From Fonticula-like sp. SCN 57-25 (taxonomy: Eukaryota): a stretch of DNA of 64,000 nucleotides. Positions 1 to 64,000 of this stretch are shown in pieces. The notes below the pieces were generated by a model. That model saw nothing but the letters and a program-made list of their open reading frames with translations. It was not told where the DNA came from and searched no databases. The position numbers were made by a program, and so were the translations under genes. The first letter of the stretch is position 1, and each line of letters begins with the position of its first letter. The stretch spans positions 1 to 64,000 of the forward strand of contig MEDX01000016.1 of the NCBI GenBank assembly GCA_001724245.1. The letters run 5' to 3'.

Positions 1-1990
<1,990 letters not shown>

Positions 1991-2242
1991 ACGGCGCATG
2001 GCCAGGTGTTTGATTGACAATTGGTTCATTTTTGCTTGAAATCGTGTATCTCCCTTTCCTTATATCGTCTCCATTTTGCGTAGTGCTTATGATTCATTTC
2101 GCGCCATAGTCCGCGCCCCTTTATTGATTGTGCATTTAAACCCCATTCACAATAGAATGATGTATACTCTGTTTATTGGCAACTCGCGAAAGATTTATCA
2201 GCTAAAACTACACATAAACAACACATTAACAGACTATGGTAC

Positions 2243-2866
2243 TCATGAGGCGGGGACGGGCCGCGCGCGCGATTGAAGGCGCTTGGCAGGGACGTGCGCA
2301 AAGCGGCTAAAGAGGTTGTCGGCGGGGACATGCTCAATAGCCTTTGGTGGCTTCTCGTCCTCTGGCTCTTCTTTAGCGGGAGCGCCGCTGGGCAGCACAA
2401 AGCTTGTGAAGCGGCGCGCCGCCCGATCTTTGGCCTCGATATGCCCCGTGCCGTCGATCGCGACGCCCTCGCTCTGGAGAATCTTTCGTTTGCCGCAAAA
2501 CGCGTGCTCGTCCGTGTACATGACGCCGCCATATCCGCCGAGGAAAAAGGACCCGAGCACAACGCGGTGACAAGGGACCGGCAACGGCGCAAAAGGGTTT
2601 ACGCGGAGTGCGTTCCCGACGGCGCGCGCACCCTGCCCTCCCTTGCCCAGTACCGATGCCAGGTCGCCGTACGTGGCGAACGAGCCGGCGGGGATCTGCG
2701 CGCACAGGTCATACACCGCGTACTGAAACTCGGTGAGGGGCCTGCCCGTCTTTCTGTTGATATATGTCTTTCTCTCCTTCTCCTCTTGCGGGTACCACTT
2801 GACTTCGCCGCTCTCGTCGGGGATCCGGCACGGCGCCGTCGACGAGTGCCCGCAGGAGGCCGACAT
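2243..2866 (-). CDS. MGMT: O6-methylguanine-DNA methyltransferase (Ogt/MGMT), intronless
   Basis: TEFQYAVYDLCAQIPAGSFATYGDLA, ARAVGNAL and active-site VPCHRVV. Confidence 0.92.
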   Translation of the reverse strand: MSASCGHSSTAPCRIPDESGEVKWYPQEEKERKTYINRKTGRPLTEFQYAVYDLCAQIPAGSFATYGDLASVLGKGGQGARAVGNALRVNPFAPLPVPCHRVVLGSFFLGGYGGVMYTDEHAFCGKRKILQSEGVAIDGTGHIEAKDRAARRFTSFVLPSGAPAKEEPEDEKPPKAIEHVPADNLFSRFAHVPAKRLQSRARPVPAS

Positions 2867-2910
2867 GATGACTGAGTGGTAGCGCACCAGTGGCGCCACT
2901 CAAGTGACTC

Positions 2911-3290
2911 AATTTGGATCGCGATTGGATCGCGATTGAATTTCGCGTAACCGTCACAGCACGTTCGTTACAAAAGCTTTCAAATTTGAACTGTGCAGAC
3001 AGCGGCGATCCCGTGGACCCGTGGAACGGAGAGAAAGGAGCGTGTGCGTTGTACAACACGCGCGCTTTGTTCTTTTCGGAGGGTTCGAGTCACGCTGTGA
3101 GTGCGGAGCGGTGAAACTATGAGACCGTTGAAGCCAAAGGTACGCCCATTTTGAAAACTGCAAATTTGAATTTCGCGCCCTCGCGCCCACGGCGGGTTTT
3201 TTTTTGGTTTCGTGTTTGCTGTTCACCTGCTTTTCGGCTGTTTCCCACTGTTTGGCGCGAACGTGACGCACGGAGTGACAGATAACGGTC
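2911..3290. promoter_or_regulatory. Bidirectional MGMT/Rb promoter with candidate E2F, CHR and MYB sites
   Basis: TTTCGCGC 3171-3178; TTTGGCGCGAA 3251-3261; TTTGAA at 2985, 3150 and 3165; TAACGG 3283-3288; ACCGTTG 3124-3130. Confidence 0.55.
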
Positions 3291-3455
3291 CCTGTCATTC
3301 AATCGCTGAAACGGCCTGCGAACGCTGTAGCCATCGTGTTGCTCGTTTAGCAGTGTGTCAAAGCGTGTTTTCGGTTTCTTGCACTCTTTTCTCGTATTTT
3401 TCCCTGCCTTATTCGCCGGCTGGCGGTCGGGATTGTGGCCCCGTTTGGATGAATA

Positions 3456-6400
3456 ATGTCTCACGTTCCTCTGCTTCCAAAGCCTATGACGGATTTCTTC
3501 CCTGTTCGCAAAAGCGAATCCTCCCATGGCGCCGGTGATGCCGCGGGCAGTGGTGCCAAGGATGCACCTTTGTTGACTCCCGCGCCCGCCTCGCCGACAA
3601 AATCGGAGGCCGTTGACGCTCGCCGGTTTCACGCTGTGTGCGATGTGCTCAGCCTGGACGACCAGACCCGCAAGCTCGCCAATGATTTGCTCCACAGGTT
3701 TTCCCATTCGGAGCTGGGAAGGAGCACGCTTTCGGTAGCAAAGGTGGAGGCGTCGATGATGCTTGCCGCCATCTGGGTGGCCGGCCGCGTTGGGCCGCAG
3801 CTGGCCGCGGGGAGCTCGATGCCGCGCTACAATGGAATCACATTGACGCAGCTGATCAAGGAGACGGACTGCAATCTTTCTACCCAGGAAGCCTTTTCGT
3901 ATATCAAGACCTTTCTCACGAACGCCAACTATGACTCGATCCTCACAAAGGAGCGCGTCGAGAGCCTCCTCCAGACGGATCTCGTCCAGATGGAGCGCGC
4001 GTGCGAATCGCTGACGCTCGTTTTCCGCAAGTTCAAGGACTCCCATGCGCTCCTCTTTTCACGGCAACATGTGGGATCAAGGGACCTCATGTCGTTTGCC
4101 TGGTGTCTGTTTTTGAACGCCAAGGGTACGTGTCTCTATTCTATGTGAAAGTGTTTTACATGGCAAGTCGCCATGCTTTGTTCTTTTGTGTTACTTTTGC
4201 GTTCCTTTTCGTTCTTTTCTGTGGTTAACTGTGGCCTTGCCCTTTTTTGGTGGCCAATCGGCAACTTTTGAGATTGCCCCGTATTGTTTTCGCAACTTTT
4301 TCCCGCGCAATTTATGTGCCTTGCCTGTATCTTGTGGCTTGCTTGTGCTCGTCTCTTTTCCATCAAACTAATTTCCTTCTATAGAAACCCTTCTAGAGCG
4401 CTCTACGAGCTACAGCTTTAATGAGTTTATTCTTTGCCAATGTGCACTTTTGTTTACGTACCAGATGGCCGAGCCTGAGCAGGTCGTCCATATCAACTCG
4501 GTGTTGAGCCAGCTGCGGGCGGACATGCCCACTGCTTCGATACCCAAGGAAGCCAGCGACATGTTTGCGCTGCGCGTGTACTTGTGCGAGATGAACAGCG
4601 TTGACTTGACGACGTTCCGCGACGCCGAGTTGAGCCGCTTTGTTCCCTTTGTTCAGCAGCTTTTGCGGCAGGATCCGCGCGCGATGCGGTCGCTGCGCTA
4701 TGATTACACTGCCCCGATGAGCGACGGCGTTGTGCAGCTTCCGCACGTGCACCGCCTGCTGGACGCGTCGTCGGGCAACCTTCGGCTGAACCTCAATGAC
4801 CTGTCGGCGCGCTACGAGGAGCGCATCCGGACGTTTTCGGGCGAGATTGATGCGCGCTTCTTTGTGGAAGAGCACATTTCGCTGATGACCCCGCGCAAGA
4901 GCGGCGGCTGGCGGACGCCCGGCATCGGCAAGCTGCCTGCGGCGCGCAATCTCGCCAAGGCGTTTGACGACGGCAGCTATGTGACCTCGCCGATCAGCGC
5001 GCGCACGATGGTCGGCCCTCGCGTGAGCTCTGGCGACGAGGTGGCGGTGCTGCGTCAGGCGCTGTCGGACATGGACGCGCTGTGCTCTGCCGAGCCGTCG
5101 CCGTTCCTGATTGACCTGATGCACAGTGCCGGCCCCGACACGATGATCAACACGCTACAGCAGCTGGAGCACGCGCTGGTGCTGATCCCGCGCGACGTCA
5201 AGCAGTCGATGCCGCACTACGAGCGCTACCTGACGATGCTCTTTTACCGCACGCTGGACCTTGTCTGCAAGCGCGAGTCGGCGCGCCTGACCGACAAGCA
5301 GCCCGTGTTCAACCTCTTGCGCAACAACAAGTTTCACCGGTCGATGCTCATCTGCTGCTTCCAAATTGTCGGCCTGGCGCTGCTCCCTGCGCAGCGGCAG
5401 GTGCGCTTCTTGGACACGCTGCATCACATGGGCCTCAAGGCGTTTGACCTGGTGATCAATATCGAGACGTTTATCCGCGAGAATGTGCAGCAGCTGTCGC
5501 GCGCTGGCATCAAGCGCCTCAAGGAGATGGAGGAGCGCCTCTTGGAGACGGAAGTATGGAAGGACGACGACCCGCTGTACACTCTGATGGAGGCCGAGGC
5601 CGAGGCCCAGGCGCGGACGGGTGCTACGCGGCGGCCGCTTGCGTCCCTCACGGACGCTGTGCCGGCGGCGCCCGTTCGGCGGTCGGCGGCGCCCACCACG
5701 TCGTCAGCGCCTCCGATGGGGGCCGCCCAGCGCGCCGTGAGCGCCATCAGCTCGACGACGGGGATGCCGCGCGTCGCCTTTTTGGAGGACAACACGTGGG
5801 CGAGCAACCAACTTCAGCTGTTTTACCGCAAGCTGCTGCTCCTGTTGCACATGCGCCTCGCCTCGCTGTGCCGCGAGCTGAACGTGCCCGCGGAGAAGGA
5901 GAAGCGGATGTGGGACATGATTGTCGTGCTCGTCCAGCGCGAGGACCGCTTCCGCCTGTTCCGCCAGCGCCACATTGACCAGGCGATGATGTGTGCCATG
6001 TATGTTGTGTCAAAGCTGATGAATGGTGAGCACGTTGAGGGGTCGACGGCCGCCGTGGCCGCCGCCGCCGCTGTGGGCTCTCCTGACGTGACCGGCTCGT
6101 CGCCGCCCATGCAGCCGCGCTCGGCCAACGAGCCGCTGCTCTTCCGCGACATTATCAAGACGTACATGACGCAGCCGCAGTACCGGAAGGCGACGGTGTG
6201 CGAGGTGATTGGCGGCGATGGCGCCCCCTGCGACATTATTGCCTTTTACAACACTGTGTTTGTCGTATCGGCGGGCGCGCTCCTGCGCGACTTTAAGACG
6301 GTGCCGCCGTCGCCGCGGCCAGCGGTGCAGCCGCTGCCGCTCGCCTCGAGCCCGCTCGCGCAGCGCATCGTACTCCAGCAGAACATTAGCCTTTCGCCGA

Positions 6401-6810
6401 TGCACCCGGACCGGGCGCAGCAGCTGCAGCAAATGTCGCCGACGTTCCTGCAGACGGGGCTCACCAGCCCGTCCAACGGCTCCATGCTCAAGACGGCGGC
6501 GATTCGCGCGGCGATCGAGTCGGAGCGCGCGGCGCTGTACGGCCCGTCGTTCTCGCGCGCGTACGTGTTTGGCGAGTACTCGGGGGAGGGCGTCAAGGAG
6601 GGCGGCGAGGCGCCGCCGGCGCCCGCGGCGGTGGGGCGCGAGTCCAAGAGGAGATTAGACTTTGACAACCTCGGCTCAGAGGAGGACGACGAGGAGATGG
6701 AGATGGTCGTAAAAAGTAGGAGAACGGCCGCGGACGGCGCGGGACCGTCGTCGTCAGCCAACGATCGGTCAAGATCGCAGTCGCCGTCGGAAGACGAGAT
6801 GGAGAATTAA
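3456..6810 (+). CDS. RB1: Retinoblastoma-family pocket protein; one intron 4126-4384
   Basis: Pocket A (FHRSMLICCFQIV, AFDLVINIETFIR, IKRLKEMEERLLE) and pocket B (LFRQRHIDQAMMCAMYVVSK, FRDIIKTYMTQPQ, DIIAFYNTVF). Many S/T-P sites and a C-terminal KRRLDF. Confidence 0.93.
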
Positions 6811-7125
6811 GTAGTCGTCTCGTATTGGTTTATAGTGGTCTCGTGGGATTCCATCGAGATGAAATACGTGTGCGTTTTTAGTGGGAAAAGAGGCGCTGGT
6901 TGGCGGCTCGTTTGGTTTTCAGTTAGTGTATCCTTGTGCGTTCCAGCGTTTGCTTTGTGTTGTTTTTATGAAACATGAATATATACTCAATTCGACTTGT
7001 ACACTTTGGATATTTGCACGGCGCGGCAGCGCGCAGGCAAGTTGGCGTCAGATTCCACCCCAGATTCCCCTTTCAATATCACAGACCGACGCAGACCGAC
7101 GCAAACCGACTTGCTGTGGAGAGAC

Positions 7126-8187
7126 ATGTCGGGCACGGATGTGCCGCTGCGTGTCGCGTTCACGTCGGCGCTAAAGTCTTTTGAGAGTCTTGACGAGGGC
7201 TGCACTGGCGGTGACCATGCTGTTTATCAGGCCAAGCTGAAGGAGCTGATTGGAAAGCTCTTGCGGCTCAATGCTCGTGTTGGTGCTCAGCTGTTCTCGA
7301 GCAATGAGACGGCGGACGATGTCAGCACGGCTGATCTCAAGTATGCGCTCATTGGAGCTCTCATTGGCGACCTCTTTTCGCGCGTGTCAACGTCGGCCGC
7401 TGCTGACCGGTTAGCGGCGTTTGAGGTTGCCGAGCGTCAGCTGCTCGGTTTCCTTGGTCTTGTCGACCGTCTCCTCCTGCTCAGTGTGGAGGAGATGGAG
7501 ATGCTTCGCGTGCTTGAGAACCCAGTGATTGAGAATGGTGACCCTCTTCCTCCTCGTCCGCCGCCGACGAACCAGACGCGAGAGGCCAAAATTGCGCAGT
7601 TTCGCCGCGAGAAGGAGCTGAAGGAGCAGCTTTCGTCGCTCCGTGAGCAGCTGACGCGCGCTGGCAGCTCCGCCGATGACGATGACGACATTGACTGGGA
7701 GGGCGCCGATGACGAGCGCGCGCGCGAATACGTTACTGCTCTTATTCAGTCCTTTGTTATCCGCTCAATGAACCACATTACGATGATGCGCATGGAGCGC
7801 CCTCTTCTTCGGATGCGCGTCGCTGCCGAAGAGTCCGGCGAGGCGAGCCGGCCGCGCCCGGACCAGGATCAGCCTCCGCCCCGTGGCGGCCTCAAGACAA
7901 TTCACCTTCCCGACAAGCGCGCCCTGCTGCAGGCGGCGGTGTTCCAGCCGGGGCATAACTTGCCGACGATGAGCGTCGAGCAGTGGGCGGAGATCGAGAT
8001 GGCCAAGGGCAACTTTATCTCGGGCGGCGGTGCCGCTGGCGAGGAGGTCGCGAGGAGAAAGAAGGAGGAGGCGCATTACACCGAGAAGGAGCGGGACGTG
8101 GACGAGGCGACCATGAAGGCGAGGGAGAGCGACGAGCACAACGACGACAACAGGAGAGGAAGCGGAAACACGTACAACAGGAGCTGA
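7126..8187 (+). CDS. IGBP1: TAP42/alpha4 (PP2A-associated protein), intronless
   Basis: LFSSNETADDVSTADLKY, REAKIAQFRREKEL, VFQPGHNLPTMSVEQW and KARESDEHNDDNRRGSGN. Confidence 0.93.
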   Translation: MSGTDVPLRVAFTSALKSFESLDEGCTGGDHAVYQAKLKELIGKLLRLNARVGAQLFSSNETADDVSTADLKYALIGALIGDLFSRVSTSAAADRLAAFEVAERQLLGFLGLVDRLLLLSVEEMEMLRVLENPVIENGDPLPPRPPPTNQTREAKIAQFRREKELKEQLSSLREQLTRAGSSADDDDDIDWEGADDERAREYVTALIQSFVIRSMNHITMMRMERPLLRMRVAAEESGEASRPRPDQDQPPPRGGLKTIHLPDKRALLQAAVFQPGHNLPTMSVEQWAEIEMAKGNFISGGGAAGEEVARRKKEEAHYTEKERDVDEATMKARESDEHNDDNRRGSGNTYNRS

Positions 8188-8443
8188 GCGCCTGGTGCAT
8201 GATGACGTGATGACGTGGGAAAATGTAATAGAAGCATAGGAACGGTAAAGCCTTGTATCATTGCGCTTTTTTATGAATAAAAATGTCGAATTTGAGGTAT
8301 TAAATATGTACGCCGGCTTTGGACGGCCGGGGAGCAGGGGAATGGGGTTTGCCTAGGGATAAAAGGTAATCTTATTTGCAATAACAGAACAGAAAAGGGT
8401 ACAAAAGGTCTACAAGAACGTTTATTTTTCCCGCGTTCTTTTC

Positions 8444-9195
8444 TCAGAGCGTTTCCAAATTGGCCGCAATTGCCTTGAACTGCTTGGCGACATTCTGAAA
8501 ACATGTGTTAGGATGATCCTCACAATGCACAAGCGACGTACGTGGAACTCGGCGAGGGAAAGCTCAACGGGGTACGCGACGAGCGTGCCGTCGGGCTGCG
8601 ACACGTGAAACACCGCCGCGACGTAGGGGCTGGCGAGCGTCTGGCAGCTGTCGCTCTGCGTGGCGACGGCGAGCTTCCAGTCGAGCTTTGCGAGCTGACC
8701 GACGCTAAAGATCCTGCTGTGCTGGTTGGCGATGAGCGACGCGCCCTGCTCCGACCACACATGCTTGACGACGGGGACCACCGACGCGCCAAAGAGAGAC
8801 GTCGTCTTGATGGCCGCCACGAGATCCTCGACGGCGAGCTTGTTGAGGAGCGCACCGCGGAAGAGGTAAATAAGGCAATTGATGGCGCCCTGCGTCGCCT
8901 CAAGCGACTCATTCACGTCTACAAGGGAGAGCTTGCGCTGGAGCTCGTGAGCGTCAAGCTGGCCAACCTTGAATTCGAGAAACTTGATCACATCAAAGCA
9001 CTGCAGATGCCGGGTGTCAGGGAGCAAAGAAAAAAGAGCAACGAGGAAAGCCGCACTGTTTCGAGGAGAATATCTTGCGGGAAACGAGAAACAACCAATG
9101 AGGAACCGCGGAAACCTACCCAAACAACAGTTAGAACCGATGAACGCTGCGCTCTTTGCCGTACCCTCCGGGGCCTGCTGCAGGTACGCCGCCAT
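8444..9195 (-). CDS. COMMD6: COMM domain-containing protein 6, 3 introns, with N-terminal helical domain
   Basis: COMM domain VGQLAKLDWKLAVATQSDSCQTLASPYV...VELSLAEFH|NVAKQFKAIAANLETL. Confidence 0.88.
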
Positions 9196-9817
9196 CGCGC
9201 TGCTGCCGCTGCTCGAACAAACAACAACCCCAGACACCACCCCTGACAATTTGTTGGGCGTGATTCGGGGGCTGATTTTACAGGACACCATGCAGCCTGC
9301 GATTCCGCATGCGATATTCGCATGTCGTATGACGTCATTGGTCTCACCCGATTGGTGGAAAGGTGGGGACGTGGCACTTTTTATTCCACGTTAGTAAGCG
9401 GCGCGCCAGTTTCGTTGTCCTTTACGCCTCCTCCGCTTCGCCTCTGGTCCATCCCGGCCCGGCGTCGGTTTTGTTGATCCGCTTTCCCGGAAGACAGCTT
9501 GCGCTCTCTCTCTCTCGTCTGCCACACTAAAGCACACGAGAAAAAAAGTGACGCCTTTGGTTAAGCGTCTCTTGTCTACCTGAATATTTGATTGCCAATC
9601 CCGGGATTTTTGTGTTTTTCGCGCGGAGTTCTACCCGCGCGCGTTTTCTGCACAACGGGGTCGCGCCGTCTCGTTCGCTCTAACCTGCGGGGGGCTCACT
9701 GTCGGTTGATCTATCAAGTTCTGCGAGAATAAGCTACTTGCCTGACCGGTTGGGTTTCTTTTTCTCCGCAATCTTTCCTTTGTTCCGTCGCAATCCCTGT
9801 GTGTGTATTCTTTAAAG

Positions 9818-11122
9818 ATGCACTCCCTTCTTGTTGATGCGCAGCCGTTTCCCGGTCCGCCCTCGTCGGCGGTTCCGTCTTTCCCGGACGCGTATGATAT
9901 CCACCACCACCATGCCGCCGCTGCCTTTGGCGGCGTGATGCCCGGCGAGTACCTTGGCGAGAGCCTGCGTGATTCCATGCACGCATATGGTACATCTTCG
10001 TCGGAGCACAGCCCTTCTCTTTCGCCTTCGCTTTCCCCCGAGTCCAGCGAGATGAGCGAGTTGTCGCTCGTTTCGCCGAACCACGGAGACGGCGCTTGGG
10101 AGCGCCCCTCGTGGGAGGCGACTCCTTATGATAGCTCGTCTGACGACGGGAGCGAGGCTGCGTACCAGCCCTCGACTTCCTCTACTGCCGCGTTCACGAG
10201 CAGCTATGTGCCGGTTCCTGCCGTTGCGGCGGACGACCCGACGCGCCCGTCCAAGGTGGCGGCCACGTCGGGCGAGACCACCCCCGCACCTGCGGCCGGC
10301 ACTAGCTCGCGCCCTCGCCGCGCGGCCGCCGCGCCTCCGCCTGTAAGCCAGCCGGAGAAGCGCGAGGCCAAGGTGGCCGAGGTGCGCCCGTCGCGCAATC
10401 TTGTGCGCGCTGGATCCCTCGAGGTGACCGAGGAAGACCTCCTCGAGCTCGACATTGATAAGCTGCAGCGCCTCGCGGGGCAGCGCTTCTCGTCCTCGGA
10501 CAAGAAGGAGCTCAAGCGTCTCCGTCGCAAGCTCAAGAACAAGCTCAGCGCGGCAAACAGCCGCCTCAAGCGTCGCGAGTACATGGTTGACCTCGAGGAG
10601 AAGCAGGACAACCTTGCCGACGAGCTCGAGTTCCTCAGACGCGAGAACGCGGAGCTCAAGCAGGAGGTGATGCTCCTGCGCGCCGAGAAGCAGCAGCAGA
10701 GCACTCTTGCCTTTGCGCCTGCGAGCCGCCCGTCGGCCGTCCTCTTTGTCCTCCTCCTCTCCTTTGGCCTCTTCTTCCAGGGCATCGCGCCGCTGGCTAG
10801 CCTCTTGGGCGCCAGTTCGGCCGTCGTCCCGTCGATCACCGGCGCGCCGCTCGGTGCGCCCAGCTACGACCCGGCCGCCGTGTTCGCCACCTCGCGCAGG
10901 CTGCTCTTTGCCCACGAGGAACACGAAGGAAGCCACGTCGATTTTGCGGGAAGTCAGGTCGAGTTTACCATGCCAAAGGCGGTGCCGGCTGGAATTTTTG
11001 ATACCGAGGAAGAAAACGAGACGAGCAGCGTGAGCTGGGGCGCCGACGAGGCCGTGCGCCCGTTCGTGCTCCACGTGGATGCCGCTGGCATGGATCACGT
11101 CAAGCAGGAAATCGTCGCCTAA
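9818..11122 (+). CDS. Membrane-tethered bZIP transcription factor, CREB3/OASIS/ATF6 type
   Basis: Basic region KELKRLRRKLKNKLSAANSRLKRREY, leucine zipper, transmembrane segment AVLFVLLLSFGLFF and luminal SRRLL (site-1 protease RxxL). Confidence 0.88.
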   Translation: MHSLLVDAQPFPGPPSSAVPSFPDAYDIHHHHAAAAFGGVMPGEYLGESLRDSMHAYGTSSSEHSPSLSPSLSPESSEMSELSLVSPNHGDGAWERPSWEATPYDSSSDDGSEAAYQPSTSSTAAFTSSYVPVPAVAADDPTRPSKVAATSGETTPAPAAGTSSRPRRAAAAPPPVSQPEKREAKVAEVRPSRNLVRAGSLEVTEEDLLELDIDKLQRLAGQRFSSSDKKELKRLRRKLKNKLSAANSRLKRREYMVDLEEKQDNLADELEFLRRENAELKQEVMLLRAEKQQQSTLAFAPASRPSAVLFVLLLSFGLFFQGIAPLASLLGASSAVVPSITGAPLGAPSYDPAAVFATSRRLLFAHEEHEGSHVDFAGSQVEFTMPKAVPAGIFDTEEENETSSVSWGADEAVRPFVLHVDAAGMDHVKQEIVA

Positions 11123-11899
11123 ATAAATAATTTGTTATAGTATTGGTTTGTGCCGGTGTATGGTTCGGTCAATATGTTTCATTGCTTCCCCTTTCTCCCT
11201 TTCTCTTTTGTACTGTACTACCTGGCACGTATTTAATTTAATGCAAATTGCGTTTGTACCCTCCTCGTCAATCCAAAAAGATTTGAAACACGACAAGTCA
11301 GCCGGTCCAAAGGCAATCTACCGAAGCTGCTGACGCGAAAGTATGGCTGCTATGTCCAAACCAAAAATGTATGTCCATAGAGTAGGCGCCTCCGTGCCAG
11401 CTCCGTGCCAGAAAGTGAGATGAAACCAAGTCCTTCTCGTGCTGACGTCAGCGTAGCATTTCAAGTAAAATAACGGGTAGCCTGGTCTAGAGCTGTAGTG
11501 GACATGCATGAATGCAACAAATAGGAGAAAAATGAAAAATTGTGAATTTCCTAGAAAATCTCCTTATGGGTACCGTTTTTCAGCTGTTTGAATATAAATA
11601 TAAATAAAGAACGTTTTGATCTACGGGGTGAGTGTATTTTCGTGCCAGACAATGCATAACTGCAGTAGGAAAACTATGAGTCTAAAAAATACCAAAAAAT
11701 TGACTGATCACATCACGTGACAAACTCGTGATGTGATTGGATGATTTCGTAAACAAGACGTTTTCGACCAATCACAAACACGAAAAAAAAACAGTGACAC
11801 ATCAAAACCCTTCTTGTACGGCCATGCATGTATTTATTCCATTATAGCAGCTCATTATCAACGACATTTCGTCATACTCGCTTCTGTACATATTCTTTT

Positions 11900-13614
11900 T
11901 TACAATTTCCCGCACTTTTCGCACTCGCAGTCAAACAAGTACGACTCTTTCAGCAACCTTCTTCTCTCCTCGCGCGGCAGCATCTCATCAATGTACGAGA
12001 TAAACATTTCCTCGCCCTTTTCGATCGGCCTTGTCGCGACGAGCTCGAGCGAGTAGTCTGGCGCGCGCGTGACGCTGGCAATGTTTGGCGCGCACGAGTG
12101 GTTCATGCAGTTTGCGACTGGGAAGAGGCCGGTGCCGTGCGCAGTCAGCATCTGCATCCACTCGGCCTGGACGGTCTGCGGGATGCCGTCGTCTGTCACG
12201 CCAAGCCTACGCAGCGTGTGAGCGAGGGAGGCGACGGAGAGGCGGGCGCGTACGCTTGCATGACTCGCGTGCGGCTGTCGTTTGGCGCGCCGGTGAGCAG
12301 CGAAAAGAGAGCCGACACGGGGTGGATATTCTGTGCGTTGCGGAGCATGGCGCCGTTGATCTTGCGGTAGTTTGACAGCGTCACAACTAAAAACAAAGAG
12401 TAAGTCAGCGGTTCGCAAGGCGGCGCGGCGTACTTGAGCTCATGCGCGGGTCACTCTCGAAAATGCGCGTGAGGATGCTGAGCGCGTCCTTGTCGCCGGC
12501 ATTCTTGGGCTCGTAGTGGACAAAGCGCATGAACGGCAGCAGCACGGCCTCCTGCAACCATTTGTCAGCACATGTTTCCAATTAGTCCAAGTGCGCACCG
12601 GTCGAATGCCGTTGTCGAGCCACGTCTTGATCATGGCAAAGGCGCGCGCGATGGCCATTGGGTTCGTGCGCTTGAGTCGCCTGCTCATGTGGTCGAGCGC
12701 GAGGATGGGGTGGATGGCGGTCGCCTTCATGATGTCGCCGGGGCACAGCACCTCGTGGTACGACTTCCACGCCGTGTCGCGGCACGATTCGCTGCAGTAC
12801 TGCTCCAGCTGGCACTCACGGGGGCACGTGACCATCGCCGGCTGCAAAAAAAGGGTAAGCTGCAGTGCATGAAGGCCAAGGTCGTACGGCAGGGGCGCCA
12901 GAGAACTGGGCGTCAAAGGCGGCGCCCTTGTCGCCATAGTCGGTGCGCTGGCTCACCGTCTTGAGGCAGTGGCCGCACACCTGCAGCTCGTCACGGCCCT
13001 CGTCGCCCACCTCGCGGTGCCACAGAAGCGGGACTTCGCGGAACAACGTCTCGCCGGCACTGAACGAGCGCTTGGCAAACAGACCTTTGCCGGAAGGACG
13101 ATCAAGAAGGCGAACTTGAACATTGTCGTCATAGTTCGACGTCAGCTTGGCGTAATATGCGCCCTCGCCGAGCAGCTGCGCCTCAAGGAGTGCCTGTTGG
13201 TACTCGGCCACGGACGGCGCCAGGCGCGCGGCAGAGGCGAACGAAGCGGCGGCGTCGTCGGCCCGCCCAAGGGCCATAAGGCAGCGGCCCGCGCGAAAAA
13301 AGCTCTATTAAAAGGTAAGAAGACGCAAACAGAAAACTAGAAGAGCGCACTTTGTCATAGTCGGGCTTGATCTCGGCGCTCAATTGAGAGTCCGCGAGCG
13401 ATCGCTCCATCTGGCCCATCGCAAACAGCGCGGCGGCGCGGTTGCCGAGCAGCTGCGATCCTCGTCAGATTCGGCAAAAGAGTCAACAAACAAAACGCAC
13501 CACCGGATCCCGAGGCGACGCTTCAATTCCCCGCGAGTACGCCTCGACAGCCTGAACATACCGCTGCGCCTTGTAGTGCGCGTTGCCCTCCAGGCGCGCG
13601 GCCTCTGCAGCCAT
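11900..13614 (-). CDS. TPR plus SET/MYND lysine methyltransferase (SMYD family), about 5 introns
   Basis: N-terminal TPR (LEGNAHYKAQRYVQAVEAYSRGI), GKGLFAKRSFSAGETL, MYND cysteines (CGHC...YCSESC...HEVLC), NHSCAPN, GEEMFISY and YLFDCECEKC. Confidence 0.9.
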
Positions 13615-13681
13615 GTCTAGGAAATGCTGACTGTTCGAACTGGACAAACGCTGACTGTTCAAACAGCTTGTCGCTGCGGAC

Positions 13682-16140
13682 ATGGGGCTACGGCGGCTGG
13701 ACCTACTGGTCCTCCTGTCGTGCGCCGTGGCGTCGTTTCTCGTCATTTCGAGGGACAACGCGTCGGGCGATTCGCTGTCGCTTGCCTTTCGGTTAAGCAA
13801 GCCGTCGTCGTTCTCGGTCGCCGACATCCAGTGCGCACTTTGCGCCAGCTCTGCTCGTTCCTTAACGATGGTGGCGGTAGCCCCAAGCCGATTATCGTAG
13901 ACTTTGACGGCGATGGCTCGAATGACGTTCTTCTTGTGACGCAGGACGCGACGGTGGAGCAGTACAAGTACCGCGCGTCGGCCGGCAACAAGATCGGGGA
14001 TCTTTCCCTCGTCCGGTCATCGACGTTTTCTAACCAGCTGCGCGTGTCATCTCGCCTGGCACCGGCCGCCGCGGCGACGGGATCGCTCTCGTCTGTCGGC
14101 GATGACGGCAAGGTCCTCGTGGTTGTCACGCACGGACTGTCGGTTCACTGCCTCGACTCCAAGCTCAACATCTTGTGGGAGCGCAATCTCGGCCGCGATC
14201 TGCGCGCTTCCAACTATGTCAGGTGCGCCACCATTCACCATGAGCGACGTGCGAAACTCACTTTTTGCACATTTTTGTATTCAGCGAAGCGTCCGTCGTA
14301 ATTGAGCCTTCGCTGACGGGCGGCCTTGTGGTTGTCGGCGTGCGGATCTCGACGCGCCCCCAGTCCGCCGAAGGGTCTTCGTACGCCTCTGCCCCCGTTT
14401 TTTTACCCGCTGACCTCTGCCAGACACGCTCACCTCTCCCGCCACGAGGGCGACGCCGAGGATTCCGATGAAGACGACGGGTCGGGCTCATCCGCGGCAG
14501 CCGTGGAGGAAGCTCATCACTACAGTTTGTACGCCTTCAACGGCCGCACGAGCCTGCTGATGTGGAAGCACGAGGAGAGCGACAGCCTCGACGTCGAAGT
14601 CGGTCCTCAGGAAGAGGTGCGCTCGCCGTTTTGAGCGCCTTTTTCTTAACCTGCCTGTGCTTTTGTCGCAGTCCGAGTACGTGCGGCACCACTACAAGAT
14701 TGACCCTCGCCAGTCGCTGCGCCACCGCGGCGAAGTGCCGTGGCGCGTGTTCCAGTCGTCGCTGCTCCGCACGCTGCCGCACTCGTGGACGGGCCCGGGC
14801 GACACACGGTGCGCTTCTTTTCCCTTTTCCTTGTGCGCTGACTCGTAGGCGTAGCATGCACACCGCGTCCATGGTGCGCAATAAGCGGTCGCGCGCGTCG
14901 ACTGGCCAGGGCTCGTCGGTGCCCGAGCAGCCGCACAGTACGCCCAATATACAGCATAATACGCCGCTGACATAGCATTAAGGGTCGCTTGGCGCGCTGA
15001 GGTCGCAGGTCGGGGCAGAGTCGGACGGCGACGCGGCCGAGACGGCGGCGCTGATTGTGCACTCGTACGACGGCATTCAGGCGTTCAAGGTGTGGCACTC
15101 TGCTTGCTGTTTAATGATACTGATTGGCTGCAGATGAGCAACGGTGAGCCAATTACGCGGCTGGCTGTTGGCGGCGACCGCCACGGTAGCGCGGGGCTCT
15201 TTGTGGACGTGAACGGCGACGGCATTATTGACCAAGTGAGCGCGCTGCTGACATCCAACGAGGCCGCAGGCCGTACGTCATATTAATATTGGGTTTTTTT
15301 GGCTCTTTTTGAGTATTTTGTGTCTTGTGTGGCTCATTTTCTTTACTCGCTCTTCTTTAGCCGGCAAATCGAGCGGCTTTGCGTGCCTCGGCGTCGTGCG
15401 CAGCGGCCTTTCGCCGCACATTGACCTCCTCTTCAACGCCTCCATCTGCTCACCCGACGGCTCTGACCGCGGCTTTATCTCTTCTCTCCGCCTTGGCGTG
15501 TCGGTCGCGACCGAGCAGTCCTTCCGTAACCTCCTTGCTGACCACCGCATGGTGTCTGCCGCGCCCGTCGCGCTCCCCCGCGTTGACGGCGACGGCACGA
15601 GCGACGTAGTGTTCCTCCTGAGCAACGGCCGCATGACGAGCTTTTCGCCGATTGGCAGCCTCAACTGGCAGATTGACACTGACGCGTCGTGGCTGCAGGC
15701 GATGAAGCCCGGGTCGGCGGCCGCCATCGAGGCCGAGATGTTTGAGCCCGTCTTCAGGGCGGTGCAGTTCAGGCCGGCGCTGATCACGTCCACGCGGCTC
15801 GTCGTCGCCGGGTGGCGCACGCTGCTGCTCGTGTCGCGCGACGGGTACGTCACGGCCAGCGCGACGCTGATGCAGCCGCCGACGGGCGACGCGTATGGTG
15901 ATTTTAACGACGACGGCACGGTCGACATCATCATCGCGTCGAGCAACGAGTACGCTTTCCTTTGCTGTTGTGCGTAGCTCACATCGCCACAGTATTGTTG
16001 GGTACGTCGTGCAGCAGCACGTCGGGTTCTCTATGCTCAGCGCGTTTGTCGGCGCGTGGGTGGTCGTCCTGGTGGCGCTTCTCGTCGCGCATTTCCTTCC
16101 GAACGCAAAGCTGCCAAAGCATGTGCGCCTCTCTGAATAG
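13682..16140 (+). CDS. FG-GAP repeat type-I membrane protein, resembling plant NERD1; about 9 introns
   Basis: Signal peptide, several DxDGDG loops (DFDGDGSND, DVNGDGIID, DFNDDGTVD), HYSLYAFNGRT and HHYKID...RHRGE...LPHSWTGPGDT, and a C-terminal transmembrane helix. Confidence 0.75.
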
Positions 16141-16222
16141 GACGCCTAAATTTCCTTTTCCAATTGAGCTTGTATCATCATCATCGTCATCGCTATTATC
16201 AATAACATTATAGTTTACATAG

Positions 16223-17508
16223 TCAGCTTTCCTGACGGTAAAAAGTGTCGAGGAGAGGCTGGACCGTCTTGCGCGTCGCCTTGACATTGCCCTGGTGGTA
16301 CACGCGGAGCCGTTCGCTGCACGCGCTATGCGCCTCCTTGGCGAGGTTGAGCACCGCCGCGCCTTCAAGATACTCGACGAGGGTGGCGTCCACCGGCTGC
16401 TTCGACGGAAAGTACACGACGATCCAGCGGTCAAAATGCGGCTTGTCGACGTACAGCATCGCCATGAGGACATTGAGGCCGTTCTCGACCGCGTACGACT
16501 CGAGCTGCGCGGGAAGGTCGCTGTGGCGAGCAAAGAATTGTGCCGGCGAGTACGCGACAGCGGAAATGCCGAGCAGGACGGAAGGAGTAAAGTTCCATGA
16601 TTTGAAGTCTTTCCGGAGAAGGTCGCGGCACGAAAGAGCGTCAATACTCGTCTTGGCCGTCATCGCGCGCGAAAAGAGCGCGTCCGTGTACGCCTGCGTG
16701 CCAATGTCAATGCAAGAGAGAAAGGATCAAAAGCGCACTTTGGCGTCGGGGGCGGCGATGCCGATCACGCCCGTCATTGCGTTGACCATGTCAGTGTCCG
16801 CCGCAGTGGTGCGGCCGAGGGCGGGATCGAGGTTGACCGTGTCGAGGAGCACCGCGGGAAGCAAAAGGCGCGCAAGCTCGGCGTCGAGCAATTGGCGCTC
16901 ACGGGCAAAGCGCGCAATGAGCGTGCTCGCGGAACCGACGGGCTCGATCACGCGCTCGTCAACTGTCGTCTCGAGGTACGCGCGCTCATCGGCATGGTGA
17001 TCGATGATGGAGCGAACTGAGCGCGCGAGAGACGACTGCGCGCGCGACAGGAGGTTGTGGTCAACAAGCGCGAGGTCAAGGCGGTCGGATTTTGCAAGCC
17101 CGGCGAGATCGATCGAGTCGGTGAACAGCAGTGCCGAAGTGTCCAACCTATCAAGCAAGGTCAATGTGGGGGTATGCAAGGGATTGCAGAGCGTACCCAA
17201 GCTCCTTCATGACGAATGTTACTTCGGTGCGCAGCGGGAGGTCCGCCCGCGGGATATTTAGCACGGGCAGCATGGGCGCCGCCTCTCCAGCGTCCCTGCT
17301 GGTGACATAGCCGAGACCGATAGCGCTCACAACAGAGTCGAGATCTGAAACCGAAAGGTGAGCGCGAGGCATCGCTGGGTCGCTCCAATGTCGCACCCGC
17401 CGCCTCGTTTCCGAGCGCGACCGCCACGCGCGCCGTCGCGCCGCCAAGTCCCTGCTGCACCCACTGATGGCACCTGCGCAGGTACGCGTTGACGCCGCGC
17501 ATCTCCAT
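16223..17508 (-). CDS. PPX1: Exopolyphosphatase PPX1/PRUNE (DHH family), 3 introns
   Basis: GNEAA|DLDSVVSAI, LNIPRADLPLRTEV, LVDHN, IIDHH, VGSASTLI, LLDTVNL, LLRKDFK and TRKTVQPLL. Confidence 0.92.
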
Positions 17509-17522
17509 TGCCAGATCACGTG

Positions 17523-18697
17523 ATGCTTACAACTGCACCGATGCTGCCGTGGCGGCGCGGTGCTGTACTAGCGGCGCGCCCGCTGCGCCACTGGCCGTCG
17601 CGCTGGCTTGCGCAGGCGCCGACGCGCGCCACGAGCCAGACGCGGTCTTCAGGGAGCATTTTTGAGACGGTTGCGTCGCTCTCACGGTCGCAACGACACT
17701 GCGGCCTGATGATGCGGTCGGGGCTCACCGGAGCGTCAATAGAAGAAATTTCGCTGACGACGACAATGGCAACCAAGCTGCGGCCGGAACTGGACGCCGA
17801 GATTGCGCGGCTCGTGCCGGGCGGGCTGGGGTCGCGTGGGTTCGGGGAGGATGCCGTTTTTGTGCGGCCGGACGGATTTGGCATCGCTGACGGGATCGGT
17901 CACTGGTTGCAGCCGATTGGATACAATTCGGCACTTTTTTCGCGTCTCTTGATGCACTACGTGGCGGAAATTATTGACGACCACAGCGCCGCGGACGTGA
18001 GCTCTGACCGGCTTGCCGTCGAGATGCTGCAACGGTCATTTGATCGGATCGGCATCCCGGGGGGGAGCAGCACGGCGCTCATAGGGACTTTGCACGACGT
18101 GCGCTCTCGTATGTTGTTATTAGTGTTTGCTTACGCTGTCCTACTTGCTAGGACACGCTACATGTTGCGAATATCGGCGACTGCAGGCTGATTGTTTGGC
18201 GCGACGGTCACATCATCTTGCACACTGAAGAGCAGCTGCACGACTTTAACTTTCCCTTTCAACTTGGCGCGAAAAGCAGCGTGCAGCCAAAGGACGCGGC
18301 GCTCTCGCACGTCCAGGTGCAGCCGGGTGACGTCATTGTGTGCGGGTCGGACGGCCTCTTTGACAACCTCTTTGACGACCAAATCTTTGCCGTTGTCGAG
18401 CAGGCGCGCAGAAGGTCGGAGAAGAGCCCGACGCACCGCACCATCCAGCCGCAGCTCGACCCTCAATGTGCGCATAATACTTTTTGGCTCGCGCGTTTCC
18501 TAATCAGTGGTGCCGCAGACGTGTCGGACATGCTCTTTGCGATGGCCAAGGACGTGGCGCAGGACTCGCGGGCAAACAGCCCGTTCGAGCAGCGCTGCGT
18601 GGAGAACGGTATTTTTTACCGAGGGGGAAAGATGGACGACATTTCTATTATTACCGCCGTCGTCGTCGAGGCCGAGGACAGCCCGGACCGACGCTGA
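17523..18697 (+). CDS. PPTC7: Protein phosphatase PTC7 homolog (PP2C fold), 2 introns; start at 17523 or 17541
   Basis: GEDAVF, GIADGIGHW, GSSTA, NIGDCR, EQLHDFNFPFQL, GSDGLFDNL and GGKMDDISI. The Arg-rich N-terminus resembles a mitochondrial presequence. Confidence 0.92.
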
Positions 18698-19135
18698 TGC
18701 CGCTACGACGGAAGCTGACGGCGGATGCTGACGTGTGCCTCCCTGTTCCATAACTTTATGTATTATTAGCGCTCTTTGATGTACATTTTTTTATCTAATT
18801 GAAGCAAACATCTGTTTAAACCTCTGTTGAACTCTTGCCACGCGGTCTCGAGCGCCTTCCAGGGGCTTTCGGCCCGGTCCGCGACTTTCGCGGGCTTTTT
18901 TATGGTCGAATCTCAAAGCCAAAGTTGAACCGATGTTTATCGCTGTCCATCAGCCAATCAGAGATGCGATCGGCGGCCGTTCCACAGGCCTGCGGCAGTT
19001 TCTCCATGCACCCCAACATCCCAACGCGCAGCTGATTGGTCCAAATACGAAAGCACGAGGTCGGTATACCTGCGCCAGCTTGCACATTTTCAGCGCCAGT
19101 CCCGCGGCCCTTTCCCCCCACCCGAGACCATCGTG

Positions 19136-20391
19136 ATGCCCCCGAACGCGGCCGAGGCCACCGCTGCGTCGTCGTCGCCGGCGCTGCGCGCCAGCAAGCT
19201 GCGCGCCAGCACGTCCAAGAAGGATGCCGAGCTTCGTGCGTTTTGCGCTTTTTGTTGACGGTATTGCTGACGACGATGTTATAAACAGGCCAGCCGATCC
19301 TCCCCACGCAGGTGCCGCCGTTCACCCTGTCGGACCTCAAGAACGCCATCCCGGCGCACTGCTTTGAGCCGACGCTCCTAGAGTCGTACTCTCACCTTGC
19401 GTGGAACATTGTCCAGTGCGCCATGCTGGCGGCGGCCTTTGTGTGGCTCGACAGCCGCCTGCCGTGGGCCCTCTGGATCCCGGCGTACCTGCTGTACACG
19501 TGGGTGCAGGGTGTCCTGTTCACGGGCGTGTGGGTCATTGGCCACGAGTGCGGGCACGGTGGCTTTGCCAAGAGCAAGATGGTTAACGATGTCACTGGCT
19601 ACTTTTTGCACACGATGCTGTACGTGCCGTACTTTTCGTGGCAGCGCTCGCACTCGAACCACCACCACTACACCAACAACCTTGCCAAGGACGAAGTCTT
19701 TGTTCCCCCGAAGGCGTGCAAGGAGACTGCTGCCAAGGAGAAGCAGAACCCGTCGCACAAGCGCAACCCGATCGATGTCGTCTTCAACCTCACGCTCATG
19801 CTCACCTTTGGCTGGCCTCTGTACCTGATCAAGAACGCCACCGGCCACGCGTCCGACGAGACCATGTCGCACTTTTTGCCGTCGTCGCCCATCTTCAAGC
19901 CCAAGGACTACTACAAGGTTGTCTTTAGCACGGCGAGCCTCTTCATGTGGACCGCCGTCCTCGTGTACCTCGGCACCTTTGTCGGCCACCTCCAGCTCTT
20001 CAAGCTGTACGTCCCTGCGCTTTTCGTCAACAACGCGTACCTCGTCGCCATCACCTTTTTGCAGCACACCGACTCGAAGCTGCCCCACTACGATGACGAG
20101 GACTGGACGTGGCTCCGCGGCGCCCTCTGCACCGTCGACCGCACCATGGGCCGCTGGCTCGACACCAAGCTCCACTACATCCACTCGACGCACGTGTGCC
20201 ACCACGTCTTTTCGCGCATTCCCTTTTACCGCGCCGAGGAGGCCACCCGCGCCATGATCCCCGTGCTCGGCGAGTACTACATCAAGGATGACTCGAGCTT
20301 CCTCAAGACGCTCTACCTCAACTTCCGCGACTGCAACTACCTCCAGGACACCAAGGGTGTTGCGTGGTGGCTCGAGGCGCTCAGCGATTAG
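19136..20391 (+). CDS. FAD2: Delta-12/omega-6 fatty acid desaturase, 1 intron
   Basis: PPFTLSDLKNAIPAHCFE, His boxes HECGH, HSNHH and HVCHH, ITFLQHT and RGALCTVDR. Confidence 0.93.
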
Positions 20392-20662
20392 ACGGCGTGT
20401 TTCTTTTGATGCGCCTCGTTGCGCCTTGTTACCCACGCAGCTGATGCGTGCGCGAGCCGCCACACTGTCTGCATCTTTCCTTGCTTGAAGGACAGACTCG
20501 CTATATTGAGTTTCTTATTTCTTCCATAATGTTTCGTCTCTGTATTCTGCATAATATACTCATCCTTTTACCGTGTATTGACACTGTGGCGCCTCTATTG
20601 TCTGATATCGTACACCCATCCATGCATGCAAACAACGCACAAAAATAAACGAAAGCAAATAA

Positions 20663-21478
20663 TCAATAGCCCGAGTAGGCGACCGGCATCGGGGACGAGA
20701 GCGCCGACGCGTAGTTTGAGGGCGACGTCAATGTCGACGCGTAGTTTGAGGGCGACGACATGGCCGAAGCAAAGTACTGCGACATTTCGCCGTCGTCAAA
20801 GCTGCGCTCGTCCGCGTCCTGGTCGTCTGAAAACTCGTCCGCAGAGACAAAGTCGGCCTCGTTAATTGCCACCGACGACCGCGTTTCGGGCGCCCGCATG
20901 TTGGATACCGTGGGCGCCTCATACCCGCCAAAGGTGGGCGACGATAGGAGGGAGCGGCGCTCCTCGGATTGCGCTGCCGGCTTGCCGCGCGTGAGCATCA
21001 GCAGGAAAACGAGCTCTAGTATTGAAAGAGCGAAAAAGACGACGAAAATGACCACTTCCATGTCGGTGGTAAAGTCGAACAGAGCGGTCTTGATTACAAT
21101 CACCAGCACGTAGATCACGTTGATGATCTAAACGGCGAGCGTTAGACGAGAGATGGGAGGCGGAGCACGCGCGGGCGCACCAAACCGTCTCGAAACTTGA
21201 ACCATTTTGCAAGGAGCACAACTAGAATAATTTTAAAGCCTCCCGCGATCTGAAAGGAGTGGTTGGTCAGCGCCCGAACCTCACGCACACTCGTCATCGG
21301 GTCGTACAAAGATATCAAACTGCGACGTTGTAGGGGTGTAGCTGTAGATTTGCTCGTCCAAATATGCTTCAAGCGACATGTCCCCTTTCCCCATAAAGTA
21401 GACGAGTATCTGCACGCCCAGCAGGCCGAGTTCCAGCCCAGCCAGTAGCCTGCTCCGGCTGTTTGTGTGCTGCTCCAT
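20663..21478 (-). CDS. Four-helix membrane protein with MENTAL-like domain (STARD3NL/MENTHO-like), 2 introns
   Basis: LEAYLDEQIYSYTPTTSQFDIF resembles the MENTAL signature LEQEIIQYNFKTSFFDIF as I recall it. Four hydrophobic helices, ERRSLL and an acidic FFAT-like tail; no START domain. Confidence 0.7.
20705..20757. repeat. Two-copy coding tandem repeat with a 30-bp period
   Basis: CGACGCGTAGTTTGAGGGCGACG at 20705-20727 and 20735-20757; it encodes (S/T)SPSNYAS twice. Confidence 0.9.
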
Positions 21479-21549
21479 CCCCGCCTTCCGTCTCCTGACC
21501 CAACAAGGTTGTCGCAAGTGCTGACAGCGCATTTGGTCCGTGCGCCGCC

Positions 21550-22462
21550 ATGACCGGAGGCGACCGGGCGTTCCGGAGGTTCCTGACCGCGCCTGAGCGG
21601 CAGTCGCTAGAGACAATGACGGTGCTTACGACGAGGGTGCAGCCGGTAGATGCGCAGCGTGTTGTAAAGTGCGGTCGCCTTTCGTGTTTGTCGCCGAGAC
21701 TGATGCGCCTGCAGGATGATGGGGACGTTGGAGCCGCTCGAAGAGTGCAGCCACCTCAAGCGCATTCGCAGGCGGCAAATCCCGGGCGAGTCTGAAGCTA
21801 TTCTAGATGTAATTTTAACGTTAAAGGGCGAGAGTGGGTATGATCGGGCCTCGGCGCTCATGCGCGAGCTGGGCCTGACGGGATCGGTCGAGGAGGTTGA
21901 AGTGTCGGCGCGTGCGCCGGTCCTTCGCGCTCAATACGATATCTGGAACCCCCTCTGGCCCCTCGTTTTCCACGACGTGCGAAAGGGCCTGCCGGATCTG
22001 CAAGCAGACGATGCCGCCTCAATAGCCTTTATGGAGCAAGCCCGCCAGCATGCGCGTGAATGTCGGGGGTCCGTGTCGTCGGGGGCGGTGCTTGTGGACC
22101 CAATAAATGGGCGCGTCGTTTGCGGCGCAGCGGACGGCCGGGACGACCACCCGCTTCACCACGCGGTCATGCAGTGCCTGGACGCCAAGGCGCGCATCGA
22201 CCGCTCTTCGACCGAGCCCAAATCAAAGCGCAAGCTACCCGACCAGGACGGCAGCGGGTACCTCTGCAACGGCCTCGACATGTACGTTACGCGGGAGCCG
22301 TGCGTTATGTGCAGCATGGCGCTTGTGCACTCGAGGATTCGGTGCGTCTACATTGACAGCCGCAATGAGCAATTTGGCGGGCTCGTCAGCTTGTTCAATG
22401 TCGCGGAGCAAAAGGGACTTAACCACCATTTCGATGTGTTTTACCTGAACCACACCGACTAA
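21550..22462 (+). CDS. ADAT3: tRNA adenosine-34 deaminase non-catalytic subunit TAD3/ADAT3, 1 intron
   Basis: HLKRIR, WNPLWPLVF, HPLHHAVM (V replaces the catalytic E), YLCNGLDMYVTREPCVMCSMALVHSRI and LNHHFDVF. Confidence 0.93.
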
Positions 22463-22602
22463 TTACCATTCCTCAATGACTTGTTGTACTACCAGCTCTA
22501 TAAATATATACAAATTTTGTCGCCATTGCGTTCTAATAATTTGCCGCGGTGCGGTGTTTTGTTTCGAATCAGTCTGGGGTGGAATCAGATCTAGACTGGA
22601 CA

Positions 22603-25600
22603 ATGGACGCCAGCGCGCCGATGGTACGCCGCGGCCATCCCGCCAGCCCCTTACAGTTGAGCGCTAACGCGGCCACTCAGCCGGCTGCATCGACGTCGCA
22701 CTTTCCATTTCTCAGCCAGAATGAGTCAAAGTTTCTTCGTCTCGTTCACAACTACCTTGCTCTAGGGCAATGGGAGCTGGCTGCCAGCGGGATGCGGCAG
22801 CTTGCGCGCGATCCCGTGATCAGGCCCAAGGTACTAGAGCTGCTTATGCAGATCATCACGCACGGCCCGCGCTCGGACTGGATCGCGTCGCCGACAGTGC
22901 CGACACCGGCTCACATCCAGTGGCTGGCGGTCATCGAGTACCGCTCTCTTGCCGCTTCGGTTCGTTTGCCCGCGCCATGTTACAGGGGTGGTCTAATCGA
23001 ACTGTCGCAGGATCAAAAGCGGTTATCGCAGCTGACAAAGGAGACTACCGAAGACCTAGAGTTCCGTCTTTTGGTTGATACAGTTTTTTCTTCTAATTTG
23101 CTGGCGGCGTCGCCGAGCATGTCTGGGACGATTCCCAAGAACATGCGCGACCTCCTCAACGACATTTACCAGTACCGCGCGCGCATTCTGAACCTTTCCG
23201 AGCCGTCCGAGGGGCGCTCGGCTTCTGAAAAGCGCCCGCACAACGAGCTGTCGGAAGACACGCTACGGCACATTGCCTTTGTTCTGCAGCAGCAGCCCTT
23301 GCTCGGTGCGCATGGAACTCCTGACCCCTTCTTGCCACTCACCATGAATCACAGTGAGCATTTTGATAGACCACCTTTCTTCCACTGTTGCTACTTTTGC
23401 CAAGACGACAGAGGCACTTCAGCGCATATACGTGGACGCCATTGGCGAGCACCTCGTTGGCCTCCGCGTCGACGACGCGCTCAAGCTGGTCCACTTTCTC
23501 AATGTGACGCCGGAAATGACCGAAATTCCGCTGCGCGAGCTCTTTGAGGCGCTTGTCCTGCTCTCGGGCCCCGCCGCTTTCCGCCGGCCAAAGTCGAACC
23601 GCTTCCTGCCGGGCGATCCTGGCGCGACTATCCAGCCGGCGCTCGAGCGCTCGCGGCTGTACGAGGCGCTCCTTCGCACCGACTCGCCGTTCCTGCTTGC
23701 CCTCTTTGCGAGCCTCGAAAACAGCCTTCAGGTGCGTTTTATTTTCGTTGTTTTATATGCTTATGGTCGCGTGCAGGCAAGCCGGGCGGACGCTGTTCTT
23801 CCCGCCGCATACGACCTCATTGCGAACGACGGCGGTGCGCTGCGCATTGCATATATTTTGCTTCTGACATATGCTATAGATATTCTCGCGTCGTTCTGGA
23901 GCGAATTTGGCCTGCATTCGATTGGAAAGGGGTTCCATTTCATCGATTTTGTGATCACAAAAGGCACTGAGCTTGCGCAAAAGGGCGACATGGAGCACCT
24001 CGCGCGCCTGGTGCGTCCCTTCCCGCAGCTGCGCCCGCTTGTGCTGCTGGCTAGCTGGCGGAGCTGCGAAGAGGACCCCGTTCAAGCGGACCGCCTCCTG
24101 GCCGTGCTGTGGGACGAGGCGCAGGTGTCGAGCCTGAGCGACCCCGATGTCCGCATTGCGTGCCAGCGCCTCGTTCACGGGCAGCGCGTTGCAAAGTGGT
24201 GCATTGCGCGCATCGCCGCTGACCACGAGGCCGTCGGAACGCCCGCCGTGCCCGACGCGAGCATCGTCGAGAGCCTGCGCGAGCGCTCGGCGCTCCACGT
24301 GCTTGAGGGGAGGCTGTCGCGCATCGACGAGAACGAGCTCATGGAGCTGCTTCAGTCGACGCCCATCGCGGCCGGCGACACAGAGGTGCGCAACTCAATA
24401 TTATTTTGCTTGTGGCTCACATGGCAAACAGGGAGCTGATGCCGCTGCGCGTGACGTCATGCTTTTCCGCTCGTTTATTGCGATCCGCGCCGCGCTTTCG
24501 CTTATCGCACCCGGCGACGGCGCCGCGTCAGCGTTTGGGAACGCGTCCCGGCGGCGCACGATGAGCTTCCACGCTGCATCGACGCGTGTCGCGCTTCCCA
24601 CGTCATCGGTCCTCGCCGACCTTGACCGCGGCGTGCGGCACATTGAGGCGCACATTGCGGGCATCGCGTCGGCCTCCTTCCGCGTCAGCCTGCTCGAGGT
24701 GCTCTTTGCGCTACTGTTCCTTAAGCGCAGCGATGCCAAGGCGGCCGCCGCGCCTGACGACGAGCGCGCCGAGCTGCCCGCCTTTTTTGCGCGCACAATC
24801 GTGTTTGAGCGCCTCGTCACACTGTTGCAGGACGCATTGGGCGCAGTGGAAACACAGGGCGTGGAGGCACGCGTCAAGCGCCTTAGCGGGCTGCTCAGCG
24901 AGGTCCAGTGGCGCTACAAGATCATTTCCGGCGACAGCGTACGGAAAGGGAATAGGTTGCCATTGTTTAACGCTTTTATAGGCTTTGCCGCACCGCCCCG
25001 ACTACCTGGCGCACCTTATTTCGTCGCCGAAGGCGCTCCTGACGCAGTGCCTCCGCGACGGCGACTTTGCGCGGTGCTACGAGATCATTGACCACTTTAA
25101 CCTTGACGAGCAGGTCAGGCGGGACGTTTCCCTCTGCAAGGCCATTGAGCACCTCGAGGAGCAGCTCAAGGTCCTTCCTGCGTACGCCTCGTTGGATAAA
25201 GTGCCTTCTTGTTTGCTGACATACGCTTAAATTAGGTCTGGCGTGGTTGATTGGAAGTCGTTCCCGCCGATGGACCCGCTTGACGCCTCTGCCGTCTGCC
25301 TCGACTTTGCCATGACATCGACTCCCCAGTTTGGCGTTGCAAAGCAGTTTCTCGAGCGCGCCGCTTCGCAGCTCGAGTCGTTCACGTCCAACACGCCCGA
25401 CAGCCCCGTGGCGTCGAGCGCCGAGCGCTACGACAAGTTTGCCCAAAACACGAATGTGTACAAGCGCTTGCGCCTGCTGGCGGACTCTGTTGCTGCCGCC
25501 GAGTCGGCCACGGTGACGCCCAGCTTCATTGAGGGCGCCCTCGCTGAGGTGTCGTTCCGCGACATTGTCGCTGGTCCGTACCCGCTGCCGGCCGACCAGC

Positions 25601-28600
25601 ACGCGCTTCAGGCCTACCTGACCAATGATCGTGCGTCATATATTGTTTTTTCTGCATTGTCTAACAAATTCCTGTAGTTCGCGTCCAGCAGGTGCTCTCG
25701 CGTCTGCAGTCGCTCTGCGACTCGCTGTTTTACCCGCGCGATGATCGCTCTGCGCCTTCCGCGCCGCAGCTGAAAGAGTCGCTCGAGGCTGCGCTTGCGG
25801 ACCTCGAGCAGGACAACAAGACGCACCCGGTGGCGCTGCTCGTCGCGTTTGTGCGGCAGCTGCTCTCTGAGATGGAGGCGCTGTCGCGCGACGCGGACGG
25901 CCGCGTCCTCGCGGAGGTGCTCAAAGACGGTCCGACAAGGGCGCTCACGCGGCTTGTCTTTGAAGGCAAGGGATACGCGGCGGCAGAGCAATACGGTACG
26001 AAGCTGCGGACGGACATGACGAAATCTGACGCTGCTCCGCCTTTAGCATCGCGCCTGAACATTGACATTGTGTCGATTATTGTGCGCGCGTGCTCGACCA
26101 AGCCCGCGCTGGCAGGGCCGGCGGCGGAACCCGCGCAGCCCTCGACGCCCATCCACGCTATGCTCGGCGAGATGCTGGCGGCCCTCGCACTGAATGTTAT
26201 TGGTAGCTCAGAGATGGACGAGGAGGACGCGTGGATGTGCGCGCCTCACGAGGCCATCCTTGACGCAGGCAACGCGACCGAGATGAAGGCGGTTGTGGCG
26301 GCGTGCGAGGAAGCAGTTGCCGCGGCCGAGGTACCCCGCCTGCCGTTGCAGGAGCGGCTCGCGTTCCTGCTTAACTTGCACAACCTGATGATGCTGCGCG
26401 CGGCGGTGACAAGCGACTTGCCCGCTGGTACGTTCTTTGACGATTCTTGTTTTAATTATCTGACTCCTTTTCAGTCGAGTCGCTTGATGGCCTGAATGGT
26501 CACAGGGAGCGCGTCAGCATGGTGGTCGGCGACCTTGGCAAGGTGACCGCTCACGACATTGCAAAGATGGCGGCGGAGACTGCGCGCGGTGCGTCCAATA
26601 TTTAGCGTGCCGCGTGTGCTGATATGTCGCTTGTAGGTCTGGAAAAGGAGAAAACGAGCATTCCGCTTGCCGCCCTGCTGCAGTTTGGTCTTGCGTGGTG
26701 CACCGAGAGCGTCGGGACGGTCATGGTGTTTAACGCCGAGAATCTTGTGGCCGACCTCGAGTCCCTTGTCGACCGCCTCGTGCTCGACGAGGTCGTCGTT
26801 CTGGTGCGCTGAGCTTGTTTGCCGACGCATTATCTTACATTTTGTTTAGGATGACTCGGTTGAGGTCCCCGAGGCACTTTTGTTTGCCCTTGGTCACTCT
26901 GACGCGCCTCGCGGCGATTCCGAGGTGCTTCAGCTGATTGGCTCGCGCCTTTCCAAGGACCTTTCTGACCGCTCCGTGTCGGTCCTGCCGCTGTCGTGGT
27001 CGCCGCTTGTGCGCCTTCCGTCCGCGCTGCGCCACCTGTCGTCCATTTGCCGCACTGGCACCCCTCCCGCCAGCACGCCGTCAAAGGCGTCCCCGCGGCT
27101 GACGTCGTACAAGCTGACCGAGGATGTGCTCGAGTACGTGCAGGCGCACTCCCCGTCGATGGGCGCGCTGCTGTGCCTTGCACACGCGCCTGGCGGCTCG
27201 CTCGCCAGCGGTACGTCGTACGTCGAGCATGCTCTTTCACAGACGAGCGCCGCTGCGCCATCGCTGCGCCGCCTCATCGAGCTGCGTGCGCGCGCCATCC
27301 GCGACTACGCCGTCAACGTCATTGGCGGCGGGCAGGGCGCCGACGCCGCCGCCAGTGAGGAGCCGGCCGCGACGCTGCGCCAGACCGACCGCAACGCGTC
27401 GCACGTGTCGCTCGCGTCGCTCGAGGCGGCGGCAGCGGCGGGGTCTTCTACTTCGTCGTCGCCGGCCATGGCGGCTCTGCAGCTTCAGACGTCGCCCTCG
27501 ACCGCGTCGCTCTTTAGCAACGAGGCGGCGGGTCCCACGTGGGTGCCCGACAAGAGCTACTGGCAGTACGACAATGACGTGCCCACATGCATGTTGTGCG
27601 ACGCCAAGTTTTCGCTCTTTAACCGCCGCCACCACTGCCGCGCGTGCGGCAAGGTCGTCTGCAACGACTGCTCGCCGTTCCGCAGCGTCGTGCCGGGGCT
27701 CGAAGGTGAGGGCCCGCAGCGCGTGTGCCGCGTGTGCAACGGTTCGATTGCGAGTGGCGCGGGGCAGAAGCCGCCGGCGCCGCCCGCGCAGCAGCCACAG
27801 CAGCCGCAGCAGGTTGCCTCGGCGCCGTCCGTCCCGCCATCACCCAAAAAGGCCGAGACGAAGCGCTCAAAGCAGCCGCCAGCCCCCGCGGCTCCGGCGC
27901 CGCCGCCCTTTGTGTGGCAAGAGCACATTTCAGACATTGTTTCGATCTTGCCGAACGTTCTTGATGTCGAGATGACGCACGCCGACTCTGAGGTGATTTA
28001 CAACCGCATCTTCCAGTCGCTTCTGTCGTCCAACAAGCCCGCAGAAGCGCTGAAGCTTGCTGACCGTCACCTTTCGTCGCCGCCGCCCGACAGCCTTCTT
28101 GTTGACCTTGCTGACAAGCAGCCGCGCGCCGCCTCGCCGTACCTTGTGCGCATCCGCGACAAGCAGGTGCTTGGCGGCCTCGTGCTGCAGTGGCTGCCCG
28201 TGTGGCCGCTCGAAGTGTGCGTCGACCTTCTGTTCCTCTGCCGCTGCCACCCCTCGGACGATGCCGAGCAGAACGCCGAGATCGAGCGCACCTACCAGCG
28301 CTTCAAACTCTTTGGCGAGATTCTTCGGCTGGACGCGACGTGGAAGCAGTGGCGCGACCTCGAGATGGCGTGTAAGGAAGACCCCGAGCTCGTCATCCGC
28401 GACTTTCTCGCGCGGACGCAGCGATTCGACCTCGCGATGGACCTGCGCGTCGCGCTCAACCTGCCGAGCAGCCTCGTGCGGGAGATTGACAGCAGCCACC
28501 TCGAGCGCCTTCTCGAGGACGGCGACACAATCGCTGCTTTCCGAAAGGTGGAGGCGCTTGGCGATGCCGCGGTCGAGATTTGCGAAGAGCTCTTTTACAA

Positions 28601-31600
28601 GAACCAAAAGTACCATGTCAAGCTCTTTGTGGTCAGCTACCTGCTCAACAATCTGCCGCACCTCCTCACGCTCGAGACGTACAACAGGCTTTACTCGGAA
28701 GAGCTCGGTATCAAGCTCCTCGTGCGCATGCCAAAGGACGAGCACCGCGTACGCTGAAGGATGGAATCAAATGTAACATGCTAATTTTTGTGTGTTTGTA
28801 GCGCTGCCAGCACGTGGCCGGGTACCCGAACTTGATCATTGAGACGCTGCTCATGAGCGGCAACATTTCTCTTGCCGACACGCTCATGCAAGAATTCCAC
28901 GAGCTCAGGTCGGACAACCTGATCGTCACATACGCGCGCAAGGGTGCGCACCTTTTTGCGTCATTTTGCTATTTATTTACCTGTTTGTGCAGCGATCCAT
29001 ATTCGCAATCGTGCAGAGCGCATGAAGCTCAAGCGTCAGCGTACGTCACATTTTGACCACTGTATCTTGCTCATTTTTGATATCTTTTGCTGCAGATACG
29101 AGCATTGACCACAATATTCCGCCGCTCTCGTCTTCGGTTTCAAACATGTCTGCGTCGTCGCTCCCCCCGCCATCTCCCGTCACGTCTCAGCCCGACGCCC
29201 CGCCCAAGCTCACCGGCGACGCCGAGACTGACAGCCGCCTTCGCGAGGCCTTTATGTTTGCCGACGCCCCAAATGTGTCGCTCTGCAAGCGCATCCTCGC
29301 CCTGTGCTCGCACCCGCACCGCATCGGCCAGGCGTGCCTCACCTTTTGCGACCAAATGTCGCAAAAGCTGTCGAGCCCCGACTATGACGGCGAGATTGAC
29401 GCGATTGTCGGCATCATCCAGCAGCTTCTCTTCCACGCCAAAATGTCGTACCTGCGCATGAGCGACGGCAACAGCAGCCTCGTCGCGCTGTGCGACACGT
29501 ACATTACGCACATGGAAGTGCTGCGGATGCTCGTCAGCGAGCGCTGCAGCGCATCGGTGACGCTCGCGGACCTCAACGAGCCCGCCAAGACGCGCGTCCT
29601 GCGCGACAACCTCATCAAGGACGACCGGTTTAGGCTCGCGCTCGAGGTCGCGTCAAAGTGCCGCATCGAGACGGAGCCAGTGTGGGCGGTTTGGGGGATC
29701 CAAAAGCTGCACTTGGGGCAGTACGAGGAGGCAAGGGAAAAGTTTAAGAATTGCCTCGGTACGTTGGGTGATGAGATGATATATGGATAGATGTGGATGG
29801 ATAGTGTGATAGATAGATGTGTATGTGTGTTGATAAAGAGTTTGATGGTGTAGATAGATGTTTATTGTGCAAAAGTGGTCTATATCATGTGCCTTTCAAA
29901 TATGCTAATATGCTTGCAGTTCCCGTGGATGACGCGCGTGGGACTGGAGCGAATCTGCGTCTGATTGGCGATGTGCTGCTCGCGCTTGAGGAAGGCGCGC
30001 CATTGAGCGTCCCGCCGGTCAAGGACATGCAGATGCGCCTCGCCCGCTTCTACCAGACGTACTCGAAGAAGAGCTGTACGCGAAAGTGGCGATTTTTTTG
30101 GTTTCTGACCACTTTTTGATTGCAGCCGAGGGCATTTTCAGCGCTTTTCTGCCGTCTAACGCGAGCGAATACGCCGACGAGATGGAAGCGTGCGTCACTT
30201 TCCTTATCAACTTTTCTTCTGACATGGTTTTAGTATTCGCAAGCGCAATGCAGCGCAGTTCCCGACGCTGCCCGCCGTGAGCGACGTGTCGTCCCTCGAC
30301 AAGGAGCGCCTTTCTCAGTGCGAGTGGTACCTTCGGACGTACGCGCCGCCTCGTCACCTCGTTGCGTTCTACGTCAAGCACGGCTTATTTGGGCTTGCGT
30401 GCACGACGGCCGCCGAGAACGATATTGGCGCAGTCGCGTTTATGGAGGACCTGCTGACGCCGTGTATGGCGCGTGGGCAGCTCGCGCGTCTCCGCATCGA
30501 CATGCGCGAACTCAGCGGTGCGCATTAATTTAATTGCGGTATTCCTTGTAGATATTATGTCTTTTGTGTGGGTATATTTTCATATTTGTATCATTATGTG
30601 TCATTTTGTGGCTACTTTCATGTCATTTTTGGTCATGTTCTCACACCTTTTCAGATGACAAGGTGGCGCGCCTGAATGGGTACCTGCTGTCGGCCTGCCG
30701 CCACTTTAACCAGGCTGGGCAAATGCGCCAGCTGTACGTGCTGCAAGTCTTTATGCAGGACCACATGCGCGCCGGCTTGACGTGCATCAAGTTGTTCCTC
30801 AAGCGCGTCAGCGAAGTTACCGACGTCGAGGACGCCGTCGGGTACCTCATCAAGGCAAAGGCGCACCTCGACGATGCAATGCGGCTGACGCCGTCGGCCG
30901 TGAATGCTTATCCAAAGGCGTCGGGGCGCGACGATGGCAAGGATCTCGGCTCGCTCGATAGCATTGGAGCGGCGCTCAGCGAAAAGGACGCCATGAGATA
31001 CATGACGGTGCGACATTTTGTCATTTTAGTTGTGTTTTGCGTTTTATTGGTATCACTTTTGCATCTTTTTGCATCATTTTTGCATCATTTCTCTATCATT
31101 TCTCTATTTTTCTCCGTTTTCTCTTTAACTAAACCGCCTTTTCAGACGGTGAATCTTCAGCTGGAGACCTGCCAGGTGTTTGCTCGCGAGCCCAAGGCAC
31201 CCGCTGCTTCCTCTGCGTCTGCCCCCCCGGCCGGCGGCGAAAAGCCCGAAGCGCAAGGGCGAAATCTGCGTGCGCCTTCTTCTTCTCGACGACTTTGACC
31301 TCGCCTTCCGCATCATCCAAGAGTTCCGCCTGCCCGGCGTGGACATTTACGAGCAGGCCATCAAGGCGATGGCGCGCGCCAAGGCGGTCCCGCGCGTCGA
31401 CAACCTGCTCAGGAACATTAAGGGAGTCGTCTCGAACGAGGACTGGGACCGCGTCCTCGACGTGTGCGTCAACGTGTTTGCGCGCGAGAATCAGGATGCA
31501 AAGGTGCGACTCAAAAGTGGCCGAGATCTGATGACCATAATCTGACGACTAAAATCTGTTTTAGAATGCCGACAAGTATATTGCGATGATTATGGACGTG

Positions 31601-31768
31601 ACGAACCGCATTAGCGGGAATATTGTGGCGGGCAAGCTCAAGGCCGCGTACCTCATCGCGGTGCAGTACAAGATGCACACGCAGGTGGAGAGGATCAGGA
31701 CAGAGGCAATTAGACAAAAGCAGCAGTCAATCGTGACACTCTGCGACAAGTATCTCGATGAGCAGTGA
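22603..31768 (+). CDS. ZFYVE26: Spastizin / zinc finger FYVE domain protein 26 (SPG15), about 21 introns; one unresolved frame break near 31220-31245
   Basis: N-terminal YLALGQWELA; FYVE domain (WQYD, CMLC, RRHHCRACGKVVCNDCS, RVCRVC); C-terminal APNVSLC, RDNLIKDDRFRLALEV, YEEAREKF, FMQDHMRAGLTCI, FDLAFRII and GKLKAAYLIA. Confidence 0.9.
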
Positions 31769-31934
31769 GGGGGATTATCGCCTCACACATGTATTAATAT
31801 ATCAATTCATTATTCTTTATTTTCAGTCAGATCATTGTCTGATCACTTGCAGATCACTTGCGCGACCACCTTACACAGTCATCAAAAGTCAGATTGCACG
31901 TCAGTTTGCAGGTGGCTGCGTGGAGTCGGCAGCG

Positions 31935-33360
31935 ATGGGGGATCAACCGCGGGGCAAGGCGTCTGGGAACGCCTCCCCTGATCTCGACGACGCAGAAGAC
32001 GACGCGCTATTCCTTCACGACGATGAGAGCGAGGACGGCCTGCTGGACGCATCGACGCCAACGCGCGCGGCGGGCGCGGCCGGGTGGCGTGCCTACATCC
32101 CCACCCGCCGCGTGTTCGCAACCCTGCTGCTCGGTCAAGTCGTGTCGATCTTTATCACTGGTACGACGGCAATGGCAGCTGAGCGGCATATTGACTATTG
32201 CACAGGAACGGGAGTTTCGAGCCAGTTTCTCGCGTCAGACTTTGGCGTCAATATCCCGACGGCGCAGAGCTGGTGGAATTATATGCTGCTGCTGCTCGTC
32301 TACGGGTCGTGGGCCCTCTACCACGACCGTCGCAGGTGCGTGTGCCCGTCTATTCGTTCAAAAGGCCTTACCATTTGCGTCTAGTTTCGCTGCGGCCTTT
32401 CGTCAACGGTGGTGGAAGTTTGCGCTGCTGGCGCTGCTCGACGTCGAGGCCAACTTTCTCGTCGTGCTCGCCTACCAATACACAAACCTGACGTCCATCA
32501 TGATTATCGACTCTTTCGCCATCCCGACCGTCATGGTCCTCTCCCACTTTGTCCTAAAGTGCGCCGCTTGATATGATCTACTCAGTACTGATGCCGTGCA
32601 GGATGCGGTTCAAGCTGCAGCATATCATTGCCGTCTTTATGTGCCTCGCGGGCCTCATTCTCCTCGTCGTTTCAGACCTCTTGGCGGACGGCGGGAGCGA
32701 CGAGGCGTCCAACGCGCTCAAGGGCGACCTCTTTTGCTTCATGGGCGCGTTCCTGTATGGTGTCGCCAACGTGTGGCAGGAGATCCTCGTCAAGCAGCAG
32801 GGGCGGATGGAGTACCTCTCAATGATCGGCATCTTTGGGACAGTCATTAGCGGCACGCAAGTGTATGCAAACTAATGCGGGTTTGCGCATGGTACTTATA
32901 CTATGATGTAGGGCCATTTTTGAGCGCGCGGCGCTGGCGGCCATCGTGTGGAACTGGCAAATTGGTGCGCATTTATATCGCTGCACTTTACGCGTACTCA
33001 CGGCGGCGAAATGCAGTTTTGCTGCTGTTTTCCTTTGCGTTTTGCATGTTTTCGGTGTACTCGCTCGGCCCCATCATTCTTGCGCGCGCGTCTGCGACGC
33101 TGTTCAACCTGTCGCTGCTCACGTCCGACTTTTACGGCCTCATGGCGGGCCTCCTCATCTTTAGCCTCGACATCAACCCGCTGTATTATGGCGCGTTCGT
33201 CATCGTCATCCTCGGGCTCATCCTGTACGAGCACAGCCCGCCGCAGCAGGAGATCCAGCGCGGGGAAAGGCGGTTGCTCGACGACAGCATCAACGACGAC
33301 GAGGACGATGATTCGCTCATTTTTGGAAGCGAGCAGGATGACGAAATATTTCAAGTGTAA
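31935..33360 (+). CDS. Solute carrier family 35F (SLC35F1/F2, DUF914) transporter, 5 introns
   Basis: LLLGQVVSIFITG|TGVSSQFLA, IPTAQSWWNY, LLDVEANFLVVLAYQYTNLTS, KGDLFC and SATLFNLSLLTSDFY. Confidence 0.92.
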
Positions 33361-33453
33361 ATAAGTAAAAGTGAAATGTTGTCCGTGAATACACAATACG
33401 AATTCATTCGTTTTTAATACATGAAAGAGAGGCAAAGAGGCGGCAAAGGCGGG

Positions 33454-33842
33454 CTACTGGTAGTACATTTCCAAGTTCATGCCGTCGTGGATCTCGTCTA
33501 GCAAGGAAAAGTGAGCAAACCAGCACGGCAGAGGCACGGGGAGGAACGCACAGTCGGCAAGAGAGATGTGGTCCTTGTAGATGGTGTACCTGGAAATATG
33601 TGAGCAATTCCGAGTTGAACGAGGCGCGGCCGTACCATTTCTTGAGGACGATCTTTTCGGGGCGCGTGCCGGTCTGCGCAGCAATGACAAGCTTCAAGTC
33701 GCCGATAGTGTCATCGGAACTAAACAAAATCACACTCTTAGCACTCCTAGTTTCACGTAGAGCACAACGAGAGCGCGTACTCGGCCTTGACGCGGACCTT
33801 CTTGCCGAGACGGTCGTTACAGATCACCTCAATGACCGTCAT
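33454..33842 (-). CDS. UBL5: Ubiquitin-like protein 5 (Hub1), 3 introns
   Basis: Spliced translation [75 protein letters not shown]. Confidence 0.97.
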
Positions 33843-33934
33843 TCTGCGTTCGTTGGAGATGTGCAAACTTGAATGCAAACTGGCAATTGCACCGTCAGCA
33901 AAGAGTGCCTGAAAATCAACAACCTTTAGCGGCG

Positions 33935-35711
33935 ATGGTGGCACCGAGCAAGGAGGCGGTGGACAAGGCGCGCCTCTCGAACCGCGTTCGCATTGTTGCC
34001 AGCACTCTTCTTTGGTACGTTAATACCATTCCTTTGGTTTCATTGCTAAATGTTTTCGCAGGGTTTTGCTGTACCGCTATGTCGGTCGCCGGTCAACGAC
34101 TCGTACGTGTTTTAGTTTGGTATGCATGCGGCTAACGGTCCGCTAGGCAATGTGAAGCCGCTCCAAGTTGTTGTCGCGACCCTGCTCGGTCGCCACGTAT
34201 TTATTAATCTTGGCGTCTTCTTCGGCCTTACCCGTACGCTCGATCCCATGCCTTGATCGTTGCTGACAGATCGTTGCAGCGCCCTCCCCTCCATCTGGGG
34301 TTCGATCTCTCTGAGCCCGCTGCCTTCGCTGTACTGACCGATGCTTTAGCTTCACCCCGAATATGGGAATGGAATAGGGATGCTGACGGCGCTTGATGCG
34401 GGCTTTATCCTGTGCTCGCGCATCCCGTGGCGCCCGGTTCGCGATGTGCTGTCGGTGTTGCTCAGCCTCCCCTTCATCGTCATGCAGGACACGGCCGTTC
34501 AGCTTGTGCGCTCCTCTCCCTCTTTCTGTGCCGCCAACCCAATATTATTTTAGGTTCAGCGTGCTCGCCTCACTGGCGACATCTACTCGATGCGTTACCT
34601 TTGGAACAAGGGCTTTGACAACCCCATTCTCGCCGCGATCACGCAGGCGCGCATCACGACGTCGATGCGTCGCACTATGCGGATCGACGTCGGCCGCTTT
34701 CTCCCGGCCGAGTTCAAGCACCTTGCCGACGCCTCTTGCTACCTTCTCTTCAACGGCAGCGAGGAGGAGCTCAATAACGCGACCTCGGTACTCCTTTACT
34801 TTCACGGCGGCGGGTTTGCGTGCATGTCGCCGCGCCACCACGAAGAGTACCTCGGTCCCGTACGACATTGTGGTCCGCGCTGCTTTCCTGACACGTATTC
34901 TAGTGGGCGAACCAGACGCGCATGCCCGTCCTCGCGATCGACTATGTCAAGGCGCCCGAGCACCCTTACCCGGCCGCGTCCCTGCAATGCTACGCGCTTT
35001 ACCGAGTCATGCTGGAAACGCAGGGCGCCTGCATCGGCATCAGGAGCGGCGCAAAGATCAACATTGTCGTTGGAGGCGACTCTGCGTGCGTGCCTTTTCC
35101 TTGCCTTTTCCGTGCTAATTTGTGCGGCAGCGGCGGTAATTTGAGCGTGACGACGACGCTGCGCGCCCTCTCGGACAATGTGGCGCCGCCGCACGGCCTC
35201 ATGCTCGTCTACCCGGTCGTCGCGCTCAACTTTGGGTCGGTCAGCGACGTGGTGAGCGTCGACAAGCGCCCCATCATCGCGTCGCAGCTCAGGCACCTGC
35301 AGGACCCCATCCTGCCTCTGAGCATCCTGCTCAATGTCCCGGGCGGTGCGCACATGGACCTTTCCTTTTTGTTCAATTTGAATTTTAATCAAATTTGTTT
35401 CTCTAGCTTATGCTCCTCATATGAGCAAGGAGGAGCTTGAGGCGGACCCCTTTTTCCTGCCGTTCTACCAGCCCGACGATATGTTTGCGCGCTTCCCGCC
35501 GACCGTGATCCACGTCGGCAACATGGACCCGCTCTACGACGATTCGCTCATCCTTGCCAAGCGGCTGCGCGAGTCCAACCCGGACCGGCACGTCGAGCTC
35601 ATCGAGATGGACGGGTACTCGCACGGCTACATGAACATGACGGCCACGATGCCCAGTGGGCCGCGCATGCTGCGCGCCATGGGCGAACGGATCATTCACC
35701 TCGCCGCGTAG
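33935..35711 (+). CDS. Hormone-sensitive-lipase family alpha/beta hydrolase with hydrophobic N-terminus, about 8 introns
   Basis: YFHGGGF, IDYVKAPEHPYP, spliced GDSAGGN, DPLYDDS and SHGY give the catalytic triad context. Confidence 0.88.
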
Positions 35712-35830
35712 CGGATACACACAGCATGCTTTTGTCTCTGTACCTTTCACACAATTATTTCAAGCAATACACATCATTTATGTCACGGTAAATACAAAGA
35801 GCAAGGCAGAACAGGGGGAGGAAAGGTCGC

Positions 35831-36383
35831 TTAGGTCTTTTGAAGACGCTTGAAGCGCGACTCTGTGTGGCTGTGAGCGGCAAAGTCGGCGGCAAAGAAA
35901 AGGCGTACCGAGCTGTTTCGAGTATTCGTCAAGCCGGCGGGTGGCCTCCTCTAGTTGTGCAATGTTCTCGTCGACCTTGTCGATTTGCTCAAGGTAGGGC
36001 GCGAACGAGGTGTCTAGGGAATCGTCAGCGCGATGGTAACAAAAAGATTATTCGTACATTTCTCCTGAAGCGACGCCATCAGCACATTAAGGTGCTCCGT
36101 CAGCTGCGACATGTCGCCGTAATTCGTCTTTGCAAGCTTGTTCATGTGCTGCAGGAGGAGGTAATCCTCCTTGGCCACTATTGTTGACGAAAACAGTCAG
36201 TGATCACGCAAAAGCGGAAGCTCATGAGCACGAACCTCCGAGCTCCGCCTCCATGTACGCAGAGATCTTGCCAAACATGACATCTGCCTGCTGCACGAGC
36301 TGCTCCCGCTGCGCCTCTAGCGTCGGGGCGGCCGCTTCCGGGGCCGCCGCCGCGGCGCTGCGCGCATCCGGCTGCTTCTCCAT
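35831..36383 (-). CDS. BLOC1S2: BLOC-1 subunit 2, 3 introns (missed by the ORF track)
   Basis: Spliced MFGKISAYMEAEL...EDYLLLQHMNK...YGDM...LQEKYTSFAPYLEQIDKVDENIAQLEEATRRLDEYSKQLESRFKRLQKT. Confidence 0.9.
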
Positions 36384-36463
36384 GGTCAAGGGTGAAATCA
36401 GGGGCTGAATCTGGCCCTGTTCTCCGTTACGTGCTACACATTCTTTGTTGTTGTGGGACGACG

Positions 36464-37978
36464 ATGGCGAGCAAGTACTACCTTGCCGCGTACGACTACG
36501 AGGCGACTACCGCGACGAACCTCAGTCTTCGCGCGGGCGAGACTGTTCTTGTTCATGAGATTGGCGAGCAGGGATGGTGGAACGGCCAGACCGGGAGTGG
36601 CGCGGGTTGGTTCCCCGAATCGTACGTCGTTCCCAATGACGATCCCTTGGCGCTCGGATGGGTGCCGCTCACCGACGACCACGGCCGCACCTACTACCTA
36701 AACTCTGTGTCGAATGAGACTTCGTGGGACCGCCCGACGCTGCAGGCGGACGCCGCGCAGGCGGACAACGATGTCCCGCCGCCTCCCCCGCCGCCGGCCG
36801 CTGAGCCGGCCGCTGTCGGGTCTGACCTCGGCGATGCCGAGGTGGAGTCGTCGGCATCGGGGACGGTCGCGGGCGGCAAGTCGGCTGCGGTGACAATTGA
36901 GGAGAAGGGCCGCGTGTACGCTGTCGACCCGACTGGAAAGGTGACGTACGCGGACAATTTCTGGGGCGATTTGCCGAACGGCCAGAGCGGATTCGATCTG
37001 CTCGTGCTCAAGCATCGCAACGGAAAGGAGGTGTTCAAGGACATTGCCGAGTGGATGCGCGAGCGCGCTTCCATTGAGGACCGCTACGCCAAGGACCTCA
37101 GCCGCCTGGCAAAGTTCCCCCTCGCCGACTTTGAGCAAGGGTACGCGATTGCGCTAGTCTATTAGCTTGGCTGACACACCGTGCAGCACGATGAAGACGG
37201 CCTGGCATCAGATCAAGTTTGATGTTGAGAACCAGAGCCGCGCTCACGGCCGTCTTGCGACGAGCCTCACCGAGCAGGTCGAGCGCCAGCTGATGGCGTA
37301 CAAGGACGAGGCCAAGAAGAAGCGCAAGGACGTACGTTTCTTTTAGGTCGCATGAGTGGCCGCGCTGACCCGCTTTCCAGTTTGAGCAAATCATTGCCAA
37401 GGACCGCAAGCTGATGGCGTCGCGCGAGTCGGAAGTCGACAAGGCGCGCCGCCGCTACGTTGATGCCATGAAGACGGCGGACGCCTCTGAGCTGACCGCC
37501 CAGCGCGCGATGAACGACGTGAACAAGGCGCTGTACGTGAAGCTTGACGGTACCGCCAAGACGGACCGCAAGCGCGCGACGCAGACCGGTATCGACTACA
37601 AGAAGGCCGTGGACGACTACAACGAGGCGCGCAGGCAGTGGGAGGACGACATGAGCCTCGCGTCGCTCGACTTTCAGGAGGCCGAGTTTGACCGCCTCGA
37701 GTACCTCAAGAAGACGCTGCAAACCTACATTGAGAGCGACAAGGAGGTCCGCGAGCAGTTGAACCAGGTACGCCGGCGCCTTTCCCGGTCCTGGTAGTTT
37801 GCTAACCATGCTTTTGAAACTGCAGTCGGGCGAGATGGTGCTCAGCAGCGTGCAGGCCGTCAACGCCGACATTGACATTGAGCTCTTTGTGAGGTCGAAA
37901 GCGACCGGAACGCAGAAGCCGCCGGGTATTTCGTTCAAGGCGTACAATCCAAACCCCAAGGCGCAGCAGCAGCACTGA
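36464..37978 (+). CDS. GAS7: SH3-WW-F-BAR protein, GAS7-like, 3 introns
   Basis: SH3 (AAYDY...GWW...GWFPESYV), WW (GW...GRTYYLN...TSWDRP) and F-BAR (YADNFWG...GFDLL...RERASIEDRYAKDL). Domain order matches GAS7. Confidence 0.87.
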
Positions 37979-38170
37979 AAACAACACTGTTTCATTTCAT
38001 CATATACTCTTTATTCTGTCTTTATCATTATATTTACGCTATTCTTCTTTGTATCTTGATCGCTGGTATCATAGGTAGCTGACAAATGAAGAGCGGTTCT
38101 CTGTAGTCACATATATAAAACTATACTCTACCGGCAAATACACGTGTAGATAATTGGCCGCCACGGTGCC

Positions 38171-39457
38171 TTAGTGGGGAAGGGGGCACACCAAAACGCC
38201 GTCACCAAAGACACTGCCAACGACCATCTTGTCGCGGCCCACGGCAACGACCGACGAGGCGGCGAGGTCGACCTTGCCTGAGCCGTGCGACTTGAAGATG
38301 TCGGTCACCTTGGCGTCGCCGAGCGGGTTGCTCACGCGGATTCCCTGCGACGGCGCTGCAACACAACGCTTAGCCGGGGCAAAGTAGATGGATATTACGT
38401 ACACGGGCGGGAGGCGTCAAAGGCGTGTGCCAAAAAGGTGCCGCCGTCGGGGTGCGAGCCAATGTAGACGTCGTTGGTCGCGGGGTCCACCGAAAGGTTG
38501 TCGATGCACGAGGGAATGTGAATCGCCTTTTCGAGTTCAAGGTCGCCGTCCTTTCCGACCTTGTAGACGCTCAGCGCGCGGCCGACGGTCTCGGCGACAA
38601 TGAGCTGGCGCAGAGTCAGCTAAGCAGCGCAAGGAAAAAGGGCGTACGTGCTTGTTGTCGTTGTACGACAAGAGGCCGTTGGGGTAGTTGAGGTTGGGCA
38701 CCACCGTCTTGGCGCCCGTGGCGGGGCTCCAGTAGAGGACCGATCCCCAAGCCTGGCCGAGCGCCTGCTCGAGGAGCTTGGCCAGCTGCTGCACACTGCC
38801 GGCATCGTTGGAGATGTAAAAGCTGAATGCTGGTTAATTAACGCGAAATGGGCCAGAGCAAGCGCACCTGTCGGGTCCAACAGCCTCAACGTCGTTGGGC
38901 GAGTTCATGAGCGGGTCGGTCACGGACCGGACATGGGTGAGCGTCAAAGCGTCAAGGTCGACATCAAAGATGTCAATGATGTTTGTAAGGTCGGGCCAGA
39001 TAAGGTCAAGAAAGTTGCCGCGCAGCTTGCGGAGGTGGTTGACAACAAAGAGGCGGCGAGCGTTCGTTGCGGGGTCGGTCCACAGGGAGATGCCGTGCGG
39101 GTAAAACGAGTTGTGGGGATATCCGACGAGGGTAAACAGGCGAGGGGTCGCGTTGTCGTCGGCGAGGGACAGCGCGTAGATGCCGACATTCTTGAAATTG
39201 GGCGCCTGGCCGTGGTCAGGAAGATAGTCGGGGCGGCGCGCGTCCGACGAAATGATGGCGGTCTGAGTGGCTTGATCAATTTGAACGTCCTCGGCGCCAA
39301 GCATGCCGCGGACGGCGCGGCATCCCTCAAGCCCAAACGGCTTAAAGTCCAAATCACCGCTCGCAGCAGCAACATTGCTACGAGTAACAGCAACAAAGAT
39401 GGCGATGGCGCCCGCTAGCACGGCGCCCAGGCCCAGCAGCTTGCGCTTGAAGCCCAT
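38171..39457 (-). CDS. Paraoxonase/arylesterase family six-bladed propeller, 3 introns
   Basis: N-terminal anchor, GAEDV, FYPHGIS, LFVVNH, SPNDVEAVGP, YPNGL, DNLSVDPATNDVYIGSHP and VGSVF. Confidence 0.9.
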
Positions 39458-39960
39458 CTCTCCAAGCCCCTGCACCCTTGTTTTTTTGGTGACACGGCAA
39501 GTGTTCCAGACCGACCAAGACCGACCTAAAACATACCCAAACCGACCCAAACCGACCAGGAATGGCGCCGCAGCAGCGAGTGCAACATTATCGAGGCGGG
39601 GAAACTACGTCTTTTCACAAGGGAACTTTAAAGACACCTCGAATTTGCATTGCGGATAATTTATCGGTGAGAACAGCGGAAAGTTACTGTGGATATCATA
39701 TAACATATATTAATACTGATGCGGCGACCAATCGGCCACCGGTTCCAACGGGGGAGAGGTGATAAGGGGGGGGGGTTGTACTGGCGGCAAAAAGCAAAAT
39801 AGCAGCAAAAATAAACAACAAAATTCCAACACCGCATAAAAGCACCGGCATTCGGAAAGGAACGCGTGATATAAAGCTATAATCGCATTAATAGGCAAAA
39901 CTTATGTAAAAACTTGCTAGTAAAAACGTAATGCAACCATATCTTCTCTTTCTCTCTCTC

Positions 39961-41592
39961 CTAGAAGTCGTCCTCCGACTCCTGCTTCTCGAGGTCAACG
40001 CCCGAGAACACAGAAATATCGGGGACAGCATCCTTGAACATTGCGCGGTGCGCGTGCGCCTCGGCGGCGAGCCCGGCGACGGCGGCGAACTCGGGGCTGT
40101 TGCGGAAGCGCGGGAAGGGGTCGAGCATCATGAGCTTGAAAATGTCCTCCTCGGCAACGGCAAAGATGCGCTCGACCTGGGCGTAGGTTACCGTGTCGCC
40201 GAGGCGCTTGGCGTTGTCAATGGCGTTCGTTACGCTGGCCGCCAGCTCGGACGAGACGTTGAGCTCGAGCGGCGAGTCATTGGCAAAGTAGAGCGAGTAC
40301 ATCTTTTGCGCCCTAAAAAGATGGCGTCGTTAGCACTGCGCTGCTGGCCGGTGGGGCAAACGCACTGATCAACGAGGTCGACGGGCTTGGCCGTCTGGTT
40401 CTCCGCCGACTCGCGGTACTGGACAGCCTGCTGCCAGAACAGGAGGTTCTCGATGGCGAACTCGCGCGAGAGGAACTGGAAGAACGCGCGGAAGAACTCG
40501 GGCACCTGGAGCATGCGGCCAAGGTCGATCTGCTCCTCCATGATGGCGCTGTTGGTCGTCTTCATGCGGATGTCGTTCTTGTTTTCGCGGTACTGCGAGC
40601 GGGAAAGAGGGGTTAGGAGGCGGGGATCAGCGAGCACAAGCGCGCGCACGGAAAGCGTCGTCGTGTGGTTGATACCGATGATGAACGAGCAGAAGATGCC
40701 AAAGGCGACCGGCAGCAGCTGGATCGGCATCACCATGTTGTTGAACATGGCGAACGCGGGGATAAAGGTGATGAGGAACACGAGCAGCAGGTTCAGGATA
40801 AACACGACGCCGACCATGCGGAACTCGTTCTTGAGGTTAAAGTTATCCGCGTCGAGGCGGGCAAACTTGAACGAAAAGTACACGAACACGATGCCCTGGA
40901 TGCCGACCTCAAAGAGGGTGATCAGGTAGTGGACCAGCAGGATGCAGCCGCGCGGCGCGTAGGGGCTGCTCGCCGGCAGCGCAATCGGGATAGCGATGGA
41001 GGTGGGAATGATGATGAAGAGCATGAACGAGATCGTCGTAAAGATGAGCACGTCGCGAGGCTTCCGCGACGAGAGCCAGCCGGCCAGCGAGCCCATCGTC
41101 TTCAGGCGCAGCCGTTAGTGTCAAATACGAGCCGGAACGATAAGCGAACCTCAGGCTCGGGAATCGACTCGTCCATGTCGGTCGTCAGGTTGTTGGAGAG
41201 GGCAACACGACGCTTGTTGAACGTGCGGTGGTGCTCAATGTACAGCAGCCAGAGGCGGTAGAGGTACAGGTGGCCAAACACTTGGATCTGCTAGGGTGTC
41301 AGTCGATCCCCAAGGAGCTACCAAATTTGCGCACCGCAAGACGCTGAAGGGGAATGTGCAGGAAGCAGGGGATGTAGTCGAAAAAGATGAAGCGGAGGCA
41401 GAGCAGCACATGCCAGACGATGACGAGGATACCAAAGAGCAGCACGGCGAAAGGGTGGCGCCCGCGGATCGGGTGAATGTGCCTCCGCTTCCAGAACAGG
41501 ATCAGGGACGGGATGTACACGACGAGGGCCACGAGCATCACCAGGCCGGCCAGCGGCGTGATGCCCATGGTGAAGGGCGGATTCAGACCCAT
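39961..41592 (-). CDS. Seven-transmembrane RGS protein, 4 introns
   Basis: Seven hydrophobic segments, then an RGS box: FFQFLSREFAIENLLFW, YFANDSPLELNVS and IFKLMMLDPFPRFRNSPEF. Confidence 0.88.
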
Positions 41593-42017
41593 CTTTCCCT
41601 TTTGTTTGAAAAGAGAAGAGCGCTCTGGAAGGAGAAAAAATCTAGCTGAGCTGGCGCGCTGCTTGACAAAAAGATCATCAGTATACTGCGACGACCGCGC
41701 TGATAGCCGGAAAAATTGCCGCGCACCTACTTTGCCGGTTGTTTGCAGCCTGTTTCCCACCCACAATAACAACGCGTGGCCCGCCGCGGCGCTGCTGGTA
41801 TGCGGAGGAGAGTGACCACCGTTTTGGTTTTGACGAACCAATGGCCTTTTCTTTCGCCCATGTGGTCTAATTCCTGACCAAGGGCTGGGCTAAAGATCGA
41901 TCATATGTTGCGCATTCCGCAATAAACATTGCGTTGCGGGGCAACTTACGATGAGATAAAACAAACATTCCTAGATGGCGACGACGCCAACGACCACCGA
42001 CGGAGCCTTGGCGCTCG

Positions 42018-42058
42018 TGACGTCATCAACAGAGCGTGACGTCAACATAGTGACGTCA
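42018..42058. promoter_or_regulatory. Three tandem palindromic CRE sites
   Basis: TGACGTCA at 42018-42025, 42037-42044 and 42051-42058. Confidence 0.6.
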
Positions 42059-42075
42059 ACATCGTGCCTGACACC

Positions 42076-43045
42076 ATGCTCGCGTTGATGCTGCTGCTGC
42101 TGCCCGTGGCCGCGACAGCCGGCCTGGCGCTGCTGGGTAATGCGCGTCTCCAGGCGTTCAGGAGGCGCGCGCCGCGTAACCCGGCGCTGACGATGAAGCT
42201 CAGCGATGGCCGTACGCTGGCGTACGCGACGTACGGCGAGGAGCCGGCAAAGGCGGACAAGGTCGTGTTTTACCTGCACGGTCTCATGGGATCCCGCCTC
42301 GAATTCTCGGGGATGCGGAAGGAGTTTGACGGAAGGTACACGCGTCTTTTGTTGTGACAACGTGCTCATGAATGCTTGCAGGAGCGTCTCGTTTGTGACT
42401 ATTGATCGCCCCGGCTATGGCCTGTCGACGATGCAGCCCGGCCGGACGTACCTTGGCTTCGCCGACGATGTGCTGGCGCTCGCCGACCACCTCCAAGTCA
42501 AGCGCTTCTACATGACCGGGTGGTCGAGCGGCGGCTGCTACGCGCTTGCGTGTGCCGCCAAGATCCCCAGCAGCCGCCTGGCGGGCGTCCTTACGATCGC
42601 CTCTGATCCGCCGTGGGGAAGCGTCCCGCCACAGATGCGCGTGTCAATCCAGCGCGTCGCCTTTTTCGGGTACACTTCTCTGCGCTCTTTTCTCCCCGCT
42701 ATCCTCGGCCTTTTGCTCCGCCTGCTCGTTGCGTTTGGTGGCGCGCCCAAGCTCCAGGAGCGGATCATGGAGGCCAACCGTCAGACGATCCGCGCCACCG
42801 TCCAGGAGATGATCATCGAGCGCAACCCGTGGGACTTCAAGCTCGAGGACATCAAGATCCCCGTGTACATCTGGCACGGTACAACGGACGTCATGGTGCC
42901 TGTCGCGTCTGCCGACTACCTCGCTGAGCGCATCCCCGGCTCGACCAAGCGCATCCTCGAGGGGAAGGGGCACATGATCGTGTCGTCCCACTGGGCCGAG
43001 ATGGTCAATTTCCTTCTGGACCAGCCGGAGAAGAGCAAGTTGTAA
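42076..43045 (+). CDS. Alpha/beta hydrolase fold protein, 1 intron, C-terminal SKL
   Basis: LSDGRTLAYATYG, YLHGLMGSR, IDRPGYGLS, GWSSGG nucleophile elbow, WHGTTDVMVP and GKGH. Confidence 0.9.
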
Positions 43046-43113
43046 CCGCAATTTTGAGATAACAAAACATGTATTGGTAAATATAAAATGCATAAAACAA
43101 AGGGATACATATG

Positions 43114-44542
43114 CTAGGAGCTGTTGCTTGTTCTCCTCGCCGAGTGCGAGTACGCGCGCTCCTTGCCGTCGACGACAACCGTCCAGTCCACGCACACGTC
43201 GATGAAGCGCGAGTTGTCCTTGCCCTTTGACATTGTCAGCTTGCCGCGCACGACGTCGTCCTGCGACAGCTCGGTCGACATTTCCTTTGGGATCCGGACG
43301 ACCACCTGCCGCCAGTGCGTCAGCCTGTCGCGAGGGTTAGCGGTGCGGGTATGGCCACAGGAGTGCGCACTGGAGGTATGGCGACGTGCTGAGGATGACG
43401 CTGCCAGCCTCGTCGGGGAACTGCACGTCGAACCAGATGATGAACCCGTGCAGCGCCGCGCGCATCATGCCGGTGAGCTCGAATTCGCCGCCGATGGCCT
43501 TGAGGTCGTCGTGCGTGACGGTCGCCAGGTCGATATTCGCAATGGTCGCCTCGGTCGTGAGCACCTGCTCAGGCATGACGCTCGCGACCTCGCATTCGGC
43601 GGCGATCGTCGCGACCGCCGGCGCGGCAAGGCTAGCCATGTTGACGCCGTACATGTAGTGAACGTCCTCGCGCCAGAACTGGTCCGCCGACTGGAGAATG
43701 TCGCTGCTGTCCTCCTGCGTGAAGCCGGCCACAATAAGGCGGGCCTGCGAGGGGAGCATGAGACCGCCAGGTGCAAGGAAGCGATCACGCGCAGACACAA
43801 CGCTGTCCAGCATCGACTCGTACAGGAGGCCGTAGCCCATCCACTCGCTGACAATGGCGTCAACGCGCACATCGCCGTCGCCAAGAGAAACGTCCTCTAC
43901 TCTTCCCTGAATGACGCTTACAGTATCGTCAACCTGGTTTTCCTTGACAAGGCGGGCGGCATGCTGCGCCATGTCGGACGCCTCGACGCAAAATACCTTT
44001 TTGGCACCCGCGCGCGCTGCAAAGATGCTCAGGATCCCGCTGCCTCCACCGACATCAAGCACCGTCTTGTTGTCGATCCACTGCGACTCGCCCAGACCGA
44101 TAAACGCGTCGCCGTAAGCGTACGTCCGACGCTCATCGCGCAGCATCTCTTCGTGCACGCGCAGGTCCTCGTAGCTCTTAAAGTAGCTTGGGTCCTCCCA
44201 GGCGCTCGCGCTGCACTCGGCCTTCCACAGCTGATCCAGCAGCACAGTATCGTCGCTTTTCACGCTGCGCGCCCGCGGCACGGCGAGCCAGGGGGCAATC
44301 TCCGACGCCCCCGCCGGCTTGTAAATCATAACAAGGTCGGTGTACGCCGCCCCCAACCGCTCAACAACATCGGCACTCGAAGCGGCCAGCGCAAACGCCA
44401 GGCCGCGCTCAACCGACGAAATAAAGTCCGCCTCCTTTGCGGCACACTTTTCGCACGCAATGGCAGCGCCGCGCGAGTCCGTTGCCTCGCCACCGGCGCC
44501 GCCGCACCAAGGGCACTCGCGGCGCGCCTTCTTCCGATCCAT
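43114..44542 (-). CDS. Type I protein arginine N-methyltransferase, 1 intron
   Basis: YFKSY...HEEMLRDERRT, VLDVGGGSGILS, VEAS, double-E loop IVSEWMGYGLLYESML and spliced THW loop LTHWRQ. Confidence 0.92.
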
Positions 44543-44718
44543 CCACGTGGACAAGTGCTCTGTGCCTGACGATGCGGTGATGGCGGCAAGCAATAACGAC
44601 GCAAATGCGAAAAGTCGGGAAAATGGTGGATTATATAAAGTAAGGAAAACATGTACAGTGCTATTGAAATACCCAAAGGGAAATAAAGATCCCACGGGTT
44701 GATAATGGGATGTGTAGA

Positions 44719-47700
44719 CTAGGCCTCGAAAGTGTTCTCGGTCTCAAGCTGGTTGGGGCCGTCGGGAAGGAGGCTGATGCGCGACTGGTTCTCCTGCTTG
44801 AGCTTGGTGACCATAGCCTTGGCCTCGGCCAGCCTGCTTGACCTAAAGTTGTCGCTGATGTTCATCTGCGTCACGAGGCGCGGCGGCGTGTTGGTGCGCG
44901 GCCGCAGCGGCGAGTCGAGCGACTCGGCCGATGACAGTGCGTCGTCGCTGCCGTCGGCGAGCTGCGTCACAGAGATGGAAAGCTTCATCATGTCGGGCGT
45001 CACGCGGCGGCGCTTGGTGCCATTTGCAGAGTTTGACACAAGCGCAAGATCCAGCTTGGACACATTGGCGACGCCGACGACGGCCGCCGAGCTCGTGCGG
45101 CGGCGCTCATTAAACACCTCTGAAGAGTGCTCGATAAGGCGCTGAACGAGCGGCGCACGCGTCTCTACAACCGCCGCAATGTCCGCGCGGCCCTCGTTGT
45201 CGCCGCCGAGGGAATCCGCCGCGCTCGGCATCAGGAGAGGCGTAAAGATCGTGTCGAGCGTGCCAATCAAAACACCGCTGCGAGGCGTATTAACAGCGCT
45301 AAAAAGACAGAGAGTCAGAAAGGAAGGAAAAAAGCGCATCAAACGCACCGCTTCCAGTGCTCGACAAGGAACTTTAGAAGCGTGTACGGGAACGAGTCGA
45401 GCGATTCGATGGCTCCGGCGAGAAGGCGCCCGATATCGGCCGGGTGCTCCCAGTCTGCGAGACACGTAAGCAACAAAAGTCACAGCAAGAACAAGGACGC
45501 ACTGCACGCCTGCACGACGCGGCTCTGAAGGCCCGTCGGGATGATGGGCGCAGGGAGCGCCTCAATAAGGCGCTGCAGGAGCCCAGTCAGCACCGCGTGG
45601 TCGCACGTGATAAGCTCAGAGCGGTTGCAGATCTCTTCGCTGGCAGCGGGCACCTTGGCATCTGCAAAAAAACATTAGCATCAATGCAAGCAGACGAGGG
45701 AAACATACCAATTTGGGCCATGAGGCGGCGATGGGCCGACGAGCGGCGCGACTCGATGGCATACAGGTGGGTATTGGAAAGGCCTATCATTTTGTCAGCC
45801 ACACGCGCATACAAGCACTCTTTTTCGCACCCTTTTCCTCGATGGCCGAGATGAGGGTGACAAACTTGCGGCCTTCCATGGTCTCGCGAAGGATCGTCTC
45901 GTCGCTCTTGGCCTGCGGCGTCGAGTTGGAGTCGGCCACCGTGTGACGGCGAATCAGCGAGTTGGCCGCCTCGAGGCGGCGCGTGCCAGACGGGGTGCTC
46001 GAGGCGTACACCGAAACGGCGCGGCGCACAGAGCTCGGCGTCCCGCGCGACTCAATCATGCTCTAAACTGGGATTAGCATGTGACGTATCCAAGGAAAGT
46101 TAAACGTACGCGGAAGAGATCGCCGCGCGACGAGCTGCGACTCGGCGTCATGGTGCCGCCGGTCAAACGCGAGGCCAATTTGGACTACAAAGAAAGGTCA
46201 GACTCACAATATGTAAAGCATAAAGAATGCGCGTACGCGGCTGATTTGGAGAATGTAGGGCAGCAGCATCGATGTGATGCGGCCACCGTACAGGTTGTCG
46301 GGGTACGTCTGGAGGCGGCACACCTCAACGGCCATCACTTCATGTCCAGCAAGCACTAGCACAAGCAAAAGTCAGCCATCCATTAACACACACATACAAA
46401 AGACGTACACTTGGCCATGAGAAGGGCGCCAAACTCGGACGTGCTGCACGCCTCAAAGTCACCAAAGAGCGAGCCGCCAAAGACAGGCACATTGTCGCGC
46501 GTGCGCAGGCAGCACCGGAAGCCGGTGGGCGTGATCTGCACCAGGGCGACCAGGTAATAGTTCTTCAGGCGAGGCGGGATGGCCAGCTTGCTCGGGTCGG
46601 CACCCGCAAAGACGATGGCAGACATGCGCGTGTCGGGCAGGCAAAGCTCAGTCTTGGACATCTTGCTGACGCGGTGCACGTTAATATTGATGCGGCGGCC
46701 ATTGTCCTCGCGGGCGACAGACGCGTCGGTGCGCTTGCGCTGGAAGTACGCACCGCGCAGCTTCTCCATAAAGTCAGCGGCAACGTCGCCGCCGAGGATA
46801 AAAGTGCGACGGCGGCCGTTCTTCTCGCCAGAGCCGTCAAACTTGCCCTTGGCGTCCATAAAGTCAACCGTGAGCAGGATCTGTCCAAGGGGCAGGCTCA
46901 GTGACGAAAACTCAATCTGCTGCAGGTCGGTGAGGTGCTTCTTTTCATACGCCTTCTTGTTGGACGCGAGCTTGCGCTTGGTGGCGCTGACCTTTTTGGC
47001 AAACATCAAGTGGTCGTTGAAGAGGAAAAGAGCGCCGCCGTTGCGCACGCTCTGCGAGCACTCGTCCACCTCGTTCACCTCAAACTTGCCGAGGAAGGTG
47101 CGGGACGCGCTCACGAGCCAGTTCGGGACATCCGACACAGAGTTGAACACCTCAAAGAGCAGCGCGCGCGAATCGGCGGCCGCCTGCTCCACATTAATGA
47201 ACGACGCAATCTTGGTCATCTCGGTGTACGCCTCAAGGAGCATAGCATAGCTCGAGTGCGACGGGTGCATGTTGGAAAGCATGTCGCGGACGAGAATGAC
47301 GTAGCGCGGCAGGCGCTGCACGGGCTCGATCAGCAGGTCCGTCAGGTTCTTGCGGAACGAGTCGGGGCGCATGCGGATGCTGTCGAGCATGGCGGCGAAC
47401 ACGCGGCCCGACCGGCGCGTGTGGATGGTCTCTGTCGCCGTCTGGTAGTAGCTGACAAAGACCTTGTAGTGGTGAAAGTTGCGAATGTGCTTTACGAGCA
47501 CCGCCTCGACCGTCTGCGGCGCAGCCTGCGCCTCCTTGGCCTTGGCCGCCGCGCGGCCCGACTTGACAACAGTCGTCTGAGGAGCAGGGGCGGGCGCCGG
47601 CGCCATAACCGCCTGAAGCTCAGCGAGGAACGCCTTGTTCACTTCATAGATTTTGGGAAGGCCGCAAAACATGTTCTGCGCCTCGGGGAGCGAAATCGCC

Positions 47701-48611
47701 GACGGGTTGGCACGAGCAAGCTGCTCGATATCGCAGGAAATGCTCATGAGGCCGCCGAGGCACGCGACATAATGCTCTTCCGTGCTGAGCAGCTCCTTGT
47801 ACAGGTTCGCGAGCTTTTCATTGTTGGTGCTCCGCGCGGGCGCCACGGTCGAGTCGGCGAGGCCGCTCGACGACGTCTGGTGGTCAAGGAACCGCCCCGC
47901 GGTCTTGACGATCGACTCGTCGCTGTCAAGAATAAAGGCGTCAACCTCAGCCGAGCCAGCCAGCTAGCACACAGGTAAGCTCTACGTTATATAAAGTCAA
48001 TATTCGCACCATGTACTCGCGATCGAGCTCGTAGAGGCGGGCGCACAGCTGGCCGACGTGGAGCGGTGTGAGCTGCAAGAGAAGCGACGAGGTCTCGATG
48101 GTGAGCCACTGGGTGCAGCCATCCATGCGCGCGTAGACGTCAAAGGCAGTGGTGAGCATCTTGTTGAGCGACTCCTTGCGCTTGCGCAGGGCGCCGTTCG
48201 AGTAATACGCGTTCACAGACACAACGTGCTTGCCGGTGCCGCTGCGCACAACGACGACGGCGGGCGTCGACGCATTAATCTCCTCTGCGGGAACGGTAAA
48301 GACAATCATTTTGAGGCGCTCGTCGTTGAAATAGTAGTGAACGTGCTCTGATGGCGCACATCAGTACATTTGCGGAAAGGACAGGAGAATCACGAGACGT
48401 ACGGTCGCATGCGCCGGCCATCTCGCAAGGAAGCGGCTCGACGGTGGGCGCAGTTGCCGTCGTGGGCGAACCGGCCTGCGCGCCCGTCTTATCATACTTG
48501 AACCCGTACTGGTCAAGCGTGCTCATGATGTCCGCCTACCTCCATGTCAGATTGGCCGCACAAGGGACAAGTGAATGATCGTACATGAAAGCGGCCCTGA
48601 GCACCAGCCAT
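44719..48611 (-). CDS. DH-PH Rho guanine nucleotide exchange factor with a Bud3/Gef2-like N-terminal region, about 10 introns
   Basis: DH domain ELLSTEEHYV...LTDLLIEPVQRLPRYVILV; PH domain LFLFNDHLMFAKK; low-complexity S/T-P-rich C-terminus. Confidence 0.85.
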
Positions 48612-48612
48612 C

Positions 48613-48837
48613 TTTAAACGGCAGCTAGCGGGAAGCCCTCTACAACAGCCGTGTTATATGCTCCTCGACACGGCGAGCGGTGTGTCAAGTGCTCTGGAGG
48701 CTAAAGCGTGCTTGAGCTCACACGATGTATAAAAGCAAACGGTAGTTTGAAACGTGTAACGGTCGATACGATTACGTGGCGAACGATTGGATGACGTAGC
48801 ACTAGATCTAATACGCGATTGGTTCAATCTGGCCAAT
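48613..48837. promoter_or_regulatory. Candidate G2/M-type promoter (MYB, CHR and CCAAT motifs) upstream of the RhoGEF
   Basis: AACGG at 48617, 48738 and 48758; TTTAAA 48613; TTTGAA 48746; ATTGG at 48786 and 48818; CCAAT 48833. Confidence 0.55.
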
Positions 48838-49150
48838 CACGATACAGCTGGGAGAGGCCGACGACATAGTCAGCAGAGTAAGATGCTCAGGGCTGACAGC
48901 AAAATAGGGAGCAGGCGCTCGACACAGCCGCGGGCAGGCTTCTTTTCCATGGTACTCTTAATGACATACCGCGCGCTTGCCGAACCCGGCTCGAGCAAAG
49001 TTATGCATAGTTTGCATAGTTTGCATTCTTGGTGATGATGACGCAATCAAGGTATTTTCGGCTCAATTGTCTGCCTCAGGAACCCCTTAAAAACCCCCGC
49101 TGCGCTCCTCGCAAGGCAGTCTGCTGTCCTCCCACACACCTGCTCTCAAG

Positions 49151-50660
49151 ATGGAGACCCAGCGCAACGAAATCTCTCTCACCTCCGCGTCCGAGTACGC
49201 CAATGTTCCCTTCACGCCCACCAAGATGCTCGGCATGGCGAGCCTGGTGGTACGTATTGCGCTGGCCCGATGACCCCGAGCTCACGCTGTCTTAGGCGCC
49301 GACCCTGTCCGAGTCGCATGAATCGCGCACGCCTGTCGACATCGTCTGCGTCATCGACCGCAGCGGGTCAATGTCCGGCTCCAAGTTGAACATGACCAAG
49401 GAAACCCTCAAGTTTCTCGTCTCTCGTGCGTCGCCTCTTTGCCGGCGGGCCGGTCGACTTACACTTTATAGAGCTCGACAGTCGCGATCAGATCGCGCTC
49501 GTCATGTTTGACACTACGGTCGAGACTATCTTTCCCTTCACGAGCACCTCGAGTTCTGCAAAGGAGCGCATCAACGAGGTCATTGACAAGCTCAAAGTCG
49601 GCGCGTCGACCAACTTGTCCGGCGGCCTGATGCAGGGCATCTCGCTGACCCCCACGCGCACCCGCAAGAACCGCGTCTGCTCGGTCCTGCTCTTCACGGA
49701 CGGGCAGGCGAACGCCGGCGTCCAGGACCCGACGCAGCTCAAGGAGCTGACGGCCAAGGCGATCGGCAACTTGGAGGACGCCTGCACCATCTTCACCTTT
49801 GGATTCGGGTCTGACCACGACGCGGACCTCCTGCGCGGCCTCGCCCAGGTCGGAAAGGGCATGTACTACTACCTGGAGTCGACAGAGAGCATTCCTTCGA
49901 GCTTTGCCGACTGCCTCGGCGGCCTCCAGTCGGTCGTCGCGCAGAATGTGCACCTCACGGTCAATGCCACAGACGGCGCCAAGGTGCTCCGGTCCCTGTC
50001 GCGCTTCCCCCTGGTCTCGCCCGTGTCCTTCCCCGCTACGTCGTACGTTCTTTCGCATCCGATACAGTGATTTGCTCACGCTGCTGCTTTAGGTTCACGC
50101 TCGACCTGGGCGACCTCTACAGCGAGGAGAACCGCGATCTGATTGTCGAGTTTGAGCTGCCCGCGTGCGACCCCGCCGAGCGCTTTTCGTATGTGCAGTA
50201 CTCGCTGTCGTACTTTAACATCCAGGAGGCTGCTGCTCGGACGGTCGCGTCAGAGTCGTTTGTGCGGCGCCAGACCGCGACCAAGGACGCCAGCGAGCGG
50301 CGCGACGAGCGCATCGATATGCACGCCATGCGCATCCAGGCCGCCGACTCGATGGAGCAGGCGACGAAGCTGGTTCAGCAGAATGATACCGACGCTGCGC
50401 GCGCCGTCATCCGCGAAACGTTGGACCAGTTCCGCTCGGCGACGTCGTCGAGTTCTGCCATGGGCAAGCAGATCATTGCCGAGATGGAGATGCTCAGCCT
50501 CGAGTCGGACTATCAGCGCGCCACCTCGTACATGGCGTCGCGTTCCATGCAGCATCAGCAGCAGCGCGCCGCCGACGAGTCCAGTGACTTTGACATGTAC
50601 AGCAACAACGCCAAGAAGCGTAGCAAGTTTTCTGCCCTGTCGCGTTCCAAGAAGCCGTAA
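49151..50660 (+). CDS. von Willebrand factor A domain protein, 3 introns
   Basis: MIDAS motif IVCVIDRSGSM, STNLSGGL, LLFTDGQAN, TFGFGSDHD, FADCLGGLQSVVAQ, LGDLYSEENRD and C-terminal HQQQR. Confidence 0.88.
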
Positions 50661-50886
50661 GCAGCCTTTTGTGATTGCGCTCCTACCTATCGAGCCCATC
50701 GTTTGTCCTTTTGTTGTTTGCGTTTCACATGATGCCAGTACTTTGTATTAAAACAATATAAATAAGTTGCTCTCAAAAACAGATATATGGATGGATATAT
50801 GAAACATGGATATATAGCACTGATTCGAAGCGGCCTGGGGCATCATGGGTCCTTGGAATCCTTAGTCGCTGACGCATGCCTGCAGC

Positions 50887-51399
50887 TTAGAGCGACATGT
50901 CGACGCAACCGTCGCTATCAAACATCATGCCCTCCCTGGACGAAAACTCCCAGAGAATGTCGTCGGGGTCAGCAACGTTGGCCGTGGTGGTGCCCCAGGG
51001 GGTCTTCTCGGGCTTGACGATGCTGCGGGCGCCCGCGGCAACAAACTTGTCGTGCAGCTCCTGAACCTCCTCGGCAGTCTCGGTAAAATAGCCGACGGCC
51101 ACCGACGGCACGATAAAGTCCGAGGTGCCGTCGATCTTGGCGAGCTTGCTCGCCGGCTCACTGGCGGCAGCCTTTTCGATGTCGCCAGCCTTGCTGTCCT
51201 TGTGCTCGCCCTTGGCACGCAGAGACTCTTGGACTGTAGCGCGATCGTAGATGCACACGGCGATCTTGCCGGTCTGGAAGAAGCAGACATGATCGGTCTC
51301 TGAACGCTTGCCGACCTTCCAGCCGAGGGACTGGTAAAACTTGCGCGAGGCGGGGACGCTGCGCACAGCAAACAGGATGAAGTGAACCGGGAGGGTCAT
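50887..51399 (-). CDS. VOC/glyoxalase-bleomycin resistance family protein, copy 1, intronless
   Basis: LFAVRSVPASRKFYQSLGW, AAGARSIVKPEKTPWG and ADPDDILWEF. Confidence 0.88.
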   Translation of the reverse strand: MTLPVHFILFAVRSVPASRKFYQSLGWKVGKRSETDHVCFFQTGKIAVCIYDRATVQESLRAKGEHKDSKAGDIEKAAASEPASKLAKIDGTSDFIVPSVAVGYFTETAEEVQELHDKFVAAGARSIVKPEKTPWGTTTANVADPDDILWEFSSREGMMFDSDGCVDMSL

Positions 51400-51478
51400 G
51401 GTTGGAGGGTGGAGGCGCTCGAGTCGAGAGAGGAAGAGGGCGAGGAGGGAAGTGCAGGAGTGGCACCCGGAAACCCCC

Positions 51479-51486
51479 TATAAATA
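51479..51486. promoter_or_regulatory. TATA-like element conserved in both VOC 5' flanks (also 52614-52621)
   Basis: CCCCTATAAATACTCCAT is identical about 80 bp upstream of both VOC start codons. Confidence 0.45.
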
Positions 51487-51618
51487 CTCCATTTCAGGTA
51501 GCGCGGCAGTGGCGAACAGTGCTTGGCTCACCGCTACCAGAGCGCCACCACCGGTCAGGGGAGTTGCGCAACACGATGTCCACGTGGCCATCGACAGATT
51601 GCTTTTGCTGCAACAGTG

Positions 51619-51765
51619 GCGCATCGGTCCTCGCAAACGGCGATCCAGCATAGCTTTGTGCATGTGCTTTAAAGGACTTTTGGCGCCCGCCTCTGGCCGA
51701 CGTGAAGCTATGGCCGGGTCTATCTGATTCTATTGAACATAGTGGCCAGTGGCCGGGTTCTCTTC
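51619..51765 (+). pseudogene. Decayed duplicate fragment of UBR4 exon 2
   Basis: TGGCGCCCGCCTCTGGCCGACGTGAAGCTATGGCC (51681 on) matches TGGCGCTCGCCTCCTGGCCGACGTGAAGCTATGGCC (53851 on). Flanks align to 53773-53936 with indels. Confidence 0.85.
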
Positions 51766-51991
51766 ACCAAGCCCATTACTTGCCCTCTGCGGTTTACGTT
51801 TACGTTTTGAGTTGCAAGTACTTGTATTAAAAACTTCACAAAAATATAGAAACTAGTTGTGAACACTTGGTGATATATGGAATGGTTTGAACTGCGGCAT
51901 TGACGTTGGTACTGATTCGCCCAAATTGGCCCGGGGCATGCGGGCAAAGTCCTTCGAATATTGGTCGCAACTAGTTCAGCATGCACACAGC

Positions 51992-52534
51992 CTAGAGCGA
52001 CATGTCGATGCACCCGTCGCTATCAAACGTCAGGCCCTCCCTCGACATAAACTCCCAGAGGACGTTGTCGGGGTCGGCGACGTTGGCCGTAGTGGTGCCC
52101 CACGGCGTCTGCTTCGGCTTGACGATGCTGCGAGCGCCCGCGGCAACAAACTTGTCGTGCATCTCCTGAACCTCCTCAGCAGTCTGAGTAAAGAAGCAGA
52201 CGGCTACAGGCGGCACGATAAAGTCCGACGTGTCGTCGGTCTTGGCGCGCTTGCTCGCCGGCTCATCCGCAGCAGCATCGCCTTCGGCGGCAGCCTTCTT
52301 CTCGGTGTCGTCCTTTTCAACAGCCTTGGCGTCCTCGTCGTTGTTCTTGGTGCGCAGAGACTCTTGGAATGATGCGCGATCGTAGATGCACACGGCGACC
52401 TTGCCCGTCTGGAAGAAGCAACAATCGTCACTTTCTGAAAACTTGCCGACCTTCCATCCCAGCGACTCGTAAAACTTGCGCGATGCGGGGACGCTACTCA
52501 CAGCAAAGGAGACCAGGTGGATCGGGTGGGCCAT
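51992..52534 (-). CDS. VOC/glyoxalase-bleomycin resistance family protein, copy 2, intronless
   Basis: Close paralog of 50887-51399: VSFAVSSVPASRKFYESLGW, KPKQTPWG and ADPDNVLWEF. Confidence 0.88.
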   Translation of the reverse strand: MAHPIHLVSFAVSSVPASRKFYESLGWKVGKFSESDDCCFFQTGKVAVCIYDRASFQESLRTKNNDEDAKAVEKDDTEKKAAAEGDAAADEPASKRAKTDDTSDFIVPPVAVCFFTQTAEEVQEMHDKFVAAGARSIVKPKQTPWGTTTANVADPDNVLWEFMSREGLTFDSDGCIDMSL

Positions 52535-52757
52535 TGTTGGAAAGAGGTTACGGTCGCGTCGACAGAGGAAGAGGGTGCCGAGGGAAGTGCGAGAGGGGCC
52601 CCTGGAAAACCCCTATAAATACTCCATGTTGTGGTGGCGCGACAGTGGCGAACACACTGCATTCTGCCGCAACTTGTCCACCACCACGATATCCACGTGG
52701 CCATCAGCAGTTTGCATTTTGCACTGGGTACTGCTCTGTCTGCGCGGGGAGTTCGTC

Positions 52758-55700
52758 ATGGACGGAGCCGTGCGGCCGAGCAACGGTGAAACAGGGCGCT
52801 CGGACGGAGCAAACCGAGAGCTAGATGGTATACCAGAGGGTTCGCCTCTGGCGACAGAGGCGGCGCCTTTAAGTGCTGTATCGCCCGCTGATGACGAAGC
52901 TCGTGCGGTGGTTGGCATGCTGACCCAGTCAGGGACCGGGATGGCGTCCGAGGCTGTAGAACGGTTAAACAAATTCCTTGCTGCATGCAAGGGCGTTTCC
53001 ACATTGGACTCTACACTGCTGCCGCTGTATTTAAGACTAGTCTATCGTGCGTCCCGCCTTGTTGTCGAGAGCAACTCAAAGGAGGTGGACGAAAGGTCTG
53101 CTTTGCATGCGGTGGCGGGCGCCTTCAAGATTGCACTCGAGCACGCGCGTGAGTGGTCCGAGGGTGCTGCCGAGACGCTGTCCGACGTGGTTTTGTTTGC
53201 TTTGCATGCCGCGCAGCTGCTTTTGAGAAGCAAGGAGGCGCTTCCGGCGCTTCATGATGACCTTGATGCGGATGACGCAAACGCTGCCAGCCTCGTCCGG
53301 CAGCTGATGGCGGATGCGGCCGAGCACGCGGTGACCAAGGCTTCTGCCGCGGGACCCAGTTACCTTTCGCGTTTTCGAAGCATTGTTAGCGGGAAGGAGG
53401 TCGCAGCGCCCCCCTCGCTCGAGTCGGATCTGCGTGCGCTCTGGGTAGAAACCCACAACGGGCCAGAGCTTCTCCTTTCGCTCGCCGCCAAGCTGTTGAA
53501 CAAGGGTCATGTCCAATGTGCACACGGCGCCGTGTCCCTTGCAATTACCACGACAGACTCCCAAATTGGTGCGTTTTATTATCCAATTGTCTATACCTAA
53601 CTTCAGGTGTAGCTCGACATGCGCTTCACGCCAGCACGGTGCACATTTTTTCGTATATTTCATCATACAATGCTGCTGACTTGACACCGGCACACCTGAT
53701 TCTGGGCGTGGATGCGTGCGAATTCTTGAGCGACGCCAGCGCTGCAAAGGTACTTCTATTCGCCGTCCTTATGCGCAAGGTCCTGGCAGACGGCGCGATC
53801 CAACCTGGCTTCTCGCACGTGCTTTCCATTGCCTCGCCCGCCAGTAGCCTTGGCGCTCGCCTCCTGGCCGACGTGAAGCTATGGCCCGGGGCTCCCTCAC
53901 TCGACACTATCGAGCAGAGCCGCGGGTGGCTCTTTCGTGCTCTTGGGAACCAGGACGCGGTGGTCGTGCTGCTCCGCCAGCTGCACATGATCACATTGTC
54001 GCGCTCGTTTATTGATGACGTCACAGTCAAGGCGGCGCCTGTTGACGAGTGGTCATTCCTGACCATGGACGATGACACGATCACCGGTTCTATGTTTGCC
54101 CCGCCCGAGAAGGCGTTGGGTGCCGATGCTGCGCTCGATACTGAATCAGGTGAGAAGGACTTTGCGTCATTGTGCGACGTGATTGGCGATTCAATTGTTG
54201 CGATTGTCACTTTTATGCCGAGTTCCGAGCACGACGATGCCGCCACAAACGAGTTCGTCAAGCTGTTGACCGAGGCAGGGAACCAAGACGCGGAACACAA
54301 GGCTGGTCAAGAAGCAGGCTTTAGCAAGTCGGGCCCCGCAAGCGCCATGCGCAAAGTCTTTGTGTGCCTTGCCGCCTCGCGGGCATCCATGATCGCGACG
54401 CTTGTCGGCTTGGACGCGTCCAGTGCCGCGAGCAGGCAGGCAACGCCCGAGGTGACGTTCATGCTGGCCGTTTCCGCGGCCCTTTCAGAATCGAGCGACC
54501 TTGCTCTGAGCTTTGTTTCATATTACATCAGCCGGCTCGAGCATGCGTGTCGGTCCCCGCTGACGCGCGAGGGCCTCTCGTGGCTCGGCTGGGAGCCCAC
54601 CATTGCGGCGGTTTCGCTTTGGCAGACGCTGTCCGCCGAGCAAAGGGACGCAGCGCTCGGCCGTGCAGTTGCGTTGCTGAAGAGCACCGGGGAGGATACG
54701 TGCTCCGTGGCGCTCATCTCGTTGCTGCAATTCATCGAAGGTACGAACAACATTATATTTGGCATGCAATCTTACACGTGGCAGTTCTTGCAGTAGTGAA
54801 CGACGACGAGGCGGCTTCCCACTTTGTCGCGACACACTTTGAGCATCTTTTCGGGCTCACGTTGCGCCCCGTTGACGCGCCCAATTTCCTCGACATCTTT
54901 GCCACAACCACGCACATTTCTTGCGTGCTGGCGAACGGTTCGACGGTGTCGTTCCCGCTGTTTTCGTTCCGTCTTTCAAGGCATAGCAAGCTTGAGCCCT
55001 CCACTGTCCAAGGTGACGTGTGGCATACAACGGTTCCTACTGTGCTTAAGCTCCTTGCGAGCTCGGTGAAACGCGAATCGCGCATGCCCGATGCTGCTGC
55101 AGTGAATGCGGTTCTCTCGACTTTCCTTCTGGGCGCCGGTACTTTTGACCAACCGCACGAGGTTGTTCACCAGGCGCTTGAGCTCATGACTGCCGCGAAG
55201 GGACATGCTGCGGACGCCGTCGCGCTCACCGCACTTTCCCTCTTTGTGGAGCGCCACCTTGGTTCGATTCCCGCCGAGAGCTGCGAGTCTTTTGTTCCGC
55301 ATCTGGAGGGCCTGCTGAAGCTCGGCCCGCGCCTGGTTCGTTCCGCATACGAATATGCTGCCAGCAAGACGATTCTTGTGGACCCTCGCGAGCGTGAGCT
55401 GCTTGTCGCTGCGCTCGAGATTTCTGATGGCGAAAAGGCCTCTTGGGTGGAGATTGGCGGTATTGCCTTGCCCTCCATGCGTGGATTGTCAAAGGTGCGT
55501 TTCCAAGCTTGCTATTACCACCTACTGACGCATATTTTTAGATTGCAAACCCAACAGAGAGCAACGCGACTGAACCACTTTCGGTTGCCAGCATGACGCT
55601 TGCCGACAATGAGCATGTCGCGGTCGTTCTGTCTCTTCGGGCTCTTTTGCGCACCACCCGCGCCCTCTTTACTGCGATGCTCGAGTCCCACTCGGACGCC

Positions 55701-58700
55701 GCTTCCTTGCGCTCGATCCTCTCAAAGAATTTCACGGTGAGCCGCACCGCCGGCTACGCGGATGCCGCGGGCATGTCGGATGCACTCTGCACTCTTGCCG
55801 ACATTGGCGAGGCAGTTGACGCGCACGTTCGCGACAACAAGGACGCGGCGCGCGTCGCCATGCTAAAGGCGCTCGCCGCTAACCCGCCGCCTGCGCACGA
55901 CGACGTTTGGTACAAGATTGCGACCGAGGCATTCAAGCGTGGGTCGCACATGTCGGGGCAGCGGGCAGCGGAAGCGCTTGCGGCCTACATGGTTCTTCAA
56001 GGCCGATCCAACGACGCGCGCGAGAATGCCGATGAGCCATTGACGCTTGTGAGCAAGGCGGCGTTGAGCGCGGGCGAAGCGCGGGCCCGTCTTTTGTCCG
56101 CGCTTCCGATTGATGATCTCAAGGCCTGGCTGCGTAGCACGGTCGTGAAGCCGGTCTCGAGCGGTTTGATTGAGGACACTGTGAAGGCGCTTGTGAGCGA
56201 CGATGGCGCCAGCGCGTCTCTCCTGTATGACGCCGCGTTGGAGTTGATACCGACGAGCGTGCTCAGTGCGCCGTCGAGCAGCATGGCTGGCTTGCTTCGC
56301 TGCATCTCGGTGTTGCTCAAGGACGCTCGGCAGGTGGAAGCCTTTTTGGCCACTGTCGAGACGCACTTGCGCTCCCGTGCGACCGCCATGTCAACGATGG
56401 CCCCCGACGTCTGCCTCACAGAGGACGCTTTTCTCAATGAAATCGAGCTCATCCGCCACGCAGCCGCGTACTCGCTGGACAAGGACCGCCTCGTCGAGTT
56501 TGCCAAGGTGTGCGACCTGGCGTGGACGGCCCCGTCCGACCTAAAGTTTAGGCCTCGGGTGCCGTTCGCGAGGCTTTACACAGACTCTGGAAAGAGAAGC
56601 GCTGCCGAGGAGAAGGATGGCATCGTTCTTGATAGCGATGGTCGCCTCATCGAGCCTGAATCTGATTCGGCAGCTCCGGCGGCTAGTGGAAAGGCTGCGG
56701 CCGCGCCGAGCCAGCTGTGCACCTTTGAGGCGACGGGCAGCGAGTTTGTCGACCAACACTGGTACTGCTGCTACACCTGCGGGCTGAACGGCTCCGAGGG
56801 ATGCTGCAGTGTGTGCGTGGATGTCTGCCACAAGGGCCATGATGTGACGTATATGCGCCGTTCGCGCTTCTTTTGCGACTGTGGCGTGCGCGCGGGGCGG
56901 TGCAAGGCTCGCAAGGGTGGCCGCGTGGCCTCGCCCCCGACTGTGCCCTCGAGCACGACGCCGGCTATTGACGTGGAGGCCGTCCGCCTTCAAGAGGACT
57001 GGGAGATGGCCCGCCGCGCCGTTTCCGCTCGGCTCCAGCGGCCGCTTGTATTCGAGAACATTCCCAAGCCTGCCCCGCGTTCGTCGCTTGCCACGGTTGC
57101 GGCCGAGTACATGAAGGGCGTTGTCGTTGCAACGAATGCGCTTTATCAGCGCACCGCGGCGGCCGTTGCTCAACCCGAGGCCGCTTTCAAGTTTGGGTCG
57201 TTGCGGTTTTCGCCTAGCGAGATTGTTCGCTCGTCGCCGCTCATTAGCCTGCCCAAGGGACAGAGCCGGCCTTCTCGCTGGAATGTGGACGAGGGCCGGA
57301 CTCAGCGCCAGCTCATGAGCGATGGCGTCCTGACAAAGCGGCACCTGGCTATCTCTGCAAGCCAGCTTTTGGTGATCCGCGAGGGCGACTATGCCGGCGT
57401 TTCCTTGGACATTGCCAAGGATGGCGCGGTCAAGGCCGATTCGCCGAGCACCACGAATTTGCTGTCGTTTGGATTCAAGGTGATTTCCTCTGTTGTGAAC
57501 CCGGTGGAGCCGACGTTCATGGTGGTGCTGGGCTTGCGCGACGTGGTGGTGTGTACGATCGATCCTGCGTCACCAGGCAACTTTTCTGAACGCCTCACTC
57601 TGGATGTCTCGGGCGAACTCGACTCTTTCTACGTCATCAAGGCCGAGTGGCTGCCGCAATCCGTACGACACACCCATAGTGACGCTTTGGCTAACATAAC
57701 GAACAGAGGACGCACCTGGCTGTTACCACCAACCACGCCGTGTTTATCTTTGACCTCTCTGTCGACGCGCAGTTTCCAAAGTACTACCTTGTGCTCGAGG
57801 ATGACACGTTCATCGTGGACTCTACGGTTGCGTTGGACAAGGAGGCCTTGGCTGCGTCGAACAAGGCAAGCGGCCGGGCGCACTTGATGAGCTCCAGTAG
57901 CCTCGAGTCGATGGTGGTTGCGCACGCAACCCTCTTTGTCTTGTCCCAGAACGGCGTAATCCACCTCCAGTCGTTGCAGCACGGCGCCAACGAAGGCCGT
58001 TTCCCGCTCACTATGGGGCTCGAGAACATTTGCGACGACGAGTCAGAACAGCTCGTGATGCGCAAGGGTCATGCCATCTGCTATGCCAACCACAGCCGCC
58101 TGCTCATCTACAGTTTTGCTGATGGTATGTGAATTGTTTTGTTTTACCTTTTCTTACTCTTAATAGGCGAGACGATGATGGCGCGCCTGTCGACTGACAT
58201 GCTGCAGATTGTGGAAAAGTTCCAGCTGTGTCCCCGTCGCGACTCGTCCCAGTCCTCGGGCGACGAGGCTCCCAGCGCCGACTTGTATCGCTTCCACAAG
58301 GCCGCGCCATGGGCAGACTTTAGCGAGTGCGCATTCGACGATCGCATTGTGCTCGTCGCGAGGTCGCGCCGCCACGCGCAGGCGATTGCGCTGCAATGGA
58401 ATCGTCCGGTTGCCCCCGGCTTTGATCTGTCTTTCGCTCCTTCTAGCGCGTCAACACCTATTCAGTTCCAGTTCTTGCCTGGGTATCGCGAAGGGCGCGG
58501 CATCGACGCGATTGTGTTGGCCACGCCGGCGAATAGCGAGCCATTCTTTGTGACGCACAATCAGGACGACAGCGTGTCGTGCGCCCGGGTCGTACCTGCT
58601 CCCGCAGCAGCCAGCTCGCCCCTGCTCTCGCGGCAGGAGATTATCCTCCATAGGGCCGGGACGGACGCCGAGGAAACTATTGCGTCGTCCGATATTTCGC

Positions 58701-61700
58701 CGACCATTTTCGAGCGGTTCGACAATATTACGCGCGAGTCCTCATACAGTACGCGTTTCGCTGCATATTTGAGCCAACCTAACATTGTTTTAGGCTCGAC
58801 CGATATTGACCAGCTCTCGTCCATTATCAAGCAAAGGCTGACCACTCCTGGCCGCAATGTCACAGCCTCGTCGGCCAATTCGGGTTTCAAGCTCACCGTG
58901 ACCTCGCCGTCCGAGGCGCGCAGCATCGTCGGAGTGCGTGTACACGTGGGTGAAGTGGACATTTCTACGGTTCCGACCGAGCTACGGATTTTTAACCGCG
59001 CCATCCCGTGTTACAAGAATGTGCCGCGCTGGTATGACATCCCGTTCCTTCCGCACGAAATTGCGCGAGGGACGCGCGAGGTTGTGCTGCACGTCGGCGT
59101 TGCCCACAACAACGGCCGGTCAGGCATCGATGCAGTGGAGGTTTACACAGAGTCTGCGCAGGGCTCGCGGCCGGCGCCGGTCGTCAAGGCACTCAGCATG
59201 CACGATGCGCTGGAAGCAGCTTTCACCGCCTCGCTTCCCAGCGTGTGCGTGACGCACGACTATTCCTTGCTTGAGGCTGCCGCCGTGGCTGCCCTTGGGC
59301 TTGCGATCGGCACCGACGGCGACGCCATGAAGCGGGCCGCTGTGCCGATTCTTGAAGCGCAACCCGCGCCGCACCTGGTCCACCTCTTCAAGCAGCTTGT
59401 CGGGCGAGGCTTTGCCAATGCGCAACACATTTTCGCCGAGGAGGTTGCCAACGTGTCTCACGCCGAGGCTCTTCTCGAGATGGCCCTGCAGTCGTTTGTG
59501 TTGCCCAGTGCACGCGTTCCGCAGCCAGATGCTAACTTTGCCGCTTCGCTGGTATCCAAGAGCGTTGCCCTGGCCTTGAGCGAGCCGCTTGACGTGCAGG
59601 CGCGCGTCATTAGCAAGTCTGTTGCGCTGCTGCTCTCGTGCGCGACGGTCGATTCGTTGGCAGCCACAGAGGCGCTGGAAGGGATGCTACTGGACCACCC
59701 TTGCCCGTCTGTTCGCGCATTCACTGCGAGCGCTCTCGCGATCGAGTTTGCTTGCGGCCCGTCGGCTCTCTTGGCGCGGACATCTGCGGCGGAAGAGTTG
59801 GTGCTGCTGTTTGAGCAGGGCGCCAAGAAGGAGCAGGAGGAGCCCGCAAAGACCGAGGCCGTGCCCGAGCCCTCGCAGCCACAGCCGGAAGCACCCACAG
59901 ACGATGCTGCGCCTCATCGCGGCCGTGCGACGTTTGACAACACGTTGTCGCGCAAGTGTGACAGCTGCAATTTGTTCCCGCTTGTGAGTGGATTCCACTG
60001 CAGAGAGTGCGACGACTTTGATGTCTGCGACGACTGCTACGACATGGACCTTTCACATCTCCATGACGCCTCTCACGAGTATGACTACTTTTTGCCGCCG
60101 TCTCTCAGCGAGAGCAACTACCCTGATTTGCATCGCCTCTTGGATGAGGCCGCTGGCTTGGACGAGGAGCGCGTGGGTGAGGAAGAGGAAGAGTACATTG
60201 ACGATCATGACTTTGACGACGATGAGGCGGAAGAGGCCGAAGTGGTGAGCGACGATGACGACGAAGGCAGCGATTCGGCCAACGAGGCCGCCTCGGACGA
60301 CGACGACACCGACGAGCATGAAGCGGGCTTTAACGCATTCCAATCCCGCATGCAGGCGCGGATCGCTTCCGAGTTTGGTCGGTCTCGGCGCATGAACCTG
60401 AACGGCAGGGATATGCCCCACACGCCAGTTCCATCGCGCGCGAGGCCTGCCGATACGGTCCCGGACCTGCCCGTGGCGCCCAAGTCGCCGGCCGTCTTTG
60501 ACGCAATCGCCTTTGACAACGAGCGCGTTCGTGAACGGTACATGCAGCTTCTCCATTCCAAGCTCTTTGAGCGGCTCACGCAGGCGACGGTGGCGCGGCT
60601 CACGGGAGAGAATGGCCGCACTTTGCTGGCGGGACTGCGCGCCCTCGCGCTGCTTGCCACGCATGCCTCTGCAGAGAACCTTGCCGACGCGGTCCGCGTT
60701 TTCGGTGAAGCGCTCAAGGCGGCGGTCGATGACGAGGGCCTCTGGGCGTCGAGCGCACAGTCGCTCGAAAAAATTGTGCATGTTGTGTCGCTTCTGCTCC
60801 TGTTTACCAAGCGGGCAGCCGCGTACAAGGCGACCGACTCGCGCATTGTCGTCATCTCGATGGGCGACGCCGCGGCCAAGGGGGCTACACAGGCCATGGA
60901 ATCCATCCAGGGGACGCTGCAGACAATCGCCGAGTGCCTTGTTCGCATCGACAGCGCAGCGTTCGCGGTTCAAAGCCAAGATGTTCCCTTTGACACGCTC
61001 TCGCTGCCTCTCGCCGAGGAGCCCGTCCCGCGCGAGTGGCCGTTCCTAAACGAAGTGTACGAGGCGCTGCGGATGGCCGAGGCGGCGCCGCTCTCTGTCG
61101 ATCACCTGGAGCTGGTGCGTCGCGTCGCGCTCACGCAGGTCATGCGCGTGGCGCTCGCCCTCGTGCAAGCCGGCAGTCTTGGTCAAGCTGAGGTTGAGCG
61201 CTGGTCCGGTCTCGCGACGCAAGTGATGGCGCAGCCGCCGTTCGCAAAGGCCATCCCGTCCGCGGGCCTCCTCTTGGTCGCTGCGAGCGGCTCCCGCGAC
61301 GCCGCGCTGATGAGCGTGGACGGCCTCGTTTACGAGTCTTTCCTTTCTCAGCTGCGCGAGCAGCTTGCCGCCGTCCTTGCGCGCGGCAATAGCTACATGG
61401 AGCACGCGAGTGCCGTGGCTCTTCTCCGCGCCATTCTGCGTCGTGTGAATGCACGCCCCGCGGGATGGGCTAAGTTCATCCAGTCGGAGGAAGGCCCGAG
61501 CGCCCTGGCGTTCCTCCTGAAGAACCTTCCGGGGCTGCCTGAGGACGTCGTCGTTCAGATCATTCACTTGTCGGCGGTTGGCATGTCGGGCGCGCCGCCG
61601 GTGGAAGCGTCGGCCAAGTCGAGCGATCGCACGCCGCTGGCACGGCTGCTGAGCATGACGGGCGTCGAGCGCTCGGAGGCTGATTCGTCGTCAAGTGGCA

Positions 61701-64000
61701 GCCCCAAGCCGCTGTCGCCGCCGCCCAGTGTATCTAGCGGACCCGATGATCAATTGGAGGCGCCGGCCGCCTACGCCGACATGCTTGAGCTCGTGTGCAC
61801 ACAGGAGCTGATCCGCACCGCTGTTGGCGTGATGGTGGGCGTTGTCGCCAAGGACCGCGCGGCCGCCAGCGCGCTCGTCAAGCAGATCTTTGTAAAGTCG
61901 GACTGGTCGTTGCGTAGCACCATTTGCCATGTTTTGTGGTCGCTCCTTCCCAGCCTCCCCGCGTATGGGCCGCACTGCAGCGAGTTTGTTCAGCTGCTCG
62001 GCCAGCTCTTTTTGTTCATGAAGCAGGGTACGGATGCTGATACTTTCTTCTTTGTCTTGCTAAAATCCGCTTTAGCGCCGACTAGGTTTGATCCCGATAA
62101 TGCTCATCTTGGAACGCTTGTCGAGGTTCTGGCCAAGCACAACCGGGCGATTGTGGGCCACGCCAACAGCGCGCTGTACGAGGGGCTCGAGCAGCACATG
62201 TCCATTGACGGCTACTTTTTGGAGAGCGGCGCCTGCTCTGGTTGCTTTGTGCACGAGCCTCAGCCGGCCGTCGTGGACCTGTCCGCGCCTCGCATTGAGT
62301 GCAAGTACTATGACAGCGCCACGATGATTCGCTTCCCGCACCGCCTGACGTTCTCGAGCTTTACCATGAACATCTCCGGGGTGCTGTCCACTCGCACGGT
62401 TCGCAAGGTCAACCTCTACTTTTCAAACAAGAGGGCGACCGACCCCAACGACCTGAAGAACTATGCCGAGACGTGGTCAAAGTGCGGAAGCGCGACGCTC
62501 TCGCGGACCCAGGTCAAGGTCACGATTGATTTTGAGATTCCCGTGACGGCCACCATGCTCGTCGTTGAGTTTTGGTCGTACTACGAGACGGGGTCGGAGG
62601 AATCGCTTCTCTGCCCGCGGTGCAACCGGCTGGTCACCGACCGCCACGGCATCTGCCGCAACTGCCACGAGAACGCCTTCCAGTGCCGCGCCTGCCGCAA
62701 CATCAACTATGAGAACCTGCAGGGCTTTTTGTGCATCGACTGCGGTTTCTGCAAGTATGGCAAGTTTTCGTACTCTGTGAACGGGTGGCCGAGCGACGAC
62801 GTCGACCGCGTCGAGACGGACCAGGATGAGAAGCAGTGCCTCGCGGTGATTGAGGCCGAGTCGCAAAAGGCGCGTGATACTGCACAGCGTCTGCAGCGCC
62901 TGCGCCGCCCGATAGAGCGCGTGCTCGCCGGCACGTCGCGCGAGTCCGTCTCGGTGACCGAGGCGACGGACCCCCCCACGACCCACTCGTTGAACCGCAA
63001 GGTCGTGTTGCTCTCGCAGCTGTACAACCGCGAGGCGCGCTCGTCGTTCATTGCGCTGTCAAAGTCTGTGCGCGTGTTGGCATCTGGCCGCCGCGAGATT
63101 CTCGCCTTCCATCTTGGCCGCTCGACGTCAACGGCCGCGGCGCCAGTCAAGGACCCGTCGCGCACCTGCTACGGTTGCCTTAGAAAGTATGTCCATGCGC
63201 TCGTTGCGCTGCTCGGGGACATTGCGCAGGCGGACCACGGCCACGCGGCGTTCCTTGTGGACCGCGACATCATCCAGGAGCTGCTGACGTACAATGTGCG
63301 TCGCGGCTCGGCGCCGATCGACCCGGTCGTGGCGCTCTTCTCGGCGCTTGTGGAGGACAACGAAAGCGCGACGCAGGTCTTCCTCGACGCGGTCACCTCC
63401 AGCATCCGCATCGGGCTGCAGCAGGCGTCGAGCATTGACCTCGGCGAGCTTGTGGGCTACGAGGTCGCGCTGCTGTGCAAGCTCGCGCTCATAGACGACG
63501 CCCTCTGGGAGATGCGCCTCAAGCACGTCTTCCGGCTGTTCTTTACGGCTCTGCCGCTCTGCAACGAGCAACCGGTCGTGCTCGAGCGCCTGGTCCTGCC
63601 GTGCCTCGCCGTGATCATTCAGCGGAGCACGCTGGACAAGGACGCGGCGGCCACTGCGACTGATGCGCCGTCGTTAACCCCGGCGTCGTTCCCCGCGTGG
63701 ATGTCGCAGGACGACACGTACGCGAGCTGGCTGGCGCGCCGCGCCGCCCAGGCTTCCTTTGGCGGGTCGATGCGAGAAGCCGAGCTTGTTGCCAAGTACT
63801 ATTGCAGGTGGCTCTTTACCGTCCGCGCTCGCCGCCGCCGCCTCAGTGGCGCGTCTGCCACGCCCGACGACATGTCTGCGCCGTCATCGCGCTGGCTGGG
63901 CCAGCTTTTGCTCACGCCATTGTCCAAGACGGTTCGCGAGCAGGCGGCCAAGCTCATTGCCGGCCTCGCTTCGTCGTCGCCATCTGTTGCCGTTCGCTTC
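52758..64000 (+). CDS. UBR4: E3 ubiquitin ligase UBR4 / p600 / BIG; 3'-partial, about 7 introns in the window
   Basis: UBR box CTFEATGSEFVDQHWYCCYTC...CHKGHDVTY...FFCDCG (about 56718-56905), ZZ finger (about 59955-60080) and the UBR4-type CPRCNRLV...GICRNCHENAFQCRACRNINYE...FLCIDCGFCKY (about 62610-62760). Confidence 0.95.

Follow-up and report, generated by a model that had tools for sequence, protein, structure and literature searches.

The window, by which we mean the whole stretch of 64,000 nucleotides that was analysed, carries on its forward strand a two-exon gene whose product, as judged from its sequence, is an Rb-family pocket protein. Exon 1 (3456–4125) and exon 2 (4385–6810, stop codon included) were joined by script into a coding sequence of 3096 nt with a single terminal stop that codes for 1031 amino acids. 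The intron that separates them (259 nt, 4126–4384) has a GTACGT donor (G/GTACGT) that fits the GGTACGY word enriched in the window, a CTAAT-like branch site and a TATAG acceptor. It is this junction, among those covered in a non-exhaustive search, that joins both open frames into the 1031-residue product. Exon 1, read from its first in-frame ATG, codes for a tail of 48 residues predicted to be disordered followed by the first cyclin-fold lobe of the RbN domain; exon 2 codes for the remaining part of RbN, for pockets A and B, and for a C-terminal region that contains S/T-P sites and an RxL-like motif, KRRLDF.

The earlier note had recognized an Rb homolog in this gene, an assignment borne out by three Pfam profiles that all score above their cut-offs. 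DUF3452, the Rb N-domain, is found in exon 1 (residues 125–226, E 1.2e-6, 28.7 bits with a cut-off of 26.3), while exon 2 features RB_A, which identifies pocket A (E 5.6e-26, 92.1 bits with a cut-off of 25), and RB_B (E 1.2e-17, 64.6 bits with a cut-off of 26.9, profile positions 2–71 of 144 matched). The RbN region is modelled by AlphaFold2 as an all-helical, cyclin-like fold with pLDDT values of 87–96 from residue 50 onwards. In its RbN, A and B domains, its several S/T-P sites and the RxL-like motif of its C-terminal region, the protein agrees with canonical pocket proteins (RB, p107, p130 and their homologues). Its CDK apparatus, as defined by pattern match alone, comprises 14 S/T-P sites, two of which have the full S/T-P-x-K/R form, and the KRRLDF motif near the carboxyl terminus. 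Pocket proteins are the textbook brake of the cell cycle, turned off by CDK phosphorylation and on again by phosphatases. The closest non-self homologues among the 491 matches of an exhaustive HMMER search are 28–38% identical, and the nearest relatives of Rb and of TAP42 belong, by name, mainly to fungi and fungal allies. The Dikarya are not known to have Rb. In an atlas search, a neighbouring FtsH fragment matches bacterial FtsH clusters alone and so gives no hint on taxonomy.

The amino terminus of the Rb protein carries a candidate PIP degron, PKPMTDFFPVRK, at residues 8–19 counted from the ATG at 3456. It is coded by positions 3477–3512 of the forward strand (CCA AAG CCT ATG ACG GAT TTC TTC CCT GTT CGC AAA). 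A PIP degron is defined as a PIP box with Thr-Asp at positions 5 and 6, two aromatic residues and a basic residue at +4, to which human cells add a basic residue at +3; Thr-Asp together with the basic +3/+4 residues is the combination that sets degrons apart from plain PIP boxes, according to the available text of PMC8871960. The PIP box itself features an aliphatic residue at position 4 and aromatic residues at positions 7 and 8 (PMC6881253, available text). In the Rb tail, the aliphatic Met11 occupies position 4, Thr12-Asp13 positions 5–6 and a pair of phenylalanines positions 7 and 8, with Arg18 at +3 and Lys19 at +4, while position 1 is Pro8 and not the canonical Gln. Translation confirms the motif at the place where it had been proposed, and every element of the degron that had been claimed for it apart from Gln1 is present, with the arginine at +3 as an addition. 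Gln1 is not strictly defining because, in the available part of PMC6881253, it is absent from 34% of 77 confirmed PCNA motifs, and position 1 can be occupied by Pro.

The AlphaFold2 model built on a 39-row alignment has a mean pLDDT of 79.8 for the Rb protein, dropping below 50 for residues 1–27 and 30–36. Residues 1–48 are predicted as coil, free of secondary structure, and the first RbN helix (residues 49–64) comes after the motif. A single-sequence model agrees on the disordered tail, but this model is poor. The disorder that had been supposed around the motif thus holds as a prediction, and it should leave the motif accessible. A putative likeness to the Set8 degron is not used here as evidence, because the Set8 string in question had no match in a literature string search. 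Two further readings of the Phe-Phe pair were set aside under rules that we take to apply, RIR because Pro is disfavoured after the pair and MIP because a basic-Ser-basic prefix is needed. A search of PDB sequences with the first 30 residues returned a single, irrelevant match (bS21c, E 0.11).

The motif is rare. The pattern [ILMV]-T-D-[FY]-[FY]-x3-[KR], evaluated with the residue frequencies of the Rb protein itself, has a chance expectation of 3.1e-7 per position and of 3.2e-4 per protein of 1031 residues, which drops to 3.5e-5 per protein when the basic residue at +3 is also required; the true chance rate is somewhat higher than these values because the motif was defined with the sequence already in view, and was relaxed on Gln. 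In the window, whose six-frame ORFs amount to 76,784 residues, the Rb tail holds the sole match. A single match was found likewise in the 118,670 residues of 152 Rb homologues. It is the full-consensus PIP degron string QISITDFFKKAK at residue 92 of the homologue P0111, which aligns to a folded RbN helix and not to the tail. None of the 152 homologues, all of them distant, has a PIP-degron string in its terminal tail, which distinguishes the protein described here from canonical pocket proteins. The Rb tails fail to align (mean occupancy of 1.2 of 38 rows over residues 11–20), and there is no sign of motif conservation since 0/152 tails carry it and the tails do not align. No relative above roughly 30% identity was found in the libraries searched by word index, HMMER or metagenome contigs. 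The word-index protein searches matched only ORFs of the window itself (one of 8000 scored candidates for exon 2 and one of 736 for exon 1), and the 88 pattern matches in metagenome contigs included 0 relatives.

These data bear on the possibility that the motif, although translated, arose by chance or serves another short-motif role, with no function in PCNA binding or CRL4-Cdt2 recognition, Rb being controlled by CDK phosphorylation only. Such an outcome would be in line with the presence of the usual CDK apparatus (the 14 S/T-P sites and the KRRLDF docking motif) and with the lack of the motif in the tails of the 152 homologues. The P0111 string lies in a folded helix, and therefore such strings can arise in pocket proteins without being degrons; a wide scan of many windows would also be expected to yield, by chance, the occasional rare motif in a cell-cycle protein. 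The expectation of just 3.2e-4 per protein argues the other way, and it is lower again for the 48-residue tail alone. Furthermore, all five specific positions and the +3 position match together, within a putatively accessible, Cdt1-like terminal tail. We regard this reading, be it a fortuitous match or another role, as a possibility to be taken seriously, if on the doubtful side.

The integrity of the motif depends on where translation starts. An in-frame TGA (3450–3452) stands directly ahead of Met1, which is the first in-frame ATG and has an A at -3, in agreement with the purine found at -3 in four other starts of the window judged well supported. The alternative start Met11 (3486–3488, context cctATGa) has a C at -3. 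It corresponds to PIP position 4, and initiation there would remove motif positions 1–3. If Met11 were the start, or if the 5' gene model were wrong, the protein would begin with M-T-D-F-F or, once the Met is cleaved off, with T-D-F-F and would have no competent PIP box. Codons 2–10 are noncoding-like in their codon usage (log-odds of -3.49, in the bottom 3% of coding windows) and pyrimidine-rich, resembling the flanking untranslated sequence. An out-of-frame ATG located 7 nt ahead of Met1 opens an ORF of 29 codons (3449–3538, forward strand) that overlaps the motif and may draw ribosomes off Met1; its own context is weak (tggATGa, T at -3). The database ORF call P0153 (220 aa) also begins at Met11, but this is not counted as evidence for a eukaryotic start because the caller is taken to be of prokaryote style. 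Against a start at Met11, the low codon score extends over the entire tail to ~3650, which limits the test of codons 2–10, and the pyrimidine-rich stretch fits equally well as the 3' splice-site tract of a gene model that keeps the motif.

In this speculative model a coding mini-exon on the forward strand (3119–3139, an ATG plus six codons, MRPLKPK) ends at a G/GTACGC donor and is followed by a first intron of 343 nt (3140–3482). The ATG of the mini-exon has an A at -3 and its donor word is enriched in the window (28 occurrences observed for 10.4 expected). Among the eight AG sites in 3180–3520, one continues the Rb frame, namely that at 3482, which is also preceded by the richest pyrimidine tract (0.75). 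Against the candidate intron stand its AAG acceptor, the lack of a clean CTRAC branch site, and a length above the 53–259 nt of the introns seen. Splicing of the mini-exon to position 3483 would preserve an identical 12-mer. One contig of 224 nt from an RNA run is identical to positions 3217–3440 and ends 16 nt before Met1; it is probably of DNA origin and bears on neither the start codon nor splicing. The 5' end of the gene is ambiguous, with a start context that favours Met1 over both Met11 and the upstream ATG, and we consider it unlikely, though by no means negligible, that the full motif is not made.

The Rb tail motif is a close match to two degron peptides, those of human Cdt1 and p21. 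The human Cdt1 degron peptide, MEQRRVTDFFARRR, has its PIP box at residues 3–10, close to the amino terminus (PMC6312923, available text). The Rb tail shares with it the location in an extreme N-terminal disordered tail, the T-D-F-F core and the basic +3/+4 residues, but has Pro1 and Met4 where Cdt1 has Gln1 and Val4 (PMC6312923). The two hosts also differ: Cdt1 is a replication licensing factor for which degron function was demonstrated, whereas the protein described here is a presumed transcriptional repressor with a candidate degron. The PIP degron of human p21 (CDKN1A), RRQTSMTDFYHSKR, shares the M-T-D-F run and the basic +3/+4 residues, in a G1/S brake that is removed in S phase; it differs in its C-terminal location, its Gln1 and its strongly basic flanks, as described in the accessible parts of PMC6312923 and PMC6881253. 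The upstream flank of the Rb motif, in comparison, contains a single Lys; in the mini-exon model it would contain three basic residues. Reported affinities for the two human peptides are about 7 uM for Cdt1 and about 40 nM for p21 (PMC6312923). CRL4-Cdt2 and PIP degrons operate also in the fungus S. pombe, whose substrates include Pxd1, Cdt1 and Spd1 (PMC7394458, available text); compared with these, the Rb tail motif is close to the animal consensus.

A motif of this kind might also bind PCNA as a tether only, recruiting Rb and its co-repressors to sites of replication or repair, or competing with PCNA clients, with no degradation. PMC6881253 describes PIP boxes and degrons as parts of a single continuum of PCNA ligands, and mutation of the basic +4 residue alone only impedes the loss of S. 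pombe Pxd1, an effect reported in the same text for Xic1 and Set8 (PMC7394458). The outcome of binding is therefore not fixed by sequence alone. However, it is by Thr-Asp combined with basic residues at both +3 and +4 that degrons are told apart from plain PIP boxes (PMC8871960), and we hold tethering in the absence of degradation to be quite improbable.

We propose, tentatively and with well under even confidence, that a functional, PCNA-dependent PIP degron is present in the N-terminal tail of the Rb-family protein. The earlier note had suggested that the protein may be destroyed on PCNA; beyond the motif itself, the present observations speak neither for nor against this suggestion. In the proposed mechanism the full motif would be translated, and the Rb tail would dock on PCNA once this has been loaded on DNA, be it in S phase or in repair synthesis. 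Met4, Phe7 and Phe8 would enter the PCNA hydrophobic pocket, the contact would be strengthened by Thr-Asp, and Arg+3 with Lys+4 would offer a surface for the CRL4-Cdt2 ligase, presumably present in the organism. Ubiquitylation by CRL4-Cdt2 would then lead to removal of Rb by the proteasome. This degron route would add to ordinary CDK phosphorylation, for which the Rb protein has sites. A scan of 19 further long ORFs in the window revealed no gene coding for Cdt2, DDB1, a cullin or PCNA. No pocket protein with a PCNA-dependent degron was found in the literature listings searched.

In the wider form of the proposal, which is possible but somewhat more doubtful, the Rb repressor itself would be a replication-coupled substrate of CRL4-Cdt2 in this lineage. 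Rb would be destroyed once PCNA is loaded at the first origins, so that the G1/S switch would be made irreversible by proteolysis and not only by phosphorylation, and Rb would be resynthesised in each cycle. Two E2F-like sites that precede the start of the Rb coding sequence, TTTCGCGC (3171–3178, forward strand) and TTTGGCGC (3251–3258, forward strand), might drive this resynthesis. They are to be taken as suggestive only, because the 8-mer is common in the window (33 occurrences observed for 24.4 expected, with 3 of 100 shuffles reaching 33); for the same reason they were set aside as evidence of autoregulation.

The one case of destruction of an Rb/E2F-pathway component by CRL4-Cdt2 and PCNA among the literature examined is that of Drosophila E2f1, which carries a PIP degron and is eliminated in S phase (PMC3420931, available text). 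The logic in the Rb protein would be opposite, since in Drosophila the activator E2f1 is destroyed and E2F output is turned off, while here it is the repressor Rb that would be lost and repression that would be kept off. If the motif is inert, it is still of use as a calibrated example of how chance can produce a near-perfect short motif in just the sort of protein that invites belief in it. If the proposal is true, destruction of Rb on DNA-loaded PCNA would be a second, irreversible route of its inactivation, and would couple E2F-target repression directly to DNA synthesis as it proceeds, and to repair. It would be the mirror image of the Drosophila system, in which the same ligase removes the activator, and the Rb/E2F module would have become connected to CRL4-Cdt2 on more than one occasion and through different nodes, E2f1 in the fly and Rb here.

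The protein carrying the motif is a homologue of Rb, as the earlier note had read it: exon 1 (+) has a Pfam match to the Rb N-domain DUF3452 (E 1.2e-6), and exon 2 (+) has matches to RB_A (E 5.6e-26) and RB_B (E 1.2e-17). The window is eukaryotic and GC-rich (GC 55–64%) with short spliceosomal introns, and ORFs 3456–4148 (+) and 4465–6810 (+) are parts of a single Rb gene. Exon 1 ends at donor G/GTACGT (4125/4126) and the reading frame resumes after the intron acceptor TATAG at 4384; the scripted join of 3456–4125 with 4385–6810 gives 3096 nt with one stop, the terminal one, coding 1031 residues. Pattern matching finds 14 S/T-P sites, two of them with a basic residue at +3. The acidic carboxyl terminus (window 6700–6810) has close to it an RxL-like cyclin-docking motif, KRRLDF, followed by an acidic run and a SQSPSEDE tail, an arrangement similar to the cyclin-docking region in animal Rb. 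As pocket proteins go this one looks ordinary, and it has the CDK apparatus usual for them.

The motif P-K-P-M-T-D-F-F-P-V-R-K (3477–3512, +) lies and reads as first reported, at residues 8–19 from ATG 3456. Strings of the type TD-aromatic-aromatic-Pro-x-basic-basic are known from Set8 and Xenopus Xic1. By a review's definition, a PIP degron is a PIP box whose positions 5–6 are Thr-Asp and which has a basic residue at +4, position +3 mattering too in human cells; measured against this definition (PMC8871960), the motif has Met4, Thr5, Asp6, Phe7, Phe8, Arg+3 and Lys+4, Gln1 being the sole gap. Gln1 is absent from 34% of the 77 confirmed PCNA-binding motifs of a curated set, and Pro is tolerated at position 1 (PMC6881253). 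The Rb motif might also tether Rb to PCNA without degradation, a rather improbable reading beside the degron elements at 5–6, +3 and +4. The degron peptides of human Cdt1 (MEQRRVTDFFARRR) and p21 (RRQTSMTDFYHSKR) are close to the Rb motif, and the Cdt1 PIP box (residues 3–10) is likewise found at the extreme amino terminus (PMC6312923). The Rb motif is a candidate PIP degron, not a demonstrated member of the group.

Its chance rate was computed for the pattern [ILMV]-T-D-[FY]-[FY]-x3-[KR] with residue frequencies of the Rb protein's own composition. The expectation is 3.1e-7 per position, or 3.2e-4 per 1031-aa protein, and 3.5e-5 with a basic +3 added, the true rate being several-fold higher because the motif definition was loosened (no Gln) after the sequence had been seen. 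Even so corrected, it is still small for one protein. The Rb motif is the sole match in the six-frame ORFs of the window (76,784 residues), and 152 Rb homologues (118,670 residues) yield one, QISITDFFKKAK at residues 89–100 of homologue P0111, which has the complete consensus, Gln1 included. A similar string, NLPLTEFFTKSK, occupies residues 91–102 of homologue P0099. In A1, the 39-row alignment used for AlphaFold2, both strings align to residues 143–151 of the present Rb, inside the confident RbN helix 143–156 (block pLDDT 95). QISITDFFKKAK was rejected as a degron on account of this alignment to a folded helix. The two strings are structural mimics and would be false positives in motif scans; they warn that the structure of pocket proteins gives rise to degron-like strings.

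The single-sequence AlphaFold2 model is poor (mean pLDDT 42.7) and draws residues 1–48 as coil. The model based on A1 has a mean pLDDT of 79.8 (pTM 0.71) and a helical RbN lobe from residue 49 (pLDDT 87–96). The amino terminal disorder suspected earlier is also predicted by it: residues 1–27 and 30–36 have pLDDT below 50 and no secondary structure appears ahead of 49. The motif is placed ~30 residues before the first helix, within a predicted disordered tail that also has one TP site and one SPTK site.

Translation of the whole motif is the weakest link of the degron reading. In model A it starts at Met1 (3456), the first in-frame ATG given the in-frame TGA at 3450–3452; Met1 has A at -3, and a purine is found there in four other window starts judged well supported (TAP42, bZIP, UBR4, MGMT-like). 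Model B places the start in an upstream exon. The word GGTACGY occurs 28 times on both strands of the window versus 10.4 expected (0 of 100 shuffles reach 28), 20 times on + and 8 on - (for example at 145, 763, 949, 3139 and 4125), and marks the donors that could be checked, in the Rb intron and in the introns of the FtsH gene (53–56 nt, CTAAC or CTGAC branch points, TAG acceptors). An ATG with A at -3 (3119) lies 21 nt ahead of the copy at 3139–3145, outlining a candidate coding mini-exon (3119–3139, +; 21 nt) of ATG and six codons with donor G/GTACGC. Only one of the eight AG sites in 3180–3520 continues the Rb frame (3481–3482), and the pyrimidine tract ahead of it is the richest of the eight (0.75). 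The product would begin as MRPLKPK, seven residues, followed by PMTDFFPVRK; CCAAAG stands at the end of both the mini-exon and the intron (3460–3483 side), so that Pro-Lys precedes PMTDFF under either gene model and the 12-mer is unchanged. Weaknesses of model B are an AAG acceptor, versus TAG or CAG in those seen, no clean CTRAC branch, and an intron of 343 nt versus 53–259 nt in the other introns examined.

Model C starts at Met11 (3486–3488), truncating the motif: positions 1–3 would be lost, and probably position 4 too after Met removal. It is favoured by the log-odds of codons 2–10 (coding versus noncoding codon usage), -3.49, which is noncoding-typical and in the bottom 3% of coding windows. 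This case is weakened by poor codon scores across the whole tail to ~3650, motif included, and little can be read into the score since the pyrimidine-rich stretch of these codons is also predicted by model B. Also favouring model C is an ORF of 29 codons (3449–3538, +) whose out-of-frame ATG lies 7 nt ahead of Met1; it runs over the motif, ends past Met11 and could be a translational brake on Rb synthesis. P0153, a database ORF call on exon 1 from Met11, was given no weight as start evidence, as it looks like the product of a prokaryote-style gene caller. Models A and B are jointly likely; a Met11 start is unlikely, and so is the explanation in which it truncates the motif.

Word-index protein searches matched the window's own ORFs only. 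An exhaustive HMMER search gave 491 matches (best non-self 6.5e-36, 28% identity), the named top Rb matches being from an aphelid, a blastocladiomycete, an amoebozoan and a sponge. The neighbouring TAP42 gene (7126–8187) has fungal matches, and its identity of at most 33% to any named protein underlines the isolation of this genome. From these two sets of matches, the host probably belongs to a deep branch, so far unsampled, close to the fungi and other opisthokonts. The metagenome scan found no relative. Amino terminal tails fail to align across the distant homologues (on average 1.2 of 38 rows occupied at residues 11–20 of A1), and none of those examined has the motif. The absence of any sign of conservation among these homologues and the ambiguous start both lower the odds of the degron reading; that the motif is translated and inert, or has another role, is a somewhat doubtful alternative, to be set beside the rarity of the string. 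PCNA, a WD40 receptor, DDB1 and a cullin were not found among the 19 other long window ORFs scanned. CRL4-Cdt2 of S. pombe degrades Pxd1, Cdt1 and Spd1 via PIP degrons (PMC7394458), so the pathway can exist near the host lineage.

Rb is preceded by a divergent promoter region of 590 bp with two E2F-consensus words, TTTCGCGC (3171–3178, +) and TTTGGCGC (3251–3258, +). They give a hint of E2F autoregulation of the Rb gene, a weak one because the E2F-like 8-mer is common in the window (33 observed versus 24.4 expected). The region is common to Rb and to a head-to-head gene (2243–2866, -) coding a 6-O-methylguanine DNA methyltransferase DNA-binding domain (E 8.4e-20) with a PCHR motif. A 224-nt contig of X1, a run labelled insect gut metagenome and judged probably DNA, is identical to noncoding 3217–3440, nothing else being covered in 2500–7200; the source organism or a very close strain was therefore present in that sample. 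Neighbouring ORFs, TAP42 included, were identified by Pfam matches: COMM domain (8422–9291, -), bZIP (9818–11122), fatty-acid desaturase (19423–20391), FYVE (27159–28757), alpha/beta hydrolase (42206–43045) and RhoGEF with an ECT2-type PH domain (46383–47747, -). A UBR-box protein ORF (55593–57887, +; 764 aa) and an open frame of >1940 aa with a UBR4-like domain that runs off the window (58175–64000, +) may both belong to a single giant N-recognin gene of the UBR4 type.

The interpretation of the earlier note, destruction of Rb on chromatin-bound PCNA, is plausible. Where CRL4-Cdt2 has substrates specific to a lineage, these are typically regulators of the cell cycle or of DNA metabolism; together with the rarity of the string and its terminal disordered position, this makes a working degron, tentatively, the most likely single mechanism. 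Drosophila E2f1 is an example of such substrates and the nearest pathway analogue, with the difference that an activator is removed there and a repressor would be here (PMC3420931). No pocket protein appears as a PCNA-dependent CRL4-Cdt2 substrate in the titles and abstracts searched, most subscription journals and all supplements lying outside that search. If real, a degron on a pocket protein would be a variant without described counterpart in this literature, in which the Rb tail would dock on DNA-loaded PCNA and recruit CRL4-Cdt2, and the destruction of Rb would follow during S phase or in the course of repair, in addition to its control by CDK.
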